A stretch of 64,000 bases of DNA, taken from an uncultured virus (IMG/VR IMGVR_UViG_3300025769_000086). Lineage: Duplodnaviria > Heunggongvirae > Uroviricota > Caudoviricetes. The position numbers and the translations under genes were made by a program. A model generated the notes under the pieces. That model saw only the letters and a list, made by a program, of their open reading frames with translations, was not told where the DNA came from and did no database searches. Location of the stretch: the IMG/VR virus record IMGVR_UViG_3300025769_000086; one strand, written 5' to 3'. Each line of letters begins with the position of its first letter. Within the stretch, counting starts at the first letter, position 1. Shown here one piece after another: positions 1-64,000 of the stretch.

Positions 1-2
1 GT

Positions 3-1007
3 GGCTTTAGTATAGGTGGACAGGCATTCAAGAGAGTCAGAAAATCAGACCCTAAACATGGCGATTATCAAGAAATTAGTAAACTCGAACTCCATGAAAT
101 CACAATTTGTGAAAAAGGAATAAACCCAGAAGCAACATTCAGAATATTAAAGGAAGATAAACAAGAAGAAAAAAATAAGGTGAATAAAATGACAGAAGAT
201 GACACAATGAACCAGATGACCGACGTGCTCACACGATTAGAGTCACGTCTTGACTCAATGGAAAAAGGTGAAAAACCTGCTTTCCTTGAAGATAAAAAAG
301 ATGAAAGCAAGGATAAGGAATCCATGAAAGATGACAAGAAAAAAGAGGAAACTGTCGAAAAATCACAAGAATACTCTGATGTTATCTCTTCAGATTACCT
401 AAACTGGATGGAAGACACTCTAAAGAGTGCAGGAGTAGACACAATGGCTGCTCGTGCTCACTTTGATGGCGATTCAGTTGCAAAACAAAACATGGGTTCA
501 ACCCCTGAAGAATTGCAAGGTAGTGACGCAACTATGGGTGGTCAAGCACCGGGTCGTGTTCAAGAAGGAGGAAACCCATCCACAGGAGCAGTTGGTAAAA
601 TCAACAGCGGTGGAGATGTAAAGAAATCTGATTTCTTGAATCCTATGGATTTAGATGCTTCTGATGTAGAAGCAGCGTATGAAGTTTACAAAGCAGCGGC
701 TCTTGAAGAAGAATTCCGTGGTTCTTTAGAATCTGACTTTGCTGCAAGATATCAAGCAGAACGTGCAGAAGAAATAGCAAAAGCAGAAGCAGCATCTTAT
801 GATGCTCGTGGTCCTTTAGATGCTATTACAAAAGCAATTGCTGAACTATCAGAAAGAATTGATAGCATTGGTACACCGGCAGAAGTAGGAGAAACACTAC
901 AAAAATCTGCTGAACCACAACATGAAGTTCCATCAACTTCCGACCTAGCACAAATGTCTTGGGACGAAGTACATCAACTCGCAGGACGAGTCTTTGAGGG
1001 AGAGTGA
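3..1007 (+). CDS. Prohead (capsid maturation) protease C-terminal part fused in frame to scaffold-like domain; 5'-truncated
   Basis: Frame open from base 3: GFSIGG...KLELHEITICEKGINPEATF, typical HK97-family prohead protease motifs, continuing without a stop into the acidic helical 180..1007 ORF; lies directly upstream of the capsid gene. Confidence 0.85.
   Translation, partial: GFSIGGQAFKRVRKSDPKHGDYQEISKLELHEITICEKGINPEATFRILKEDKQEEKNKVNKMTEDDTMNQMTDVLTRLESRLDSMEKGEKPAFLEDKKDESKDKESMKDDKKKEETVEKSQEYSDVISSDYLNWMEDTLKSAGVDTMAARAHFDGDSVAKQNMGSTPEELQGSDATMGGQAPGRVQEGGNPSTGAVGKINSGGDVKKSDFLNPMDLDASDVEAAYEVYKAAALEEEFRGSLESDFAARYQAERAEEIAKAEAASYDARGPLDAITKAIAELSERIDSIGTPAEVGETLQKSAEPQHEVPSTSDLAQMSWDEVHQLAGRVFEGE
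189..1007 (+). CDS. Putative internally initiated scaffolding protein
   Basis: GGTGA at 179-183, 5 nt before in-frame ATG 189; acidic coiled-coil-like product. Confidence 0.55.
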   Translation: MTEDDTMNQMTDVLTRLESRLDSMEKGEKPAFLEDKKDESKDKESMKDDKKKEETVEKSQEYSDVISSDYLNWMEDTLKSAGVDTMAARAHFDGDSVAKQNMGSTPEELQGSDATMGGQAPGRVQEGGNPSTGAVGKINSGGDVKKSDFLNPMDLDASDVEAAYEVYKAAALEEEFRGSLESDFAARYQAERAEEIAKAEAASYDARGPLDAITKAIAELSERIDSIGTPAEVGETLQKSAEPQHEVPSTSDLAQMSWDEVHQLAGRVFEGE

Positions 1008-1012
1008 ATAAA

Positions 1013-2191
1013 ATGGCAAGAAATTACGTAAGAACAATAACTGATATGGAAAGATACTACTATGGTGCAGGTAACGCAATGGGTTACTCATACTCCGGTA
1101 GCGAATTACTGAAAAGCGACAGCCCAATGTTGTCTACAACTGCTGGTACATACCAAGCAATTTATGGACGCAAAGTATGGTCTCAATTGAACCAAGAGTT
1201 CAACGCTTTCTCAATACTACCAAAGAAACCTTGGGATAGGTCAGGATGGCGTGTTATAACTGGCAAGCCTTCAGATGCTACTACTGGTTCTTCACTTGGT
1301 GGAGTTGCAGAAAACTCAACATTACCAGACACACAAAGGCCAACATTCCAGCACATAGCAGCAAAACCAAAGACAATCGCTCATACATTCGATATGTCTG
1401 AAACTGCTATCTTCCTTGCTGACAAGGATGACGGAATGGGAGATATACGCTCAGTTCTTAAAGAAGAAATGGGTAAACATCACGCAGAGTCTGTTAACAA
1501 AATGTTGTTAGACGATGTAGATAATCCAGCAGGTAACAATTTTGAGTCACTTGACAGAATTACAGCAGCACATAATGATGACGCTGATTCAAAAACTGGA
1601 TTAGATGCAGACCATGATGCTCTTACAGCATCCAGTGACTTAGATATATACAGTATTGGTAGAGAAGCAAATAGACTTTGGGCTAATGCTGAAATGAGTA
1701 ACAATATTGTTAGCGATACAGCAACTGACAGAGTTCTATCACTAGATGTCTTGGATGATTTATTCCAAAGACTTTGGGTACGTGGTGGAAATCCAAAAGT
1801 TATACTAACTGGATATGACACATTGATGAGATTACAACAACTATTACAATCTCAACAAAGATTCATGGAAGAGAAGAGAGTTACACCTACTTACAATGGA
1901 GTAAAGGGTGTACCGGGAATTGAAGCCGGATTCATCGTAGCAACATACAACGGTGTCCCAATCATTCCATCTAAAGACGTTACAAAGGATACAATTTCCA
2001 GAATGTATTTACTAGATACCGATTATCTACACTTCAGTACAGCAATACCAACACAATACTTTGAGTCTGGTATAGAGACAGGAGACCCATTCGCAATAAA
2101 CAGACTAGGACAGGAAGGACTTTACCGAACAATGGGTGAAATCTGGACTACCTTCTTCGGAGCACAAGGACAGGTGAGAGACCTTAAGTAA
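1013..2191 (+). CDS. Major capsid protein (HK97 fold)
   Basis: ~392 aa following protease/scaffold; YGRKVWSQLN, GVAEN..LP, KTIAHTFDMSE, YNGVPIIPS resemble archaeal tailed-virus MCPs; alternative GTG start at 1004. Confidence 0.9.
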   Translation: MARNYVRTITDMERYYYGAGNAMGYSYSGSELLKSDSPMLSTTAGTYQAIYGRKVWSQLNQEFNAFSILPKKPWDRSGWRVITGKPSDATTGSSLGGVAENSTLPDTQRPTFQHIAAKPKTIAHTFDMSETAIFLADKDDGMGDIRSVLKEEMGKHHAESVNKMLLDDVDNPAGNNFESLDRITAAHNDDADSKTGLDADHDALTASSDLDIYSIGREANRLWANAEMSNNIVSDTATDRVLSLDVLDDLFQRLWVRGGNPKVILTGYDTLMRLQQLLQSQQRFMEEKRVTPTYNGVKGVPGIEAGFIVATYNGVPIIPSKDVTKDTISRMYLLDTDYLHFSTAIPTQYFESGIETGDPFAINRLGQEGLYRTMGEIWTTFFGAQGQVRDLK

Positions 2192-2223
2192 GGTTTATTG
2201 AGGAATTAATGGAGGAATAAAAT

Positions 2224-2631
2224 ATGAGTAATACAATAACATATACAACAAGCAACAGTGCAGTATTCACCGAGAGTTTCTCTCTCGATTTATACGCAGG
2301 TACACCAGTAGATGACACAGCATGGTTAGACGGAGGAGCAACAGCAGGTAATTATCCGGGTAACATTGATGTGTTTAACGCAAAAAACGCTAACACAACA
2401 AATGCTACAGCAGGAGCAAAACTTGTATGTGGTCAATTTACAACAGCATTAGCAAATGATGAAACAGTTACCCTATCAGGTGGTGCAACTAAAATCTTAG
2501 CAGTGATTGTTGGTGACAACAGTACAGCAGCAGCAGGTGTAACATTGAAGAACATCACAAGTGGTGTTGCTCAATTTACCGTTACATCAACATCAGATGC
2601 TTTAGTAACTTGCTGGATGATAGTGGCATAA
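2224..2631 (+). CDS. Putative capsid decoration/minor structural protein
   Basis: GGAGG RBS; T/A/G-rich beta-type 135 aa directly after MCP. Confidence 0.55.
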   Translation: MSNTITYTTSNSAVFTESFSLDLYAGTPVDDTAWLDGGATAGNYPGNIDVFNAKNANTTNATAGAKLVCGQFTTALANDETVTLSGGATKILAVIVGDNSTAAAGVTLKNITSGVAQFTVTSTSDALVTCWMIVA

Positions 2632-2642
2632 GGTGATTCTTC

Positions 2643-3020
2643 ATGCCACAGGTAACATACATAGGAAAATACCACAGCAGTCCTCCACCGAGAGGATTGA
2701 CGCACACAGTGTATCGTGGCGAATCTTACGAAGTTAGCCAAGAGTGGGTTGACGAGTTTGGTGGTAAACTAAGTAAAAACTATGTAATTTCAGGTGCAGA
2801 AGCAAAGACCGTTGATAAATTAAATGATGGAATACCTGACTCCGGTTGGAGAGTGGGAGACATCAAGAAATGGTTGAAAGCAGAAGAAGTTTCTTTTGGT
2901 GCAGGATACAGGACAAAAGGTGCATTATTGGGTTTAGTTGAGGAACATCTAAATCCAGCACCACCTGTGGTCGTAGTAGAAGAAACCACTGAAGTGGTAG
3001 AAGAACAAACAATGGAGTGA
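2643..3020 (+). CDS. Hypothetical protein with HeH/LEM-like motif and acidic tail
   Basis: AGGTGA RBS; WRVGDIKKWLKAEEVSF..YRTKGALLGLV helix-extension-helix pattern. Confidence 0.5.
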   Translation: MPQVTYIGKYHSSPPPRGLTHTVYRGESYEVSQEWVDEFGGKLSKNYVISGAEAKTVDKLNDGIPDSGWRVGDIKKWLKAEEVSFGAGYRTKGALLGLVEEHLNPAPPVVVVEETTEVVEEQTME

Positions 3021-3026
3021 TGAATT

Positions 3027-3563
3027 ATGGCAGCAGGAAATACAATGGACACGAGAACACACGTAATGGGTGATATGCTCATGGTAACAGGAACATTCAC
3101 TGATGGAGGAATAGACGTAGATTATACAAATATGTTAACTTCAGTCTTTGCAGCAGGTGGACACGTAACTAGTCTATACAACACAGGTGTATTATTGAAC
3201 ATGGGTGGCAACGCAGCAGTAGGTCTAGCCACAGCATTGACAGTAGATACAGTTGATGCTAGGTTACATTTTAATATTGGAGAAACAATTTACAACAGTG
3301 CAGGAGCACGAGTAGGTGTTATTACCGCAATAGGTAGTGCTACTAGTGTCACTTGTAGCGGTGGTTTGATAACAGGTTTGAGTAATAACGATGCATTATA
3401 CAAGTTAGGACCAGACCAAAGTGCAGTAACACTAAACGATGGCTCACTAGCAGTAAGTATTGATGAGACAAACAATTTAGTGGTTTTTGGTAACGGTAAT
3501 CTTGGAGCAACAAGTACCGCACACACACAAGATGGTCGTTGGTGGATTCTAGGACAACGCTAA
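3027..3563 (+). CDS. Putative virion structural protein
   Basis: GGAGTGA RBS; G/T/A-rich 178 aa within head operon. Confidence 0.55.
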   Translation: MAAGNTMDTRTHVMGDMLMVTGTFTDGGIDVDYTNMLTSVFAAGGHVTSLYNTGVLLNMGGNAAVGLATALTVDTVDARLHFNIGETIYNSAGARVGVITAIGSATSVTCSGGLITGLSNNDALYKLGPDQSAVTLNDGSLAVSIDETNNLVVFGNGNLGATSTAHTQDGRWWILGQR

Positions 3564-3576
3564 GGCGGTGTTTTAG

Positions 3577-3789
3577 ATGGCAGTTAGTCCTAAAATACAA
3601 GTAATTGGACCTTTCTCACCAGCGGATTTTTCGCCAAATAATCTTGGTGCATACAACACGGCAGGTAGCGTTAGTAAAGCAATGACTGATGCAGCAGCAT
3701 CTACACCGGGTACTACCTTAGTAGCAGCAGAACCAATTACTGTTTTAGGTAACGTCTATCTAATATTGACATTAACAGGCAGTGCATGA
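3577..3789 (+). CDS. Small hypothetical virion protein
   Basis: GGTG RBS; operon tiling. Confidence 0.55.
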   Translation: MAVSPKIQVIGPFSPADFSPNNLGAYNTAGSVSKAMTDAAASTPGTTLVAAEPITVLGNVYLILTLTGSA

Positions 3790-3804
3790 GAGTGAGGGAT
3801 ATGG

Positions 3805-4104
3805 ATGGGTTTCGATGTTAGAACATTAGAAATCGATGATATATCCAGAGCACAGAAACAAAACGTCAGAGTTGATACCGCTTATGATAGCGGTTCAGTT
3901 TTTGATGAGACTAATCCATTAAAGGGAGTCACAAGAAATCAGCGAGCCAGAACAGAAAATGTTGGCGACGTTTTGAACATAGGTGCAGGGACTAGGTGTA
4001 CAAACTGCGGTATGCTTCATTTTATGTGGAGAGCAGATTGTGGGGCTTGTGGCAAACCTATGGAATATAATAAAGGTCATAGAGATGATAGGAACAGGAT
4101 GTGA
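3805..4104 (+). CDS. Zinc-ribbon protein
   Basis: CTNC-x10-CGAC. Confidence 0.65.
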   Translation: MGFDVRTLEIDDISRAQKQNVRVDTAYDSGSVFDETNPLKGVTRNQRARTENVGDVLNIGAGTRCTNCGMLHFMWRADCGACGKPMEYNKGHRDDRNRM

Positions 4105-4108
4105 GATT

Positions 4109-4438
4109 ATGGATGCATTTGATAAGGCTTGGAGACTCTTAAAAGAGAAGAAAGAAAAACCAATTATCACTTGGATGCACCCGCACACCACTGGTGATTC
4201 AGAACATCCTTACGGATGGGTAGATAGTCACGGACCATATACTGACATTCACGAACATCCCAATTATCCTGACGGTTTTCAACAATATGTCTCCGGTCAT
4301 GAAGAAAAAGGTACATATCCATTCAAGAATCATGAAATTGTAGATGGTAAAGTGGTCGAAAAAGACCTAAGTGGTCCAGTACCCGGACTACCGGGTATGA
4401 CTTTCGATGCTAAGGGTAATTTAGTTGGTGGGCAATAA
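4109..4438 (+). CDS. Hypothetical protein, 109 aa, starting MDAFDKAWRLLK
   Basis: ATG 4109 avoids the long overlap of the listed 3983 start; TAATG coupling to the next gene. Confidence 0.6.
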   Translation: MDAFDKAWRLLKEKKEKPIITWMHPHTTGDSEHPYGWVDSHGPYTDIHEHPNYPDGFQQYVSGHEEKGTYPFKNHEIVDGKVVEKDLSGPVPGLPGMTFDAKGNLVGGQ

Positions 4439-6003
4439 TGCCTCAAATATTTAGTCCGGGTGAAGGCGAAACAAGACCCTTAGACCCCGATGCTATAGTA
4501 TACACTACTGCTCAAAAAGTAGCAGATTTGCTTGACATAGGACCACAAGAAGCGGTGTTGATGTCTGCTAATGCAGAAACAAATGCAGTTTTCATTACAG
4601 GTTCTGATTACAGAGCCATAGGTTTTGGTGTAGGAGATACAATACTTATCTACAGTGATGCTGACCCTATGGGTTTAGAACGTGCAATTACTGCTATAAC
4701 TACATCAACAGGTGGTGTAAAACTAGCATTTTCATCTGCAATAAATCCCGGTTTGTATGAAACGACAGATAACGGTTATGTACAGAATCAAGCATCTTTT
4801 TCCGATGGTAGAACAAGAGGTCTTACTAAAACAAAAGTGGAGACTATCATAAAACGTATGCAGGATAAGATAGATAATGAAACTCATAATGCTTGGAGAC
4901 CGTATCTTGTCAGTGCAGAATATATTAATTTTGATACATACAAACCTTACAGGCGTAGATACTATACAGATTACGTAGGAACGACTCCTCTGCTTTTCAG
5001 AAATGTTCAACAAATATTGAGGCTTGAACTGTGGCAAGGAGATGACTATAGAGAAATTGGTGCAGCAGAAGCACGTATACATATTCCTGACAGTGTACAA
5101 GCACTTTCTGGTTCTATTGTTATGTCTCCGGGTAATGGTAGTGCTGCTACTTTAACAATAGGTACTGGTACTAATCAATGGAGAAGTGCTTTTGATAAAA
5201 TTACTACTGCACAAAATCTTGCAGACTTAATTAACAAAGAAAATAGAGTGAGTAAAGCCGCTATCGATTTTAGTCCTGCCTTTACACTTGAAGGTAATAC
5301 TGCTAATGTTGCACTTCATAACGAATTTTATGCTTCAGCCAATTCTGATTATGGTACAGGTATAGTCAAAGTTACTAGTATGAGAGGTACAAAAGGTGGA
5401 GAAACTTGTAGTATAGTAACTACTAATTCTAACATAAGTATTAATCAAACTACACAGGCTGATGCTACATTCAGTAGTCTTGATAGTACAACCATTACAG
5501 TAGATAGCACTGCTGGTTTTGTTGATGCTGGAGTTGTTGTTGATGCTAGTGGCGATGTTTTCAGTTATACAGGAAAGACATCAACAACTTTTACAGGCTG
5601 TACGATTGTAGTTGGTAGTGCTTTATCCGACATTGGTGGTGCTCTTACTCAACATTCTTTAGTTGTAGATTTACAAGGTGGTAGTTCCAGTGGAGACCAA
5701 GGTAGGTTGAGAGATTGGTGGTTCGACCATGAAATGGGTATTATTTACTTCAATAATTCATACCCATTTTTCGAGTGGAATGCAATCAAAACTTCTTATA
5801 TTTATGGTGAAAGATATCTTGAACAGGCTATTGAAGATGCTTGTACAAAATTAGTTGCTATTGATTTATTGATGAGTGATGATAGGAGTATACTCATACC
5901 CGAAGGTTCGCAGAACGTTGATTTAGCATCTAAAATACAACTATATAGAGCAGATGTAGATAGAACTATGGCTCGATATAAAGAGGTGGTTCTCTTTGGT
6001 TGA
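4438..6003 (+). CDS. Head-tail adaptor-like protein with inserted beta domains
   Basis: N-terminal YTTAQKVADLL and C-terminal YIYG..IEDACTKLVAIDLL match the head-tail connector pattern; position between head and tail genes. Confidence 0.6.
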   Translation: MPQIFSPGEGETRPLDPDAIVYTTAQKVADLLDIGPQEAVLMSANAETNAVFITGSDYRAIGFGVGDTILIYSDADPMGLERAITAITTSTGGVKLAFSSAINPGLYETTDNGYVQNQASFSDGRTRGLTKTKVETIIKRMQDKIDNETHNAWRPYLVSAEYINFDTYKPYRRRYYTDYVGTTPLLFRNVQQILRLELWQGDDYREIGAAEARIHIPDSVQALSGSIVMSPGNGSAATLTIGTGTNQWRSAFDKITTAQNLADLINKENRVSKAAIDFSPAFTLEGNTANVALHNEFYASANSDYGTGIVKVTSMRGTKGGETCSIVTTNSNISINQTTQADATFSSLDSTTITVDSTAGFVDAGVVVDASGDVFSYTGKTSTTFTGCTIVVGSALSDIGGALTQHSLVVDLQGGSSSGDQGRLRDWWFDHEMGIIYFNNSYPFFEWNAIKTSYIYGERYLEQAIEDACTKLVAIDLLMSDDRSILIPEGSQNVDLASKIQLYRADVDRTMARYKEVVLFG

Positions 6004-6328
6004 GCGAGAAACTTTGCTCGGTAAAGAGAGTAGAGAGGAATTTGAACGTGCTCTTATTGCAGATTTCACTAAAGATAAAAAATTGCAAAAAGAACTAAAT
6101 GAAGGTTTCACACAGTATCCTCCTAGTCTTAGAGAAATGAAAGTTTCACAAGAAAAATACAATGATATACTAAGTGAAGAAGAAATCGAACAAGTGGTTG
6201 ATAAAAGAATGTTAACTGAATCACCCTTACTAAAAGAATACAAATTAAAACAATCCGGTAAAAATATTATACCTGATATATATGAATACCATGTAGAAGT
6301 TAACAAAGTGATAAAGGTGAGAAAGTAA
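5996..6328 (+). CDS. Hypothetical protein (head-tail region)
   Basis: TTG start with GAGGTGG RBS; tiles the operon. Confidence 0.55.
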   Translation: MVERETLLGKESREEFERALIADFTKDKKLQKELNEGFTQYPPSLREMKVSQEKYNDILSEEEIEQVVDKRMLTESPLLKEYKLKQSGKNIIPDIYEYHVEVNKVIKVRK

Positions 6329-6777
6329 TGGTTGCAACATTCAAAGAAGGTCTCGATGTTGTAATTGATACGTTCAAGGATAACTGGAATAGGGCTAATA
6401 CTGATAATATCAAACCTGTAATTATAGATATTGCAGAAACTTCTCCAGAAAGAGGTAAGCGTATAAATTTACAAAACAGTGATTATGTCTTAGTATTTGA
6501 GACTGCACATAACGAAGAAATACCTGATATTCTTTATGATTTTGTAACCACTAGAATAAATATTACAGTTGACATTAGAACTTCAAAAAGCAGAAAAAGA
6601 CTTCAGCAAATGGAGAATGAAATTAGGAGGTGTACCCATCTAAATCGCAAAGGAGATGGGGTTAACTTCGATAGGTTAGTATATAAAACCCGTACAGACC
6701 TGTCTGACCGGAGCAAGATGTTGTTCCGAATGACCTTTCAAATCGAGGTCGTAGTCTTTGCAGAACAAATACCATGA
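6328..6777 (+). CDS. Putative tail terminator/completion protein
   Basis: 149 aa directly before tail tube; ITVDIRT..R..L..EI.R and C-terminal beta strand pattern. Confidence 0.55.
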   Translation: MVATFKEGLDVVIDTFKDNWNRANTDNIKPVIIDIAETSPERGKRINLQNSDYVLVFETAHNEEIPDILYDFVTTRINITVDIRTSKSRKRLQQMENEIRRCTHLNRKGDGVNFDRLVYKTRTDLSDRSKMLFRMTFQIEVVVFAEQIP

Positions 6778-6788
6778 GGTGAAAAATT

Positions 6789-8786
6789 ATGCCATCAACA
6801 GTCTATAAAGGTGATTTATCAGAAATTTCTTTCGGTCACGAAAGTGGTATGAAATTAACTCATGGTTATAGTGGTTCAAGTGATACACTTTTCAAATTCA
6901 CTGCGAAAGCAAGTGGAACTTGGGCTTCAGATGAAACGAGTATAATAGAATTTAGTGGTGGTCTTGAAAATACACCTTGTTATGCTGGTATTTTAGAATA
7001 TCCTATAGGTATGTTAGTAGGTGCAAAACTTTGTTTTAACAGTTTGACTTCAACTGCTACAAATAGACTTCATTCAGATGATGATGCATCGAATGGTTCT
7101 ATCTTCACAATAGTAAAACACGCTGTTGTTGGTAGTAAAACACAACTGACCATTCATCCTAGATTAAAAACTAATCACACTAATGATTGTCCATCCGACA
7201 CTGATGAAATTATAGAAATTTTACCTTACACTGTACCAAGTATGGATGTAGCAATGACATATGCTGCAAATGCAAATGCTTCTGCCGAAAGAGTGTTAAC
7301 TGACCAGTTTGTTGGAATAATGAATGTAATAGCATTACCTGAAACTAAAGTTGATTTGAAAAGATATCATGTAGTTGGTCTTGGAAGAGATGTTGCTGTA
7401 CAAGTTCCGGGTAGATTCACCAATGTAGGGGGGTCTTTTGAACACAATTTACATAATTCTCGATGGTTGTACTACGCATTAGGTAATGAAGTGGTAGATA
7501 TTAGTGGTGAAACTGGCGGTACTGCTTTTACCTTAAATGGTGCTGTTGAAGCGGGTGCTAGTAGAATATCATATACTGCTAGTGGAAGTGCTGCACCTGC
7601 TATTGGTACTGCTATAGGTGCAGGGGATTATGTAGTCATTGTGGCAAATTCTGATGGTAGTGAGGATATTGACATTAATAGTTATAGAGAAGAAACTACA
7701 AATGGTATATTCCCAATTGTAGGTGCATCTAATATAATCACAAAGGCTCGACCTGATGAAGTAAGAAGAATTGTATCAATTAGTGGCACAAATTCAGGCA
7801 CTATTTGGCTAGATGGCCCGTTAAATTTTTCACATGCTACAGGTAGCACTCTTCAATTTATAAAATATCTTGCTGACAATTCTACTAGTTCTCCTCATAG
7901 AGAATCTAGCGGTAATCTACAAAATCCAGTTTCAAAATTAATATTTTCTAAATCTCATCTTCCTTCTTTTTCATTAGAAACTAGCATAAGAAGAAGAGAT
8001 ATAGATAGTTCAGAAGTGATTGAGGCAACAGATGGAGGTGCAACAGATTCTAAACAACTTACTCGTGTATTTCGTGGTTGTAAAGTAAAAGACTTTGTTC
8101 TTACTGCCGATAATGATGCTGCTCTTAGGATGACAGTTAACTTCGATGCTGCTCTTTGTTACACTGATACTGGTAGATTAGAAGGTAGTAATGCAGGAGA
8201 TAGATATGATATTCATCGTTTATTTGAAGAAACTGCTGAAACTGATATTAAAAGAAAGAAATCCGGTATCGAAAAAGGTACTCAAAAACCATTCATGTTT
8301 TACAACGGTACAATAAAAGTAGCCGGACAAACATTAGGTCAAGTCATATCTTTTACCTTAAATGCAAAAACTGGAGTAGAACAACATTATGTAATTAATG
8401 GTTCAAATATAGTAGATGCTGCAACAGACCAAGTTCCGTTTGCTGGTTCAAGAAATCCTTCGCTTTCAATTGAAGGTAAAACTGAATACGAACTTGATAT
8501 GGAAATTGTTGTAGACGACCCTGTATTTTATCACAATATGAGGAGAGCAGTACATAACTTTGATGAAACTACTACTGACACTACTGATGCAGACATGATA
8601 CAATTATCTTTCCTTAAACAAGGTACTGGTGCTACAAGGGAAAGTATAGACATAGTTACTGACGATTACTATATTGTAGAAGCACCACTTCCAATACCTG
8701 AAGATAAAGGTGCTATCAGAGCCACATTAAAAATCATGCCTAAAAACATTAGAGTTTTAGCAACTGACACGGTACTACATTCTTAG
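6789..8786 (+). CDS. Major tail tube protein with inserted domains
   Basis: GAGGTGA RBS; GGSFE, FRGCKVKDFVL, GQVISFTLN motifs of siphovirus-type tube proteins; position before chaperones. Confidence 0.65.
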   Translation: MPSTVYKGDLSEISFGHESGMKLTHGYSGSSDTLFKFTAKASGTWASDETSIIEFSGGLENTPCYAGILEYPIGMLVGAKLCFNSLTSTATNRLHSDDDASNGSIFTIVKHAVVGSKTQLTIHPRLKTNHTNDCPSDTDEIIEILPYTVPSMDVAMTYAANANASAERVLTDQFVGIMNVIALPETKVDLKRYHVVGLGRDVAVQVPGRFTNVGGSFEHNLHNSRWLYYALGNEVVDISGETGGTAFTLNGAVEAGASRISYTASGSAAPAIGTAIGAGDYVVIVANSDGSEDIDINSYREETTNGIFPIVGASNIITKARPDEVRRIVSISGTNSGTIWLDGPLNFSHATGSTLQFIKYLADNSTSSPHRESSGNLQNPVSKLIFSKSHLPSFSLETSIRRRDIDSSEVIEATDGGATDSKQLTRVFRGCKVKDFVLTADNDAALRMTVNFDAALCYTDTGRLEGSNAGDRYDIHRLFEETAETDIKRKKSGIEKGTQKPFMFYNGTIKVAGQTLGQVISFTLNAKTGVEQHYVINGSNIVDAATDQVPFAGSRNPSLSIEGKTEYELDMEIVVDDPVFYHNMRRAVHNFDETTTDTTDADMIQLSFLKQGTGATRESIDIVTDDYYIVEAPLPIPEDKGAIRATLKIMPKNIRVLATDTVLHS

Positions 8787-8794
8787 GTGATAAT

Positions 8795-9343
8795 ATGTTA
8801 ATGGCTATACAAAAAGTAAGATATTATCGAAAACACGGCAAACGTGCTTACATAAATTGGATTCACAAAAATGACTATTCAACTGTCGATTTGACTAAAA
8901 ATAAATTTAATTTCTTAATGTCACAACCTAGTAGAAAATCAATTGATAGAGAATTATTTCTTATGTTGACTGCACCTGCTTGGGTCACAGCGGCAGAAGA
9001 TGTTCTTTCAGAAGAAGTAGAAGAAGTAGAGGTGGAAGAAGAAGTCATAGATTCACCTTTTTCTGTAGATATCGATTATAATTCTATGACAATACGTGAA
9101 CTACAAGATGTGTGTAGAGAACGTGGACTAACAATTCGAGGTACAAAAGCCCAAGTCGTTCTTAGACTAAAGAGAGATGATGAAGGTATTACCGAAGAAA
9201 CACAACCACATGATGAAACCGAAGCCCCCTCGGAAGAGGCTGTTGAGGAATCATCGGATGCCCCCGCTGATGAAGCGGCTGTAAACGAGGAAGTGAACAA
9301 TAATGATAGTGGACAAGAACCAAATATTGACGAAGAAGAATAA
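8795..9343 (+). CDS. SAP-domain protein with acidic linkers
   Basis: YNSMTIRELQDVCRERGLTIRGTKAQVVLRL is a SAP motif. Confidence 0.75.
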   Translation: MLMAIQKVRYYRKHGKRAYINWIHKNDYSTVDLTKNKFNFLMSQPSRKSIDRELFLMLTAPAWVTAAEDVLSEEVEEVEVEEEVIDSPFSVDIDYNSMTIRELQDVCRERGLTIRGTKAQVVLRLKRDDEGITEETQPHDETEAPSEEAVEESSDAPADEAAVNEEVNNNDSGQEPNIDEEE

Positions 9344-9665
9344 TGAAAAACACGAAATAAAAGTAGACCCTAATAACCCAGATGCCGTAATGGAGGTTTG
9401 GATAAGAGAAACTACTTTTTTAGATATACAGCGAGCAGCACAAGAAATGTTCGATATGACGGGTGGTGAAGTCACTTTAAATTTAGAATCATATTGGAGA
9501 TATGCTTTTGCAAACTGGATAGTAGAAACTAATCCTTCTCTCACTCCTCAAGAAATGACACAACTAACATCATATGTTGGTGAACAAATAGCATCAGTTT
9601 TACCTAAGCCTGAAGAATTAGCAGAGGCAATGCAAGGGGGGTTTACCAAAGCGAACAACGAATGA
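9303..9665 (+). CDS. Tail assembly chaperone (lambda gpG-like)
   Basis: 120 aa between tail tube and tape-measure-like gene; G6 run near its 3' end. Confidence 0.65.
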   Translation: MIVDKNQILTKKNNEKHEIKVDPNNPDAVMEVWIRETTFLDIQRAAQEMFDMTGGEVTLNLESYWRYAFANWIVETNPSLTPQEMTQLTSYVGEQIASVLPKPEELAEAMQGGFTKANNE

Positions 9666-9937
9666 TTCAGAAGTTTCTAAAGAAAAAAATTATAGAAACA
9701 TCTGATGATTTACGTTTACAAACTGAGTTGTTCGCATATAGAGTAGCCAAACATTATAACATATCATTAATGGAAGTGAATCAAATGGATATTAAAACAT
9801 TTCAACAATCTTTATCTTGGGCTTTAGCGGTTGACGAAGAACAAGAAAAAGAAAGTGAAAGAACAAGAGTATCTTCACAAAATAACAATGAAACTATTAG
9901 CCTCGACTACGCCTTCTTGAACGAGGAGGAGTTCTAA
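9662..9937 (+). CDS. Tail assembly chaperone extension (gpT-like), probably via -1 frameshift
   Basis: -1 frame relative to 9303 ORF, open from 9614; no GGTGA-type RBS. Confidence 0.55.
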   Translation: MIQKFLKKKIIETSDDLRLQTELFAYRVAKHYNISLMEVNQMDIKTFQQSLSWALAVDEEQEKESERTRVSSQNNNETISLDYAFLNEEEF

Positions 9938-10578
9938 TGTCGTCATTAGTTTCTATGATGAGTGCATTAGGTGGGGTTGCACGTACATCTACAACAATAA
10001 TGAAAACTATCTCACAAATAGGTAGTGGTGTACAAAATATTGGACAGTTTTTTGCAGATGCATTTAACAAAGCAGGTAAAGCAATACATGACGTTTACAA
10101 ACAACTTTCTGCTTGGTATGATGAATACATCAAACCTAAATTTGATTGGTTATCAGACAAAGCAAGTTCGATAGTAAATATATTTGTTGATATGGGTGAG
10201 TTAGTTTCTTCCACTTGGAGTAGCATTATAGAAAAAATAACTAATCTCTACAACACTAAAATAAAACCTATATTTGATTTTAATCTATTTAGTAGTATGC
10301 AAGGTTATTTCAATTCTTTCAAAACAAATGTCGAAAGTGGTCTTCAAGAAATAGAAGATAAGATAAAAAATTCTTTAATTTACAAAGCAGGTGTTGGAGT
10401 CAAAGGTATTGGTGAGGATGCAGTGGATGCTGTTGGAGATGCTGGTGGTGAAATAAAACAAACACTAGGTATAGATTTGAAGATTAGTGGTTTGGCTGGC
10501 GATTTAGCAGATTCTATTGGTGATGCTGTTGAAAAAGAAGTAAAGAGGGCTTTAGGTAAGTTTACGTTCCGTAGGTGA
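9937..10578 (+). CDS. Tape-measure-like protein, unusually short (213 aa)
   Basis: Follows chaperones; amphipathic helices with periodic aromatics (WYDEYIKPKFDWL / LYNTKIKPIFDF). Confidence 0.55.
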   Translation: MSSLVSMMSALGGVARTSTTIMKTISQIGSGVQNIGQFFADAFNKAGKAIHDVYKQLSAWYDEYIKPKFDWLSDKASSIVNIFVDMGELVSSTWSSIIEKITNLYNTKIKPIFDFNLFSSMQGYFNSFKTNVESGLQEIEDKIKNSLIYKAGVGVKGIGEDAVDAVGDAGGEIKQTLGIDLKISGLAGDLADSIGDAVEKEVKRALGKFTFRR

Positions 10579-10583
10579 TATAA

Positions 10584-11825
10584 ATGGTTGCAGCAGGTAC
10601 TCCTATTCGTCTAATCCATGAAAATGGAGATTTTACTGAATTAGATGCTACCAGCATAACTCTTGAAACCATCAGAAAAGCAGGAAGTAGTTCCATACCT
10701 TTTGGTGGTGGAGGTAGATATAATCTTGATTTGAATTTGCAAAATGCTGAGATTATGATAGATGGAATTTTTGTAGATGATAATATTGGAACAGTAGGTA
10801 TAGGTGCTAGTGCAAAAATAAATTGCGTTTTCAGTCACAGTCATAGTAATAGAGGTTTTGAAATAGCAAATGTGTGGATTGGCTCTACCAATTTAAATAA
10901 TTTATTAGGCAGTGTAGTTAGTAGTTTTGATAGTGATGAAATAATAGCATCGAACAGGTGTCTCATCACGTTAAAAGATGCTTCCGGCAATCCAAAATAT
11001 ATACCTCTTGTCAGAGTGGCTGACAATACTAGTGGTACTTTTGCAACAGTTGCAACTACCGATGATGATACTAATATAACAAATTTAGGCACTAAAAAAT
11101 TTATTAAGATAATTACTAATGTGAGTGGTGGTAATAGTACAAGAGCAGCATCTTTAGCAACTGCGATAAAAACTTTGATTGATGCTGAATATTCTTCTTC
11201 TTTTAGCACTTCACTACTCGATGAAACACGGTTTGGTGCAACTATAACAAATGGAATAGTAAAAATTACTCAAGCCACGGTTGGAAAAACTGGTAACAAC
11301 AACACTCCTACTTTTACTACAAGAACAGGTACTACCTCGTCTACAAGAAAACCTCAAATGACATTATTTAGAGGTGGTATTGACGCTGAAAAAAAATCAG
11401 CAGGTGATAAAGTACAGGACTTGTACGGTATTGTAAACAACTCAAGAAGAACTGGTGGTTTGAGAGGAAATAAAGATTTCTTTTTAAGACCTACATTTAG
11501 CAGGAATAGAGAAAATGATGGTTTTATAAGACCGACAGATAATAGTGGAGATTACATAGTAGGTATACAGATACCATTTAATTCAATGGTAAATGTAGGC
11601 AATGAAACTTATGTTGCAAGAAATTTTCACATGCCTACTGGTCGCAATAAATCACCGGAAGATAAAGGTGCTACAGCGGCTATGGCCGTTGGTACAGAAT
11701 TTTCAGAAACAGATAAATCAACAGGTATACAAGGTTTTGTTAAAAAACTTTCAATAGATTATGATGCTGGTGAAACTGTATATAGATTTAAAATGGTATT
11801 TTTACCAGTCGATTGGATGTTTTAA
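10584..11825 (+). CDS. Putative distal tail / tail tip protein
   Basis: AGGTGA RBS; position after tape-measure-like gene; beta-rich. Confidence 0.45.
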   Translation: MVAAGTPIRLIHENGDFTELDATSITLETIRKAGSSSIPFGGGGRYNLDLNLQNAEIMIDGIFVDDNIGTVGIGASAKINCVFSHSHSNRGFEIANVWIGSTNLNNLLGSVVSSFDSDEIIASNRCLITLKDASGNPKYIPLVRVADNTSGTFATVATTDDDTNITNLGTKKFIKIITNVSGGNSTRAASLATAIKTLIDAEYSSSFSTSLLDETRFGATITNGIVKITQATVGKTGNNNTPTFTTRTGTTSSTRKPQMTLFRGGIDAEKKSAGDKVQDLYGIVNNSRRTGGLRGNKDFFLRPTFSRNRENDGFIRPTDNSGDYIVGIQIPFNSMVNVGNETYVARNFHMPTGRNKSPEDKGATAAMAVGTEFSETDKSTGIQGFVKKLSIDYDAGETVYRFKMVFLPVDWMF

Positions 11826-11826
11826 G

Positions 11827-14800
11827 ATGCCTGTTATTTCTACTACTAATCATGCTTTCTTTTTTGATGGTGTAACTGATAGTATAATAATACCACAAGG
11901 TAATTCTAGTACAGATAATACTAGCAGAGGTTTATTTAATTCTAATCCTAATTCCGGTTCAGATAACATATTAAGTTTAACAGATGAAATTACTATAGAG
12001 GCTTGGGTTGTACCTGATTGTGGTGGAGTAATAGTAGAAAAAGAAAATTGTTTTAGTTTATCTTTAGGAAATGTAGACACACCCGGTCCTGCTGTTTTCA
12101 ATCTAAATTTACTTGATACTGAAAAAAATGAAATAGAAACAATTCAATTAACTACTGCTTATTTGACTAGTAATGGGTATGACGGCACTATATTCCCACC
12201 TTCTACATTTACAGGTATACACGACTCATACAATAGATTCAATAGCAGTTATGACGATGCCACAACATTGAATATTAATCATAGACCATTGATGCATGTT
12301 ATTGCTACTTTCAACTCAAAGAAAGTTCAACTTTACATAAATGGTATATTAATGGCAGAACAAACTTTGTATAACGATAAATTTATTTTGTTAAAAAATA
12401 ATAATCCTATATTTGTTGGTGGGAAAGGAGGGAAGTTTAGAGGGATAATGGAAGCAATACACCTTTGTACTTCTTTCACAAACGATATGGTGCAAGGTGA
12501 AGTACCTACTGTTAAAGATGACACGTTGTTATTATTTAGGTTTGAAGAACCAATTGCACCCATAGAATCTGTATATCCACTTAATCTTAGTGCATCGGCA
12601 GATTCTACAACAATATATCTTTCTACTACTAATGCAGCATCTTTGGCTACCGAACTTACAGGTTCGTCACAAACTTCAGGTACTATAGATTTCACAATAT
12701 CTCCTTATAGTAGTGGTAATTACACAATTACACAAAGCACGAAAACTGCTACTACTTCTCATTCAGTGCCACACGTTCCTTACAATTTATTGCTAAATCC
12801 CAATGGTATAAATTTAGATACTTTGAAGCCTAGTCAAAAACCTCCTGAAAGAGTCAGATTAGAAAGTATAAATATTGATACTGGAGCATTGACGATATCT
12901 AGTATTCATCTTGATTTTGCTACTAACTCGAATGGAAAAAGAGGTCTTTTACATGCATATAGCGAATTGGATAAACCTAAATTTATTGTTTTAGGTGCTG
13001 ATTTATTAATTGATAGTGGTACTAGTCGACCTTATCAACCTCCTCACTTTTCTTCACAAGCCATAGATAGAACGGGGCAGATGGTGATAGATGAAAGTGA
13101 TTTAGAAAATCACGGATTTGTATTTTCTTCTAACATGGCAACTACTGTAAATGATACAGATAATCCTTTTGCTGCATTGTGGCCTACTACTTTAGATGAA
13201 GGGTATCAAATAGGACATAGCGGTAGACATATAAAAAATCACGTTAAAGGTCATACTTTTTTACGAATGTTACCAAGAGCAGAAAGAGAAATAATCGATT
13301 TAAAAGGTGGAGGTCAAGTTGATTTAGTAGATGTGGTTTATGATAATACAAGAGAAGGTATTAAAGACCAAATTCCAGTAAATAGTGAAGTCGATGTTTA
13401 TAGAGATGCAGGTACTTACGATATAAAAAATGTTATCAATTCTTCTACAGTTACTGCTGTTTACAATGATTTCCAAGATGTTACTGTATCAGATGGTAAA
13501 GAGAAGTTAATTGCTTTAGGTGGTACAACATTTGATTACAGACCTTTCATGTTAAAGGGTCAAGTACCTACATATGGTACTACACCTGATGCTAATACAA
13601 GAAAACATCATCTTCGCCCTAGTAAAGAAAGTAGAGTTGCCTTATTGCATATACCTTTGTTGAGAAGTACATACAATCATGCACCTTTTATTGAAGTCCA
13701 TTATAATGCTATAGATTTAACAGGAGCATCAATGAACAGTTATGATGGTAGCACAAGAGTAAATACTGCTCAACCTTTACTAATGGTGGAAAAGACTGTA
13801 CCTGCTTCTAATACTGCTTTTGTTAATGGCGATACTACAGCCTATCTATATGATATCATTGTTAGCCAAATAAGTTCTTTAGGTAGTTTAACACTTTATT
13901 CACCCGGAGGTTATGTTGAATTTGACAGTTTAGAAAGTGACAATGTCTTTGCTGTTAACGAGTTAGTTGGAGATAATAGTGAAGGATATGATGCTGATGA
14001 TGATTTAGATGAAAGTTATACACCTGCAAACTTTACTCCTTACGCACAAGGTTTGGTAGGTAATTCGCCGCCTAAAATTGTTTTAGAATCATCTAGTCAA
14101 AATGAATCTCATCCTTCTATTTTTAATAAAGTCTACTTTCCTAAAATTGAAACTAGCAAAAATTTGACAACATCTAGTAATATAACTAGAATAGAGCCTG
14201 AAGTAAATGTTGGAAGTCCTTCAGATGGTCAGTTTGATACAGGGGTATCAGGAGTATCTTCATCTATACACGAATTCTTTGATGTTATTGACAATATTAT
14301 GGATGTAGACAATCCATCTGTAGCAGATATGGCATTAATTATACAACCTTGTGATAGGACTAGAACTAATCAATTAGCACATATCAAACATGCTTTAGAT
14401 GATTCAAATGATGTTAACCAAATGAGTTTGTTATATTTACTTAACAGGGCAGTGATAAGAGGTATAAAAGAAACTAATGATGAAGATGGTTCTTTTACCA
14501 TCATAGAATGTGAAGGTATATTTACTCCTTTTGTATCACAATCTATAGACTTCAAAGGAAAAGGTAGTCCTGATTCTCATATTGTCAAAGAAATCGAACC
14601 TAATGCTCCTGTTGTCACAGTCACTTTAGGTGGTCCGGGTCAAGGTGCAGTAGATACTAAACCTACTTACGATGAAAGTAAACTTAGTAGATTGCCATTT
14701 TCTTCAAGAAGGTCATATTCAGTAAGAGCAGATTACCTAAACACAACTAGTGGAGGTAGTATTACTGTTTCACCATTAAATAATCATTCTAATGATATGA

Positions 14801-17800
14801 AGAGTTGGGGTACATATGGATTTCCAAAAGTTGGTTACGTATATTTTGAAGATGGGAGTAAAGCACGTTATCAAAGTAAATCCGGTAACACTTTCACTTT
14901 TCAATCCGGTGCAGCAGACATAGGTTCTGGTTATTATGTAGCACACGATGGTACAGAATTTACTTTTATTAAACGTCTATTACGTTATATTGGTTATATT
15001 TCAAATTCAGATTCAACAATACTTCAAATTAATAGAACACTATATAGTGAACCGGATTTTGGTGATGAGAGTTTAATTGATAATGGGTCAACTGTAAATG
15101 ACCGTATGTTTCAAAAAATGAATGGTGTTAATCATGATTACCAACTAGGTACTCAATTCGCTAGTACAAGAGCATTGGCAGAAATTCCGTTTTTCGATAA
15201 TCAATTTTTTGGTAAACATGTAGGGCCAAATAATTCTTTCAAAATACATTTAGATGCTACTATGACTGCACATAGTTACAATCCTAGTCCGGTAGGAAAA
15301 AGGCCGATTGATTTACCTCCTGCTGATAGAGAAGTAGAATCTGCATATAGTTTTGGTGATAACAACCCATTTACATCTACTGTAATAGAAAGTTTATCTG
15401 GAAATAATTTAGTTGTTAAAGATATTAATATATTTCCAACACCTGAAGTTGCTGTCAGTTATCAACAAATAACAAATGATACCACCAGTAGATATAGAAA
15501 GGTGTTTTTACCAAGTGGTGATTGGGCTTTTTATTCAGCGATAACTGAAAACACTAAAACTCTTACACTAGTTTATCCGTCTGCTAATTTTAGACAAAAC
15601 GCTATTGCTGGAACACCTGTAACAGTTGGAGGGCCAAACACAAATGATGGTGCTATAGTACTAGCATCTGATAGTTTTACACCATCTTCGGAATATGAAG
15701 ATAGAAGTAATACATATTATGATTCTGCGAGCGTTAAGACACAAGGTGGTAATGTTGATTACGGTATGAGACAATATGTTAGTGCTGTAGAGTTTAAAGA
15801 AGGTCCAGAAACCAATCCACACGCAGAAAAGATACAAACGAAAAGAGCATCTGCTGTTATTGGTAGTGTTAACGTAATTGGCACTACTGCTACAAGAGGA
15901 AGTATATTAGAAATTACATTGAGTGATGAAGACATGGAATTATTTCCAGACATAGGCATTGATAATTTATCAGATTTAGTTACAGGAACAGGAGAAACTT
16001 TTTACGAAGTTCAATGTGTTCATCCATCAAGTAAAAAACTTTTAAAATTTCATTACTATGGCACATTAAATAAATATAACAATTTTGACATTACTGTAGG
16101 CAATAGTGGTTTTACTGTACAAGGTGATAATACTAGTATTATATTATATTATTATGAAGGTTTTACTACTGCACAGGCTTTGGCTGGTAACAATACTTAT
16201 CCAGATTTTTCTGTGTTGGCAGGAGAAAAAATGACTCTTGTAGGAAAAAGAAGAAGAGTATTTTATGATAATTTTGTATCTACAAAAAGTTCTATTACAA
16301 AGAATATAGCATCTAATGTACATGAAAAAATGGGTATATTTAACGAATTGGTTGCTAATGTTAAAATTGATACTAACATAGCAATAACTGCTTATTCTAC
16401 TACCAATAAAACAGTAACTGTAAATCCAGTAGATGATGTAGGTTTATTTGATTTATCCGGTTTAAATGTAAGAAAAGGGGATGTTCTTTTTGCTTACAAA
16501 ACATCATCAACTGAAGAAAGATATGCCACAATCGGTACAGTAGACAGTATTGCTGTTCATAGTGATAGTAGTGTAGTCATTACATTATCAGATAGTGATT
16601 TGAAAGCAATTGCTAATGTAACTGATTACAAATTAGGTGTGGGTTGTGATGACTTTGATGATGTAGACGCTATATTAAATAAAACATGGGTTAATCCTTA
16701 TGCTTCGGGCGGTCTAAGAAATGGCGATACAATTTGGGGTAACATGTCGTATAACAACCCTCATGCAACTGAAGGTTTATTTTTCAAAAGTAGAGGTGTG
16801 TTAAATGAGGCACAAGTTTGGACTGGTTTTAACAACGGTGAAGGTAATTTAAATTCAAATCCAAGAGATAGTATACCTTTAGAAAATTTCCTAATTGGTA
16901 ACACTTGTTTAGAAACTGCAAGAAATTTTGCTCAACATGTAAATAAAACAATAGAAGAAAACTACAAATCACTAGGGTTAACAGCAGCAGAAGCACCTAC
17001 TGTTGCTTATGTAGACCCTTATCTGTCCAATGAAGGTCATGCAAGAGTGTTGTTATATGATGTAGCCCATGATAGAGAGTTTATTGCATTCCAAGATTTA
17101 CATATGCAAGTGCAAAGTGAATTACAAACAACACATATTGGTTGGAACAGATATGTAGTCAAAGATACTGATACAACTCGAACTGACTTACATTCCTATC
17201 TTGCTTCTTATAATGGTTCTTCACCAAGTGCTTGGACAACACAAATTGATGTGACTAATGGTTATCCTTCACAAAATCGTTTTATCCGCTCTACACAACA
17301 ATCTAAATTTATTGAAAGTGCTTATGCTCATGATTTACCAAATAAACAGGCTTACAATTTAACTAGTAATTACATATCTTCTACAAACACTACGCCAAAA
17401 TACAATAGGTATTCAAGACTTTATGGTAAAGGTCATGGTCATTTTGTACACACTGAATATTCATTACAAGGTGCTTCTTCAGGTTATACTTTTTCAAATA
17501 GTCTTCCTCCACAAACTACATCACATGTCTCAATTTCCAAGATAGCAGACGACTATCATAAGTTATCTAGGAGAAAAGGTAACGATTTTATTAGTCAATT
17601 AATTAAAATAAGAAATGCAACCACTGCTTGTTCTTTCCGTGACCCTTCGACATTTTTCGATACTCCTGATGGTACTCGTGTTATACCTGCATTTTTATCA
17701 TTGAAAGGTATAAGAAGTGAAACATTATCATTAGATAATCATGAAGAATCTAGGTTGCAACATTTACCACAATGGAAAGATATGGGTTTTGTGAGAAGAT

Positions 17801-20800
17801 TATCCATAGATGCAGGTTCTATAGGATTGAAAACCAGAAATAGTTTAGAGGCTGCCGAAGAGATAGTTCGTACAATTAATCAATATGCAGCATTGAATGC
17901 TAGGCTAAGTGACGGCAGTTCTGCTCATGACCCTTCTCCGTTTTGGGATACCAAACAAAGTTTTTCATCTGCCCAAAAAGGTACACATATGGGTTATTTG
18001 AGAGCACACATTGGTAGAGCCGTTACTGATAGAAACGGTGTTAATGGTTGGACTGTAGTTATACACAGTACAGTGCCGGGAGCAAGTGGTAGAAATTTCT
18101 GTGTTTGGTTAGATAATAGTCAAGGTCAAACTGAATATCAACCTGAATTTATTATTGGTCATGGTGGTAGGTGGCGTAACTTTTGGGCTTTACCTGAAGA
18201 TATACAGGGTGAAAACATGCATCCTGCACCTATGCCTCTTAACAAACATGGAAGACCGTTTGCTCCTATTACAACGTTACAACAATATTTAGAAGATGAG
18301 AATGAAGAAAATGTCATTGCTGTTACTGACTATGGAACAGATGAAGAACATACAATACAAAGTGTATCGGATGTGATTAGCGGTCAAATGCATAATACTT
18401 CAATACCTAAGTCTTTTGAATCTGAAGGTTCACCTTCTACTTTAATTCAAGGTTTGAGAACTGGTAAATCTGCTATCGCTAGAGTAAATTTTGGTGGTTT
18501 AGTAGCAACTGGAGTACCCGGTTTTACAGATGTTGCAGGAAAATGGGGATATGGTACATTCTCTACTGAAGATAAAGCAAGGTATGGAAACAATGTAGCA
18601 AGTAGTTATTCTTCACATGTATCTAATGCTGAAAAAATTAAATTAGCGAAAGGAGAATCTAAAAGAGATTTATATGGTTTTAGATTTGAAGACCATTTGG
18701 GTAATAATTATGGTGTAAGATTTATTTATAGAGAAAGGGAAAATACTCGTGGTGGTAGAGAATCTTTTGTTAAAAAAACTGAGGATTTACCTTCAACAAT
18801 TAGTCAAGAAATATGTGTATTCTTCAACGATAAGGATGTGAGCCAAGGTGGGTTTACTATTGGTAAAAACATGAGTGGTAGCGGTGATGCTACGGGTATG
18901 TTAGATACAGGAGATGCTACTAATCCTGTTATTGAAACTTGGACAGGTAATCTATGGAATGCAGTCAATGCCCCTGAAGCAACTGTGCGTGTTAATGTAA
19001 CTGAAAACACTAACGAAAGTAAATTAAAAATCGTAGGATTAGAACCCTTTGATGCTAGTTTTACAACAGATGGTAAATTAAATTATCTTGGCTTCCCTAA
19101 AAATGGTGGTCTTTTACAAATATCTGATATAGATGGTACTGGTAATGCAAATGTTGGTAAAGTCTTTCATTATACACATCAAGATGGTAGTTATTTTTAT
19201 GGTATAACGCCAAGTGTTGCTGACTGGAACATTACCAACGACCCTTATATTATTAGCCCTGTTTTAAATCGTACTACATTAGTTACTGATGAGTTGATGG
19301 CTGCTGTTACTGCTGCTGCAATCAATGCTACAAGTCCGACAACTTTTGATTGTACTCATATGTATACTACAGACGGTAAGACTTTTGGAGAATGGGGTGT
19401 AAAACCTGATTCAATAGTTATTACACCATTCAGCAATGATGGTAAATATCTATCTGAAAGTTTTTCTGCTTCAGTACACCCAGATTTAGGTATTCAAGCA
19501 GCACACTTAGAATTCGGAGAACAAAAAAGCATCAGTATTGATTTAAATGTTGATGACGATAACCTCGAAGGTGTGATAAGTATAGCAACACCAAATCATA
19601 TTGTTACAGATGCTAAGTTAGATTTAGGTAAGAAAGTTGATTGTGGTTACATACCACGCACTTTACTTCAAATAGTTACAAAAAGTAAAGGTAGACATAC
19701 AAACACACCAACTCCTGTATTTGTAAATTCAACTAATAATCCTGTAGATACAACAGCGTGGAAAAACAATCTTAATGGTGTTACTTTCACTAGAAGTTCT
19801 GGAGACCATATATTACCAAAAATAGATAGCCCTCAATTTAGATTCGATTCAAATAGCAGTTGGGGTTCTCAAAGGTTAGATGGTGTGACTAATGCTGAAC
19901 TATGGAATTTCTTGATACCATCAGATTCTTCTACAGCAAGCGGTATGAAAGCATTTGGTGAAAAGAAAAGAGCATATTTTGTTGATGATAGTGCTCCTTT
20001 CCTTGTTTGCTCTATGATTGTACAAAGTCAACAAGGTGCTGATTCTGAAAAGAAATTAATCTTTAACACAAATACTGGAATAAATTTACCTTCTTCTGCA
20101 CCGGGAAATAGTCAGATACTTACTTTGTTTGGTGATGAAAGGGCTAGAGAATTTGCAGGTCTTAGGACTTTAGGTAGTGTATTTTCCGAACCAATTACAT
20201 TCTTTAAAGGTGGTAAAAGTAGTCCTGACCATAGTGTTCCAGTATTCTTTGGTGGTGGATTTACAGGTGTTACACTAGATGTTAACGATGGTACTACAAA
20301 TGATTATTCATCTTTCTATACCCATCCTTATGCTAGTGGTCCAACTGGTACTGCTGGTATTCAGAATGCAAATGAAATATCGACTAGTTTTGCTATGTTA
20401 GATTGTAATGCAATGTTTGCCTTCTTTCCCGGTACTCCATTGTGTAACCAACATCGTGGTAGTTTGATGCCACCTTTCTTCAATCAAGATAACATGTTAA
20501 CACCTGACTTAGATAGAGGTGGTACTTCTTACACTAGAGGTGTAGTAAAAGCGAAGCCTATACCCTTAGTGATGCGTTTCGCTCATCCAACTGCTAGATA
20601 TGAAGACCATCGTGATGGTACAGATAATAAGACTACATACATGATATTCGGTCCGGGTCAAGCATTCCCATTTACAGGTGTACATGATTCTACAGGTACA
20701 GAAAACGTTAACGAACCTTTTTCCGGTAGAATAATTACAAGTGGGAATACTTGGTCTCGTGTACCTAGATTTACTGGAAATAAACAAGCATTCCCTAATC

Positions 20801-23800
20801 ATATCACAAATACCGATGGTGATTATTTACCTGAAGATATAACATACTATAATGCTAATACAGCATATCATTGGAAAGCCATAGTAAACTGGGAGACACC
20901 TGCTGGTCATCCTCGTCGAACTATGTATCAAAGACCTGCTCATGGTAGACATTATGGTCAAATTTACACAATAACAGATGGAAGTAGTACTGGTAGTCAA
21001 GTGAATGGTGTAATGCCATTAAGACACACTCCGGCAGTTGGTTTCGGTATTACAATGGGTGCTGATACAGTATTCCATATGGATGGGGGTTTACATGCTG
21101 GTGGCTCTTGGTTAGATAATCAACTTACATTTAATCCTGTCCATCCAAAGAAAAATACAAGAATTGTAGGTGGTAATTCTTCAACTACTTGGACTAGAGA
21201 TAATCAAATTCATCCTACAGCATTTAGAGTTGCAGGACCACTCACTGGTAGAATTTTAGACTATAGTGGTTCAGAAACAGTATCATCGTCTGATAGTAAA
21301 TTAGAATATATTGTTGTTGATGCTACAAGATGTCAGAATGGTGAAGAATTAGCCACTGTTTTAGGTGCGGCAATTAACGCATTTCCGGGTGCTGGAGCAC
21401 TTAAATCACTCGGAGGTACACATATGCCTTCAATGGGTAATGCTATGCGTCAAGATAGATATGGGTGGGTTGATACTGGTGCTATTGGAACGTATGATAC
21501 TACTAATAAATTTGTAGAAAGTGCAACTACCACTAACAGAGATTTGTTAGAAAATTTACCTGCATCCGGTTGGTTGAAATCTGCAATCGATACAGTTGAT
21601 AATGCTAATAGTAATACACAAAGTGCTTGTTATCACGCTAAAGAAATTTTAGTTGTTGATGCTGCTGCTGGTACATTCAAGGCAAGGTTTAGATTAGCAC
21701 AGCATAAAAAAGCGGCTGCTAATGGTGCATTTGATGTTAATACAAGTCCTGATGGTAATTTGTTTGTTTGGTCTAAAGCGGGTACTATACGTTTTAACAA
21801 TGAAGATGATTCAACTCGTGACCACATGACACAAGTTCACTTTTCAGGTATTGTAGACGCTGTTGATAGAACAAAACCAATTGGTGCTGTTGGATGGGCT
21901 GGTGAAAGATATTCTTACCTTAACAGTTTGAAAGTTGGAACAGAAGGTTATGGTGCTGGTTTAGGAGCACATCATTCGATGTTATCTTTTGCTCCATACG
22001 GCACTGCCAGTACAATGATTACAACATTAAGTCAATTACCTCACACTTATCCTTTATTTGATACTCCTGAAAGTGTACCTCCTATCGATGGAGTTGTTGC
22101 TGATTTAGATAACTATTTAGATAGTTTCTATTCTGGTGGTTTTAAGATTGCAGGTGCATCAACTAGAAGTTATAGTTTAATTCAAACTGATAGTGCTACT
22201 ACTCATCATAACTATTCTAATACCCCAATCAACTTTAACAAAACGAATGGTCAAACATCTTCTAGTGAAATATTACCTGACACTCTTTCACAACCTGTTG
22301 GCTTATATGGTAGTGCATTCTTAGTAGTAAGTTATGAATCTGAAAGTGCGTTAATTGCCAAATATGATAGAGATGGTATTACTGCTACTGGTGATTGGTT
22401 GCAAATACATGGTGTATCGTCAGATGCTATAACATATGCAGGTACTACTCTTTGGGATGAAAGATTTCACGGTCAAGACAGATTCATTGCACCAGCCAAT
22501 GCAGGACCAAACGTAGAAGCGTTAATTGTACATGATATGGTAGTACCTAAATCTACAGCATTTGAATCAGATGTTACTTGGGTCGATACTCTATTCCCTA
22601 CTGGTGCTACTAAACACATGCATGGTTCTGTATCTAGTGATTTAGAATTAGAAAATGCAACTCCTGATAGGGCTAAAACTGGCGATTTAATATATGATTT
22701 AGATTATTCAGCAGGTTCTTATAATTTAGAGCCTGAAACTGCTGGACCTGTTGAAAGTATAACAGTGAGTGCTACAGGTAGTGGGTATAGCACCGGCTTT
22801 GCTGCTACTACTGGTGGTAATGGTTCAGGTTGTAGAGTTAATGTAGTTAGTGTAAGTACAGGTGCTCTCAATAGTGTAACTCTTGCTAGTGCTGGTACTG
22901 GATATGAGGTTGGTGATGTTCTCACAGTTGCTGGAGGTTCAGGCGGTACAGTTACAGTCGGTAGAATAAATAATTTAGTTGAAAGAAATGTAGCATCACA
23001 CCATCATACTACTAGTTATCAGGCAAATAAATCTGCTACCTATTGGATGGGCGATGTAAATGCATATCAAATCTATGAAAATTCTGCTATCAAGAATTTT
23101 AACACGGAAAATGTAGTATGGAAGAGAATGGATGGTGGTAACTTATCATTACCTGCAATTAATGCTCGTGGTTTAGGTGCTGTGCCTTTTATGACTAGAG
23201 TTGCAAGTAACACAGCATACACTACGGGCGAGAAGATATTTGGTAATGTTAGATTTAGTTTTGAAACTACAAATAGTGCAATGTTGCCAATTTTACAGGC
23301 TCAAGAATTAAGTCATCCACAACTTGCTGCTAGATATCCTTTGAAAGTAGAAAATGTTTTACAAATACCAAATGAAGAAATACAGTTTGATAGCATAAAT
23401 GTATTAGATGATTCAGGTCAAGTTCATAAAATCGAAGGTGGTAGTCCTTTCGGTACTATAATTAGAGGTTACAGATTAATTGAAGATAGAACTACTAAAG
23501 GAACAGCACCTAGTTTGGCTAATAGTGGTAAACCATCTAATCTCAAAATAACATTACCCAATCCTGATTCTATACCCGGTAATATAGTTGTCAGAAGTGG
23601 TTTTGACCCTATACAAGCGTATCAAAATGAAACTTTTGGTTCTGGTGGTATGTTACATGCAGACTTAGGTGTATCAGCCCCTTCCTCTGATAACAAACTA
23701 GAACGCTTCTTTGATAACACAGTTAAAGGTCCAAGACAAGCACCAAATTATGAAAATCATAACTGGGAACACATTGACCCTCTAACTTACAAAAGTACAT

Positions 23801-26800
23801 TAGACGGTTGGAAGAATGAATCTTTGCAAACTTCATATGAATTACACGATAAGACACTTTTCTTCCATGTAACTAAAATGGGTCATTCTCATACACATCG
23901 ATATCCTACAGTGTATACTCATACTTCCGGTATAGAAACTGATACAGTATCCGTATCTAGTTGGAATGCAACAACTAACGCTTTAGTCATAGATGCTACA
24001 CTGAATACTAACGTATTTAATGCAGGTTTTGGTACTAAAGAGGTAAAAGATAGTAGAAAGTTCTTAAGAGTGTATAATCCAACTACTGATGAAGGTGTTG
24101 TTTGTTCTTACACTTCACAAGGTAGCACAACACTTACCGTAGTAGGTGATGTAGACTTTGCTACGTTTATGGCTGGACAGACTGTAACTGACCTCAAAGT
24201 AGTTCCTTCTTACTATGTACCTGCTGGTAGTGCTAGATTCTTTGCTGCTCGTAGAATGCGTGACCATGCTGAAGTAAGCGGTAGTTCTCCTGATATGGCA
24301 CATACTCAGTATACTGGTAATGAAACGGTAGCCTATAACAGATATAGTAAACCAGTACTCACGCCAATGCCTTATCCTAGAATGGGGCATCACTTTGTTA
24401 CTCCAACAATGCCTATGCTGCCCGGTCACTGGTCACATCCAGCGTATCAAAGTCTTTACAAGAAACATCGTGCTCAACAAAGATTGCAGAAAAAATTCTT
24501 AGATAGTGCAACAATACAAGATGTTTACGACACTGAAGAAAAGAAAACTAACACTACGTTAGTTGAAGATTTTATTAATCCCTTAGAATCAGAAATAAAC
24601 TTTAGTGGAATAAATGCTGCCCCTAGTGGTCCTAGTGACATTCATGGAGGTGCATTCACTCTAATGTTTGAAACTGCTATCAAATACGATGGTTACGGTG
24701 TTTTAGCCTCTACAGGGTTAGGCGGAGATATCAATAAAGTAGGTGGACACACTGTTGTTTTAGAGGCAGCAGCATACTATACGTTAGGATATCATTTTCC
24801 TGACCCTGCTGAAGTAGGTGCATATCAAATTATTATACAACCTAATCTACATGTCAACCAAATACGTGGTTACAGTGCTAACACACAATCTGTTGGTAAA
24901 GGTATGACATATCAACAAGTCAATACAGTAGTCGGTATTGCTGACCATAGTTCACAAACAGGGGCTATAAGTTTGATTTTAGAAAAAGCCACTGATGCAG
25001 ATGTAAGGGGTTGTGAAATTTTTATTAACGAAACAATGTTAGATGTAAGCCCGGATTATGGTAGTCAATTTACAAATATACCTCCTTTATTACTTTACAA
25101 TCCATTTGGTGTTAACTTAAATGAAACTCCTTCATTTACTAGACAAGGATTTCCTTATTCACCTATGTTTTCTGACGCTACACCTGCATATACTTTGAAT
25201 ATTCCATGGTGGACTATACTTTTTGATAATATAGATTATAATTCTAGTAATTATATTACAGATTTAGATGATTATAGTAATTATATAGGTATATCTCAAT
25301 ATGCACCTCATAATTATTATCAATTTAGTAAAAGTACTTATGGGAGTATAGGAAATCAATTAACAATACAAGGATATCCTTCAATATATCCAAATATATA
25401 TTCTCGTACTTTACAAAATATATCTTTAATACCTCAATGTACTGTAATATCTTTTTCACAAGGTGATGGTACTATAACAGTAGATGATGCAAGCGTTTTA
25501 CCTAGAACACCTCTTTTCGGTCAAAAATTAATATATCAGGCTGAAAATGGTGCTACATATATCAGAGAATATATTCGACGTTCTGGTGATGCTCGTGATG
25601 AAATTAATTTACCTAATACAATACATCTTAATGTTAATAATGATGCGTTTTGGGATAATTTATTTGCCGGTGCTGTTATTTCATTAACTACAACAGGCTC
25701 TCTTAACGACCCGTATACTCATTTAATAGATAAGAAAAAGAATGTTTTTGCTCACTTTTTGCCGGATTTGATTAATGGTAGTCAGGATACTACATCTCTA
25801 CATCTACCCGATGCTTTCCTTTGTAAATCACATCCAAACTTAGGTAGACCTTACACATATTTTTCTGATGATGATTCTAGGGCTTGGAATGGTAATGCTG
25901 TAGATGCTGCTATGTATAATTCTCTACCTGAACATTTTGAAACATTCCATTATTTCGCTGCATCCTATTCTATGAGTTATGGACCATTTTACATGGATAT
26001 TAAGTCTCCCAACACTACTAAAGATGGGTCTGTAACGTATAATAGCGATAATACCGATGTTGGTGATGATGGTGGCAATATCACTTATCATAGATTATGG
26101 CCGTGTGGTAGTCGTGGAGGTCCACAAGCAAGTAGTTTAGATGAATACATGATTGCTGTTTTATCATGGCACTATCCCGGCGAACATGGTAGTTTAGATT
26201 TCAATATTAGCGATAAAGGGTATGATAGTAGCAGTAGTGGTAGTTATACTGACAGTTCAACAAAAGGTCTTAGATTAGGTTGGGAGGGAGGTACAGGTGC
26301 TAGAAGTAGTACTGAAAGACGAAGTTACGGTTATAGAATAGCGTTAAGACAGGCTTTAAACAAACCTAGATGGGGAATTCATAGTCTTAGATACTTTTCA
26401 GAGATTGCATCTGGGTCATCTGCAAGTGGTAATGCAGTGTTAACAACTGATTATCACTCCGGTCCACTTGTACAAGAATTCAAGTATGGTGTAATGAATG
26501 ATGCACCTACTTGGATTTACGGTGGTGGAGGCTCAGATACCTCTAATGTGGGTGCTTTAGGGCAAACCTATGTAGGTGTAATGGAAACTGCTACTAACTT
26601 TACAGGTATGTTAGGAATAGATAAACCTGAGAATCTTGTTCGCTATAGTGATGGTCGCAGAATGACAAGACCATACGGTGCTCCTGTGCGTACTATACGC
26701 AATCCTGCTGGTACTCGTAGGGATTGGTGGGGTGATGGCGAAGGAAAGGGCATAGAACGCCTCTCTAAAGCCTCTGAGTACTATCTGATAGATTGGTGGG

Positions 26801-28380
26801 CAAACGAGCGTGGAGAGGACGTTAGACGTGCTCCTGTGCGTGGATTTGGTATTAGACCAGCGTGGGATTGTGGTGATGCCTACGAATATGATAGAACTAA
26901 CAACAGAAGTCCGTATGATAGAGTTTGGAACAATGGTAAACCTATCTTTAACATGAAGGGTATAGTTAACCTTAGTACTGGTGCGGTTAGTATTAGTTCA
27001 GGTTACACTATTCCAAGATTTGGCGGTACTGATAATGATGCTAATCTAAACGGTAATGACAATGATTTAGTTGATGTATTTGCACCTACACATGCTATGA
27101 GGATTGGTGATATGGGTAATGGTAGAGGGGTAAGGTATCCTACTCACTTCAATGAAGACATTCTTACAGCACTTTCAGCACCTGTAGAAAAGACTGGTAT
27201 GGTACTAAGTACACATACAGCAGAACCTCTATTCGGTAAAGGGTTGTTACGCCCCCGTAACGCTGTACTGCAAGCCGATGAACTACCTAGAGGAATCAGT
27301 GATACGCTAGATATTTCAGACGATGGATTGCTAAAACCGGAGGCTACAGTAAGTCCAAGGACAGAAAAAATTGTAGGAACATCCGTTCATGTGGATGCAA
27401 TATCAAGAAGTAGCCCTAGAATCGGTGTAGATGGCGATATTTTAAGTGGTGTTGAAACGAATCATATTGTTATTAATACAGAGGCTCACAGTCTACATAC
27501 AGACAGGAATATTGGTCAAAGAATCGTGCTTGAAGGGGCTTTACAGCCCGATATTGGGAATGGTAACACTTTATCCTTAACTGATTTAAATTTAACAACT
27601 ATATCTTTTGCACGTCAAAGTCGTGGTGCTCCTATAAATTCTGCATTAAGATTCACTCATACACAACCATTTAGACCGTATGGTGGCGTTTATATTATGG
27701 AAAGTAAAGTACATGCAGGATTGTTTGATGATACAGGATGGGGTAGAAATAATTTAGCAGGTGTAGAAAAAACTACTAACCCATATCAAAATAGTACTTT
27801 AAAATTAAATACAAAACGTAATAACCAAAATGATAAAAGTGTTAAATTTATGTTAAAAAGTATAAAACTATTAGATAATAAACATATACAATTATTTAGA
27901 TTAAATAATGATTTACATAGTAGTTCTCCACAATATGCATTAAATTATTTATATTCTACAAGTGCTGGAAAATATGGTTTATTTAATTACGAAGTACCTA
28001 CTACAAGTGCAAATACACCTTATGCAACTGGTATAGTACCAAATACTAATGGTCCATATCATCCGGTATTTTTGTTTGATAGTACAGGTTCTAATTTTGA
28101 AATACCCGATTGTTTTGGTCCTAAATTATTAGGTTCTAGTGTAAGTGGTTTTGATAACACTTCTTTAAGTGAAGCGGTAACAAGACTTGTTATTAGTGAA
28201 AATACTTTACAACACCATCGTTCAGATGCTGCTAGAAGGAGGCAAGAATTAGATACTGATGATGCTGTGACTGGTTTAGATTTCACAGTAAAACCTAGAT
28301 TTAGTCAGTCTTTACACCCTAAAGGACATAAAGGAGATGTAACTTTTGGTACAAGTGACCACAGTGGAGATGGTGCTTAA
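11827..28380 (+). CDS. Giant virion protein (~5,517 aa) with N-terminal LamG/concanavalin-A-like domain
   Basis: Single 16.5-kb ORF; ATG 11827 (MPVIS) directly after the upstream stop; AFFFDG..ITIEAWV.P..HVIATFN..VQLYING..F.G.M lectin signature. Confidence 0.8.
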   Translation: MPVISTTNHAFFFDGVTDSIIIPQGNSSTDNTSRGLFNSNPNSGSDNILSLTDEITIEAWVVPDCGGVIVEKENCFSLSLGNVDTPGPAVFNLNLLDTEKNEIETIQLTTAYLTSNGYDGTIFPPSTFTGIHDSYNRFNSSYDDATTLNINHRPLMHVIATFNSKKVQLYINGILMAEQTLYNDKFILLKNNNPIFVGGKGGKFRGIMEAIHLCTSFTNDMVQGEVPTVKDDTLLLFRFEEPIAPIESVYPLNLSASADSTTIYLSTTNAASLATELTGSSQTSGTIDFTISPYSSGNYTITQSTKTATTSHSVPHVPYNLLLNPNGINLDTLKPSQKPPERVRLESINIDTGALTISSIHLDFATNSNGKRGLLHAYSELDKPKFIVLGADLLIDSGTSRPYQPPHFSSQAIDRTGQMVIDESDLENHGFVFSSNMATTVNDTDNPFAALWPTTLDEGYQIGHSGRHIKNHVKGHTFLRMLPRAEREIIDLKGGGQVDLVDVVYDNTREGIKDQIPVNSEVDVYRDAGTYDIKNVINSSTVTAVYNDFQDVTVSDGKEKLIALGGTTFDYRPFMLKGQVPTYGTTPDANTRKHHLRPSKESRVALLHIPLLRSTYNHAPFIEVHYNAIDLTGASMNSYDGSTRVNTAQPLLMVEKTVPASNTAFVNGDTTAYLYDIIVSQISSLGSLTLYSPGGYVEFDSLESDNVFAVNELVGDNSEGYDADDDLDESYTPANFTPYAQGLVGNSPPKIVLESSSQNESHPSIFNKVYFPKIETSKNLTTSSNITRIEPEVNVGSPSDGQFDTGVSGVSSSIHEFFDVIDNIMDVDNPSVADMALIIQPCDRTRTNQLAHIKHALDDSNDVNQMSLLYLLNRAVIRGIKETNDEDGSFTIIECEGIFTPFVSQSIDFKGKGSPDSHIVKEIEPNAPVVTVTLGGPGQGAVDTKPTYDESKLSRLPFSSRRSYSVRADYLNTTSGGSITVSPLNNHSNDMKSWGTYGFPKVGYVYFEDGSKARYQSKSGNTFTFQSGAADIGSGYYVAHDGTEFTFIKRLLRYIGYISNSDSTILQINRTLYSEPDFGDESLIDNGSTVNDRMFQKMNGVNHDYQLGTQFASTRALAEIPFFDNQFFGKHVGPNNSFKIHLDATMTAHSYNPSPVGKRPIDLPPADREVESAYSFGDNNPFTSTVIESLSGNNLVVKDINIFPTPEVAVSYQQITNDTTSRYRKVFLPSGDWAFYSAITENTKTLTLVYPSANFRQNAIAGTPVTVGGPNTNDGAIVLASDSFTPSSEYEDRSNTYYDSASVKTQGGNVDYGMRQYVSAVEFKEGPETNPHAEKIQTKRASAVIGSVNVIGTTATRGSILEITLSDEDMELFPDIGIDNLSDLVTGTGETFYEVQCVHPSSKKLLKFHYYGTLNKYNNFDITVGNSGFTVQGDNTSIILYYYEGFTTAQALAGNNTYPDFSVLAGEKMTLVGKRRRVFYDNFVSTKSSITKNIASNVHEKMGIFNELVANVKIDTNIAITAYSTTNKTVTVNPVDDVGLFDLSGLNVRKGDVLFAYKTSSTEERYATIGTVDSIAVHSDSSVVITLSDSDLKAIANVTDYKLGVGCDDFDDVDAILNKTWVNPYASGGLRNGDTIWGNMSYNNPHATEGLFFKSRGVLNEAQVWTGFNNGEGNLNSNPRDSIPLENFLIGNTCLETARNFAQHVNKTIEENYKSLGLTAAEAPTVAYVDPYLSNEGHARVLLYDVAHDREFIAFQDLHMQVQSELQTTHIGWNRYVVKDTDTTRTDLHSYLASYNGSSPSAWTTQIDVTNGYPSQNRFIRSTQQSKFIESAYAHDLPNKQAYNLTSNYISSTNTTPKYNRYSRLYGKGHGHFVHTEYSLQGASSGYTFSNSLPPQTTSHVSISKIADDYHKLSRRKGNDFISQLIKIRNATTACSFRDPSTFFDTPDGTRVIPAFLSLKGIRSETLSLDNHEESRLQHLPQWKDMGFVRRLSIDAGSIGLKTRNSLEAAEEIVRTINQYAALNARLSDGSSAHDPSPFWDTKQSFSSAQKGTHMGYLRAHIGRAVTDRNGVNGWTVVIHSTVPGASGRNFCVWLDNSQGQTEYQPEFIIGHGGRWRNFWALPEDIQGENMHPAPMPLNKHGRPFAPITTLQQYLEDENEENVIAVTDYGTDEEHTIQSVSDVISGQMHNTSIPKSFESEGSPSTLIQGLRTGKSAIARVNFGGLVATGVPGFTDVAGKWGYGTFSTEDKARYGNNVASSYSSHVSNAEKIKLAKGESKRDLYGFRFEDHLGNNYGVRFIYRERENTRGGRESFVKKTEDLPSTISQEICVFFNDKDVSQGGFTIGKNMSGSGDATGMLDTGDATNPVIETWTGNLWNAVNAPEATVRVNVTENTNESKLKIVGLEPFDASFTTDGKLNYLGFPKNGGLLQISDIDGTGNANVGKVFHYTHQDGSYFYGITPSVADWNITNDPYIISPVLNRTTLVTDELMAAVTAAAINATSPTTFDCTHMYTTDGKTFGEWGVKPDSIVITPFSNDGKYLSESFSASVHPDLGIQAAHLEFGEQKSISIDLNVDDDNLEGVISIATPNHIVTDAKLDLGKKVDCGYIPRTLLQIVTKSKGRHTNTPTPVFVNSTNNPVDTTAWKNNLNGVTFTRSSGDHILPKIDSPQFRFDSNSSWGSQRLDGVTNAELWNFLIPSDSSTASGMKAFGEKKRAYFVDDSAPFLVCSMIVQSQQGADSEKKLIFNTNTGINLPSSAPGNSQILTLFGDERAREFAGLRTLGSVFSEPITFFKGGKSSPDHSVPVFFGGGFTGVTLDVNDGTTNDYSSFYTHPYASGPTGTAGIQNANEISTSFAMLDCNAMFAFFPGTPLCNQHRGSLMPPFFNQDNMLTPDLDRGGTSYTRGVVKAKPIPLVMRFAHPTARYEDHRDGTDNKTTYMIFGPGQAFPFTGVHDSTGTENVNEPFSGRIITSGNTWSRVPRFTGNKQAFPNHITNTDGDYLPEDITYYNANTAYHWKAIVNWETPAGHPRRTMYQRPAHGRHYGQIYTITDGSSTGSQVNGVMPLRHTPAVGFGITMGADTVFHMDGGLHAGGSWLDNQLTFNPVHPKKNTRIVGGNSSTTWTRDNQIHPTAFRVAGPLTGRILDYSGSETVSSSDSKLEYIVVDATRCQNGEELATVLGAAINAFPGAGALKSLGGTHMPSMGNAMRQDRYGWVDTGAIGTYDTTNKFVESATTTNRDLLENLPASGWLKSAIDTVDNANSNTQSACYHAKEILVVDAAAGTFKARFRLAQHKKAAANGAFDVNTSPDGNLFVWSKAGTIRFNNEDDSTRDHMTQVHFSGIVDAVDRTKPIGAVGWAGERYSYLNSLKVGTEGYGAGLGAHHSMLSFAPYGTASTMITTLSQLPHTYPLFDTPESVPPIDGVVADLDNYLDSFYSGGFKIAGASTRSYSLIQTDSATTHHNYSNTPINFNKTNGQTSSSEILPDTLSQPVGLYGSAFLVVSYESESALIAKYDRDGITATGDWLQIHGVSSDAITYAGTTLWDERFHGQDRFIAPANAGPNVEALIVHDMVVPKSTAFESDVTWVDTLFPTGATKHMHGSVSSDLELENATPDRAKTGDLIYDLDYSAGSYNLEPETAGPVESITVSATGSGYSTGFAATTGGNGSGCRVNVVSVSTGALNSVTLASAGTGYEVGDVLTVAGGSGGTVTVGRINNLVERNVASHHHTTSYQANKSATYWMGDVNAYQIYENSAIKNFNTENVVWKRMDGGNLSLPAINARGLGAVPFMTRVASNTAYTTGEKIFGNVRFSFETTNSAMLPILQAQELSHPQLAARYPLKVENVLQIPNEEIQFDSINVLDDSGQVHKIEGGSPFGTIIRGYRLIEDRTTKGTAPSLANSGKPSNLKITLPNPDSIPGNIVVRSGFDPIQAYQNETFGSGGMLHADLGVSAPSSDNKLERFFDNTVKGPRQAPNYENHNWEHIDPLTYKSTLDGWKNESLQTSYELHDKTLFFHVTKMGHSHTHRYPTVYTHTSGIETDTVSVSSWNATTNALVIDATLNTNVFNAGFGTKEVKDSRKFLRVYNPTTDEGVVCSYTSQGSTTLTVVGDVDFATFMAGQTVTDLKVVPSYYVPAGSARFFAARRMRDHAEVSGSSPDMAHTQYTGNETVAYNRYSKPVLTPMPYPRMGHHFVTPTMPMLPGHWSHPAYQSLYKKHRAQQRLQKKFLDSATIQDVYDTEEKKTNTTLVEDFINPLESEINFSGINAAPSGPSDIHGGAFTLMFETAIKYDGYGVLASTGLGGDINKVGGHTVVLEAAAYYTLGYHFPDPAEVGAYQIIIQPNLHVNQIRGYSANTQSVGKGMTYQQVNTVVGIADHSSQTGAISLILEKATDADVRGCEIFINETMLDVSPDYGSQFTNIPPLLLYNPFGVNLNETPSFTRQGFPYSPMFSDATPAYTLNIPWWTILFDNIDYNSSNYITDLDDYSNYIGISQYAPHNYYQFSKSTYGSIGNQLTIQGYPSIYPNIYSRTLQNISLIPQCTVISFSQGDGTITVDDASVLPRTPLFGQKLIYQAENGATYIREYIRRSGDARDEINLPNTIHLNVNNDAFWDNLFAGAVISLTTTGSLNDPYTHLIDKKKNVFAHFLPDLINGSQDTTSLHLPDAFLCKSHPNLGRPYTYFSDDDSRAWNGNAVDAAMYNSLPEHFETFHYFAASYSMSYGPFYMDIKSPNTTKDGSVTYNSDNTDVGDDGGNITYHRLWPCGSRGGPQASSLDEYMIAVLSWHYPGEHGSLDFNISDKGYDSSSSGSYTDSSTKGLRLGWEGGTGARSSTERRSYGYRIALRQALNKPRWGIHSLRYFSEIASGSSASGNAVLTTDYHSGPLVQEFKYGVMNDAPTWIYGGGGSDTSNVGALGQTYVGVMETATNFTGMLGIDKPENLVRYSDGRRMTRPYGAPVRTIRNPAGTRRDWWGDGEGKGIERLSKASEYYLIDWWANERGEDVRRAPVRGFGIRPAWDCGDAYEYDRTNNRSPYDRVWNNGKPIFNMKGIVNLSTGAVSISSGYTIPRFGGTDNDANLNGNDNDLVDVFAPTHAMRIGDMGNGRGVRYPTHFNEDILTALSAPVEKTGMVLSTHTAEPLFGKGLLRPRNAVLQADELPRGISDTLDISDDGLLKPEATVSPRTEKIVGTSVHVDAISRSSPRIGVDGDILSGVETNHIVINTEAHSLHTDRNIGQRIVLEGALQPDIGNGNTLSLTDLNLTTISFARQSRGAPINSALRFTHTQPFRPYGGVYIMESKVHAGLFDDTGWGRNNLAGVEKTTNPYQNSTLKLNTKRNNQNDKSVKFMLKSIKLLDNKHIQLFRLNNDLHSSSPQYALNYLYSTSAGKYGLFNYEVPTTSANTPYATGIVPNTNGPYHPVFLFDSTGSNFEIPDCFGPKLLGSSVSGFDNTSLSEAVTRLVISENTLQHHRSDAARRRQELDTDDAVTGLDFTVKPRFSQSLHPKGHKGDVTFGTSDHSGDGA

Positions 28381-29909
28381 TGGGTTCAAAAAGTGGCCGT
28401 ATAGAATCTACTAAGGGTAGATGGGAAGAAGAATGTGATACTCTAATGGCAGATGTAAGAAAGCCTGTTTTTGTTGATAATGCTGTACATTTTGCTAAAG
28501 TTGATGTTCACAGTTTAGATGGTAAACATAAGGTTACAATAGAATCTGAAAATAAAAATGAGTACAAACTTGCTACTGAGAAAACCTATCAATACGTAGA
28601 ATCTGGTGATTCTTTGTTAATAACGCATTTTGAAACACCCGGCCATTCCTTAAAAAGCGATATTTGGACACCGGAGGGTAGAAATGTTACAACTAAAATT
28701 GTATTTTCTTCTTTAAATCCTCAAAAAAGATTGACTACTAGTACACAGAGTAGTACTTCTAATGGTCTGTTATTAGAACTTCGCAATATGAGGAAAAGAA
28801 CATTAACAGATTTAGGGTTTAGCCCTACTCCGATTTATCATGATGCTTTCATTAGACAGGGAATAAGAGATGGGGTGATTGACCCTCTGACGTTAAATCC
28901 ACCTTTATCTTTACATTTTGGTAGAACGGTAGATATAGGTTTTAGAACTACAGATTTAGTATTAAAAATGACATCTCAAATGGAAGATTCTGCTACATCT
29001 GTGGGTATTGGTGAAACTATGAATTTGACTAGTGCTGGTACAAATAGAAGAAAACACAGTAATGTATTTCTTGCTCATGATTTCAATTCTATGAATGCTA
29101 TAACTGCTCTAAATTTAATTTCAAAATACGATAATAGGTCATTAAATATGAATAAATACGGTAATTTACAATATATTCCAGCATCTCATCAAAAAGTACC
29201 TTCTTTGTTGTTAGAAGAGAAAAGGCGTGGTACAGAGAATACAAATCCTCTGAATGATAGAGAGAATAGAGTAACTATACAAGGTGTTCCTTCTACTTTG
29301 AATGATGATGTAATAATTACTATGGAAGATGCTGAAAGTCAACAAAGTAAGTTTAATGTGAATGTTAGAGAACAAATTGCTCCTACAATCGATGTTACTG
29401 TAAAAACATCAGAAGCCGCTAGAAAAGTAGCACGAAAGGTGTTACAGACAAATAAACTTGCGAAGGGTGCTATTGATAGTAGAGGACATCCCGATGCTTG
29501 GAAGTATAGACCCGGTGATTTGGTTTCTTACAAGGGTGAAATTTTATCTATTATCGATGCAAAACACGATACACGAAAAAATCTGAGTGATTTTAAGTTT
29601 GTTTCTTCAACAAGTGGTTTGAGTGGTGTATTACATATGTTATCTCAAAATTCAGCATTGAATGTGGCAACTCGTATGCCTGAAAAAACTACTCAAATAA
29701 GAGATTACAATTTTTCATTCTTCAATTCTTTAGAAGTAAAAGTAATACCATCCATACTTGTGCGGTCAGTAGCAGAGGAGAAAATTTTGTTAGGTCAACA
29801 CGCCGGAAGGAGAAGTATTGGAGGTGCTGCTACAATAAGTGGTAGTACTACTGTTTCTAGTATTGGATTAAACAAAGGAGTCTATATTGATATAGAAGGT
29901 GATTATTAA
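28380..29909 (+). CDS. Putative baseplate hub / tail tip protein
   Basis: TAATG-coupled; NRVTIQG, A..VA...L, YRPGDLV pattern of hub proteins; position. Confidence 0.45.
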   Translation: MGSKSGRIESTKGRWEEECDTLMADVRKPVFVDNAVHFAKVDVHSLDGKHKVTIESENKNEYKLATEKTYQYVESGDSLLITHFETPGHSLKSDIWTPEGRNVTTKIVFSSLNPQKRLTTSTQSSTSNGLLLELRNMRKRTLTDLGFSPTPIYHDAFIRQGIRDGVIDPLTLNPPLSLHFGRTVDIGFRTTDLVLKMTSQMEDSATSVGIGETMNLTSAGTNRRKHSNVFLAHDFNSMNAITALNLISKYDNRSLNMNKYGNLQYIPASHQKVPSLLLEEKRRGTENTNPLNDRENRVTIQGVPSTLNDDVIITMEDAESQQSKFNVNVREQIAPTIDVTVKTSEAARKVARKVLQTNKLAKGAIDSRGHPDAWKYRPGDLVSYKGEILSIIDAKHDTRKNLSDFKFVSSTSGLSGVLHMLSQNSALNVATRMPEKTTQIRDYNFSFFNSLEVKVIPSILVRSVAEEKILLGQHAGRRSIGGAATISGSTTVSSIGLNKGVYIDIEGDY

Positions 29910-30253
29910 TGCCCGTAAACGACCACTTGAAGCGACTTATGGTAGAAACAATTGCCGATAATATAAATGAATTAACATTGGGTTTTGATGGTACACCTTC
30001 TACAAGTAGCGATGGTAGTGCAGGAAGACCTGCGTTAACCCTGTCTCCAACTGTTAAAGTGATAGATAACTCTACATTATTGGTAGAAGCAGATATTCCT
30101 ACAACATATGCTTTCGATGAAAGTTTGAAGGAAGTTTATATTCAAATGCGTACTAGTACTGGATTTACACCAGTATCAAGACATGTTTTTAGACCAATAT
30201 TGAAAACAGACACAAATGAAATGAAAATACAATTACTAATCGAGGTGAAATAA
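29909..30253 (+). CDS. Small tail/baseplate protein (fibre attachment-like)
   Basis: AGGTGA RBS; 114 aa directly before fibre genes. Confidence 0.5.
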   Translation: MPVNDHLKRLMVETIADNINELTLGFDGTPSTSSDGSAGRPALTLSPTVKVIDNSTLLVEADIPTTYAFDESLKEVYIQMRTSTGFTPVSRHVFRPILKTDTNEMKIQLLIEVK

Positions 30254-30254
30254 T

Positions 30255-32879
30255 ATGGCAGACCCAATTTCTGGACACACAACAACATTGACTGATGGCG
30301 GATTTATACTATCCCCATCTTTAACTAATTTGATAGCAGCAACACATGGCAATGGGATATTGTCTTTGGAAGATACGGCTACTACAGCAAGCACTCGTAA
30401 TACACCAGCGTCTTTACCCGGTGCTGTAACACATGATGGTAATTACACTATAACAATAAAAGGTGGTCATGCTGTAATAGATGGTCTGATTTGTGATTTT
30501 GCCGATGGTTACACCAACAACGCTCCAACAGCAATGACCTTACAATTAACTGCCGCTAATACTAGTGGAAGTAATTCTGCTTTAGGTTCAGGAGAGCAAT
30601 GTCTGTTTGTTGTATACGTCACATCTGATACTGGTAGTGGTAACACTAACAAGGGTATTAGAGTAGAAAAAGGTACTAACACTACGACTTTCCCTAGTAC
30701 ACCAAGTGCATTTTTGACAGACCCCGATAGTAGTTTAGATGTCAAACAATCTACTGTATTGGCTGTAGTAAGAGCGACATATCAAGCATCTAATGGTGGA
30801 GATTTAAATGTCGATATACAAGAAGTCTTCGATGTTAGAACTTTTTTGAAACCATCTCCAATATACTTTACACCAATGGTGAAGAGTGCTGTTGGTGCAG
30901 CAATTAACGATACTACTAGAATAAACGAGTTTCAAGATTTAGATGCTATGCATGGTGCAGGTAATGAGAACGGGCAGTTAGAGGACTCGACGTTAGGTGC
31001 TATGTGGATGAGTAAAGATGTACACGGTAACGATGCATTGTACTTTTCTGGAAAGTTAGGAGGTTCAAGAAGAACTTTCAAATTAGGTCCAGATAATTTA
31101 TATCAAGCCTCAACTAGTTCTAATATCACATTTGAATATGACGATTACAATTATTTCCTAATTACTCCGGGTGCTGGTATAACATTGAATCCTGATGTTT
31201 CAGATGCTGCGTTTCCTCCCGGTCATACTGTGATAGTCACCAATTTAGCGGCTAATACACATAGTATTGCTTTTGATAGTACAGGAATAAACATATCAAT
31301 TGGTCCTCAATCTTGGGGTATTTTCAGTTATACTGGTAGTGCGTGGGTTAAGGTTTTAGATGCGAGTCTTTCTACATCTACGTCTGCTGGTAATGCTAAT
31401 GAAGTTCAACTTGGTACTGCTTCAGCAGCCTTTGCTGCTTCTAGTTCTTTAACATTCAATGCATCTAGTAACCCTAAATTATTGACTTTAGGGGGTAATG
31501 CTAGTATTAGTGGTTTAGTGTATAATCCAACAGGATTACAATTTACGAAAGTTAATGATAATCCCGGTAATGCATTTACATTATGGGTGGATGAAGATGA
31601 TAGTGATAAATTAAAATTTGGTACTAGTGAAGTATCTGTAGGAGCAGGAACATCAACGTTTCTAGGTTTATCAGACACCCCTAGTAGTTTTACTAATGGG
31701 CATTTTTTGAAAACATCCGGTAGTGCTGTAACATCTGCTGCTCTTGCTAATTCTGATTTACCTACCGCTTTGACATCTGTAGTAAGTATAGGTAGAACTA
31801 ACGATGTATTGACTGTAAGTAAAGATTTGACTGTAACAGGTAATTTTATTGTCAACGGTGAAACTACTACAATAAATAGTAATACACTTACTGTAGATGA
31901 TAAATTTATTCAATTAGGTAATATAGCAAGTGGTACTATAACAGGTAATTTTTCTAATGCGTCTGCTGTTGTTACCAACATTACAGATACCAGTTCTCTA
32001 GTAGTTGGTATGGCTATAACTAATGGTGATGGTAGTGCAGGTGGTTTTACTGGAATAGCCGGAGGTACTACAATAGCAAGTGTGGATAGTACCACACAAA
32101 TAACTTTGAGTCAAGCAGTTAGTGGTAGTAGTAATGGAAGAATTGTGAATTTTGGTGCTTCTAGCGATTTAACATCTGATGGTGGTGGTATAAAATTAGC
32201 AGGTACTTCAACAAATAAAGAAATAACTTGGAGTAACGCTAACGATGCTTGGACATTTAATCAAAATATCTATCCTAGTACTGATAGTACTTACAATTTA
32301 GGTTCTTCAGCAATAAGATTTGCTAATGGGTATTTAGACGCTATTGATGCGACTAGTGTAGTTGCTGGTACTATTACAGGTTCGGGTGATTTGAATGTAA
32401 AGAAAAATAACGGAGATAGTGGCCTATTGTTCGTTGATAAATCCGCTGATAAGGTTGGAATAAACACAGGTACAGACCCTGCAATTGATTTGGAAGTTGG
32501 TGGTGCTGGATTTTCCAGTGTGATAACTGGTGGTACTGGTGGGTCAAACGCAGATTCAAATCAAATTGATATAACACTTTTAGATTCTACAAAAACTGCT
32601 AAATTTAAGGCTTTGAGATTATTTATGGCAATTTCTGGTACTGTAAGTGGTACAGCAGTAACAGAATTATCTACTGCACATGTGATTACTAATGGTAGTA
32701 GTGCTGGTGTAATAGGTACTCCTTATGGAGTCACTTTGAGTGCAGGTACTGCTGTTATTGGCACTTATGCAATTGGTTTCAATAGTGGTAGTCTATTGTT
32801 AAAACTCACAGCAAATAGTGGAGCACACGGCAACCCAATAACAGCAAAAATTACAATTCAAGGTATGGACTTAAGTTGA
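30255..32879 (+). CDS. Tail fibre protein 1
   Basis: G/S/T-rich; LTVTGNFIVNGETTTINSNTLTVDDKFIQLG and GGGIKL..WSNANDAW fibre segments. Confidence 0.7.
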   Translation: MADPISGHTTTLTDGGFILSPSLTNLIAATHGNGILSLEDTATTASTRNTPASLPGAVTHDGNYTITIKGGHAVIDGLICDFADGYTNNAPTAMTLQLTAANTSGSNSALGSGEQCLFVVYVTSDTGSGNTNKGIRVEKGTNTTTFPSTPSAFLTDPDSSLDVKQSTVLAVVRATYQASNGGDLNVDIQEVFDVRTFLKPSPIYFTPMVKSAVGAAINDTTRINEFQDLDAMHGAGNENGQLEDSTLGAMWMSKDVHGNDALYFSGKLGGSRRTFKLGPDNLYQASTSSNITFEYDDYNYFLITPGAGITLNPDVSDAAFPPGHTVIVTNLAANTHSIAFDSTGINISIGPQSWGIFSYTGSAWVKVLDASLSTSTSAGNANEVQLGTASAAFAASSSLTFNASSNPKLLTLGGNASISGLVYNPTGLQFTKVNDNPGNAFTLWVDEDDSDKLKFGTSEVSVGAGTSTFLGLSDTPSSFTNGHFLKTSGSAVTSAALANSDLPTALTSVVSIGRTNDVLTVSKDLTVTGNFIVNGETTTINSNTLTVDDKFIQLGNIASGTITGNFSNASAVVTNITDTSSLVVGMAITNGDGSAGGFTGIAGGTTIASVDSTTQITLSQAVSGSSNGRIVNFGASSDLTSDGGGIKLAGTSTNKEITWSNANDAWTFNQNIYPSTDSTYNLGSSAIRFANGYLDAIDATSVVAGTITGSGDLNVKKNNGDSGLLFVDKSADKVGINTGTDPAIDLEVGGAGFSSVITGGTGGSNADSNQIDITLLDSTKTAKFKALRLFMAISGTVSGTAVTELSTAHVITNGSSAGVIGTPYGVTLSAGTAVIGTYAIGFNSGSLLLKLTANSGAHGNPITAKITIQGMDLS

Positions 32880-32888
32880 GGTGATTAA

Positions 32889-34535
32889 ATGACGGAAGTA
32901 GATTTTAAGGTCAAAAAGGGTTTTGTGTCCGAAAATGGGGATTTAACTTTACAGAATGGTAATATCGAATTAGCGAATGGTCATGCTGATATAGATAACA
33001 TCAGGATTGATGGTAATACTATATCAAGTCAAGATACTAATGGTGCTATTGCTCTAATACCTAATGGTGACGGTTTAGTGAAAATTAATACTGGTAATTC
33101 AGAGTTTTATCTTCCAACAAGTGATTCTCCTACTGCTGGACATGTAATTACTTTCCCTAGTAGCGGTAAACAAACAATATGGTCAGCCCCTACTGCTGGT
33201 GGTGTAGCAGCAGATGATATTACAACTGGTGATGCAGCCATAAACATCGTAACAACGTCTGGAAATATTACATTAGACGCTCAAGCGACAGATGCTGATA
33301 TTATCTTTAAAGTGGATGATGGTGATACTCCTGTCACTGCTTTGACATTAGATGGTTCTGATGCTGGTAGAGGTATTTTTGCAGGTAATGTTACTGTAAC
33401 TGGTAATGAAGTTGCATTTGGTAATGGTGCAACTATTGTAAACACTAATGCTAATTTATTAACAATTACTGAAGCAACTACAGCCTTTAGTGCAGATGTC
33501 ACTGTTGGTGGAGATTTGACAGTCACAGGTAATGATATCAAATCATCCGGCGGCACTACTGCGATTACTCTGAGTGGGGCAAACGTTGAACTTGCTGGAA
33601 ATTTGACTGTAACGGGAAAAACAATTACTACTGAAGTGGAAACTGTATCGACATCTAATGGTGTTCTGTTTGAAGGTAGTGCTGCAAACAACAATGAGAT
33701 ATTATTGAAAGCAGGTACAGTTAGTGCAGATAGAACTATTACTTTACCTGATGAAACTGGTACTGTACTAACTACTGCATCTACAGCATCTGCACTTACA
33801 TCTGTAGGTACATTAACTGCTTTAACAGTAGACAATATAAGTATCAATGGTACTACAATCGGACACACTGATGATACTGATTTAATTACACTTGCAAATA
33901 CATCAGTTGCATTTGCCAGCGATGTTGATGTTAATGTTGCTAAAGCAGGTGGTTTACAAATAGGAGGAACTGCGGTTACAGCAACAGCAACAGAACTCAA
34001 TGTTTTGGATAATGTGACGGCTGGAACTGTTACTGCTAGTTTAGCACTAGTTGTTGATAGCAGTAAAGATATTGCTACATTAAATCAACTAGATTCAGCA
34101 ACGCTAAAGGCAGGTGCTGGTGTTGCTGTAGCGACTGGTGGAGACCATATATTAATTGGAGATGATGATAAAACTAGTATTTTTTCCAAAACTTCTGCTG
34201 CTACTAGTTTTAACACTAGTGGAACGATATTTACATTAGCAAGTGGTACAAATAAAGGTGTTAAACTTTTAATTCATTTTAAACAAGTTGCTAGTCCTTA
34301 TCACGTTCATATGGAAGAAATGTTAGTTACATGGGGTGGCTCTGCAAGTAGTAATACAAGTGCAGGGGCTGATGCAGATGTACATGTAGTGCAATACGGT
34401 CTAATTCGTACTGCTACATCAGGTGCAGGTTCTGGTGTAATAACTGTGACTCGTAGTAGTGCTAACATAAATGTAGTCTGGACTGCTGGAACTGCCGAAA
34501 GTTGGGTTTATAAAATACATGCTGTCAAAATATGA
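32889..34535 (+). CDS. Tail fibre protein 2
   Basis: Repeated GDLTVTGN/GNLTVTG, ADRTITLPDETGTV, LTSVGTLTAL fibre motifs. Confidence 0.7.
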   Translation: MTEVDFKVKKGFVSENGDLTLQNGNIELANGHADIDNIRIDGNTISSQDTNGAIALIPNGDGLVKINTGNSEFYLPTSDSPTAGHVITFPSSGKQTIWSAPTAGGVAADDITTGDAAINIVTTSGNITLDAQATDADIIFKVDDGDTPVTALTLDGSDAGRGIFAGNVTVTGNEVAFGNGATIVNTNANLLTITEATTAFSADVTVGGDLTVTGNDIKSSGGTTAITLSGANVELAGNLTVTGKTITTEVETVSTSNGVLFEGSAANNNEILLKAGTVSADRTITLPDETGTVLTTASTASALTSVGTLTALTVDNISINGTTIGHTDDTDLITLANTSVAFASDVDVNVAKAGGLQIGGTAVTATATELNVLDNVTAGTVTASLALVVDSSKDIATLNQLDSATLKAGAGVAVATGGDHILIGDDDKTSIFSKTSAATSFNTSGTIFTLASGTNKGVKLLIHFKQVASPYHVHMEEMLVTWGGSASSNTSAGADADVHVVQYGLIRTATSGAGSGVITVTRSSANINVVWTAGTAESWVYKIHAVKI

Positions 34536-34544
34536 GGTGGAAAA

Positions 34545-37500
34545 ATGGTAACATATACACCTTTTAAGGCATTACACGGTGCAAAAATCGAAGATGATGG
34601 TAATGCTGAAATCAATGTAGAGAGATATAGCGGTGCTAATATCCGTATACAATCACAAGCATCTGCTGGTAGAATTGAGACAACAAATGCACATGAATTA
34701 TGGTTAGGTGCAAATGGTAGCGGTAGAATAGAAATTCAATCCGGTGGATTAGTGAGTATACCCGGTAATTTGACAGTTAGTGGTACATTTAATGCAACAC
34801 TTGCTACTGCTGCTCAAACTAACATAACATCTCTTGGTTCTTTATCATCATTAGATGTTAATGGTGATGCTACTGTATCAGGTAATCTATCATTAGATGG
34901 TTCTAATAAAGAATTAAGATTTTATGAAGGTGCTAACTATGTAGGGTTTGAAGCCCCTGCTTTATCTGCTGACCAAATATGGGTATTACCTGCTTCTGAT
35001 GGTAGTGCAAACCAAGCCTTAACTACGGATGGTAGCGGTAATTTTCAGTGGTCTAGTGCAAGCAGTATTGCAGGAGCAGGTAGCAATTTATCTCTTGCCA
35101 ACGGTACTAACAATCGCATTGTAACTGCGGTAGATGGTAGTAATCTAAACGGTGAAGCAAATTTAACTTTTGATGGTTCTACATTAACCGTTGCAGGTAA
35201 TATGTTAGTTAACAATCATGGCTCATTAAAGGCAAACGGAAGTGGGTCTTTACTGCTTGGAAATACAAATTCTGGTGTTATTAAAGTTCATGGAGATACA
35301 GGTTCATCTATTGTAGAAGGTTATGGTAATCACCTAATTCTACAAACGGTGCGTGATAGTGACGATATAATATTTAGAGTCAATGCAGGTGGAACAGATA
35401 GTGATTCTACTGTTGTTGAAGCGATGAGAATACATGGGCCGGATGCTAATATTGGAATAGGCACTACGAGTCCTTCTACTGAACTTCATCTATCGGGTGC
35501 TTCCCATCCTTCAATAAGAGTTACAGGGACAGATAATGCGGGTGCTGACCCTGCAATCGAGTTATTAGGAACTGCTGATGACTTTACCGAAGGTGGGCAA
35601 CTTTGGTATGATAATGGTACAGGAGTTCTTCATCTTGCATCAATTTACAACAACGATGCCGCAGATATACAATTCCATACAAAGGTAGCCGCAGACAGAA
35701 GCACTTCAAATGTAAGAATGACAATAGCGGGTGATGGTAATGTAGGAATAGGCACTACAAGCCCCGAATACAAATTAGATGTCACAGGCTCTCTTAGAAT
35801 ACTTCCAACTATTTCTTCTCATGCGGGTACTGCTATCAGGATAGGGCCACAGGACAATGATATTGATGTCACTTTGCTGAGAGTCGATGGCAATGGTGGT
35901 GGTGCTGGTACTGGAAACTCCGGTGAATCGGATGATTCTAATTATGGTTTCTCGTTGAAATACATGGGAAGTGGAACGGGAGTAAATAACCGATATGCCC
36001 TTTGGATGGATAACTCAGACGCAACAGCATTAGAGGCCATGACTGTCCTACAAGATGGTAAGGTCGGAATAGGTACTGCAAGTCCCGACTATACATTAGA
36101 CGTAGCGGGTAATATCGGTGTAGACCAGTTCATCTATCATAATGGAGATACAGACACATATCTTAACTTACAAACCGATGATGCGAGAATGGTTGTAGGG
36201 AATGATATTGCTTGGTGGTATGATGAGGGTGCGGCTTCTAAACTACATTTATCGTGGAACGGTGAAGCAGATGTTGAGATAGGAAATGCGGGCGGTACTC
36301 CCGATTTCTTCTTTGGTGGTTCACAAGGTTCTTACAATGGTAAAATGGGAATAGGTACTACAAGTCCTGATTCACAGTTAGATATATCATCTGCTAGTAC
36401 GGCTACATTAAGACTTTCAAATAGTGATACTTCGTTAACAGAAGGACAGATAACAGGTGAAATTATCTTTTATCAAGATGATGATAGTGGTAGTGCAGAT
36501 GGTATAACAGGCCGTATAGGTATGCGTTCATCAAAAAGAAGTGACGGTACTTATTATGGTAATGCAGGAGACATGGGTTTCTTTGTTGCAGGTTCGGGTA
36601 ATTATTCAACTGCTAGTCAAAATGCCGACTTAGAGGCTATGAGTATTAGAGCAGGTGGTAATGTTGGAATAGGCACTACAACTCCTGACTATGAATTAGA
36701 TGTAGCGGGAGACATCGGTATAAACTCATATATTCGTCATAATGGAGATGCAGATACTTACATTAAATTTGACACAGATGGAATTAGATTAGTAGCAGGA
36801 AATGATTTGGCACTTCACTATGAAGAAGATTCTACGTCAAAACTACATCTGTCATATAATGGAGAAGCAGATGTTGAGATAGGAAATGCGGGTGGTACTC
36901 CAAATTTCTTCTTTGGTGGTTCACAAGGTTCGTATGATGCTAAGATGGGGATAGGTACTTCTACTCCTTCTTCTCTACTACATATTCACGGAGACATGGC
37001 TGATGGTAAACAAGGTATTCTGATAACAAGAAATGATACTAGTACTGCCGACACTAATCTTCTTGGGGCGATTGGTTTTGATTCGAGTGACGGCAATATC
37101 CCTAGTAAAGTGACAGAGGCATCTGCGGGTATTGCTGCTTATGCCGCAGAAGACCACAGTACAGGAGATAAAGGTGGAGACTTAGTATTCTTTACTTCGC
37201 CTATTAACCAAAATGATGATACTGACGCTCTTGAGAGAATGCGTATTGATTCAGAAGGGAAGATTGGAATAGGTACTAATGACCCTTGCGACTTAGTACA
37301 TATAGCAGGTTATGGTAGAGTATTTACTGAAACTGCGGGTTATCTTGATGGTAATATTTTCAACAGTTATTCATGGTCGCCAATGTCTGATTTAACTAAC
37401 CCACCTGCCGGATTTACAATTAATGGTGGAACAGATGAAAATAGTATAGTCTATGGTCAAACTCCGTTAGGTTCAGATGATTATTATTATGCTAGAGGAT

Positions 37501-39644
37501 TACTATGGCGTTTTCAAGATAGTGGTAATAATAGTGCAAGTGGTGGATTCTTAACTGCCGCACCATATCCTAAAATTGATATAAATAAAAGTTATAGAAT
37601 GTCTGTATGGATAAAAAGGAGTCATCTTACAGAAGGTGCTTACTACATGGGCATATACGGTATGGATGATACTAATGGAAGTAACGTAGGGTTACAAGAT
37701 GTAAGTAGAAGGGGGACATGTGATGGTGCAATAACGACCACAGGTACTTTTACTGCTGATTTCTCTAGCGGTAGTGCCACTCTTACAAATATTAGCATAA
37801 ATACTAATTTATTAGCAACAGGAATGTCTTTGTTTGATGTAGCAGATGGTACATTCGATGGAATACCCGACAACACTACTATTCAATCAATAGATTCATC
37901 TTCTCAAATAACCATGAGTGCTAATGCTACAGCCACAAGTACAACTAGACCTGTTAATTACGGTAAAACAAGTATTACGTTGGATTCCGGTCATAATTTA
38001 CTTGATGGTAATGGTAGCACGACAAGATATGCAGTGATAAATAACGTAGATAGAATATCTTATACTGATATAGATAACAATGTTTTGACAGGTATTCCAT
38101 TAACCGGAGAGTATGCTATAAGCCAAGCACATGCCGATAATGCTAAAATAATGCAGTTAGAAACTAACGCTTATTTCATGAGTGGTGATTTACCGGAAGT
38201 AGATAAGTGGTATTTAGTAGTAGGTTATGTTCAAGGTCAAGGGGATACAGATTACACAGATAGAGGTGCGGTATATGATGGTGAGACAGGTAATAGGGTA
38301 GGTACTTGCGGTAATTTCCAATGGTGGTCACAATCTACATATGTTAAAAATAGAGTTTATATGTTTTACAGTGATGACAATCCTGAACAAATTCAACATG
38401 CTTTTGGTCCACGTTTTGAAGAAATAAGTGATGCTCCACAGATAAGCACTCTTCTAGGTGGAAAAATAACAACAGGTATGACGATTAAAAATGATGTATC
38501 AACTGCGACTCCTACAAGTGGTTATGTTTCACTCGGAGAGTATGCGGGTGCATTAGAGGTGACTACTGAACACAGTTATCTCCGTTTAGGTGCAACAAAT
38601 GGTAGTTATAACCATATACAGGGAGGAAATGCAAAATTCTATTTCAATAAACCTTTAGTTATAGATGGTGGAAATACATCGGGTAGTGCTTACCAAATTT
38701 CTTCTTACTCTTCTGAAGATTTAGTGTTAGCAACTCAAGATGGTGCAGAAAATAGACTAACAATAAAATCCGACACAGGTAATATAGGAATAGGAACTAC
38801 AAGCCCTTCCGCAAAATTACAAGTTCTTCAAAATAATGCCGCATGGACTATACTTGCGGGTGCTGATTTAAGTAATCCAACTTTAACTGATAATACTAGA
38901 AAATTTATGAGATTAGGTATGCCACATTATGATACTGATGAAGAAAACTTTTCTCTAATAACAGGTGATGCTGATAATGGTCAAAACAAGTTATTTATAG
39001 GTGGTGGAACAAGTGTTGGGAATGCGGCAACTGATATTTTCTTCAATACTGCGGCTAACTCAACTACAACTACCGGAACAACAAGAATGACAATAAAAGG
39101 TAGTGGTAATGTTGGAATAGGCGTTACCGCACCTTCTGCAAAATTAGAGGTTGCAGGTGAAATTAAAACTTCGTTAGGTAACATCAACAGTTGTGTTTCA
39201 TTTGTTTATAACAGAAGTGACATGGATTCCGGTGCAGTAAATCTAAAAGCAGTAGCATTTGATGGTTCTTCATCACAAAATCATTGGGGATATATTATGC
39301 CTAAATCGGGAACAGTAAAATATTTAACATTAAACACTAGAAATCATACAGTAACAAGTACAAATGAACAAACTTGGAAAATAAACAATAACAACAATAA
39401 TTCTAGTTCGGGAGAATTTTTCCAAATTGCAGTAGCAAAAGGTGCAACTCAAGATAATACAGGAGTCAGTGGAGATGCTACAATGGAATTAACACAATCT
39501 CCTCATTCAAGTACAATATGGAGAGGTTCAGTGGTTGTAAACCACACCTTTGATGCAGGAGATGAAATTAGAATACAAAGAACAAATGCCAACAGTGTTG
39601 ACATGGGAGATACTGTTGGTGTTATATACGTGGAGTTTGATTGA
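34545..39644 (+). CDS. Long modular tail fibre / receptor-binding protein (1699 aa)
   Basis: Nine GIG(T/V)xxP junctions delimiting ~94-109-aa modules; followed by a fibre chaperone gene. Confidence 0.8.
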   Translation: MVTYTPFKALHGAKIEDDGNAEINVERYSGANIRIQSQASAGRIETTNAHELWLGANGSGRIEIQSGGLVSIPGNLTVSGTFNATLATAAQTNITSLGSLSSLDVNGDATVSGNLSLDGSNKELRFYEGANYVGFEAPALSADQIWVLPASDGSANQALTTDGSGNFQWSSASSIAGAGSNLSLANGTNNRIVTAVDGSNLNGEANLTFDGSTLTVAGNMLVNNHGSLKANGSGSLLLGNTNSGVIKVHGDTGSSIVEGYGNHLILQTVRDSDDIIFRVNAGGTDSDSTVVEAMRIHGPDANIGIGTTSPSTELHLSGASHPSIRVTGTDNAGADPAIELLGTADDFTEGGQLWYDNGTGVLHLASIYNNDAADIQFHTKVAADRSTSNVRMTIAGDGNVGIGTTSPEYKLDVTGSLRILPTISSHAGTAIRIGPQDNDIDVTLLRVDGNGGGAGTGNSGESDDSNYGFSLKYMGSGTGVNNRYALWMDNSDATALEAMTVLQDGKVGIGTASPDYTLDVAGNIGVDQFIYHNGDTDTYLNLQTDDARMVVGNDIAWWYDEGAASKLHLSWNGEADVEIGNAGGTPDFFFGGSQGSYNGKMGIGTTSPDSQLDISSASTATLRLSNSDTSLTEGQITGEIIFYQDDDSGSADGITGRIGMRSSKRSDGTYYGNAGDMGFFVAGSGNYSTASQNADLEAMSIRAGGNVGIGTTTPDYELDVAGDIGINSYIRHNGDADTYIKFDTDGIRLVAGNDLALHYEEDSTSKLHLSYNGEADVEIGNAGGTPNFFFGGSQGSYDAKMGIGTSTPSSLLHIHGDMADGKQGILITRNDTSTADTNLLGAIGFDSSDGNIPSKVTEASAGIAAYAAEDHSTGDKGGDLVFFTSPINQNDDTDALERMRIDSEGKIGIGTNDPCDLVHIAGYGRVFTETAGYLDGNIFNSYSWSPMSDLTNPPAGFTINGGTDENSIVYGQTPLGSDDYYYARGLLWRFQDSGNNSASGGFLTAAPYPKIDINKSYRMSVWIKRSHLTEGAYYMGIYGMDDTNGSNVGLQDVSRRGTCDGAITTTGTFTADFSSGSATLTNISINTNLLATGMSLFDVADGTFDGIPDNTTIQSIDSSSQITMSANATATSTTRPVNYGKTSITLDSGHNLLDGNGSTTRYAVINNVDRISYTDIDNNVLTGIPLTGEYAISQAHADNAKIMQLETNAYFMSGDLPEVDKWYLVVGYVQGQGDTDYTDRGAVYDGETGNRVGTCGNFQWWSQSTYVKNRVYMFYSDDNPEQIQHAFGPRFEEISDAPQISTLLGGKITTGMTIKNDVSTATPTSGYVSLGEYAGALEVTTEHSYLRLGATNGSYNHIQGGNAKFYFNKPLVIDGGNTSGSAYQISSYSSEDLVLATQDGAENRLTIKSDTGNIGIGTTSPSAKLQVLQNNAAWTILAGADLSNPTLTDNTRKFMRLGMPHYDTDEENFSLITGDADNGQNKLFIGGGTSVGNAATDIFFNTAANSTTTTGTTRMTIKGSGNVGIGVTAPSAKLEVAGEIKTSLGNINSCVSFVYNRSDMDSGAVNLKAVAFDGSSSQNHWGYIMPKSGTVKYLTLNTRNHTVTSTNEQTWKINNNNNNSSSGEFFQIAVAKGATQDNTGVSGDATMELTQSPHSSTIWRGSVVVNHTFDAGDEIRIQRTNANSVDMGDTVGVIYVEFD
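35454..39134 (+). repeat. Nine copies of fibre junction motif GG(A/G)ATAGG..
   Basis: Copies begin at 35454, 35745, 36066, 36348, 36666, 36948, 37266, 38787 and 39114. Confidence 0.9.
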
Positions 39645-39646
39645 TT

Positions 39647-39877
39647 ATGAGTGAAATAACGGCAGAAGAAACGGCTTGGGATATACTAAGAGAAGATAGA
39701 AATGCACTATTACGTGGCATAGATAAATATCAAGGTGTATTATTTTATGAATCACTAACAGATACACAAAAACAAGAACTGATTACATATAGACAGGCAC
39801 TTTTAGATTTACCTGCGGCATATGATAATCCCGAAGATTGTTATGCTAATTTACCAACAAAACCTTCTTGGATTTAA
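39647..39877 (+). CDS. Tail fibre assembly chaperone (Phage_tail_APC-like)
   Basis: WDILREDRNALL...YRQALLDLP...PTKPSW signature directly after fibre gene. Confidence 0.8.
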   Translation: MSEITAEETAWDILREDRNALLRGIDKYQGVLFYESLTDTQKQELITYRQALLDLPAAYDNPEDCYANLPTKPSWI

Positions 39878-39951
39878 TTCTTTTTTCTAAGAGCCAACCA
39901 TACAAAGAACTTATTTGATAAAGTCCAAAACGCTTTATCTATTTTGTTCAT
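39874..39951 (-). CDS. Micropeptide e, 25 aa (MNKIDKAFWTLSNKFFVWLALRKKN)
   Basis: Hand translation; AAGGT upstream; its TAA overlaps the + strand TAA of the chaperone gene. Confidence 0.55.
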   Translation of the reverse strand: MNKIDKAFWTLSNKFFVWLALRKKN

Positions 39952-40003
39952 TAATCATACCTTCCAATATTATTTCCCAATAATCCCAATTAATATCATT
40001 CAC
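39935..40003 (-). CDS. Micropeptide d, 22 aa (MNDINWDYWEIILEGMINEQNR)
   Basis: GTG start with AGGTGG upstream; overlaps both neighbours. Confidence 0.45.
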   Translation of the reverse strand: MNDINWDYWEIILEGMINEQNR

Positions 40004-40148
40004 GATTAATATTCCACCTATAGATTATATTACCAACAATCATGGTCATTGTGGCTATGAAGAATATTAATGAAAAAACCGGAGAATCTAAACTTACTGG
40101 AATATCACTTTCTAAAAATTTCATAGTATTGTCTATGTTAAAGTTCAT
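39996..40148 (-). CDS. Micropeptide c, 50 aa, one predicted transmembrane helix
   Basis: ATGA-coupled; hydrophobic stretch VFSLIFFIATMTMIVGNIIY. Confidence 0.6.
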   Translation of the reverse strand: MNFNIDNTMKFLESDIPVSLDSPVFSLIFFIATMTMIVGNIIYRWNINRE

Positions 40149-40228
40149 TCATCCCAACCTCTAAATGTTTCTTCCATAAATTCTTTTATCCACTTACATG
40201 ACCCGTTGTGATGTTTTCTATCTTTCAT
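40145..40228 (-). CDS. Micropeptide b, 27 aa (MKDRKHHNGSCKWIKEFMEETFRGWDE)
   Basis: ATGA-coupled at both ends; GAGG upstream. Confidence 0.55.
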   Translation of the reverse strand: MKDRKHHNGSCKWIKEFMEETFRGWDE

Positions 40229-40308
40229 TTAAAATCCTCTTCTGTTTTGCCAAACCAATTTAGAAAGGCTTCCCTCATGGGTTTATTAGTTATCCAACCT
40301 TTTGGCAT
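40225..40308 (-). CDS. Micropeptide a, 27 aa (MPKGWITNKPMREAFLNWFGKTEEDFK)
   Basis: First ORF of the coupled chain; ATGA overlap with b. Confidence 0.5.
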   Translation of the reverse strand: MPKGWITNKPMREAFLNWFGKTEEDFK

Positions 40309-40326
40309 GGTGTAAAAATTACACCA
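40308..40326. promoter_or_regulatory. Palindrome TGGTGTAA-AAA-TTACACCA, operator-like
   Basis: Perfect 8-bp arms with 3-nt spacer abutting the ATG of micropeptide a. Confidence 0.45.
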
Positions 40327-40514
40327 ACGGTTCTTCTATATTTCCCTTTCCTGCATCATAAGAAAGAGAGGGGGGAACAGCATCAGAGGAGAAAGAAGTA
40401 CCTCTGTTCTACGGCGGGTAATACACGATAAGATGTATAGAACGATGTTATAAAAGAAAATATGTTGCAAACTGTTTTTAAAATGTAGAAACCCCCGACA
40501 AACGCTAAGAGGTT

Positions 40515-40691
40515 TTATTTTATAATTTTTTTGAACACAGAATCTTCCCAAAGATGACCACATTCTCTACATTTCCAAATGTATACTCTTGTTCTTTTTT
40601 CATCGTGAAATCTTCCAGAAATCCTGATAGGTATGTGTCTGTGGTTACATTTTCTACAAGATACTTTTAATCGCTCAGAAAGTTTTTTCAT
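40515..40691 (-). CDS. TFS/TFIIS C-terminal-like zinc-ribbon microprotein (58 aa)
   Basis: Hand translation: CRKC...RFHDEKRTRVYIWKCRECGHLWED; TAATG-coupled to the thermosome stop. Confidence 0.65.
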   Translation of the reverse strand: MKKLSERLKVSCRKCNHRHIPIRISGRFHDEKRTRVYIWKCRECGHLWEDSVFKKIIK

Positions 40692-42184
40692 TACTCCATG
40701 CCTCTTTTTGCAATAATGTCGTCAATTTTTAATATTGCAGTTGTAACTTCAGTTGCACTAAGAATTGCTTGTCTTACTAAATCACAGGGTTCAACAACAC
40801 CATCTTCCAACATATTTGTAATACCACCCTCTTCTACATTAACACCCATATGATAGTCACCATCTGATATAGCGTGTCTCATATCGAGAATTACATCCAA
40901 TGGGTCGTGTCCTGCATTTTCCGCTATGGTTGCTGGTAGTATTTCTAAAGAATCTGCAAATGCGTTAATAGCCATCTGTGCTCTACCCTCGACAGTATTA
41001 GCCTTCATTCTCAAATGATTAGCCAAAGCCGCATATGTAGACCCTCCACCTGTAACAATTTTCCCTCCATTTAATACCAAAGACACTACACCTAATGCAT
41101 CATCAAAACCACGAGCGACTTCATCAAGAGTAGAACTTGTTGCTCCTCTCAAAATTAATGTTGACTGATTAGATTCAACTTTTCCACTAACGAATAAATA
41201 ATTTATTTCATTAAACGTCTTTCTTTTTATTAGACCTGAAATCACATTCTCTATATCATCAGGAGTCTGTGCTATACGAGAACCTAATGCTAATCCTAAT
41301 GCTTTCATTGATGATTCAGGTACTCTTCTAACAATTGCTATATTTTGTTTTGCTAAGTAAGCAGCAACATCATCGGTAACTCCATCTCTAATGAACACCA
41401 CACCACCATTTGGTAACATATTACCAATTCTTTTTGCTTGTGTGAGTAAATCATCTGTGTCACTTTTCTTAAATGCGTTGTAACCTTTCATATCTACTTG
41501 TACTGTAACATTTTCTTCTCTCTTTACAGGTTCTAAACCAGTGTTAAGTAATATAACATTAGAAAGATTTTCTTCCTGTACTTCATAAACAAAATCTTTG
41601 TTGACTACAACACCGTTGAAGAAATAAGAATCAGATAATGCACCACCAGCCAATCCAACAACTTTTACTTTGTCTGCACTTCCTGCAACATTAACTGCTT
41701 CAACACATAGTTTAGACACTTGGTCTATTGCTGCTTCTAATGTTTTTCCAGTAACTGAGGTTTTTGCTATTTGTAATATTTCTTGTTCATTTGCTTCATA
41801 AGATAGTCGATTATCTAAGAAATCAATAGCCATAGTAGCCGCTTGATTATATCCTTTACATACTAAGTTAGGATGTAATCCTTTTGTGAAAAGATTTTCT
41901 GAATCTGCTAATAATTGACCTGCCAGTATTACAGTAGATGTTGTGCCATCATAACACAATGCTTCTTGTGTTTTAGCAATATCAACCATCATTTTTGCAC
42001 CGGGATGGCTAACATCTAATTCTCTTAGTATTGTTGCACCATCATTAGTGATTATTGTATCACCGCCAGCATCAACCATCATTTTATCTCGACCCATTGG
42101 ACCAAGTGTACTTTTGACAGTATCTACAATCGTTCTTGCTGCTCTTATATTATTTTGTAAGGGGTTCATTCTTTCATCTTTCAT
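40691..42184 (-). CDS. ths: Group II chaperonin (thermosome subunit)
   Basis: STLGPMGRDKM, ITNDGATIL, (Y)DGTTS, TLILRG, GGG, ILKIDD motifs. Confidence 0.95.
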   Translation of the reverse strand: MKDERMNPLQNNIRAARTIVDTVKSTLGPMGRDKMMVDAGGDTIITNDGATILRELDVSHPGAKMMVDIAKTQEALCYDGTTSTVILAGQLLADSENLFTKGLHPNLVCKGYNQAATMAIDFLDNRLSYEANEQEILQIAKTSVTGKTLEAAIDQVSKLCVEAVNVAGSADKVKVVGLAGGALSDSYFFNGVVVNKDFVYEVQEENLSNVILLNTGLEPVKREENVTVQVDMKGYNAFKKSDTDDLLTQAKRIGNMLPNGGVVFIRDGVTDDVAAYLAKQNIAIVRRVPESSMKALGLALGSRIAQTPDDIENVISGLIKRKTFNEINYLFVSGKVESNQSTLILRGATSSTLDEVARGFDDALGVVSLVLNGGKIVTGGGSTYAALANHLRMKANTVEGRAQMAINAFADSLEILPATIAENAGHDPLDVILDMRHAISDGDYHMGVNVEEGGITNMLEDGVVEPCDLVRQAILSATEVTTAILKIDDIIAKRGME

Positions 42185-42188
42185 TATA

Positions 42189-42794
42189 TCACCATTCTAC
42201 GGGTATTTCAATTATTGCACCTGTTTCTAAAGACCTAGATTTTATAATACCATTGTCTTTACCATACATGTACAAATTGAATGTTAATTTACTATCTTTG
42301 AGACAGTATTCTGCTACTTCATTATACTTACCATTTCTCCAAGCAGTGGGTGCATCAATACTAGACATACTTTTTTGCATTTCTAAAGTACATCTTGAAA
42401 GCGACTGTAAACTAGTTTCTACTTTATTACCAATTGCTGCTTTAGCAACTAAATTTTTAGTATCAATAATATTTTCTGATTTACTCATAACATCACCTAT
42501 AGCCCAACAATCTAATGACTCTTTTAGTACGGGAAAATCAAAACCCATAATGTTATGTCCTAAAATCTGTCCTCCTTCTTGTATGTGTTTTGTGATATGG
42601 TCTCCTAAAATTTGCGGGTGTAAGGGGTGTACAATTGCTCCTCCTACAGTAATATCTTCTTTACAAAATATATGGGCATCATTCCCATCCCATGTTGCAA
42701 CTACTGATGTATCAAACATATTTTTATTATTCCACCCACCAATTTCCCAAGAAAAATTTGTTGTTTCTATATCTAATGCCATCACTTTATTCAT
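42189..42794 (-). CDS. DEDD/RNase H-like 3'-5' exonuclease
   Basis: LDIET, GHNIMGFDFPVL, YCLKD. Confidence 0.85.
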   Translation of the reverse strand: MNKVMALDIETTNFSWEIGGWNNKNMFDTSVVATWDGNDAHIFCKEDITVGGAIVHPLHPQILGDHITKHIQEGGQILGHNIMGFDFPVLKESLDCWAIGDVMSKSENIIDTKNLVAKAAIGNKVETSLQSLSRCTLEMQKSMSSIDAPTAWRNGKYNEVAEYCLKDSKLTFNLYMYGKDNGIIKSRSLETGAIIEIPVEW

Positions 42795-44191
42795 TTGTCA
42801 ATCCCTTCTTTGAGCCTAATGAACACTGTACGCCCATCCTTCGCTACATCGAACAAAGATTCGCCCCATTTATCAAAATTGTTATACGCACTCCCTCGTG
42901 AACAATCGTTTTGTGTTTCATAAACTTTGATTACTTTACTCTTCATTTGCCAACCTTCACCCTTGTTGCCTAATTCTATTTTCTCTACTTGTTGAGATGC
43001 AATGACCCATTTTCCTCTTTGTTGTGCTTTTTGTGCTACCTTTGGTCCTATTTCAACTTCGTCTTCTAACCACAATATCAACGCTTTAAATAAATCATAT
43101 AGTATATCTTTAGCCATATCAACATGGTCTCCTGTCACAACCCATGAATTATCCATCATTGCCATATGTGTAGCAAATATCACTGTGTTATTTTCCATAG
43201 CAGGTACGAAAGATGCAACAACTTCTGTGATTGCTGGATTTAACCCTACTAATAAATCATAATAATCTTCAATAGCATCATACAATGCAGGATAGAATGT
43301 AGATTCTTCTGCTGAAAATATTCTATTCATACATGATTGTAGTAAGTCTTCTTGGGTATCTCTATCCATACCATCCCACTCTACAAAAGATGTTTGTGTT
43401 TCTTCTAACACTTTATTTCTCAATCTTAATTCTAGTGTTTTAAAATATTCAGTAATATCATCATAACTAATTTTCATTTTTGGCATTATTCTAAATGCCG
43501 ACTCGCTTCTAGTGTGACTCACTGCCTTTCTTCTATCTAAATTCCAGTGAGACCAATATAACAATACTCTTTGAAATATACCTTTTGTTAATACATATTC
43601 TTTAACTCCACTAGGTGGATATGTAGTAATCCATAATGATACTAATGATTCAGTTTCTATACGACCTACTTTAGTATGTTTTACTAATTTGTTATTATTA
43701 CTACCTACTGGATTACAAGCAGATTGGAGATACAAAACAGTTTCTTGACTATGTTTGTTAGGATTTAGTATGATAGAACCTTCATCGAAGTTCAGTGCTT
43801 TTCTACCTGTCAGCATACCTTCTTTCAGTATGTCTTCTTTAGTACCGTCTTCATGCTGTACTACCTCAAAACCACCAATTAAACCAGCATCAGTACCAGT
43901 TGTATACAAGTCTGAAGGTACACCAACGTCAGCCAACACATCACCAATAAATTCCCATGCAATAGATTTTCCAGTTCTACTAGACTGAATCCAGAAAGTA
44001 TGTACTCTAGGGTCTAAATGACTTGAACCCCAAGGTATTCTAACATAAGGAACTGACACTTGACCTTGAATAAAGAAGAATGATAACATACCGGGTATGT
44101 CATTGTCAATCGATGTTTGATTAAAATGGTCAATGTATCCTGCAAAGATTGGGAACTTTTTGACTGCTTGGTAACTCTTTACTTCTCTCAT
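42791..44191 (-). CDS. Divergent MCM-like AAA+ helicase
   Basis: Walker A SSRTGKS, TGTDAGLIG (MCM S..GL), Walker B LNFDEG, arginine finger-like FQR; replication cluster. Confidence 0.65.
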   Translation of the reverse strand: MREVKSYQAVKKFPIFAGYIDHFNQTSIDNDIPGMLSFFFIQGQVSVPYVRIPWGSSHLDPRVHTFWIQSSRTGKSIAWEFIGDVLADVGVPSDLYTTGTDAGLIGGFEVVQHEDGTKEDILKEGMLTGRKALNFDEGSIILNPNKHSQETVLYLQSACNPVGSNNNKLVKHTKVGRIETESLVSLWITTYPPSGVKEYVLTKGIFQRVLLYWSHWNLDRRKAVSHTRSESAFRIMPKMKISYDDITEYFKTLELRLRNKVLEETQTSFVEWDGMDRDTQEDLLQSCMNRIFSAEESTFYPALYDAIEDYYDLLVGLNPAITEVVASFVPAMENNTVIFATHMAMMDNSWVVTGDHVDMAKDILYDLFKALILWLEDEVEIGPKVAQKAQQRGKWVIASQQVEKIELGNKGEGWQMKSKVIKVYETQNDCSRGSAYNNFDKWGESLFDVAKDGRTVFIRLKEGIDK

Positions 44192-44269
44192 ATTTTGACC
44201 TCATATGTGACTACCTTATAATTATTATGTATAGAAAGAATAATGGAATAATTAGATACATAATGTTGT

Positions 44270-44280
44270 TTTATATACTA
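44270..44280 (-). promoter_or_regulatory. TATA-box-like TAGTATATAAA upstream of helicase
   Basis: At the edge of an AT-rich 86-nt intergenic gap; identical 11-mer upstream of RFC. Confidence 0.45.
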
Positions 44281-44979
44281 ACGCCTTTTTGTTCTTTCAA
44301 TATGAACTGGTTCTTCACTTGTTAGAACATTCATTATTTTCTGTCTTAATGCTGGTCCTAAACCTTTTACATATTTCAACGACTCTTCAAAACACATTTC
44401 TTCAATACTGCCACACTCCGTTAACATTTTCTCTCCTGTTTCTCTTCCAATACCGGGTATAGCCATCAACATGTCTAATCTCACATCGTTTGTACTAACC
44501 CTTCTTATTGCCCTTGCACCATGACTAGATGCAGGTTTGTGTAATTTGTCGTGTAACTTTACAACAAACATAGCCGCTTCCGATTGATTTTCTGTAAAGA
44601 AAACCTGACATTCAAAATCACTCATTATTCTAGCAATAGTGCCTAGCAATTCGTTTTGTACTTTACTATATGTTACTTTGTAACCATTTCTTTTAGACAT
44701 CGCAACATGCTTTGCGATTGAACCGTGAATCAAAAGAAAGAATCTACTGTAGTTAGCATCTAAATTTTCTAATTGTCTCCAAAGGTGGCCGCTATGACTT
44801 GACATGAATAAATCACTAATTGATTTAGCCTCTATACATGCTTCGCCTAGAAGATAATCTCCTACTATCAAAGTTTTACGTACTACTGTCAATCCTTCTT
44901 TTTCTGCTCTCCTGATAATTGATTCGCAGAGAGTACCCCTTTCATTACTATCAATAAATAAATCCGGTTTATTTCGCAC
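44278..44979 (-). CDS. ERCC4/XPF (Hef-like) nuclease with HhH
   Basis: IDSNE, GDY, IEAKSISD (ERKxxxD-like), IPGIG and VKGLG HhH motifs. Confidence 0.85.
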   Translation of the reverse strand: MRNKPDLFIDSNERGTLCESIIRRAEKEGLTVVRKTLIVGDYLLGEACIEAKSISDLFMSSHSGHLWRQLENLDANYSRFFLLIHGSIAKHVAMSKRNGYKVTYSKVQNELLGTIARIMSDFECQVFFTENQSEAAMFVVKLHDKLHKPASSHGARAIRRVSTNDVRLDMLMAIPGIGRETGEKMLTECGSIEEMCFEESLKYVKGLGPALRQKIMNVLTSEEPVHIERTKRR

Positions 44980-45130
44980 CCTTTAACCTCCTTGTATTTC
45001 TTTTCCACACTAGATAACATGCACCACATCTAATTGTCTTAGGTTTATTATATCTCCATTGACCCTTAGTGTTGTATCCATTTAATTCAACTTTACAATC
45101 TTCACAATAAAATATTTTTTGTTCATTCAT
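44969..45130 (-). CDS. Zinc-finger microprotein (53 aa)
   Basis: Hand translation with CEDC...CGAC; ATGA-coupled to primase. Confidence 0.6.
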   Translation of the reverse strand: MNEQKIFYCEDCKVELNGYNTKGQWRYNKPKTIRCGACYLVWKRNTRRLKGAK

Positions 45131-46221
45131 ACTACGTCCTCCGCTGTACCATCATAATAATTACAAATACCTGTGCATAAACCTTCCATGATTAAAGTTT
45201 TACAATTAGAATAATTATAATTACCAAAAACTATGCTTTTAACTTGAGTAGTTGTAATGTTTCTATCAAAGTCAACCCAACCTTGTGCTTCGCATATATC
45301 CACAATTTTGTTAGAATGTTCATGTTTATCTTGTTCAGTTGCGTATTCTGGAGGAAACCAATACCTTAACCTAGCCGCTAAGTAATTCGCTAAATGGAAA
45401 CGTGCTCTATGAGTTGGATTACCTTCACCTAATGCTGCTTGAGCAATACAAGGTAACACTAAAATTTTATCAAGAGACACATCGGGTAAATCTATGTTTC
45501 TTTTTGTCTTTGTGAAAGTTACTTTTTGTTTCTCAGGTATTGTTAATTCAAATTTAATATTACCGTGTTTGATTGCACCACTTCTAGGTTCTTGTGCCAG
45601 TTCTATCAAATCATCGTGCGACAATTTCATTATTTCATCATGTTTCAATGGTATACTCCAACAACCTCTTTTCATGTTATATGAATTAGGTATTCTAATC
45701 ATACCCGCAGTATCAAATGCAACCGTAGGGTCGTTAGAAGGTAAATCTAATTCTTTATGTAATTTAATTAAATATTTTTTACCTGCATTTTTTATTCTAC
45801 TGACTTCTAATCCAGTGCTTGGTGTCAAAGTTTTATTCAATGGAATCCAAATATGAAATCCACCCCCTGACATCCAAATATAGTGTTCATAATCATTTAA
45901 TAAAAAATGCTGATGTAATCTTTTTACTTGTTCTTGTACAAATGCAAATTCAACTTCACGCCCTTTGTTTCTAAAATCTTTACAATCGAAATCTAAAACA
46001 AAATGTCTTATTATTGGTGTATTGTAATCAACTCTATGATGACGTGGTGCTTGTGTTGCTCTGTAACCGTAGGCAGTCATGTATACATTACCACTTCCGT
46101 TTTTACCTTTCCAATAGTTTGACAACTGTTTAGAATTATTTACTAATCTTCTAAATCCTTTATCACCATTAGAACCAATGTCTAACACTTCTCTAGGATA
46201 ATCAAACTCTATGAAACCCAT
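45127..46221 (-). CDS. Archaeo-eukaryotic primase, PriS catalytic domain fused to PriL-like C-terminal domain
   Basis: LDFD, SGGGFHIW, RIPNS AEP motifs; PCI..H.ARF.L..Y..C..C...C Fe-S domain pattern. Confidence 0.85.
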   Translation of the reverse strand: MGFIEFDYPREVLDIGSNGDKGFRRLVNNSKQLSNYWKGKNGSGNVYMTAYGYRATQAPRHHRVDYNTPIIRHFVLDFDCKDFRNKGREVEFAFVQEQVKRLHQHFLLNDYEHYIWMSGGGFHIWIPLNKTLTPSTGLEVSRIKNAGKKYLIKLHKELDLPSNDPTVAFDTAGMIRIPNSYNMKRGCWSIPLKHDEIMKLSHDDLIELAQEPRSGAIKHGNIKFELTIPEKQKVTFTKTKRNIDLPDVSLDKILVLPCIAQAALGEGNPTHRARFHLANYLAARLRYWFPPEYATEQDKHEHSNKIVDICEAQGWVDFDRNITTTQVKSIVFGNYNYSNCKTLIMEGLCTGICNYYDGTAEDVV

Positions 46222-46225
46222 CTAA

Positions 46226-46549
46226 TCACTTTTGCATTTTTTTATATTTGAGTAAAGCATTTCTTGAACAATAATCCATACCTTCGCTGTGACCATATAA
46301 ATCAAACACAGCACTATTCACTACTATATCTAGTGCCTGAAAGCCGCCATTGACATCATCTTCAGTAAAAGCATCTAATGTTAATTGTTTACCATTAAAC
46401 ACTCTCACTAACGGTCTATCTTTACTACCTTTTTCCATGAATGTTATATTCACTACAGGTTTTTCATTCTCAGAAAAATATTCATCTTTTTCAATATCTC
46501 CCATTATTATCATCTTCAATTCATTTTGTAATTTTGTTTCATTTTTCAT
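46226..46549 (-). CDS. Hypothetical protein
   Basis: ATGA-coupled start at 46549 (MKNETK). Confidence 0.6.
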   Translation of the reverse strand: MKNETKLQNELKMIIMGDIEKDEYFSENEKPVVNITFMEKGSKDRPLVRVFNGKQLTLDAFTEDDVNGGFQALDIVVNSAVFDLYGHSEGMDYCSRNALLKYKKMQK

Positions 46550-47511
46550 ACTTTTATACCCCCGTTCCAAGATGGACACAAATCCATAAAGTCGCACCAA
46601 GAACATAAGTTCTCATGCCTACAATATGATTTACAGGTGTCCTTGTGTATTGGTGGAAATTCATTTTTAACATGTGCTTCAACAAGTTTTTTTATTCTAT
46701 TGTTAACTGTTCTAGGTGCATACTTTGTCTTACTTGTACCTATTTCTTCTATTTCCCATTCTTTCTTTGTACCGTTTCTTACATCACCATCAGGAAATTC
46801 CCATGCCCAATGCGTGACGGGTAGAAACTCTTCCATGTGACCTTCTTCTAATAACATTTTATAAAATTGCATTTCTGTACGCATACTTGTTGCTTTCTTT
46901 GGATTCCATTTACCAGTTTTTAATTCCATAAGTACGAAGCCGCCCTCACTATCTGAAAAGATTCTATCAATGAAACCTTTCAGATGTACTGGGTATTTTT
47001 TACCATTGACTTCAACTTCAATTCTAGCATGACCCTCTACTTCATTACCAACAGGCTTCCAATCTTTACCTTTAGTGACCAGTAATCTATCCCATTGCCA
47101 TCTCAACCAAGTATCAATAATTGCATCTTCACCATACATGTAAGGTGATGGTGGTTTCGGTATCACTGTTTTTAGTTTCTCATAACCAAGAAGATGTTTT
47201 TCTTCTTCTATTAAGTTTAACACTTCAGGTAAGACACTATCCACATTTTTCCAAAAGTATTCACAAACGTCATGCACATTTGTTCCTTTTATCATATGTT
47301 CAGTTTCTTGCCCTCTATGACCTAGTATTTTAGTAAGATAGTATTGATATGGACACCAGTTAAAATCACCAAGACTTGACTTAGTTATTCTAAGGATGCC
47401 ATCATCATTAGGTTTCCAAGCATAACTACTTTCTTCATATGACTTCATCATTTCAGCGTTAGTATAATCAGAACTTTTCGTAAAAGATTCACCATTTGGA
47501 TTAAATTTCAT
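46546..47511 (-). CDS. Cas4-like PD-(D/E)xK exonuclease
   Basis: N-terminal WCP, GTNVH, GFIDRI, MELKTG, QFY, C-terminal CSWCDFMDLC. Confidence 0.85.
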   Translation of the reverse strand: MKFNPNGESFTKSSDYTNAEMMKSYEESSYAWKPNDDGILRITKSSLGDFNWCPYQYYLTKILGHRGQETEHMIKGTNVHDVCEYFWKNVDSVLPEVLNLIEEEKHLLGYEKLKTVIPKPPSPYMYGEDAIIDTWLRWQWDRLLVTKGKDWKPVGNEVEGHARIEVEVNGKKYPVHLKGFIDRIFSDSEGGFVLMELKTGKWNPKKATSMRTEMQFYKMLLEEGHMEEFLPVTHWAWEFPDGDVRNGTKKEWEIEEIGTSKTKYAPRTVNNRIKKLVEAHVKNEFPPIHKDTCKSYCRHENLCSWCDFMDLCPSWNGGIKV

Positions 47512-47512
47512 A

Positions 47513-47683
47513 TTAGTACCCCATATCCATTTTACTCGGAGTTATTCTAATATCCCCATTTTTAATTTTCATATACATCTCTACTGCCTCTTCTATACAA
47601 TTATGACAAATCATACCTTGACTACCGACAGTTTGCATTGCAATGGTAGTATTATACAGACTTGAACAACAACTACACTGCAT
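47513..47683 (-). CDS. C4 zinc-finger microprotein (56 aa, ClpX zinc-finger-like)
   Basis: CSCC...ICHNCI; GAGGAGG upstream. Confidence 0.6.
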   Translation of the reverse strand: MQCSCCSSLYNTTIAMQTVGSQGMICHNCIEEAVEMYMKIKNGDIRITPSKMDMGY

Positions 47684-47839
47684 CTATTCTTCCTCCTCAC
47701 ACGTACATTTATTTAATTCCCATTCTTCTATTTTCAATTCATCACCTATGTAACCCTGACACGATTCACATTCTTCTAAGTCACTGACATCTACATCAAA
47801 TGAATCAAAACCAACAACCATATGATTTTCCAAACTCAT
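47684..47839 (-). CDS. Acidic Cys microprotein (51 aa)
   Basis: CESC...CTC; ATGA-coupled. Confidence 0.55.
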   Translation of the reverse strand: MSLENHMVVGFDSFDVDVSDLEECESCQGYIGDELKIEEWELNKCTCEEEE

Positions 47840-47952
47840 GGTGAAGCCCCCGTAAGAGAAGGAACATAGTAGTAAAGAACTCTACCACATTTTTCACAAT
47901 TATCAATGAATTTGTCAGTGTGCCAGCCACATTTACAATACATTAAAATCAT
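47836..47952 (-). CDS. Zinc-finger microprotein (38 aa)
   Basis: CKCG...CEKCG; TGATG-coupled start at 47952. Confidence 0.55.
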   Translation of the reverse strand: MILMYCKCGWHTDKFIDNCEKCGRVLYYYVPSLTGASP

Positions 47953-48137
47953 CACTCTTCCTCCAGCATTATACATTTTTGCAAATAAATTGCTAGGTCC
48001 AAAGCCTCTTCCTGTGCATGGATTAACCATTCTTTACGAGATAAATCAGTTCTTTCCATTGTGGTATTATATTTATTTTCACCCAACTTTGCTCTTGCTT
48101 CTATTTTCTTTATTACTATATCTTCAATCTCACTCAT
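47952..48137 (-). CDS. Small MazG-like (all-alpha NTP pyrophosphatase-type) protein
   Basis: G..KY.TTMERTDL..EWL.HAQEEALD...Y pattern. Confidence 0.55.
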   Translation of the reverse strand: MSEIEDIVIKKIEARAKLGENKYNTTMERTDLSRKEWLIHAQEEALDLAIYLQKCIMLEEE

Positions 48138-48139
48138 AT

Positions 48140-48898
48140 TTATTCCTCATGGTCTATTATAACAACTGTCTTTTCTGTTGTTTCTGTTGTTTGTTCTATT
48201 ATCAACACAGTAGAATCACCAAAGTGTATCTGTGCTGGTGTATTCGTATCTATCATACAGATGCAAGGTAGTAACCAAGCACCGAAATTAGACACTGCTG
48301 TGTGGTTTGGACCTTCTGCATTTTCAAGAGTTGCCGATGCAAATATAGATGCACCGTTTCTTTTGAAGGCATTCAGAACAAACTCATTCTCATCTGCATT
48401 TGCTTTAATTTGAAAATTTGAATCACTGGATATTAATTTACCCAGTGATGATATTTTTACTATCTCATCGAAATTTACTGTGCCATGTACATCTAATGCC
48501 CCACGACCAAAGTTCTGCCATTGATTTTCTTTTGATGCTTTTACTAATCTATCAAAAGTCGGCACTCTTTGAGAACTAATGTTATCGAAACATGGTAATG
48601 TCATTTTCATGCTACCACATTGTAATGACAACCTATTACCTCTTCCTTGTTTTATTGTAACATCATTTTTACATTTCTTCAAGAAAGCACTTGTCTTCGA
48701 TAAATCTGATACATTCAATGTTCCTGTTGATGCTGGTGGTGTAGACAATGTTTCTTTGAAAGAAAGATAATGTGTCATGTAAGCAATCTTAAACGATATA
48801 TCATTTTCATTAACATGTAAGATTACATCTGTTACATTTTCACCTAACATCGTCAAGTATCTAAGCCACTGTTTTGGTGGTAGTGTTAATTCAACCAT
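48140..48898 (-). CDS. Divergent PCNA-like sliding clamp
   Basis: ~252 aa alpha/beta two-domain pattern directly after PolB; RFC present in the same cluster. Confidence 0.55.
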   Translation of the reverse strand: MVELTLPPKQWLRYLTMLGENVTDVILHVNENDISFKIAYMTHYLSFKETLSTPPASTGTLNVSDLSKTSAFLKKCKNDVTIKQGRGNRLSLQCGSMKMTLPCFDNISSQRVPTFDRLVKASKENQWQNFGRGALDVHGTVNFDEIVKISSLGKLISSDSNFQIKANADENEFVLNAFKRNGASIFASATLENAEGPNHTAVSNFGAWLLPCICMIDTNTPAQIHFGDSTVLIIEQTTETTEKTVVIIDHEE

Positions 48899-48899
48899 A

Positions 48900-51248
48900 T
48901 TACCAATACTCCTTTGGTTTTTTGTCACCACAAGCAAAACCTAAATCCCAATCTAATACTTCGTAAATAGGCTCTAGTTTCTTACGAATAAATTTCTCTA
49001 CCATTAAATCATAATCTAATGAAAAATCTTTGATTTCTTCTGCATCACGGAATGACACTATGTTAGTGGTTGGCATCCCATCAGGAACACCATTCACATA
49101 GACCCATTGACCTGAATCGCCTACCCTAAATGGGTCATTAGTAGCCATGTGTTCATTGTAATACAAAGCACCTTTAGCACCATTCGGTGGTACTCTATCA
49201 TAAGATGCTTTACCTAATCTACCATAGGGTGCTAAATCCTCAATGCTTTTTTCACCTTTCCTTAAGGCTATAGATATCGGTCTAATTTCTTTACTTACAT
49301 CATTTTCTTCTGCACCTTCGCTTATCATTCGGAACATAGTACGTTGAATGTCTCTTGTTAAGGGAGATGAGTTGGCCGCTTTCAGACCATAGCCTGTAAC
49401 TTTCAAATCTCCTCTTTTAGACTCCGGCCAAGTTATGATACCAAAGTTTCTATTCTTGCTATTAGCAGTAGTCCAATAGTCAAAAAATGCTTCAAACTCT
49501 ACGTCCATTAGCGGTAGTTCTAATTCAGTTCTAATCGTTTTATTGAGATGTTCTACCAATGGTGGAACTTCTTCAAATGGTGCTTGTATATAGCATGAAT
49601 CTGTATGACCTGCTAGTACAGTGTAGCCTTGTCTTTCTGCTTCTGTCATTAGTAATGTAATACTCTCTCTACCCATGCTTGTAATAGCCGCCCCAACATC
49701 AGGGTCAGTCCACATACCGCCTATCGCTGCTTGTGAGACATATCCGTAGATTGCATTGGTGGCGACTTTAACCGCTAATTGCATCATATCATTTTTGAAT
49801 TTATCATCTTCATTAGTGGCTTCTTTGGCTAACTTTTTGTATTCTTTACGTAATAACAACATATCCTCTACTATACTGGGTAATATGCCTTTTTCATCTT
49901 GTTCCCATCTACTACCGTCAGGTAACTGTCTGATGTTACCTTCAGTATCAAACTTACTTCTCTTAGTTGTAGGACATAAATTTAGACATACTATCAGTAT
50001 TGGATATAGAGATGCGAAATCAACAAGTGCGACATTCTGATGTCTACCTGCTTTAGTTTCTAATACATGTGCAGCAGTTAAAGAATCTCTTTGTCTATTG
50101 TACATAGATGGTGCTTTCAAATCAGAATACCTACCGAACAATCCTCGAACATAATTAGTAACTCTATGAACAGATTGAAATCTAACTCCACAGAATTGTT
50201 GCATTGCAACTAAGAAAGGTATAGCATTTAGTTTCTCATCACATTGACGTAACAATGTAGTATCTCTCAAACAATAATCTACAAATAAATCAAAGTGAGT
50301 GTACCACCATGTGCGAACATCTAACTTGTTGCCATCCTCATCTTCATCAATCTTTCCACCTAAACCTAATGCTTTGGCTATGGTATCTAATTTTCTACTC
50401 GGCAATTGACCTCTACCTGACTTAATCCATAGAGTTTCAAATCCTGAACCACTCATACCTTTAGCGGCACTGTCAAAGCATAATCTACCTTTGATTGGTT
50501 GTTGTGTCTCCTTGTAGCCATACTTAGCGTGAGGCTTTACAATTTCACCTATTGGTGACAATCTTCGAGGGTCAGGTAGTCTTTCCATTAATTTTGGTAA
50601 ATCTGCCCACATAATTGCATGAGCACATAAAATATCAGGGTCGCATTCTTCTAAGTGGTCTAAGAATGCATTACACATATCAGTTTCATTATCATAAAGA
50701 TATAACATATAACCGCCTTCTCTATCAATCCAATCAACAGTGTGTTCTTGATTCTCTCTCCATGCAAAAACCACAGGGTGTTCAGCATGACTATCATCAA
50801 TTGCCATCACTGTTAGAAAGCCATCATTTACATCCCATTCTAAATCAAAATACCAAATTCGTGGTACGAACTCAGGTATCTTTTCAGGATAAGTCTTCAA
50901 TAAATATTGGTCTTCATATGGCATATCTGCTTCATATGTATCAATCTCTTTCTTGATATCCCAAAAAGCACGTGGGTTAGGTACAATCATTTTCTTCAAT
51001 TGTTTACCATCTAATCCTTCGGCTCTTTGTTCTTCATCTACATATACACCTTGATACCTTGACATCACTCTACCTAGTCTTCTAGGATTGGTGTTAACAG
51101 GAATCCAACAATGTGGTTTCACATACTTCTCATCGTCAGGACTTATCATGCTCACGTACAAGTTACCATTAGCATCCCTTGTACGCTCATACAAGTGAGG
51201 GAATGATATTTCATCAAACCCATTTGGATAGTAGTAGTCTATAATCAA
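48900..51248 (-). CDS. polB: Family B DNA polymerase with proofreading domain
   Basis: FDLE, YCLRD exonuclease motifs; DFASLYP, K..TNAIYG, GHTDS polymerase motifs. Confidence 0.95.
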   Translation of the reverse strand: MIIDYYYPNGFDEISFPHLYERTRDANGNLYVSMISPDDEKYVKPHCWIPVNTNPRRLGRVMSRYQGVYVDEEQRAEGLDGKQLKKMIVPNPRAFWDIKKEIDTYEADMPYEDQYLLKTYPEKIPEFVPRIWYFDLEWDVNDGFLTVMAIDDSHAEHPVVFAWRENQEHTVDWIDREGGYMLYLYDNETDMCNAFLDHLEECDPDILCAHAIMWADLPKLMERLPDPRRLSPIGEIVKPHAKYGYKETQQPIKGRLCFDSAAKGMSGSGFETLWIKSGRGQLPSRKLDTIAKALGLGGKIDEDEDGNKLDVRTWWYTHFDLFVDYCLRDTTLLRQCDEKLNAIPFLVAMQQFCGVRFQSVHRVTNYVRGLFGRYSDLKAPSMYNRQRDSLTAAHVLETKAGRHQNVALVDFASLYPILIVCLNLCPTTKRSKFDTEGNIRQLPDGSRWEQDEKGILPSIVEDMLLLRKEYKKLAKEATNEDDKFKNDMMQLAVKVATNAIYGYVSQAAIGGMWTDPDVGAAITSMGRESITLLMTEAERQGYTVLAGHTDSCYIQAPFEEVPPLVEHLNKTIRTELELPLMDVEFEAFFDYWTTANSKNRNFGIITWPESKRGDLKVTGYGLKAANSSPLTRDIQRTMFRMISEGAEENDVSKEIRPISIALRKGEKSIEDLAPYGRLGKASYDRVPPNGAKGALYYNEHMATNDPFRVGDSGQWVYVNGVPDGMPTTNIVSFRDAEEIKDFSLDYDLMVEKFIRKKLEPIYEVLDWDLGFACGDKKPKEYW

Positions 51249-51256
51249 ACTAACAC

Positions 51257-51991
51257 CTACAATGTGCCATCGTTTAATTCAGGTAGTCCGTAGAAGATAG
51301 GTGCTTTACCCACTTCTGTCACTAGAACAGTTCTCTTTTGTCCTTGTAAACCTGCATCCGTTTTACTCTTTTCAAATGAAGCCGTGAATCTTTGTATCAG
51401 AACATTGCCTTCCTCATCAAGCGTATCTTCTCTTTCCATTCTAATAATTTGGAATAAGAAATTGTTGGTACTCTTTTCCCAAGCGGGCTTCCATGAAGCA
51501 TTACTTTCATTTGCACCATGTGCATAGTTAGTTAGAGACAAATGTGTTTCCATAAACACTTTAGTTCCTCTCTTTACTAATGCTCTACATAGAGATACTA
51601 ACTGTTGGAATCTAGTTTTTCTTATTGCCCAATCCCACTGCGACACCACTCGTTGTCCATCTCCAGCACCACGTACATCTGCTGCACTAATCGCATCGCT
51701 CGCTAAACCTAAATCGTTTATCCTCATGTTGTTTACGCATACTGCATCAAATTGGTCTACACCAGTAATAAGTAAACCCCATATATTATCTGAATTTTTA
51801 ATAGCGAACTGCATTATTTGCATAACTCGATTGTGTGTAGCATCATAGTCAATAGCAGTTCTATTTCCTGTCATATAGACATAAGGCTCGAAAGATTTGA
51901 TACCAGTATTTTCAGGATAGAATGCACTCTTGTTAGCGAATCCACCACCGTCAAAATCTACTATCCATAGTTGTTTAGGTTCTTCATTCAT
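51257..51991 (-). CDS. RecA-fold ATPase (Sak4/RadA-like), C-terminal part lacking Walker A
   Basis: IVDFDGG strand, LLITGVD Walker B-like, VFMETH. Confidence 0.55.
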   Translation of the reverse strand: MNEEPKQLWIVDFDGGGFANKSAFYPENTGIKSFEPYVYMTGNRTAIDYDATHNRVMQIMQFAIKNSDNIWGLLITGVDQFDAVCVNNMRINDLGLASDAISAADVRGAGDGQRVVSQWDWAIRKTRFQQLVSLCRALVKRGTKVFMETHLSLTNYAHGANESNASWKPAWEKSTNNFLFQIIRMEREDTLDEEGNVLIQRFTASFEKSKTDAGLQGQKRTVLVTEVGKAPIFYGLPELNDGTL

Positions 51992-51992
51992 T

Positions 51993-52247
51993 TTATTTCA
52001 TCCCCTTCTTATCATTAAATTCTTCCCAATACTTGTTGTAAGCAGCAGTCACGATAGCAGTTTTACAAGTGTTTTCGTGACCGATTATACCAGCAAAGGT
52101 ATGTGTGTTCAACGTAGGTTGTTCTGCATCTAGTTCAGCCTGTAAAGCAGCAAAAGGGTCTGCTCTTTCATGGGCAGGTAGTTCTGCGTCTGCTAAGGTT
52201 TCTGCTAAGGCTTCTTGTGCCTTCTTAGTCTGTCCAAAGCCAGCCAT
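51993..52247 (-). CDS. RecA-fold ATPase N-terminal part with Walker A variant
   Basis: FAGIIGHENTCKT followed by a helix, then stop. Confidence 0.55.
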   Translation of the reverse strand: MAGFGQTKKAQEALAETLADAELPAHERADPFAALQAELDAEQPTLNTHTFAGIIGHENTCKTAIVTAAYNKYWEEFNDKKGMK

Positions 52248-52468
52248 TACTGTTCACCTTGCTCGGATTCATCAACGGGTGCTTGAACCTCTGCAAAGTC
52301 TGCTCTAAGAGCATTCATGAGTGTGTTTACATCGTTGGCAAATTGCTCTAATCTTCTCATGATTAGAAGTCTATTACCAGCAAGGTTACGCACCCTATCA
52401 AGTTCCGCTTTCAACATTATATTCTCTTGTTCTAAATTTATTTCTTGTTTATCATTATCTTCAGTCAT
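52247..52468 (-). CDS. Small coiled-coil protein
   Basis: GAGGTGA RBS; heptad pattern. Confidence 0.6.
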   Translation of the reverse strand: MTEDNDKQEINLEQENIMLKAELDRVRNLAGNRLLIMRRLEQFANDVNTLMNALRADFAEVQAPVDESEQGEQ

Positions 52469-52478
52469 TCATATCACC

Positions 52479-53807
52479 TCAATCAAATTGTCCTAAGTCT
52501 GTATCTCCACCACTAACTCTAGGTCTAGCCCTTCTTTGGTTGGTGTAAATACCCATAACGGTTAACTTTGGAATTTTACTATTGTCTCTTTGTTGCATAC
52601 CTATTCTACCAAATATTAACACGGTAGATTTCTCAGCATACTCAAATCTTTCACCTTCACTGTCTACAAAGGAGAATGGATGAGTTAAATCGTAACATGC
52701 TGAAGAAACGTTACACAAGACTTCAGCACCATCTCCGCCACCATACGTACTTTGTAGTTCTGATGATGTAAGACTCAAACTGTATGATATACCGGATTCA
52801 TCGTATTCGGTTTCTCTTCCTTCTGTGGAAAGTCTGTTGACTGTTCCTTTTGTAATTACTAGTGGACCAACTTTACCTTGTCCATCTGCTGTTTGGAATG
52901 TTCTTAATCCACTTTCGTAAGCATCACCTAATTCTTCTATTCTAGTAAACATGTCTGTAAAGTCATCAGTAGTCCAAAATTTGAATGGCTCAAGTAAAGG
53001 TCTCATTTCAACTGGAACGAATTCATTCGTGTAATTTATGCTATCAACAAAACCACTGTTTGTTTCCAATACATCTTCAAAACCTGCTCTCGCATTATCA
53101 GAAGGTGGCTTTGCTTTGATAACACATGGTTGTCCTACGTTTAGAGAGCGTTCCATATCATCTCCTGTAATGTCTACTCGCCACATTTTTATGTCGCCAT
53201 TGTCAACAAATTCTTTTTGTTCGTTACCAAGGAAATATGCATACCTGCCCATTTGGATGTGAGGGTATGGATAACCTTTCTTTGATATGAAACAAATGTA
53301 TTGATTATTTCCAGCAGGAATACCCATGCTTGGTGTTTCTGTTATCATTTCAGATGTTTCAATAATTCCACCAGCAGTATTGATGACCCAATGACCATCT
53401 TGTTTTTCATAGACTCCACCTTTTCCATCTGACACAAACGCATTAGGGTCTTCTTTGTATTGTCTGACCATCCAATTAGCCAGCCCCTTTCTACGGTCTC
53501 CTGCTTTATTAGCAACACCTAAGAAATGACCAACGTAAGTTTGTGTTCCAACACCACCGCTTACTGTACTGCTTCTTAACATAGTAGCAAATTGTTCAGC
53601 CCAATCGAGAACTAAATCTTCATCTTCTTCCTGCCAGTTTTCACAACTATAATTAGTCTTGATATAATCAAAAAATCCTTCCTTTACAACAGGTAATGTT
53701 TCCCCTGTTCTTTCGGAGTGTTTCTCCAATCTCTCCATTACCCCTTGAGGCAACTCTTTCGTCATATTTTCTTCTTTCATTTTTTTAAACGGGTTTTCAT
53801 CATTCAT
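52479..53807 (-). CDS. Putative ssDNA-binding protein (RPA-like)
   Basis: Acidic 442 aa with OB-like strands (VITKGTVNRL, VLIFGRI) and acidic-aromatic tail DTDLGQFD; between RFC and ATPase. Confidence 0.45.
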   Translation of the reverse strand: MNDENPFKKMKEENMTKELPQGVMERLEKHSERTGETLPVVKEGFFDYIKTNYSCENWQEEDEDLVLDWAEQFATMLRSSTVSGGVGTQTYVGHFLGVANKAGDRRKGLANWMVRQYKEDPNAFVSDGKGGVYEKQDGHWVINTAGGIIETSEMITETPSMGIPAGNNQYICFISKKGYPYPHIQMGRYAYFLGNEQKEFVDNGDIKMWRVDITGDDMERSLNVGQPCVIKAKPPSDNARAGFEDVLETNSGFVDSINYTNEFVPVEMRPLLEPFKFWTTDDFTDMFTRIEELGDAYESGLRTFQTADGQGKVGPLVITKGTVNRLSTEGRETEYDESGISYSLSLTSSELQSTYGGGDGAEVLCNVSSACYDLTHPFSFVDSEGERFEYAEKSTVLIFGRIGMQQRDNSKIPKLTVMGIYTNQRRARPRVSGGDTDLGQFD

Positions 53808-53937
53808 TTTTTTTCATCTCCTTCAAGATTTTTTTAACAGTATCATGTAAATTCATGATTTCTAATCTATTCTCCATTATTGCACTACGCAATGTTATTC
53901 CTAATTCTTCAATGTCTATTGCTCTTATATTACTCAT
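53800..53937 (-). CDS. Hypothetical microprotein (45 aa)
   Basis: ATGA-coupled to RFC; fills the gap. Confidence 0.5.
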   Translation of the reverse strand: MSNIRAIDIEELGITLRSAIMENRLEIMNLHDTVKKILKEMKKNE

Positions 53938-54860
53938 CTTTTTCCTTCCTTCATTTTTGCTACCAAATAGTCACAGAATGCATAATCTCCAGCCGGCCAT
54001 GCATAGATGTGTAACATCACATCACCATACGCTTTCATTATGTCATATCTGAATTTCTTTCTTATTTGGTTGTAGAGACCTTGTAGCAGGTTTCGTAGGG
54101 GAACTCCGTCATTCAATCCGCTATGAAGGTTACGACGAATTTTATCCCATTCATTGTTCTCTACATATTCCATTATGTTTTCATCTTGTAACTTTTGTAA
54201 TTTTAATAATCTTTTTTCTAATGCATCTGATTTTCGTGGTAGCACTTCTAACAAATTTATACATGCTCTCAAATCACCTTGCATTAATTCTACCAACAAA
54301 GGTAAATCTTTACCCCAAGTAGATATTGTAGATAATTTCATTGATGCTAAAATATCCCATAGCCTTGCAGCACCCTCCTCATTGGATATCGGTTTGAATC
54401 TGTATACAGTACACCTTGATTTTATTGCTGGTGTAATTTTAGATTCATCATTAGCAGTAAAAATAACCAGTGCGTTCTTACTATAAGTTTCTATCAATTG
54501 TCTTGCAGCATTTTGTGCAGCAGTAGTTAGACCATCTGCTTCGTCTACCAGTATTACTTTTCTGTGAGGACCAACAGGTTTAGTTCGGAGAGTATCTTTC
54601 AAATCATTTCGCACAAAATCTATTCCCCTATCGTCACTACCATTAGTTTCGATGTAGTTCATAGAATCATAAAAACTGCCGAGCATACTACGTGCAATGA
54701 TTCTTGAAGCACTCGTCTTCCCTGTACCTGAAGGTCCAACAAAGAGCAGGGCTGTCGGCCACATGTCGTTTTCTATCCAAGTACTTATATCATTAGTCAA
54801 ATCTGTTTGACCTACTAACTCGTTTACAAGTAATGGCCTTGCGGCTTCTACCCAACTCAT
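53934..54860 (-). CDS. rfcS: Replication factor C small subunit (clamp loader)
   Basis: WVE..RP, GPSGTGKT, NGSDDRGID, DEAD, SRC, GDLR. Confidence 0.92.
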   Translation of the reverse strand: MSWVEAARPLLVNELVGQTDLTNDISTWIENDMWPTALLFVGPSGTGKTSASRIIARSMLGSFYDSMNYIETNGSDDRGIDFVRNDLKDTLRTKPVGPHRKVILVDEADGLTTAAQNAARQLIETYSKNALVIFTANDESKITPAIKSRCTVYRFKPISNEEGAARLWDILASMKLSTISTWGKDLPLLVELMQGDLRACINLLEVLPRKSDALEKRLLKLQKLQDENIMEYVENNEWDKIRRNLHSGLNDGVPLRNLLQGLYNQIRKKFRYDIMKAYGDVMLHIYAWPAGDYAFCDYLVAKMKEGKR

Positions 54861-54880
54861 GGTATTATTATAACTAGACA

Positions 54881-54891
54881 TTTATATACTA
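54881..54891 (-). promoter_or_regulatory. TATA-box TAGTATATAAA, probable leaderless promoter of RFC
   Basis: TATATAAA ends 20 nt before ATG 54860; no RBS between them. Confidence 0.5.
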
Positions 54892-54900
54892 ACCTCCTAG

Positions 54901-56250
54901 TTATGATAAAATATCTACAATTTGTACAACATCTTGAATACCTTTGTTGTACTGAACTGTCATGAAATAACCATCTATCATTTGCGGTAAAGTATCTTTA
55001 GTGAAAGTTAGAACTGACACAGTAATAACTATGCAAATTTCATCAGGTATTATACAGTCATCTTGATTTTCAATCACCATTTGTCTTTTGATTGCATCCC
55101 AAATTACAGTTTTGTCTGTAAGTTTATCTGTTTTTATTTCACCAACTGTAAAGAAATCTAATCCATCCAATGCTTCAACTTCTAAAACAATAAACTCATC
55201 ATCTTTTCTTACTCTATTTAATCTGACATCGTAGAGATGGGAACTTTTTACTAAAATTTCTCCACCGTATTCTCTAGGATTATACTTTTTTCTATTTGGT
55301 ATTCTAATTACCCCTTGTTGATGTTCAGGGTCATACTTCAACAAACCTTGAAACTGTTCTTCATCAACCATTTTTCTTAGGTTATTAATTACTAAGTGGT
55401 CTTGTTCCATACTTAATTTGTTTAATCTATCTTCTAAAGTTAAATCAGGATGATTGAAATAAATTACATCCACAATCTTATTTTCACTGTCTAATTCAAC
55501 CCAAATTCTATCTTCGTAACTTAGACATTTCATTTTAGTTATGCCGTTTTTAGGTAATATTTGATAGTATAAAACTTCGTCATTCCAATCATCATAACTT
55601 GTCCATCTTCTGTATGTTCTTCGAGTTAAATCTCTATGTTTTTCATACCATTTTTGTTTTGTATATGTGTAGAAGTTTTTGTCAGTCATTGACATTTTTA
55701 AAATTTTAACATGGGTGACATTATCATTTAGTAAACCATTAAGAATGTTAGATGCTTCTTTGTAATTGTCAAGTTCTAACTGATGTTTTATTACGAAACA
55801 TAGAAATTTATTTTTTGTAATTGGTGGATGACCTAAAAGACAAGGCCACAATAATTCATTTTCTAATTTAGTTAACCCTCTTGCAATACTTACAAAATTT
55901 GGTTTGATACCTTGTTGCTTTCTTTCTCTAATATTATTCCAATTAAATTGATTCCAAGATACTGAATTCAAACCACTTTCAGATACTAACGCTAATGTTA
56001 ATTTTTTCCATAGAGGCGTTTTGCTGTCACCAAATGATTTTAACACGTCTTCAAACACTGGCTCAAAAACATTCAATTCATCTGCTATATCTGAAAGCAT
56101 GTATTGTGCTTTATATGGCATTGCTGGAAATAGTAAATCAAAAATCCATTTAGCATGTGTATAAGTCGTAATAAAAGATGCATCAAAAGTACCTTGATAT
56201 TGTTTCATTCTTGTCGCTAAGTCAAGTAAATTACTTTTCTCATACTCCAT
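54901..56250 (-). CDS. Degenerate ATP-dependent DNA ligase-like protein
   Basis: Helical N-terminus, R..L and KKYNP motifs, OB-like EALDGLDFFTVGEI; no KxDG motif visible. Confidence 0.45.
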   Translation of the reverse strand: MEYEKSNLLDLATRMKQYQGTFDASFITTYTHAKWIFDLLFPAMPYKAQYMLSDIADELNVFEPVFEDVLKSFGDSKTPLWKKLTLALVSESGLNSVSWNQFNWNNIRERKQQGIKPNFVSIARGLTKLENELLWPCLLGHPPITKNKFLCFVIKHQLELDNYKEASNILNGLLNDNVTHVKILKMSMTDKNFYTYTKQKWYEKHRDLTRRTYRRWTSYDDWNDEVLYYQILPKNGITKMKCLSYEDRIWVELDSENKIVDVIYFNHPDLTLEDRLNKLSMEQDHLVINNLRKMVDEEQFQGLLKYDPEHQQGVIRIPNRKKYNPREYGGEILVKSSHLYDVRLNRVRKDDEFIVLEVEALDGLDFFTVGEIKTDKLTDKTVIWDAIKRQMVIENQDDCIIPDEICIVITVSVLTFTKDTLPQMIDGYFMTVQYNKGIQDVVQIVDILS

Positions 56251-56527
56251 ACCTTGTCCTCCACAAGTGAGGCTTAGGTTGTGTAGATTTTCCATATAAT
56301 TCTCTAGTCAAATCAATCATTGAATCTATCGTTATACCCACCTTGTATTTCTTTCCAATAATATAAATACAATCTATCATCAAACTATAATTATTTCTTA
56401 CAGAATTCCAACTGTTGTCTCTTGAAACTTTGTGATATATATCTAACGCCTCATGTATCTGTTTAGGTGTTAAGTCAATCATCATACCTAATTGATATGC
56501 TTTCTTTTCAAATGACATCACTTTCAA
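56240..56527 (-). CDS. TFB/TFIIB cyclin-repeat-like protein
   Basis: L...IDL....IHEALDIY.KV.......RN..SL..DCIY...K.....IT resembles one TFB core repeat. Confidence 0.55.
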   Translation of the reverse strand: MKVMSFEKKAYQLGMMIDLTPKQIHEALDIYHKVSRDNSWNSVRNNYSLMIDCIYIIGKKYKVGITIDSMIDLTRELYGKSTQPKPHLWRTRYGV

Positions 56528-56921
56528 TCACCTGTGGTAAAAAACCATATGTTGCATCTTCCCAAGCACTTAAAGCAACGTTTGGGTCTTTTGTTTTTGC
56601 TTTCTTGATGTCAAATGGATTAGCAAGTACCCTAGTGAATTGAACAAAGTTTTGATAATCTTTCAAACCTTCTTCTAAAATTCTTTTACCTATGTAATTT
56701 TGTAAGTAATAACATATCTTTTTCAAATCTATCTTCTTGTTAAAACTCTTTTTCCATTCTATACCCATGAAGTCTGATTCGTTTAACAAAATTAGTATGT
56801 CTTGTGGTACTGTTATTCTTTGTCTTATTCTGAAACCGAGTTTACTATCAACTCTCTTCTCCATCCAAGTATGAAATCTAACTTCTCTCAGAAACATACC
56901 AATTGCAATTTCTTCATTCAT
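56508..56921 (-). CDS. Hypothetical protein, possibly LAGLIDADG-fold derived
   Basis: GGAGG RBS; IAIGMF..E..F...KLGFRIRQRITV weakly resembles the LAGLIDADG N-terminus. Confidence 0.35.
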   Translation of the reverse strand: MNEEIAIGMFLREVRFHTWMEKRVDSKLGFRIRQRITVPQDILILLNESDFMGIEWKKSFNKKIDLKKICYYLQNYIGKRILEEGLKDYQNFVQFTRVLANPFDIKKAKTKDPNVALSAWEDATYGFLPQVIESDVI

Positions 56922-57016
56922 CGGTTAACCTCCTTACATTTAGGGCATTTACGTGTTCTATCATGACCCCAATGGACATCAGCCTTACACCATCTGCATA
57001 GTAAATTATTCCTCAT
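56918..57016 (-). CDS. Zinc-finger microprotein (32 aa)
   Basis: CRWC...CPKC; ATGA-coupled. Confidence 0.55.
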   Translation of the reverse strand: MRNNLLCRWCKADVHWGHDRTRKCPKCKEVNR

Positions 57017-57161
57017 TCTGTCTCACTTCCTCAATATAATGTGCTTCACACCACTCTTCATCATGTGAATCGTAGTGAGCCTTCGCATCTTCGTAAGTAG
57101 CAAATGGTCCATCAGATTCTCCACTCTTGAAGTGTGTTACCATGTATTCGTATTCTCTCAT
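57006..57161 (-). CDS. Hypothetical microprotein (51 aa)
   Basis: GGAG RBS, ATGA-coupled. Confidence 0.55.
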   Translation of the reverse strand: MREYEYMVTHFKSGESDGPFATYEDAKAHYDSHDEEWCEAHYIEEVRQNEE

Positions 57162-57277
57162 TCAATCAACTCCAGCACAAAATGACCACCTTGATTATCA
57201 AGGAAGTTTTCTATCAAATCATCTAAGTCTTTGAAGGAGCAAATTATCTCCCCATTAGGTTCTACATAATTTATCAT
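57158..57277 (-). CDS. Hypothetical microprotein (39 aa)
   Basis: GGAG RBS, ATGA-coupled at both ends. Confidence 0.5.
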   Translation of the reverse strand: MINYVEPNGEIICSFKDLDDLIENFLDNQGGHFVLELIE

Positions 57278-57441
57278 TTAATCAACTCCAGTCCATAATA
57301 TCCATTACCTCTAATTGGTAAGCCCACATATATAGCATAACATTTTTCAGAACAAAATACTCTTGTTCCTACTGCTAAATTTTCTACTATATATTTTGCT
57401 TTTTTATCACACATCGCACAAGTGTTAAGATTACCAAACAT
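57274..57441 (-). CDS. TRASH-like zinc-finger microprotein (55 aa)
   Basis: CAMC...FCSEKC. Confidence 0.6.
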   Translation of the reverse strand: MFGNLNTCAMCDKKAKYIVENLAVGTRVFCSEKCYAIYVGLPIRGNGYYGLELIK

Positions 57442-57746
57442 TATTCTTCACTCTCCCCATTCCATACGGACTCGATATAACTCATTGTTACCCATCTAGT
57501 TTCATTATAATTCACTAGTACCCATTCACCTGAACCATCATAATCCCATTCGACAGCCTCACCTACGAATATACCATTACCTTCAGGCTCATCGGCAATC
57601 CACGGAATCATTTCACCAATGAAGCGAGATAACTTAGGCACAATTTCCCTCGCTTGCTTGACTTCTGCAAACAAGTCATCAATTTGCTCTTGGTAATCTC
57701 CTGCTGCATCAAGGCTGCTGTTGTAAGGTTCGTCTGTATCATTCAT
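57441..57746 (-). CDS. Hypothetical acidic protein
   Basis: Coupled ORF; N-terminus and LFAEVK resemble the neighbouring gene. Confidence 0.6.
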   Translation of the reverse strand: MNDTDEPYNSSLDAAGDYQEQIDDLFAEVKQAREIVPKLSRFIGEMIPWIADEPEGNGIFVGEAVEWDYDGSGEWVLVNYNETRWVTMSYIESVWNGESEE

Positions 57747-58162
57747 TCCTCTTCACTCTCCAAGTATTGTTGTGCCTTCTCCATCCACTCATCTTTCAAC
57801 TCAAAGAGGCCAAGTGAATGAGGGTGCAAACCCTTCAGGTAATCATCATGCGAGTAGTAATTGCAGTAGCCCAACCAATTGAGTAAGTAGGTAAGGCTTC
57901 TTTTATTATGAGGCATCTCAACAAAGGCTGCAAGCACCCTATCACGGAACTCATACATGCGTTTAAGTTCGGCTAAAAGAAGTGGTGCGTCTGCAATCAG
58001 ATTCGTGGTAGCGTTTGCTCGCTCTATATCTGCATTTAGTTGATTAGAATTAGTATCCCAAAACATATCATAGTCATTGGGAACTGCTTTATCAGTGTTC
58101 CACAATTCAACTGACGACTCATGATAAGTATAGTGTCCTTCGTATTTGTCTGTGTCAATCAT
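57743..58162 (-). CDS. Hypothetical protein with LIADAPLLL motif
   Basis: GAGGTGA RBS; A..LIADAP.LL motif common in small phage proteins. Confidence 0.6.
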   Translation of the reverse strand: MIDTDKYEGHYTYHESSVELWNTDKAVPNDYDMFWDTNSNQLNADIERANATTNLIADAPLLLAELKRMYEFRDRVLAAFVEMPHNKRSLTYLLNWLGYCNYYSHDDYLKGLHPHSLGLFELKDEWMEKAQQYLESEEE

Positions 58163-58731
58163 TCAATCACCTCTTTCATTGGTGATGTTAATTCAACCAT
58201 TGCATTCATCGGCACTGCTTTGACATTCAGTAATGTATCACCAGCCCTAGTAGATACAGTATGTTCTAACAAATCGCTAATTGCTTTGTTAACTGCATCT
58301 GCATACTTTGTATCATCAGTCGACCATTTACTTTCGTTAGCAATTTCCGCAGCAGTATCTTCAATAAACTTAGCAACCATTGTACTGTACACTTCAGGAC
58401 TGGCATCTTTAGGCACAAAGTTTCGTACCATCATACTAACCAATCTACCTACTATTTTCTTAGTAGGTAACTTAGCAGTCATACGTTGTGTAACCGCACT
58501 ACAACTTCTATAACCACGACCATTTGTTTTTCCTGTCGTTTTAAGTACATCAGGTTGTATCATTAAAGATGCACCTGTTACCAAATCCTGTATATACAAT
58601 TGAGGGTCAGCATAGTAATCCTCATCTGCATTGTGTCGTTCTTTCTCTTGCTTCGCAATCGGTCCAGCAATGGCTTTCAATACCTTTGCTATACCATCAG
58701 TCCATTCTTGTTTCATTATTTCTTCTTTCAT
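58159..58731 (-). CDS. Hypothetical protein
   Basis: 190-aa coupled ORF. Confidence 0.65.
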   Translation of the reverse strand: MKEEIMKQEWTDGIAKVLKAIAGPIAKQEKERHNADEDYYADPQLYIQDLVTGASLMIQPDVLKTTGKTNGRGYRSCSAVTQRMTAKLPTKKIVGRLVSMMVRNFVPKDASPEVYSTMVAKFIEDTAAEIANESKWSTDDTKYADAVNKAISDLLEHTVSTRAGDTLLNVKAVPMNAMVELTSPMKEVIE

Positions 58732-58934
58732 ATTTTTTCACTCTCTTCTTTTCTCTTATTTTCTTCAATGACTTTTCTTAATAAATCATCTCTCAATTCC
58801 CAAGCAATTTCAGTATGTATATCGGGAAATCCATATGATGGGTCTAAATAAATACCTTTTTTTCTATTTTCTAAAACTTCTCTTAATCTACTTTTCATTA
58901 TTTCTTCTTTCATTTTTTTCACTCTCTTCTTTTC
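58711..58934. repeat. Direct repeat 43/42 bp (58711-58753 and 58893-58934)
   Basis: tttcattatttcttctttcat(a)ttttttcactctcttcttttc, identical except a 1-nt indel. Confidence 0.9.
58728..58913 (-). CDS. Hypothetical protein flanked by the direct repeat
   Basis: Begins MKEEIMK like the downstream gene. Confidence 0.55.
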   Translation of the reverse strand: MKEEIMKSRLREVLENRKKGIYLDPSYGFPDIHTEIAWELRDDLLRKVIEENKRKEESEKI

Positions 58935-59160
58935 CTTTTATAATCGCTTCTTGTAGTTGCGGAAGAAGCATCTCCGCTTGTTCTAGTGTAAGCCTTACAC
59001 CATGTCTTGTATGTTGGGATTCACCAACGGGTCTTTGGACATTCATGATTCTCAAGTCTATCCATTGTTTATTGTAATATTCAATTTGGCTTAGGACAAC
59101 ATGACCTTTACCGTTTTTCCATTTACCTTCAAATGATACATCTCTCCAAATTTCAGTCAT
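58888..59160 (-). CDS. PC4/YdbC-like ssDNA-binding protein
   Basis: VVLSQIEYYNKQWIDLR...TRHGVRLTLEQ. Confidence 0.7.
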   Translation of the reverse strand: MTEIWRDVSFEGKWKNGKGHVVLSQIEYYNKQWIDLRIMNVQRPVGESQHTRHGVRLTLEQAEMLLPQLQEAIIKGKEESEKNERRNNEK

Positions 59161-59865
59161 TCATTCTTCCTCCTCGTTTGGGTCTATAACTTTACAATAA
59201 GTACCGTACAACCAAAGAGGAATCTTCTCTTTAGTAACAGGGTCAACACTACCTATCAGTAAACCTTGTTCACCTGCATCAGCCATTTCCATCATTTCTC
59301 TACGTGTAAGTGCTTGAATGATGTCTCCTTCTCTGTTCATGTACCTCATAAACGCTCTATCATCAGTTAGTAAATGATAATCATCAGGGTCAATCTCTAC
59401 ATGTTCACCAGTATTTGGATTCAATAACCTGTAAGCCCATATCTCTATCTCTTGTGTATCTCCACCTTCTAGTAAAACATCTTCCATTTTTATAAATTCA
59501 GGGAATGTATTGTAGGGATTCATGTCAATTAGTTTTGTACCATCTTTATCAGCCCAACTTTTAGCAATCTGTTTCTTTTCTTCAACTTCCATACGTTGTG
59601 CTTCTTCTAAAGTCGCCGGTGGTTCTTTCCATTCTGTATTCTTTTCATCAAGAGAATACCCTAAATCAAACATAACAGTTCGTATTCCATGCAACGTTTC
59701 AATGCAAGCAGGATGTTGTATTGCTTTCTGTAAAGTCCACTCTTTAGTATCTGTTTTCAAGAAAATTAATCCTGTTCCATCAGGACTCCACACACCACCT
59801 AAAGGGGAATGTGCAAAATGTTCTTTCGCCCAATCAACAACTCTAGGGTCTGTCCAATTACTCAT
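59161..59865 (-). CDS. Hypothetical protein
   Basis: 234-aa ORF, GGAGG RBS. Confidence 0.7.
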   Translation of the reverse strand: MSNWTDPRVVDWAKEHFAHSPLGGVWSPDGTGLIFLKTDTKEWTLQKAIQHPACIETLHGIRTVMFDLGYSLDEKNTEWKEPPATLEEAQRMEVEEKKQIAKSWADKDGTKLIDMNPYNTFPEFIKMEDVLLEGGDTQEIEIWAYRLLNPNTGEHVEIDPDDYHLLTDDRAFMRYMNREGDIIQALTRREMMEMADAGEQGLLIGSVDPVTKEKIPLWLYGTYCKVIDPNEEEE

Positions 59866-60159
59866 CTAGTTCCCCTCCTTCATTTTCATCTTCATATATT
59901 CAGCCCTTTCATTCATTTCAGTAATATACTTTTCATTCATTTCAGTAATATACATATCAATTACACCTGAATTGCTTCTTTCCCATTCTTCCATTTGCTC
60001 ATAATCTATCTCATAAATTTCAGATATTACGTCTTTGTATATTTCACGTATGTCGTTTTTTAAATCTTCTACTTGGTACTCCAAACTTTCTTTTTCTTCT
60101 ATCATATTATTCATAATTAATGTTTTTTCATCTATCAATTTTTTTACTTTTTCGTTCAT
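59866..60159 (-). CDS. Hypothetical coiled-coil protein with 8-aa tandem duplication
   Basis: YITEMNE twice. Confidence 0.6.
   Translation of the reverse strand: MNEKVKKLIDEKTLIMNNMIEEKESLEYQVEDLKNDIREIYKDVISEIYEIDYEQMEEWERSNSGVIDMYITEMNEKYITEMNERAEYMKMKMKEGN
59907..59953. repeat. Tandem repeat, 23 bp identical, 24-bp period
   Basis: tttcattcatttcagtaatatac at 59907 and 59931. Confidence 0.9.
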
Positions 60160-60354
60160 TTAACAAACCTCCTCAAATGGTGGATATTCATTTTTCCACA
60201 AATGCCAATCAACAGATTCATTCAATTTTTCCTTTTTAATAGAATAAGTGTACATATCACCACTAATTAAAGTAATTGATATGTGTACTTCTCCATCTAT
60301 TTGTTCGCTTTCTATATATTTTATTTCTATTTCTTTTTCTTTTATTTTATTCAT
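60160..60354 (-). CDS. Hypothetical protein
   Basis: GAGGT RBS. Confidence 0.55.
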   Translation of the reverse strand: MNKIKEKEIEIKYIESEQIDGEVHISITLISGDMYTYSIKKEKLNESVDWHLWKNEYPPFEEVC

Positions 60355-60402
60355 TTTATTACCTCTTTTGTTCTTCTTCCGAAATCATGTCGCTTTATAT
60401 AC

Positions 60403-60687
60403 CTATTCTTTCTCCTCATGTAAAGTGTATACTTTGCAACCTTTACATGCTGTAATCATGCCGATATCGGTTAACATGATTGCACTTCCTTTCACCAACT
60501 CGTTACAAGTTGGGCATTCTATATCTGATTCTGCCATTGCTAACACACCAAATATTCTTTCTTTTCCTCTAAATTTACCTTTAAATGTACTATTAGGAAT
60601 ATCTATTTTTACTTCATCGTCATAATCTGCTAAACCATCAGAAGCAGTTATGTCATCTACTGTCATTTCATCTTTACCAGCCATCAT
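60403..60687 (-). CDS. Zinc-finger protein
   Basis: CPTC...CKGC; AGGTGA before ATG 60687. Confidence 0.6.
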   Translation of the reverse strand: MMAGKDEMTVDDITASDGLADYDDEVKIDIPNSTFKGKFRGKERIFGVLAMAESDIECPTCNELVKGSAIMLTDIGMITACKGCKVYTLHEEKE

Positions 60688-60953
60688 TTCACCTTTACCC
60701 AAACATCAACATTAGCCTTTCTATTAATACCATATCTTGAACTATGTAATTTTATTGTATCGTCTACTCTAAAACCGCTATGTCTTTTTAATATGTGACT
60801 AATTTTAAATTTATTAATTGAATGATTGCTAAGTCTTAACAACTTCCCACTCTTCAATGTTGCACCTTCAAAAATTTCTAACACTGTACACGGTGTATGT
60901 TTTTCAGCATACTTTATGATTGCTTCTTCAGCCCTAACACAAGTTTTCTTCAT
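60684..60953 (-). CDS. Basic protein, possible winged-helix DNA-binding
   Basis: T..EI....KISHILKRH..F..W pattern. Confidence 0.4.
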   Translation of the reverse strand: MKKTCVRAEEAIIKYAEKHTPCTVLEIFEGATLKSGKLLRLSNHSINKFKISHILKRHSGFRVDDTIKLHSSRYGINRKANVDVWVKVK

Positions 60954-61516
60954 TTTTCTTCCCTCTTTTTATTTTTATTTGTTCTTTTTAGTGGTTTTTG
61001 TTTTTTACCAAGTGCGATATATGCTCTATCTAAGTCTTTTTCTAAAACAGAAATCCTATCATTCAATTTTACAATATAACCCATTATTTTATCTTCTTTG
61101 TTTATTGGATTTACTTTTTCTTTTTCAAACAAAACATCTATTCGTTTTTCGATTATTTCTTTCATTGCTTGATGTTTTTTCATAGTGTATCCTTCCATAT
61201 CTGCATTAGTTATATCAGCAACTATATCATGAAGCATATTGATTCTTTTGTTAGTCTCTATTTGAGAATTTGTAATTTTATCATTAAGTTCTTTTCTAGT
61301 TAATGCTCTACTATTCATTTCAGACAAAACATATTCTCTCATTTCTTCTTGAATTTGAACTTTAGAAAAGGTATTAGTTGACCTTGGTTTATTGCCTGAC
61401 ATTGTTTCATGTTCGTCACAATATATTCTCCAACTTCTAATACTACTTGTTGTAAACGGTTTTCCACATCTACCATCTTCTACGGGATGCATGCAATACT
61501 TTATTGATTTCGTCAT
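60950..61516 (-). CDS. Protein with N-terminal Cys/His finger and coiled coil
   Basis: YCMH..RCGK..YCDEH. Confidence 0.6.
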   Translation of the reverse strand: MTKSIKYCMHPVEDGRCGKPFTTSSIRSWRIYCDEHETMSGNKPRSTNTFSKVQIQEEMREYVLSEMNSRALTRKELNDKITNSQIETNKRINMLHDIVADITNADMEGYTMKKHQAMKEIIEKRIDVLFEKEKVNPINKEDKIMGYIVKLNDRISVLEKDLDRAYIALGKKQKPLKRTNKNKKREEK

Positions 61517-61653
61517 GTTCTATCCCTCAAACGACTATCATCTTCGTGCTGAATCTCTACTGTGTCGTACTCATCTATATCTTCTAGGGGAATCCATGTT
61601 TTCCTTTCACCTGTTACTTTATGTTTCCATTGATGTGTTTGTTTTCGCCTCAT
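61513..61653 (-). CDS. Hypothetical microprotein (46 aa)
   Basis: ATGA-coupled at both ends. Confidence 0.5.
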   Translation of the reverse strand: MRRKQTHQWKHKVTGERKTWIPLEDIDEYDTVEIQHEDDSRLRDRT

Positions 61654-62171
61654 GCAAACCACGCTCCATATCCTATATTGTTTTCACCGAAGTCTAAATT
61701 TTCCATGACGCTCGGAGGCAAACTCTCATACGCAGGTGGTAGTGTTAACACATCTTCCATATCCCACATTTCTGCTAAAGCACCATCATATGCTACACGT
61801 AATAGATGTGGCATTGATTTACCATTTTGAAGTAGAGGCATCACACCTCTATTGATGATATACATTCTAGCAGGTTCAGAATACATTGTGAAATCAAAAG
61901 CAGTCATGAAAGACAATGGTACATTCCATGCTTCTGCTAGTTCTTCACACAACAACAACCGAGTCATGCCATCTTCAATAGATAAGGCTGAATGAACTTC
62001 TAGCCATCCAGTGTGTGTAGTGCCAGTATCTTCTACTTTAGATACAACCTTAGTATACAATCTACGTCTAGCCTCAATATGGTCTGCTACCACAGGTGGT
62101 ATCAAAAACTGCTTACCCAATCTCTCATCAAGTTCACGCAAAGTTCCTTGTATTTGATTAAATAATATCAT
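61650..62171 (-). CDS. Hypothetical protein
   Basis: GAGGTGA RBS; 173 aa. Confidence 0.65.
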   Translation of the reverse strand: MILFNQIQGTLRELDERLGKQFLIPPVVADHIEARRRLYTKVVSKVEDTGTTHTGWLEVHSALSIEDGMTRLLLCEELAEAWNVPLSFMTAFDFTMYSEPARMYIINRGVMPLLQNGKSMPHLLRVAYDGALAEMWDMEDVLTLPPAYESLPPSVMENLDFGENNIGYGAWFA

Positions 62172-62314
62172 ACTGTCACCTCTTTACTACAACAAGTACA
62201 CCTTAATTTACCATCACGGTCAAGCACCAGTTGCATTTCAACAGGACCATCTATATCCCACTTGGTAATGCAATCAGGATTATCTCTTGCGAACCAATCT
62301 AAATCGAAGTTCAT
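62168..62314 (-). CDS. Hypothetical microprotein (48 aa)
   Basis: Bounded by two identical GAGGTGACAGTATGA junctions. Confidence 0.55.
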   Translation of the reverse strand: MNFDLDWFARDNPDCITKWDIDGPVEMQLVLDRDGKLRCTCCSKEVTV

Positions 62315-62574
62315 ACTGTCACCTCCAAATGTGGTAATAACTTTTTCATTTCCGCAGTGAACTCTTCAACATAATCTCCACCCCAATAGTAATCACAATG
62401 TTTCAAAAGTCGTATGGTATCTTTTAGAAGTTTAGGGTTAGCCTTGCCACCCGTATCAACGGAAAATATAAACTCATCGTGTACTATGTTTGCCATTCTC
62501 TTAGGTGTACCATTGTAGGCCGTTAGTTGTAATAACATGAACTTCATTTCTTTTGACAATCTTATCTCGTTCAT
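62311..62574 (-). CDS. Hypothetical protein
   Basis: ATGA-coupled start at 62574 with GGTGA RBS. Confidence 0.6.
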   Translation of the reverse strand: MNEIRLSKEMKFMLLQLTAYNGTPKRMANIVHDEFIFSVDTGGKANPKLLKDTIRLLKHCDYYWGGDYVEEFTAEMKKLLPHLEVTV

Positions 62575-63080
62575 GCTGTCACCCCCATCCACCAATCAGG
62601 CGGGCTTGTGTGTCTGTAATGCACACCACCTTTACTGTGTATTTTGCTGTGATAATAGGCACGATAGGCTTTGACTGCATCATCATCTTTGTACTCATCA
62701 GGCATAGCCTGAGCGAACGGTGTGAGAGTAGCGTCAGGGATTATCTTCTGTATACCTATCATGTGATAGATAGCGTCAGTACATCTATGCATCTTGTTGA
62801 AGCGTTTGTAGTATTCCTCACATAACTGCATAGCATGATGAGCAAGCCACATCCAATTCTCTTGACTATCTCCTGCCCAAACTGTGCATGGGTGATGCTT
62901 GTAGCCACCCTTGTAGGGCGTGCCACTCTTAGTCAGTGGCATCTGCTTATCGGTAGCACCCCATCTGCGTAGGGCTGATGCCATCATCTGTGCTGACTCA
63001 ACAATCATCTTCGGCACTCGCACACAATCTATCGCTTGTGCTGCTTTTACAGGGTCATTATCTAATACAAATATATTCAT
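62571..63080 (-). CDS. Pyrimidine dimer DNA glycosylase family protein (DenV/Pyr_excise-like)
   Basis: MNIFVLD.DP..AA....KMIVESAQM, HHPCTVW, EYYKRF.K.H, FAQAMP, AYRAYY. Confidence 0.8.
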   Translation of the reverse strand: MNIFVLDNDPVKAAQAIDCVRVPKMIVESAQMMASALRRWGATDKQMPLTKSGTPYKGGYKHHPCTVWAGDSQENWMWLAHHAMQLCEEYYKRFNKMHRCTDAIYHMIGIQKIIPDATLTPFAQAMPDEYKDDDAVKAYRAYYHSKIHSKGGVHYRHTSPPDWWMGVTA

Positions 63081-63247
63081 TCTACTACCTCCTTCAAATA
63101 TCCTACAAACAATTGTTTACCTTTGTCAATATCATTGTACTCCATGTGTACTAAGCACATATCTTCATCAGCCCAATTCCATTCCAACAAAGTCCAGCCT
63201 GTATCTTTTCTCCATATACTTCCTAATTTCATTTTCTCATTACTCAT
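63077..63247 (-). CDS. Hypothetical microprotein (56 aa)
   Basis: GAGGTGA RBS; ATGA-coupled. Confidence 0.55.
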   Translation of the reverse strand: MSNEKMKLGSIWRKDTGWTLLEWNWADEDMCLVHMEYNDIDKGKQLFVGYLKEVVE

Positions 63248-63248
63248 T

Positions 63249-63413
63249 CTAAATCACCTCTCTCACACTACACCCATCTCTAGGTGGGCTTCTACGCCGC
63301 CCACCACTCATATGTCCACCGCACTTACTACATCTCCACATTGAACCATCCACATGTCTACCACCTCTTAGGTATCGAATGTTATCACCCCTTCTCCAGT
63401 CACACTTACTCAT
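63249..63413 (-). CDS. Basic Cys/Arg/Gly-rich microprotein (54 aa)
   Basis: WRCSKCG; GAGGTGA RBS. Confidence 0.55.
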   Translation of the reverse strand: MSKCDWRRGDNIRYLRGGRHVDGSMWRCSKCGGHMSGGRRRSPPRDGCSVREVI

Positions 63414-63652
63414 ACTGTCACCTCTTTCATCGCCATCTCATTAATTATTTCATCTCTAATTTTTTCAAAACTTGGTGGGAGAAGGTCTCCAAAATCAGAT
63501 GTAGTCAAATACATAAAATGAACCAATTTTTTTATTTGTTTTTTCGATAAATTATCAACCTCAAAAGCATCTACGCCACTAAATAAACTATCCATTTCAA
63601 TACATCTTCTTATTACCATTTTTAATCTTCTTCGTTCTCTTTGTGTTACCAT
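63410..63652 (-). CDS. Hypothetical protein
   Basis: AGGTGA RBS. Confidence 0.6.
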   Translation of the reverse strand: MVTQRERRRLKMVIRRCIEMDSLFSGVDAFEVDNLSKKQIKKLVHFMYLTTSDFGDLLPPSFEKIRDEIINEMAMKEVTV

Positions 63653-63856
63653 TTATAAATCACCTAATTGTATATTTAATTCCTCAACAACATCAGCCCA
63701 ATTCTCACTTGCCCAACCACATGGTTCTTGTATTCCAAAACTACCTATTGTATCACACGCCGCCATCACATAATATTGTGCCTTTTCACATATTTCTATG
63801 GCTCTTTCTATCGCTTCTGCTTGTCTTACTTTTCTTTTTAATTCTTCACTAATCAT
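63653..63856 (-). CDS. Hypothetical protein
   Basis: GGAGG RBS; TAATG-coupled. Confidence 0.6.
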   Translation of the reverse strand: MISEELKRKVRQAEAIERAIEICEKAQYYVMAACDTIGSFGIQEPCGWASENWADVVEELNIQLGDL

Positions 63857-63999
63857 TACTCTTCCTCCGCAAAAATACCTGTTGCTTTTTCATAAGCAGT
63901 GTAGATGTCGTCATCGGGATAGAGATGTCTATGCGTTTCTTCTAACCACACAAGATATGCAAGGTCTTCTGCATATTTTCTCTCCATTGACTCAAGTAC
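63856..63999 (-). CDS. Hypothetical protein, 5'-truncated by window edge
   Basis: Open frame ending ..GIFAEEE*. Confidence 0.5.
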   Translation of the reverse strand, partial: VLESMERKYAEDLAYLVWLEETHRHLYPDDDIYTAYEKATGIFAEEE

Positions 64000-64000
64000 A

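Follow-up and report, generated by a model that had tools for sequence, protein, structure and literature searches.

How could a tailed virus exchange parts of a tail-fibre gene without losing the reading frame? The question is raised by an uncultured virus (IMG/VR record IMGVR_UViG_3300025769_000086), from which we analysed a stretch of 64,000 nucleotides, hereafter called the window. Its tail-fibre gene contains recurring Gly-Ile-Gly (GIG) junctions, and a sequence-only reading had proposed that the junction DNA, conserved at silent positions, is a preferred in-frame crossover point for swapping modules. The pattern proved more pronounced than that reading had claimed: silent sites are conserved at the junction cores, this conservation decays with distance, its spelling is lineage-specific, and mosaic blocks in related fibres have their edges at the cores. 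We consider it probable, though well short of certain, that the fibre is a magrovirus-like chain of modules whose cores are short-homology, in-frame crossover joints under concerted evolution.

The source virus resembles the magroviruses of marine group II archaea. According to the accessible text of PMC5434244, magroviruses combine a capsid protein akin to that of haloarchaeal tailed viruses with a replication arm containing a chaperonin and archaeal-type replication genes (PolB, clamp loader, primase, MCM and a RadA-like ATPase), carry nucleases within the structural module, and have Poseidoniales hosts. The window's capsid protein gave nine tblastn matches, eight to records of HCTV-5, HVTV-1/HVTV-2 and HCTV-1/HCTV-16 (32–34% identity over 99% of the protein) and one to a Methanofastidiosa-associated virus (26%). 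The window also carries PolB (PF00136, 2e-30), an RFC-like clamp loader, a primase PHROG match (1e-12) and Cpn60 (8e-125); the scanned ORFs gave no recognisable MCM or RadA-like ATPase, the window being only part of a genome. A 106-kb contig from a Candidatus Poseidoniales single-cell assembly has a capsid gene encoding a 63% identical protein (E = 6e-157) and a fibre ORF with nine motif copies. This shows an association with Poseidoniales, short of proof of infection.

Profile searches identify the 1699-residue product (P0001) as a tail fibre. It matches PHROG 9942 "tail fiber protein" (5e-31) and PHROG 18345 (1e-20), as well as PHROGs 28668 and 5906, and a Pfam search returned no family at E ≤ 1. 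Its best matches in a phage database are cyanophage and marine phage fibres at 24–41% identity; a DNA-level search of the phage collection with the fibre found neither near nor distant matches. Two other viral contigs, L001 and L002, carry identical copies of the gene.

All nine GIG junctions described in the sequence-only reading lie in frame within this ORF, with spacings of 291, 321, 282, 318, 282, 318, 1521 and 327 nt. We define the junction core as the 30 nt that run from the Gly codon three codons ahead of GIG through the Pro codon, and all nine cores are direct repeats (Table 1). The octamer GGAATAGG occupies eight of the nine GIG sites, core 6 being the exception, and the junction Ile codon is ATA at every one. 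The continuation (C/T)ACTAC(A/G)A, said to follow often, is present in its strict form in four of the nine copies.

Table 1. Features of the fibre gene, their coordinates in the window, and the breakpoints seen at each core in related fibres.
Feature	Coordinates	Strand	Basis or spelling	Breakpoints in relatives
Tail-fibre ORF, 1699 aa (P0001)	34545..39644	+	ORF list, translation; last gene of the + strand structural arm	
N-terminal region, aa 1-300, conserved virion-proximal part	34545..35444	+	Protein and nucleotide identity to relatives	
Junction core 1	35445..35474	+	GGAATAGG at 35454	L004 block ends 35467, identity 100% then 27% over the next 15 nt; P0002 and P0003 step down at aa 311
Junction core 2	35736..35765	+	GGAATAGG at 35745	L003 block ends 35780; single-module blocks of 7 proteins end aa 411-419
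Junction core 3	36057..36086	+	GGAATAGG at 36066	L006 90.4% block begins 36039; internal module 3/5 paralogy begins 36030
Junction core 4	36339..36368	+	GGAATAGG at 36348	L007 93.4% block begins 36339; L006 block ends 36368
Junction core 5	36657..36686	+	GGAATAGG at 36666	L007 block ends 36688; P0005 steps up at aa 699
Junction core 6	36939..36968	+	GGGATAGG at 36948, sole variant spelling	L004 92.3% block begins 36938; P0002, P0003 and L004 step up at aa 799-800; P0005 deletion begins aa 799
Junction core 7	37257..37286	+	GGAATAGG at 37266	L007 80% block ends 37285; P0005 deletion ends aa 904
Long non-repeat central region, ~aa 915-1411, between cores 7 and 8	37287..38777	+	1521-nt core spacing	
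Junction core 8	38778..38807	+	GGAATAGG at 38787	Single-module blocks of L007 (87.5%) and L006 (82.3%) begin 38778; P0002, P0003, P0005 and P0006 step down at aa 1418-1426
Junction core 9	39105..39134	+	GGAATAGG at 39114	L004, L006 and L007 blocks all end 39121
C-terminal domain, aa 1537-1699, separately exchanged distal unit	39153..39644	+	Identity to relatives	

Neither codon usage nor codon-pair usage accounts for GGA-ATA at the junctions. Across 40 ORFs Gly is mostly GGT, as had been claimed (65%, with GGA at 22%), and ATA makes up 46% of the window's Ile codons. Assuming independent copies, the probability of at least eight GGA in nine is 4e-5 and that of nine ATA in nine is 9e-4. Codon-pair bias was rejected as a cause, GGA being 22% of Gly codons and GGAATA accounting for 14 of the 85 Gly-Ile dicodons outside the junctions. 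The window contains nine copies of the octamer where shuffles predict 1.31, and none of 100 shuffles reached nine; eight copies are in the fibre and the ninth, at 6386, lies out of frame in another ORF.

Silent-site conservation extends across the lineage. From 57 motif copies in the window and in L003, L004 and L006–L011 we kept 46 non-redundant ones, differing by more than 15% over 84 nt. GGA is used in 43 of 46 copies (background 0.28, P = 2e-20), ATA in 43 of 45 (background 0.46, P = 1e-12) and ACT in 41 of 43 (background 0.45, P = 2e-12), and the second junction Gly is the rare GGC in 20 of 46 (background 0.06). At this second Gly, which lies centrally in the core, the wobble base has stayed mixed (C 20, T 19, A 7 of 46), and among variable wobble sites in the core 0 of 21 pairs are linked at P < 0.05. 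Conservation fades outwards through ACA (20/27), AGT (24/30) and CCT (36/46), and background is regained at Leu+10 (TTA 26/45 against 0.56), His+11 (CAT 21/28 against 0.72) and Val+12. Collapsing the copies to nine flank clusters leaves GGA at 8/9, ATA at 8/8 and ACT at 7/7, with the controls CCT (6/9) and TTA (3/9) at background. Since the motif copies share ancestry, the binomial P values treat them as more independent than they are; it is the internal control positions that carry the silent-site argument. Because the Leu, His and Val residues 10–12 codons downstream are at background, codon bias and recent duplication alone are disfavoured as an explanation.

What does the motif do in the protein? 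Using HMMER, residues 1403–1611, which take in core 9, align to the structures 8OND (E = 2.9e-10), 8OML (2.5e-9), 8ON4 (3.4e-5) and 8OJN (2.9e-3), and these alignments are centred on the motif. Of the published limits of the beta-helix domain, G683 matches the first Gly of a motif copy, and E813 the point where the following copy ends. The accessible text of Caulton et al. 2024 (PMC10769870) gives a capping-loop consensus, V-G-G/N-pi-X-X-P-X-X-X-L, for S74-type and mosaic adhesive trimer (MAT) fibres, with capping loops aligned in its Supplementary Fig. 18, and describes the motif as edging intertwined trimeric beta-helix domains in Bdellovibrio bacteriovorus fibres that are chimeric and have diverse tips. 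Judged by these alignments, the window's motif is the capping loop of the trimeric beta-helix fibres solved in Bdellovibrio, and nine copies of it line the fibre shaft. The S74 peptidase (intramolecular chaperone) domain PF13884 is absent from P0001, and some distant homologues carry it; the window's fibre would thus belong to the non-S74 subgroup set out in the accessible part of PMC10769870. An AlphaFold2 monomer model of modules 2–3 had a mean pLDDT of 35.3 and a pTM of 0.21, too low to inform.

The nine 30-nt cores take up 5% of the gene's 5100 nt and are 75–76% identical between copies, against 35–49% in the flanks. That the modules are mostly unrelated, as had been noted by eye, holds up: BLAST of 36 module pairs with the motif removed found only modules 3 and 5 clearly alike (E = 1.5e-34), with a marginal likeness of modules 4 and 6 (E = 0.001). 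Between modules 3 and 5 the paralogy is real (65% identity in amino acids, 71–80% in nucleotides), and the internal paralogy of the gene comprises one motif-bounded module, 36030–36375, on the +600 diagonal. Tandem Repeats Finder detected no array between 34000 and 40000, because the modules are too divergent. A supposed richness in GCG and GGG codons is weakly true: the fibre has 11.8 GCG and 8.2 GGG per 1000 codons against 1.9–9.1 and 0–6.9 in seven other long ORFs, with a GC3 of 0.21 against 0.16–0.26.

Breakpoints in homologues concentrate at the motif. Between the window's gene and its relatives, all of which are on metagenomic contigs, we compared shared blocks (at least 80% identity) and counted as motif-associated any end between −27 and +48 nt of a core; these zones together make up 13% of the gene. 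Among blocks of 80–93% nucleotide identity, 14 of 17 informative ends fall at the motif (P = 3e-10). Identity at block ends drops from at least 87% to 20–40% within 15–30 nt, and the edges track the conserved DNA, at −9/−10 nt on the left and +7 to +35 nt on the right. Protein comparisons agree, with 15 of 18 identity steps within −5 to +20 residues of a motif (P = 7e-11). Each of the nine motifs was used at least once as a breakpoint.

Whole modules appear to be the unit of change. Across its motif-bounded segments P0002 is 99% identical to the window's fibre, then 12, 7, 7, 12 and 19%, then 97 and 94%, then 28 and 15%, and finally 91%. P0005 lacks exactly residues 799–904, which is module 6 missing from motif to motif. 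Module 1 alone is common to seven fibres of 982–2532 residues (74–91% identity), in which it occupies seven different positions. Three of the 17 block ends (37115, 34852 and 35176) lie away from the GIG core, so other junctions exist; one junction sits at a different conserved element, NLTFDGS. Silent-site conservation and breakpoints at the motif together support the in-frame crossover proposed in the sequence-only reading, a support that does not extend to the enzymes and host-range effect it also named.

Other lineages carry the same motif with other spellings. We searched for related loci with a profile from a four-module alignment. In 19 unrelated viral loci with at least seven copies each, one codon is used uniformly within the gene (P < 0.05) at the first Gly in nine loci, at Ile in 12 and at Thr in 10, against one locus at the control Pro+6 and none at Leu+10. 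Spellings vary by locus (GGT ATT..ACT, GGT ATA..ACA, GGC ATT..ACG), and even loci of 34–42% GC use GGT ATA, GGT ATT, GGC ATT or GGA ATT. As a universal signal GGAATAGG was rejected, since other lineages spell the motif differently, each uniformly within its gene. The exact spelling by itself is present in at least 140 viral and 76 cellular stretches. The related virus on the Poseidoniales contig shares the window's spelling, with GGAATAGG in seven of nine copies and ACT in all nine, and only 25–50% fibre identity to the window. Between 78 distant loci and the lineage we found only two weak module matches, 74–78% identical over about 110 nt.

These observations suggest how the gene could be reshuffled. 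The shaft would consist of 94–107-residue modules in series, built like the trimeric beta-helices of S74-type fibres and Bdellovibrio MAT fibres, and the capping-loop motif G-N/K-V/I-G-I-G-T-T-S-P-x-x-x-L-x-V would delimit each module. The DNA of the loop core, roughly 24–30 nt (GGT AAY GTN GGA ATA GGY ACT ACA AGT CCT), is the sole stretch common to all modules and always has the same codon phase, so the cores could serve as short-homology crossover points. Core-to-core recombination or template switching, in co-infecting relatives or inside one gene, would then swap, insert or delete whole modules in frame, at a structural boundary where the fibre can accept a join. Recurrent exchange and conversion passing through the core would give a uniform spelling within an exchanging gene pool, that is, concerted evolution. 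Spelling would stay uniform because modules with matching flanking cores are those that spread, while silent sites a few codons away would drift freely.

The homology on offer is short. The longest exact run through the core has a median of 8 nt over 36 window pairs and 10 nt over 1035 lineage pairs, and runs of at least 12 nt occur in just 19–37% of core pairs. With so little exact identity, classical homologous recombination would work poorly, and the reading has to assume a pathway that uses microhomology or tolerates mismatches. The sequence-only reading had suggested a viral annealing ATPase and a Cas4-like nuclease as agents; the window encodes nucleases of the PD-(D/E)XK type (46546–47511) and the ERCC4 type (44278–44805), with no annealing ATPase identified in the ORFs scanned and no recombinase in the window. 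From the sequence patterns we infer both the recombination mechanism with its enzymes and an effect of module turnover on host recognition.

Since the motif doubles as a domain boundary, surviving junctions would be found at it even if selection for functional fibres were the only force. Selection that keeps domain boundaries intact does contribute, and it is not fully separable from DNA homology. Could protein-level selection be the whole story, with illegitimate breaks falling anywhere, survivors found at the capping loop, and silent conservation due to a translation-speed or mRNA need? We think this unlikely but worth serious weight: it fits the motif's place as a structural boundary in solved fibres, the median exact homology of merely 8–10 nt, and the three block ends and the NLTFDGS junction away from the core. 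It sits poorly with the fixation of non-preferred codons (background 0.28 for GGA, 0.06 for GGC) just in the core and the return to background within ten codons. A translational cause moreover predicts one spelling at similar composition, whereas the loci of 34–42% GC differ, and the block edges track the edges of conserved DNA instead of scattering around the boundary. Common descent, in which the motif's silent sites are still undiverged after recent tandem duplication, has in its favour the true paralogy of modules 3 and 5 and a GGC enrichment that resembles an inherited spelling. We regard it as very improbable: only one of 36 module-body pairs shows a clear likeness and the bodies are otherwise unalignable, Leu, His and Val 10–12 codons from the core have background codons in the same copies, and the spelling persists in fibres only 25–50% identical, from a virus with 63% identity in the capsid protein.

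The core might instead be the target of a sequence-specific enzyme, a viral nuclease or a host hot-spot reader, whose breaks stimulate exchange. GGAATAGG and ACT are near-invariant and the base between them is free, much as in a recognition site; the window encodes the two types of nuclease named above, and magroviruses are reported in the accessible text of PMC5434244 to have nucleases in the structural module. We hold this to be less probable again, since the ORFs scanned yielded neither a homing endonuclease nor an integrase, invertase or reverse transcriptase, other lineages hold different spellings equally uniformly, and the octamer is not enriched outside the fibre, its one further copy in the window being out of frame. 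Least probable of all is an artefact in which metagenome assemblers joined strains at the repeated motif, an idea prompted by relatives that are all metagenomic contigs and by a gene that has repeats. The shared blocks are 80–93% identical and not 100%, which marks them as diverged copies and not as reads of a single strain wrongly joined. Most exact repeats at the cores are less than 21 nt long, which is shorter than the usual assembly word. The window's architecture is moreover identical on L001 and L002, and that of L004 recurs on L005, another record.

The preferred reading, exchange at short-homology crossover joints, describes a kind of system already known from the fibre motifs of T-even phages and met here as a variant. 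Recombination at conserved motifs in T-even fibre adhesins was reportedly described by Tetart et al. in 1998. Other viruses diversify the receptor-binding end of the fibre by diversity-generating retroelements, which need a reverse transcriptase and a template repeat, or by Min/Cin invertase switching, which needs an invertase and inverted crossover sites. The window's fibre is unlike both: a reverse transcriptase with template repeat and an invertase were absent from the 40 ORFs of at least 100 residues searched against PHROGs and/or Pfam, and the nine cores are direct, not inverted. The likeness to T-even fibres lies in short conserved motifs that part variable segments. According to the accessible text of Trojet et al. 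2011 (PMC3157838), the T-even adhesins recombine at conserved motifs, the glycine-rich motifs (GRMs) of gp38 and the His boxes of gp37; the mosaic boundaries of the window's fibre likewise fall at its motif, by block ends and protein steps alike (14/17 and 15/18). The proteins are unrelated, with no gp37 or gp38 homology of P0001 by PHROG or Pfam. The GRMs are confined to a single small adhesin domain (PMC3157838, accessible text), whereas the window's fibre exchanges, deletes and inserts whole shaft modules of about 100 residues, and its host is probably archaeal. Silent-site conservation with internal controls is not described in the accessible text of PMC3157838.

Two further systems invite comparison. 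Bdellovibrio MAT and S74-type fibres have the same capping-loop motif (PMC10769870, accessible text), but MAT fibres are proteins of a cellular predator, and the window's fibre is without the S74 chaperone domain. The accessible text of PMC10769870 gives no DNA-level account of the motif; the terms "horizontal", "gene transfer" and "shuffl" are absent from it. GRINS of polyketide synthase genes (Nivina et al. 2021, PMC8256042) resemble the cores in being DNA elements within the coding sequence of a modular gene and, in the accessible text, are linked to gene conversion and faster diversification. GRINS are defined there by a strong nucleotide skew, and the genes and organisms are unrelated. 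Our literature search on motif strings and on silent-site conservation at fibre junctions returned nothing relevant.

Whether the mosaic genes of tailed viruses arise by homologous recombination at linkers or by random joining followed by selection is a long-running question. This fibre gene offers a clean natural test: silent sites are fixed within a 24–30 nt linker but drift at residues just as conserved ten codons off, and the gene has at least nine junctions, each demonstrably used. Motif-guided fibre shuffling, familiar from the T-even phages that infect E. coli, is extended by these results to viruses of the abundant but uncultured marine group II archaea. They link the process to the capping loop of trimeric beta-helix fibres, an element of solved structure, and find the same motif, uniform and differently spelled, across many unrelated viral lineages. 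Cores mark the sites at which a fibre tolerates module replacement, which should aid the reading of host-range evolution from metagenomes.

A more speculative idea, which we put forward tentatively and think rather less likely than not to hold, is that the silent spelling of the capping loop is a compatibility code for module exchange. If so, each fibre-gene pool would keep its own spelling by concerted evolution (GGA ATA GGY ACT in the magrovirus-like pool), and modules would move freely only among genomes with matching spelling. Spelling would then define and police exchange communities among archaeal viruses, bacterial viruses and cellular fibre genes, and the core would be a self-maintaining recombination linker, not a passive by-product.

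The N-terminal region is 99%, 93% and 80% identical in P0002, P0003 and P0005, and the segments after it drop to 7–35%; at the nucleotide level it matches L003 and L004 at 92.6–92.7%, up to motif 1 or motif 2. The C-terminal domain is 89–91% identical to P0002, P0003 and P0007, with the module before it at 8–28% in P0002 and P0003, and L008, L009 and L011 match P0001 at 63% identity beginning at residue 1524. Sequence searches of the PDB found no relative of the N-terminal region, the central region or the C-terminal domain. The central region is possibly lectin-like: Atlas returned DUF2793 and CBM_4_9 as leads only, with scores of 0.86–0.89, under the 0.9 line. Within it, residues 1204–1319 match a Vibrio phage tail protein by tblastn at 34.7% identity.

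Most breakpoints between related fibres, together with silent-site conservation and lineage-specific codon spelling, fall on one element of the window's fibre, the G-I-G junction between its modules. All nine sites that the sequence-only reading had placed between 35454 and 39114 were found, with the spacings it gave, and their spelling was as described: GGAATAGG at 8 of 9 and ATA at 9 of 9. The GGAATAGG octamer occurs 9 times in the window versus 1.31 expected. Glycine is indeed mostly GGT across 40 ORFs (65%; GGA 22%), in which ATA makes up 46% of Ile codons, and GGAATA accounts for 14 of the 85 G-I dicodons outside the junctions. The modules are mostly unrelated, as had been noted; once the motif is taken out, M3-M5 alone of the 36 pairs shows clear similarity. 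Internal paralogy spans exactly one module plus both flanking motifs. The supposed richness of the modules in GCG and GGG codons holds weakly.

Silent positions in the junction are conserved beyond background codon usage. We counted every G-[IV]-G-[TVI]-x-x-P match in the window's fibre and eight related viral loci (L003, L004, L006-L011), leaving out L001 and L002 (identical to the window) and L005 (identical to L004); 57 motif copies resulted, of which 46 remained once near-duplicates (under 15% difference across 84 nt) had been dropped. The proposed check of junction codon choice against background, run on these 46 copies, showed core codons in excess and control residues not in excess.

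Codon choice at motif positions in the non-redundant copies, with background usage
Position	Codon count	Background
Gly0	GGA 43/46	0.28
Ile	ATA 43/45	0.46
Second Gly	GGC 20, GGT 19, GGA 7 (n=46)	GGC 0.06
Thr	ACT 41/43	0.45
Next Thr	ACA 20/27	0.42
Ser	AGT 24/30	0.37
Pro	CCT 36/46	0.51
Leu+10	TTA 26/45	0.56
His+11	CAT 21/28	0.72
Val+12	GTT 14/25	0.38

The excess declines outwards from Thr and is absent at Leu+10, His+11 and Val+12. The controls come from the very copies that carry the core and have had the same history, so they show silent sites to be randomised at a distance of ten codons. Collapsing the copies very conservatively, to nine flank clusters, left GGA at 8/9, ATA at 8/8 and ACT at 7/7, with controls at background. 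Since the excess is confined near the motif and the flank-cluster collapse agrees, the conserved DNA is a core of 24-30 nt, about GGT AAY GTN GGA ATA GGY ACT ACA AGT CCT. Copies are 75-76% identical in the core versus 35-49% in the flanks, with a median exact run of 8-10 nt through the core; the wobble of the second Gly, central in the core, is not homogenised. Linkage was seen in 0 of 21 pairs of variable wobble sites within the core, a test of low statistical power, and such unlinked sites fit frequent exchange inside the core.

Breakpoints in relatives concentrate at the motif, at both the nucleotide and the protein level. We compared the fibre gene by blastn with L003, L004, L006, L007 and L009, considering the best 40 matches per locus and keeping those blocks that reached 150 nt in length and 80% in identity, which gave ten blocks with 17 informative ends among the matches listed. 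Among these matches, 14 of 17 ends lie -27 to +48 nt from a core start, a zone covering 13% of the gene (P 3e-10); counted as distinct sites, the figure is 11 of 14 (P 6e-8), and none of the nine cores is left unused. At block edges, ungapped identity falls from 87-100% to 20-40% inside one or two 15-nt windows. Several blocks are exactly single modules with a core at both ends (feature table).

Protein comparisons give the same picture. Identity to P0002, a related fibre, runs 99 / 12, 7, 7, 12, 19 / 97, 94 / 28, 15 / 91% over motif-bounded segments, and in another relative, P0005, module 6 (aa 799-904) is missing from one motif to the next. Over six protein pairs, 15 of 18 steps in identity fall between -5 and +20 aa of a motif (P 7e-11), or 6 of 8 distinct sites (P 1.5e-4). 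Among the 120 related proteins listed, module 1 alone is common to seven proteins of differing length, at seven positions and 74-91% identity; one relative shares module 6 only and another the C-terminal domain only.

Block ends away from GIG cores, among the matches listed, are at 37115, 34852 and 35176. The left edge (34852) of a 93% block shared with L006 (aa 103-211) lies just past a full motif in L006, of which the window keeps only a degenerate trace, SLSSLDVNGD. The right end of this block falls not at a GIG core but at a conserved element, NLTFDGS-x-L-x-V/L-x-G (aa about 201-218), which represents another type of junction.

How far does the spelling itself matter? A codon-blind search with the peptide pattern [GA]N[VI]GIGTT recovered 79 further viral loci with 373 motif copies. 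GGAATAGG accounts for just 18 of these, 7 of them from L089, a contig of the window's lineage, which rules it out as a signal in itself. We then compared within-gene codon uniformity with simulation (P<0.05) in 19 loci with at least 7 non-redundant copies, excluding L089. Codon choice was uniform at Gly0 in 9 loci, while 12 loci showed this at Ile, 10 at Thr and 5 at the second Gly; of the control positions, Pro+6 was uniform in 1 locus and Leu+10 in 0. The spelling is particular to each locus: GGT ATT..ACT, GGT ATA..ACA, GGC ATT..ACG or GGA ATT..ACA. Spellings that are uniform within a gene pool and differ from pool to pool are a hallmark of concerted evolution rather than of either a translational optimum or a fixed recognition site. 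On viral contigs, at least 140 stretches contain the exact 20-nt spelling found in the window's lineage, and 81 unique copies among those listed are flanked by 69 upstream and 74 downstream sequence clusters. Cellular genome contigs contain it too, in 76 stretches (L236-L311), all 76 open in frame with motif-like flanks; carriers include Bacteroidota, DPANN archaea, Patescibacteria and one Pseudobdellovibrionaceae MAG.

These comparisons show that a short core in constant codon phase is the only homology between modules, that its silent sites are conserved, and that whole-module differences between relatives are located at it. The suggestion that junction DNA is a preferred in-frame crossover point for module exchange is thus supported by both silent-site and breakpoint evidence. 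A crossover or template switch inside the core would produce in-frame swaps, insertions and deletions, with co-infecting relatives, or copies within one gene, as possible exchange partners. The spelling could be kept uniform by conversion through the core and by the readier spread of modules whose flanking cores match. The shortness of exact runs through the core and the unhomogenised wobble of the second Gly weaken this model. Selection for intact domain boundaries must also contribute to the pattern. A scan of the window's ORFs identified no recombinase.

Alignment identifies the motif as the capping loop of a beta-helix fibre, with a predicted trimeric fold. The motif region aligns with solved Bdellovibrio mosaic adhesive trimer fibres (8OND, 8OML, 8ON4, 8OJN; E 2.9e-10 to 3e-3). 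Parts of PMC10769870 describe the consensus V-G-G/N-pi-X-X-P-X-X-X-L as a 'capping loop' that borders intertwined trimeric beta-helix domains and is found also in S74-type phage fibres. After chain positions were converted to residue numbers via the 662-1031 construct (370 residues), the domain limit G683 given there is the Gly three residues before the G-x-G of one motif copy, and E813 is the end of the next copy. The window's shared blocks start at the Gly codon equivalent to G683 (-9 nt).

Motif-guided fibre recombination in general is already known. Passages of Trojet et al. 2011 (PMC3157838), citing Tetart et al. 1998, describe crossovers in small conserved glycine-rich motifs of T-even gp38 that yield recombinants with changed host range. 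The present fibre differs in belonging to another protein family, the capping-loop beta-helix fibres, in coming from an archaeal virus, and in exchanging whole shaft modules rather than loops. A literature search on motif strings or silent-site conservation at fibre junctions found nothing relevant. Besides these differences, what is new is the demonstration of silent-site conservation with internal controls, and of lineage-specific core spellings across many viruses.

The fibre gene closes a structural arm (+) that also includes the capsid gene, baseplate-like genes, a tail-tube-like gene and the giant ORF of 5539 aa, and a replication arm (-) converges on it from beyond. Two PHROG 'tail fiber protein' families match the 1699-aa protein (5e-31 and 1e-20); a Pfam search of it returned no family. 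Among isolates, the capsid protein is closest to those of the haloarchaeal tailed viruses HCTV-5, HVTV-1 and HCTV-1 (32-34% identity). The window also encodes a family B polymerase, an RFC-like clamp loader, a primase-like protein, a Cpn60 chaperonin and PD-(D/E)XK and ERCC4-type nucleases. This gene set resembles the magrovirus description in passages of PMC5434244, which report Cpn60-type chaperonins for some magrovirus groups. A related virus lies on a 106-kb contig in a record titled as a Candidatus Poseidoniales single-cell assembly. Its capsid gene and the window's are 63% identical (E 6e-157), and its fibre ORF, no shorter than 3513 aa, has nine copies of the window's motif, spelled GGAATAGG in 7/9 and ACT in 9/9 (loci L313 = G002:C2:60001-79000, L255, L256, L312). 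Because related capsid and fibre genes lie on this contig, the host is likely, by association, a marine group II archaeon.

Features of the window
Feature	Coordinates	Strand	Remarks
Capsid gene	1013-2191	+	
SAP-domain (DNA-binding) ORF	8795-9343	+	within structural arm; PF02037, 1.9e-10
Giant ORF, 5539 aa	11761-28380	+	between tape-measure-like ORF (9937-10578) and baseplate/fibre genes
Fibre ORF	34545-39644	+	last of structural arm
NLTFDGS element	35146-35200		
Single-module block	36039-36368		90% to L006
Single-module block	36339-36688		93% to L007
Single-module block	38778-39121		87.5% to L007, 82% to L006
Cpn60/GroEL-type chaperonin	40691-42184	-	PF00118, 8e-125; start of replication arm
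ERCC4-type nuclease with helix-hairpin-helix region	44278-44805	-	7e-8
PD-(D/E)XK nuclease	46546-47511	-	9e-22
Pyrimidine dimer DNA glycosylase match	62571-63080	-	PF03013, 1.3e-6; PHROG 624, 7e-55

The two nucleases are candidate recombination or repair enzymes, and the glycosylase match marks a UV-repair-type gene, in a surface-ocean virus. Family matches of the giant ORF are limited to a LamG-like domain near its N-terminus (PF13385, 5.7e-7) and a single PHROG of unknown function; the junction spelling does not occur in frame within this ORF. The gap of about 1 kb at 39645-40690 contains no ORF of at least 80 aa and no tRNA. GC skew changes sign (38000-41000) where the + structural arm meets the - replication arm.

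Follow-up and report, generated by a model that had tools for sequence, protein, structure and literature searches.

Five short open reading frames (ORFs), here designated o1 to o5, tile positions 39874-40308 on the minus strand of a viral DNA stretch of 64,000 nucleotides, the whole of which is termed the window. The ORFs would encode peptides of 27, 27, 50, 22 and 25 aa and, together with their surroundings, present the following features:

40515..40691, minus strand: 58-aa four-Cys zinc-ribbon gene, the conserved upstream neighbor of the micro-gene locus
40452..40460, minus strand: T-tract TTTTCTTTT, 3' of the zinc-ribbon gene and kept in groups A and B of the related loci
40343-40336, minus strand: TATA-like box AAATATAG, ending 27 nt before the o1 ATG; putative promoter element
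40308-40326: perfect palindrome TGGTGTAA-N3-TTACACCA, the last A of which is the A of the o1 ATG
40309..40325, no strand assigned: dyad core GGTGTA-ATTTT-TACACC (general form GGTGTA-N5-TACACC), a candidate operator inside the core promoter
40225..40308, minus strand: o1, 27 aa, ATG start, first gene, no Shine-Dalgarno (SD) motif (leaderless type)
40145..40228, minus strand: o2, 27 aa, ATG start, invariant R..HHNG.CK motif, C-terminal half acidic amphipathic
39996..40148, minus strand: o3, 50 aa, ATG start, N-terminal part acidic, one predicted transmembrane (TM) helix, YRWN.N end
39935..40003, minus strand: o4, 22 aa, GTG start, acidic, NWDYWE..LEG
39874..39951, minus strand: o5, 25 aa, ATG start, basic amphipathic, IDKAFW..WLALRKK
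39881..39886, plus strand: T6 tract, 4 nt past the plus-strand stop codon; reverse complement of the o5 KK codons
39641..39877, plus strand: tail assembly chaperone (Pfam Phage_tail_APC, E = 7.9e-8, above cut-off), encoded by the final, convergent gene of the structural arm

The five coupled minus-strand ORFs described in the initial annotation are reproduced in the ORF list with the same coordinates, lengths and junctions. The o1/o2 and o2/o3 junctions are ATGA overlaps, o3 and o4 overlap by 8 nt, and o4 and o5 overlap by 17 nt. The o5 stop (39874-39876) shares bases with the stop of the plus-strand 78-aa gene (39641-39877) in the TTAA at 39874-39877, as had been noted. RBS-like motifs, reported for most starts, precede the start codons of o2 to o5 by 6-10 nt (GAGGA, GAGGT, AGGTGG and AAGGT) and are absent at o1, while other genes of the minus arm carry GGAGGT. 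The description of the region as an empty gap at the arm junction does not hold; the cassette instead closes the minus-strand (replicative) arm. Small genes of 32-64 aa are also frequent elsewhere in this arm. Trp accounts for 9 of the 151 residues of the cassette, compared to a share of 1.31% in the larger proteins of the window, which total 18,789 residues (binomial p = 1.9e-4). No dinucleotide shuffle (0/2000) and no antisense window of the plus arm (0/386) is tiled completely on one strand by ORFs of at least 20 aa.

The window represents a tailed virus, a magrovirus that encodes a thermosome, with Marine Group II archaea as the assigned hosts. Its proteins include, by Pfam, a family B DNA polymerase, an RFC-like AAA ATPase, ERCC4, a thermosome, an HK97-type capsid protein and the tail assembly chaperone; thus, the archaeal-type replication set, chaperonin, HK97-type structural module and two convergent arms of the order Magrovirales are all found in the window. 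This assignment is based on Pfam content, convergent arms, IMG/VR relatives of 86-118 kb and the published description. The record of a close relative spans 96 kb, compared to the 64 kb of the window. In the available text of PMC5434244, thermosome genes are placed in magrovirus groups A and D, and magroviruses are characterized as abundant viruses of an archaeal group that is dominant in the ocean. The DNA of the window matches nothing in the GenBank phage collection, its proteins yield distant GroEL matches only, and the region 39000-41000 has no Rfam match at E up to 1. A scan for bacterial promoters and terminators returns counts no higher than the shuffle level.

On comparative evidence, all five ORFs are genuine, translationally coupled genes that form an operon. 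In groups A, C and D of the related loci, all five are unbroken, with the same junctions as in the window. Group B retains o1, o4 and o5 and is missing o2 and o3; its three ORFs are unbroken apart from a premature o4 stop in L008, one of the two distinct group B sequences. The o2 and o3 genes come and go as a pair. The pooled pN/pS is 0.29 in frame versus 0.86 and 1.16 in the shifted frames, and the third codon position is the most variable in each of the five ORFs. Plus-strand ORFs of the region, by contrast, have lost starts or gained stops in relatives. The comparison with relatives, which had been put forward as a check on the cassette, thus comes out in its favor, with ORFs that are intact, coupled and under purifying selection in frame. 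The cassette was also considered as a divergence hot spot among close relatives; this idea is rejected, because the cassette is 87-97% identical to the relative L005, compared to 72-99% for the other parts of a 9.5-kb stretch.

The five micro-genes differ in how strongly and in what form they are conserved. The o1 ORF is unbroken in groups A and B (pN/pS 0.06) and recurs in an unrelated viral contig (L015), where 26/27 residues are identical and the changes comprise five synonymous and one non-synonymous. In o2 (pN/pS 0.26), which is coupled to both o1 and o3 by ATGA, the R, HHNG, C, K and F are common to 16 sequences of several lineages (alignment A3). The o3 protein (pN/pS 0.33) has 20 invariant columns in alignment A4 and a single hydrophobic stretch (Kyte-Doolittle mean of at least 1.6 over 19 residues), the core of which is kept in 13 sequences; its homologs form only five clusters among 5.8 billion proteins. 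The o4 ORF (pN/pS 0.25) starts with GTG in the window and with ATG in L005, L008, L012 and L052. The o5 ORF (pN/pS 0.34) differs from its L005 counterpart by six synonymous and no non-synonymous changes, and its product has a net charge of +5 and a hydrophobic moment of 0.43. The o2 and o4 products are hydrophilic, with o4 acidic, and o1 is likewise not hydrophobic. No homology of o1 to o5 to known families is detected in Pfam (E up to 0.01) or PHROGs (E up to 1), no helix-turn-helix (HTH) is found in them by Pfam, and the ESM Atlas returns nothing above 0.84.

By profile comparison, o4 is a minimal member of a DWDYW.AQ family of 30-116 aa that is specific to magroviruses. The family profile (alignment A2) matches o4 at E = 4e-4 among the 897 ORFs of the window. 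The second helix of the family, KP.WRDYL.TQ, is missing from the 22-aa o4 and from other short forms of 25-40 aa. The longer family has 19 representatives among 1.84 billion proteins, none of which is an informative fusion, and its AF2 model has two helices with a pLDDT of 64, too weak for a fold search. The idea that o4 and o5 are halves of one split gene was dropped because the A2 profile misses o5 and because, in L207, an o5-like 28-aa ORF at a different position (tblastn 1.7e-6) adjoins a full-length o4 relative.

The o4-family profile recovers 80 loci, which indicate that the cassette is the form taken in one lineage by a micro-gene locus present in many magrovirus lineages and that the modules of this locus are gained, lost and reordered among them. 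The modules are shuffled across loci and follow either the chaperonin or a 53-aa TM gene together with the zinc ribbon. Of 73 loci with a dyad match of at most three mismatches, 43 have one or more TM-like micro-ORFs downstream, a rough count in which the downstream ORF chain runs past the operon; a TM micro-ORF is missing from group B, L184, L185, L187 and L219. A further module of 86-98 aa (K), absent from the window, is often the first gene after the dyad in other lineages and has weak winged-helix matches (E = 0.036, under cut-off). In a pattern scan of metagenomes, L080, L084 and L141 are the sole relatives among the matches listed (119 loci examined), the rest being mostly chance.

The palindrome abutting the first ATG and the TATA-like box about 30 nt upstream, both pointed out previously, are present, with the box ending 27 nt before the ATG. 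Counted from the center of the box, the ATG follows after 31.5 nt in the window and after 27.5 nt in groups C and D. In leaderless archaeal geometry, the TATA center is about 26-27 nt before a start that lies at, or a few nt from, the ATG; the start in the window is therefore predicted about 5 nt before the ATG. In most of 21 related lineages, an A/T-rich box is found 5-10 nt upstream of the dyad, and the first ATG follows the dyad by 0-4 nt in 12/22 sequences shown. Half of the 66 distinct related loci (33/66) carry the dyad at no more than one mismatch (20 perfect, 13 with one mismatch), in a single copy each. At this threshold the dyad is always upstream of the micro-genes, with no other site in 350,691 nt. 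The search for further copies suggested in the initial annotation, applied to long genome records, finds exactly one perfect copy in each of 5/5 records of 86-118 kb. When two mismatches are allowed over whole records, the counts equal the level of the reversed-pattern control. The half-sites, with centers 11 bp apart, are conserved in sequence rather than covarying. Perfect symmetry is not essential, as the dyad has decayed to two or three mismatches in groups C and D and in several other lineages. The conservation of the dyad across magrovirus lineages in just this place fits an operator. A second dyad copy at 58984-59002 is not taken as an operator because it lies inside a 90-aa ORF and has no TATA-like box at the right distance.

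Upstream of the promoter, the T-tract TTTTCTTTT is the likely end of the preceding transcription unit, since oligo-T tracts serve as terminators in archaea; other lineages have a hairpin plus T8 at this position. On the opposite side, the T6 tract at 39881..39886 may act as the terminator of the plus-strand gene. That the cassette is a separately regulated transcription unit of its own, as had been proposed, is well supported by the T-tracts after the upstream zinc-ribbon gene and by the TATA-like box and lineage-conserved dyad before o1. The Cys pairs of the zinc ribbon are invariant in 19/19 aligned lineages (alignment A6). Its Pfam matches are under cut-off, and the best Foldseek matches of its model to the PDB are TFS/Rpb9-type ribbons, none under E = 0.098; a role for it as regulator of the micro-gene locus is only a lead. 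Two other candidates in the region were rejected. The 75-aa ORF at 40336-40563, across the spacer, has its frame broken in relatives by indels of 17 nt and 1 nt, and a noncoding RNA in the 206-nt spacer finds no support because consensus folding of six sequences yields 0/41 pairs with compensatory change.

Taken as a whole, the locus is probably best explained as a real five-gene operon with its own promoter and operator dyad, the products of which act at the cell envelope, the last being the weaker part. The operon would be transcribed from its own archaeal promoter, and transcription would begin downstream of the TATA-like box, about 5 nt ahead of the o1 ATG, and yield a nearly leaderless mRNA. 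Short SD motifs would assist the coupled translation of o2 to o5. Placed between the TATA-like box and this start, the dyad is most likely bound by a dimeric factor that would keep polymerase from being recruited until a set stage. Action of the products at the host cell envelope, though a weaker inference, is a serious possibility that falls somewhat short of an even chance. The o3 protein would insert as a single-pass membrane protein, o5, a basic helix rich in Trp, would rest on the membrane surface, and the soluble o1, o2 and o4 would partner or tune them; the likely purpose would be to exclude competing viruses or to contribute to egress. The TM helix of o3, the basic amphipathic o5, the enrichment in Trp and the TM-like micro-ORFs (43/73 loci) speak for this placement, and the hydrophilic o1, o2 and o4 and the lineages without a TM micro-ORF speak against it. 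Thus, the earlier proposal of membrane-active peptides stands in part: membrane activity is predicted only for o3, by Kyte-Doolittle analysis, and o5, by charge and moment, and does not extend to the hydrophilic o2 and o4 or to o1. Searches of Pfam, PHROGs and the ESM Atlas find no homology of o1 to o5 to known membrane-active, lysis or exclusion proteins.

Among the alternatives, an anti-defense or host-takeover operon built like the acr-aca loci, in which small inhibitor genes turn over fast at a fixed position and an inverted-repeat operator for a repressor in their promoter caps expression, is unlikely but retains some credit. The position of the locus is fixed while its small-gene content is shuffled, an inverted repeat is conserved within the promoter, o1 has been transferred as a unit to a viral contig that is unrelated, and the K module of other lineages has its weak, below cut-off, winged-helix matches (E = 0.036). 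Aca repressors are described as binding inverted repeats in acr promoters in the available text of PMC8633003 and PMC9410906. The cassette of the window, however, has no HTH gene and no PHROGs or Pfam match, and the locus frequently carries TM and amphipathic modules. Four of its five products are 22-27 aa, far under the size of typical Acr proteins.

A dedicated lysis module, with o3 as a holin-like pore former, o5 as a membrane-destabilizing helix, the others as timing partners and the single-copy operator setting the time of expression, is rather doubtful. The o3 protein is a predicted single-pass protein of 50 aa, holins having at least one transmembrane domain, and o5 is basic amphipathic. 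No lysis gene is recognized by Pfam among 35 proteins of the window, which agrees with the earlier remark that none is evident, within the 64 kb covered. The available text of PMC10791045 states that no holins have been identified in tailed archaeal viruses, in which the players in egress are uncharacterized, and describes holins as having a charged C-terminal tail; in that of PMC11706807, holins of Poseidoniales viruses are reported for Adrikavirales only. Unlike holins, o3 ends in an eight-residue tail, YRWNINRE, with no net charge (2 R, 1 E, free C-terminus), and has no match to a holin family in Pfam or PHROGs. Furthermore, no lytic enzyme gene is adjacent (the neighbors are micro-genes, the zinc ribbon, the thermosome and the tail assembly chaperone), the operon sits in the replicative rather than the late arm, and group B keeps o1, o4 and o5 without o2 and o3. 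A broader form, in which the locus is the missing egress or envelope-remodeling module of these tailed archaeal viruses, is similarly improbable. One perfect operator per genome would determine when a variable set of Trp-rich micropeptides is released, and single-pass o3-like, interfacial o5-like and soluble partners would jointly breach or reprogram the host membrane; if true, this would be a lysis system made solely of peptides below gene-caller size.

The dyad itself could instead be a hairpin in RNA or single-stranded DNA rather than a protein operator, a reading given little weight; as variants, a 5' stem may hide the o1 AUG or the palindrome may be a terminator or processing site. The palindrome does fold as a stem of 6-8 bp, its right arm in the window takes in the A of the o1 ATG, and several variants have complementary bases at the innermost spacer pair (A..T, G..C). 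Nevertheless, the half-site sequence is kept across lineages without compensatory stem changes, the dyad variants differ mainly in the N5 spacer, covariation is seen in 0/41 predicted pairs (spacer alignment, six close sequences) and no T-run follows the palindrome. In addition, the constant TATA-like box 5-10 nt upstream puts the predicted start at the 3' end of the dyad; therefore, most of the dyad would not be transcribed.

Least probable by far, and already largely refuted, is the reading of the ORFs as chance frames or decaying remains of a once longer gene at a site where the DNA element alone matters: o4 is much shorter than its 45-116 aa relatives and four of the five ORFs are under the usual gene-caller length limit, but purifying selection is frame-specific on all five, starts, stops and coupling are kept over several lineages, short o4-family forms of 25-40 aa recur in many lineages and the tiling is not reproduced by chance in shuffles.

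The operon, with its putative operator, is a gene cluster that had escaped notice in this marine archaeal virus, and it is a clear case of purifying selection on ORFs of 22-27 codons in an uncultivated virus. The dyad offers a sequence-defined, single-copy candidate regulatory element that marks the locus in many lineages, and the locus provides a catalog of recurring micro-protein modules, most of which are probably missed by standard gene calling. A literature search found no publication on magrovirus small proteins or Magrovirales promoters.

Compared to known systems, the cassette shares features with several. Like the acr-aca operons of phages, it has small, fast-exchanged genes at a fixed position behind a dedicated promoter with a conserved inverted repeat, and at least one module (o1) that occurs as a unit in another virus. 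It differs in being without an HTH regulator, in products that are mostly 22-27 aa and in part predicted to be membrane-directed, and in its archaeal host and TATA-type, predicted leaderless promoter. Phage lysis cassettes (holin, antiholin, spanin) resemble it in their very small overlapping genes, single-pass membrane protein and basic amphipathic peptide, whereas an adjacent endolysin-type gene, a charged o3 tail, a holin-family match and a late-arm location are missing from the cassette. Archaeal promoter-proximal repressor sites are operators between the TATA box and the start site; the dyad likewise lies between the TATA-like box and the predicted start and has 6-bp half-sites spaced by one helical turn, and it is distinguished by occurring as one perfect copy per viral genome. 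The superinfection-exclusion and moron genes of tailed phages are small membrane proteins with their own promoter and terminator. The cassette is similarly an autonomous unit at a module boundary with small, in part predicted membrane-directed, products and variable content among relatives, but it is a five-peptide operon with a promoter element conserved across many lineages.

The gene set of the window, as matched in Pfam, and its two arms agree with the two-module layout described for magroviruses in the available part of PMC5434244, where thermosome genes are placed in groups A and D; thus, the window is a thermosome-type magrovirus. Long plus-strand ORFs reach 39877, those of the minus strand span 64000 to 39874, and the junction of the two arms is the peak of cumulative GC skew. 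The plus (structural) arm matches an HK97/SU10-type capsid protein, a tail tube protein and a tail assembly chaperone, and includes a single ORF of 5539 aa (11761-28380, plus strand), while the minus (replicative) arm matches a family B DNA polymerase, an RFC-like AAA ATPase, ERCC4, a PD-(D/E)XK nuclease and a group II chaperonin. A 96-kb record contains a close relative of the window. The features at the arm junction are:

39641-39877, plus strand: tail assembly chaperone (Pfam, E = 7.9e-8)
39874-40308, minus strand: cassette of five micro-ORFs, o1 to o5 (27, 27, 50, 22 and 25 aa)
40308-40326: palindrome with core GGTGTA-N5-TACACC (the dyad), its last A being that of the o1 ATG
40343-40336: TATA-like AAATATAG
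40452-40483: T-tracts TTTT and TTTTCTTTT, after the zinc-ribbon stop
40515-40691, minus strand: 58-aa four-Cys zinc ribbon
40691-42184, minus strand: group II chaperonin (Pfam, E = 8e-125)

The cassette lies at the distal end of the replicative arm, and the observation of five ORFs and a palindrome made in the initial annotation is confirmed: the ORF list and the sequence itself contain all five tiled ORFs with their overlaps, the TTAA stop-stop overlap with the last late gene, the palindrome and the upstream TATA-like element. The 3' end of the cassette abuts the tail assembly chaperone gene stop-to-stop, and the plus-strand T6 tract after that gene is the reverse complement of the o5 Lys-Lys codons. 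RBS-like motifs, which had been ascribed to most of the ORFs, are found ahead of o2 to o5 (GAGGA, GAGGT, AGGTGG and AAGGT) and not ahead of o1; GGAGGT precedes other genes of the replicative arm. None of 2000 dinucleotide shuffles and none of 386 antisense windows showed full same-strand tiling by ORFs of at least 20 aa, and Trp is enriched in o1 to o5 (9 of 151 residues vs. a background of 1.31%, p = 1.9e-4). Other minus-strand 'gaps' of the replicative arm (44969-45130, 47513-48137, 53800-53937, 56918-57441, 60160-60354, 61513-61662, 62168-62314 and 63077-63413) also hold ORFs of 32-64 aa, mostly SD-led and several with paired CxxC motifs; small genes are therefore a general feature of this virus genome.

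Relatives of the cassette were recruited by a chaperonin scan (12 loci), by two degenerate DNA patterns built from motifs of o1 and o4 (50 viral-contig loci) and by the o4 pattern in metagenome contigs (at least 119 loci), with three true relatives among the 119 metagenome matches listed (L080, L084 and L141). The related loci fall into groups:

Group A (window, L001-L007, L141): intact o1-o2-o3-o4-o5
Group B (L008-L012): o1 and, replacing o2 and o3, another ORF of 24 aa, followed by o4 and o5; an early stop in L008 shortens o4 by three codons
Groups C and D (L035, L046, L049, L050, L052, L058, L062): o2-o3-o4-o5 without o1; L084 belongs here, its record stopping inside o5

The initial annotation had made its case depend on conservation in relatives, and groups A to D indeed keep o4, o5 and the coupling, the junctions (ATGA or short overlaps) being preserved throughout. 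By Nei-Gojobori counts pooled over chosen pairs, pN/pS is 0.29 in frame vs. 0.86 and 1.16 in two shifted frames (by ORF: o1 0.06, o2 0.26, o3 0.33, o4 0.25 and o5 0.34); o4 also has rather low values in its shifted frames (0.57 and 0.44), to which its overlaps with both neighbors contribute. The third codon position is the commonest site of variable columns in all five ORFs, o5 differs from its L005 counterpart by six synonymous and no non-synonymous changes, and all five plus-strand ORFs of the region are disrupted in close relatives by start loss or new stops. At the sequence level, the pN/pS values, third-position variation, kept junctions and broken alternative ORFs indicate that o1 to o5 are all protein-coding genes under purifying selection; selection on ORFs of 22-27 codons is a new point for this virus.

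Searches with o4 identified 73-116 aa proteins (alignment A1) and shorter forms (alignment A2), a family with the core DW.W.YW.AQ.EG....KP.WRDYL.TQ. Against 897 window ORFs, the family profile matched o4 (E = 4e-4) and did not match o5; 19 of 1.84 billion representative proteins belong to the family, with lengths of 30-88 aa apart from one doubtful 631-aa match. The A1 scan gave 80 viral loci (66 distinct, on contigs up to 118 kb), which were recruited via o4, and therefore the presence of o4 there is no measure of its universality. The layout in the motif table is constant, with a chaperonin or 53-aa TM gene followed by a four-Cys zinc-ribbon gene and a run of very small ORFs, the latter drawn from recurring modules that vary in order and content by lineage:

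o2: HHNG.CK, invariant in 16 sequences (alignment A3)
o4: W-rich motif (DW.W.YW.AQ.EG core), short or long forms
o2p: W.W.MRKIG; an o5-like peptide is present as well
G: LLSMFE
H: ends in ..WGRFRP
I: 40-aa TM module
J: 53-aa TM module
K: 86-98 aa, winged-helix matches sub-threshold only

Modules K, I, J, G and H and the 53-aa TM gene are absent from the window. This micro-gene locus is common to many magrovirus lineages, which is a new point; no papers on magrovirus promoters or small proteins were found, and supplements of magrovirus papers may list some of the ORFs. In contig L015, o1 recurs with 26 of 27 residues identical, within an unrelated small-gene run and ATGA-coupled to the next gene. 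The products of this run (L015:400-4400) and of another (L257:2248-3784) open with a shared N-terminal motif, MSW.D/E-I-L/V-K. A G-F/W-W-x-W...R-K pattern is common to o5-like and o2p peptides (L207:2819-2905, L059:2367-2474 and the L012 24-aa ORF between o1 and o4), and group B has both. The two may form one family of basic Trp-rich helices.

The DNA 3' of the zinc-ribbon gene carries the same palindromic element in distant lineages. With at most one mismatch, the dyad has 33 matches in 33 of the 66 distinct loci (20 perfect, 13 one-mismatch), each the sole copy in its locus and 32-644 nt upstream of the o4-like match, and none elsewhere in the 350,691 nt of these loci. Each of five long records (86-118 kb) has exactly one perfect dyad, and one-mismatch sites in them are as rare as those of a reversed control pattern; two-mismatch counts are at control level. 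In a comparison of the window and 21 related loci (22 sequences), an A/T-rich box (GTAAATTAA, GTAAAATAA, AAATATAG and similar) ends 5-10 nt ahead of the dyad in most lineages, and the first ATG lies 0-4 nt past the dyad in 12 of 22 sequences and 7-24 nt past it in the remainder, several of which have an SD-like motif between. At this position, the dyad carries 2-3 mismatches in groups C and D and in several further lineages. The archaeal TATA box is centered at about -27, and, with the TATA center so placed, the dyad would span roughly -17 to -1 of the predicted start, a region in which bound proteins block archaeal polymerase recruitment. A hairpin would be the other reading of such a palindrome; a candidate protein operator is favored over it because the half-site sequence itself is kept and not swapped for compensating pairs, the half-site centers are 11 bp apart and the position is that of roughly -17 to -1. 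A single-copy dyad in a predicted core promoter is a new point, and the placement of dyad and A/T-rich box across lineages strengthens the earlier view that the cassette is probably regulated separately.

A one-mismatch near-copy of the dyad, TAGTGTAAGCCTTACACCA, lies at 58984-59002 inside a 90-aa ORF (58888-59160, minus strand), with the plus-strand ATG of a 30-aa ORF directly after it; a close relative retains this near-copy, which has no TATA-like box at the right distance. In G008, the 86-kb record of L257, a one-mismatch dyad near 36852 is ~25 kb from the o4-like gene, unlike in other lineages.

The zinc ribbon is upstream of the micro-gene locus in 19 of 19 aligned lineages (alignment A6). 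Its weak resemblance to TFS/Rpb9/TFIIS-type ribbons (best E = 0.098; predicted fold, pLDDT 78) hints at a possible RNA-polymerase-directed factor. Between this gene and the cassette, which is probably a transcription unit of its own, the window has the T-tracts. A hairpin plus T8 takes their place in lineages carrying the 53-aa TM gene, and likewise replaces the GGGGGTTTC(T/C)ACA that is conserved just past the zinc-ribbon stop in most chaperonin-type lineages shown (window 40484-40496; L193, L207, L209 and L258). The spacer has no covariation suggesting an RNA gene, and the region has no Rfam matches; a 75-aa minus-strand ORF spanning the spacer was rejected, its frame being broken by indels in relatives.

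The five products have no Pfam or PHROGs matches, and the ESM Atlas gave nothing above 0.84 for o3. The membrane activity proposed in the initial annotation is predicted for o3 and o5 only. The o3 product has an acidic N-terminal part, one predicted TM stretch and an invariant YRWN.N end, and o5 is predicted to be basic amphipathic (net charge +5, hydrophobic moment 0.43). By contrast, o1 is near neutral and not hydrophobic, o2 has a basic HHNG.CK head and an acidic amphipathic tail, and o4 has a net charge of -4. An envelope-directed reading draws on o3 and o5, the Trp enrichment and the TM modules of the wider locus, which are frequent, not universal; a TM-like micro-ORF is present in 43 of 73 loci, a rough count in which the ORF chain overruns the operon and dyads with 2-3 mismatches include false ones.

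In the available text of PMC10791045, no holins are identified for tailed archaeal viruses and the players in egress are uncharacterised; in that of PMC11706807, holin candidates of Poseidoniales viruses are reported for Adrikavirales only. Two descriptive features of holins set the cassette apart, as o3 is without a charged tail and the cassette without an adjacent lytic enzyme gene. In architecture the cassette is also reminiscent of acr-aca operons, but it has no HTH gene.
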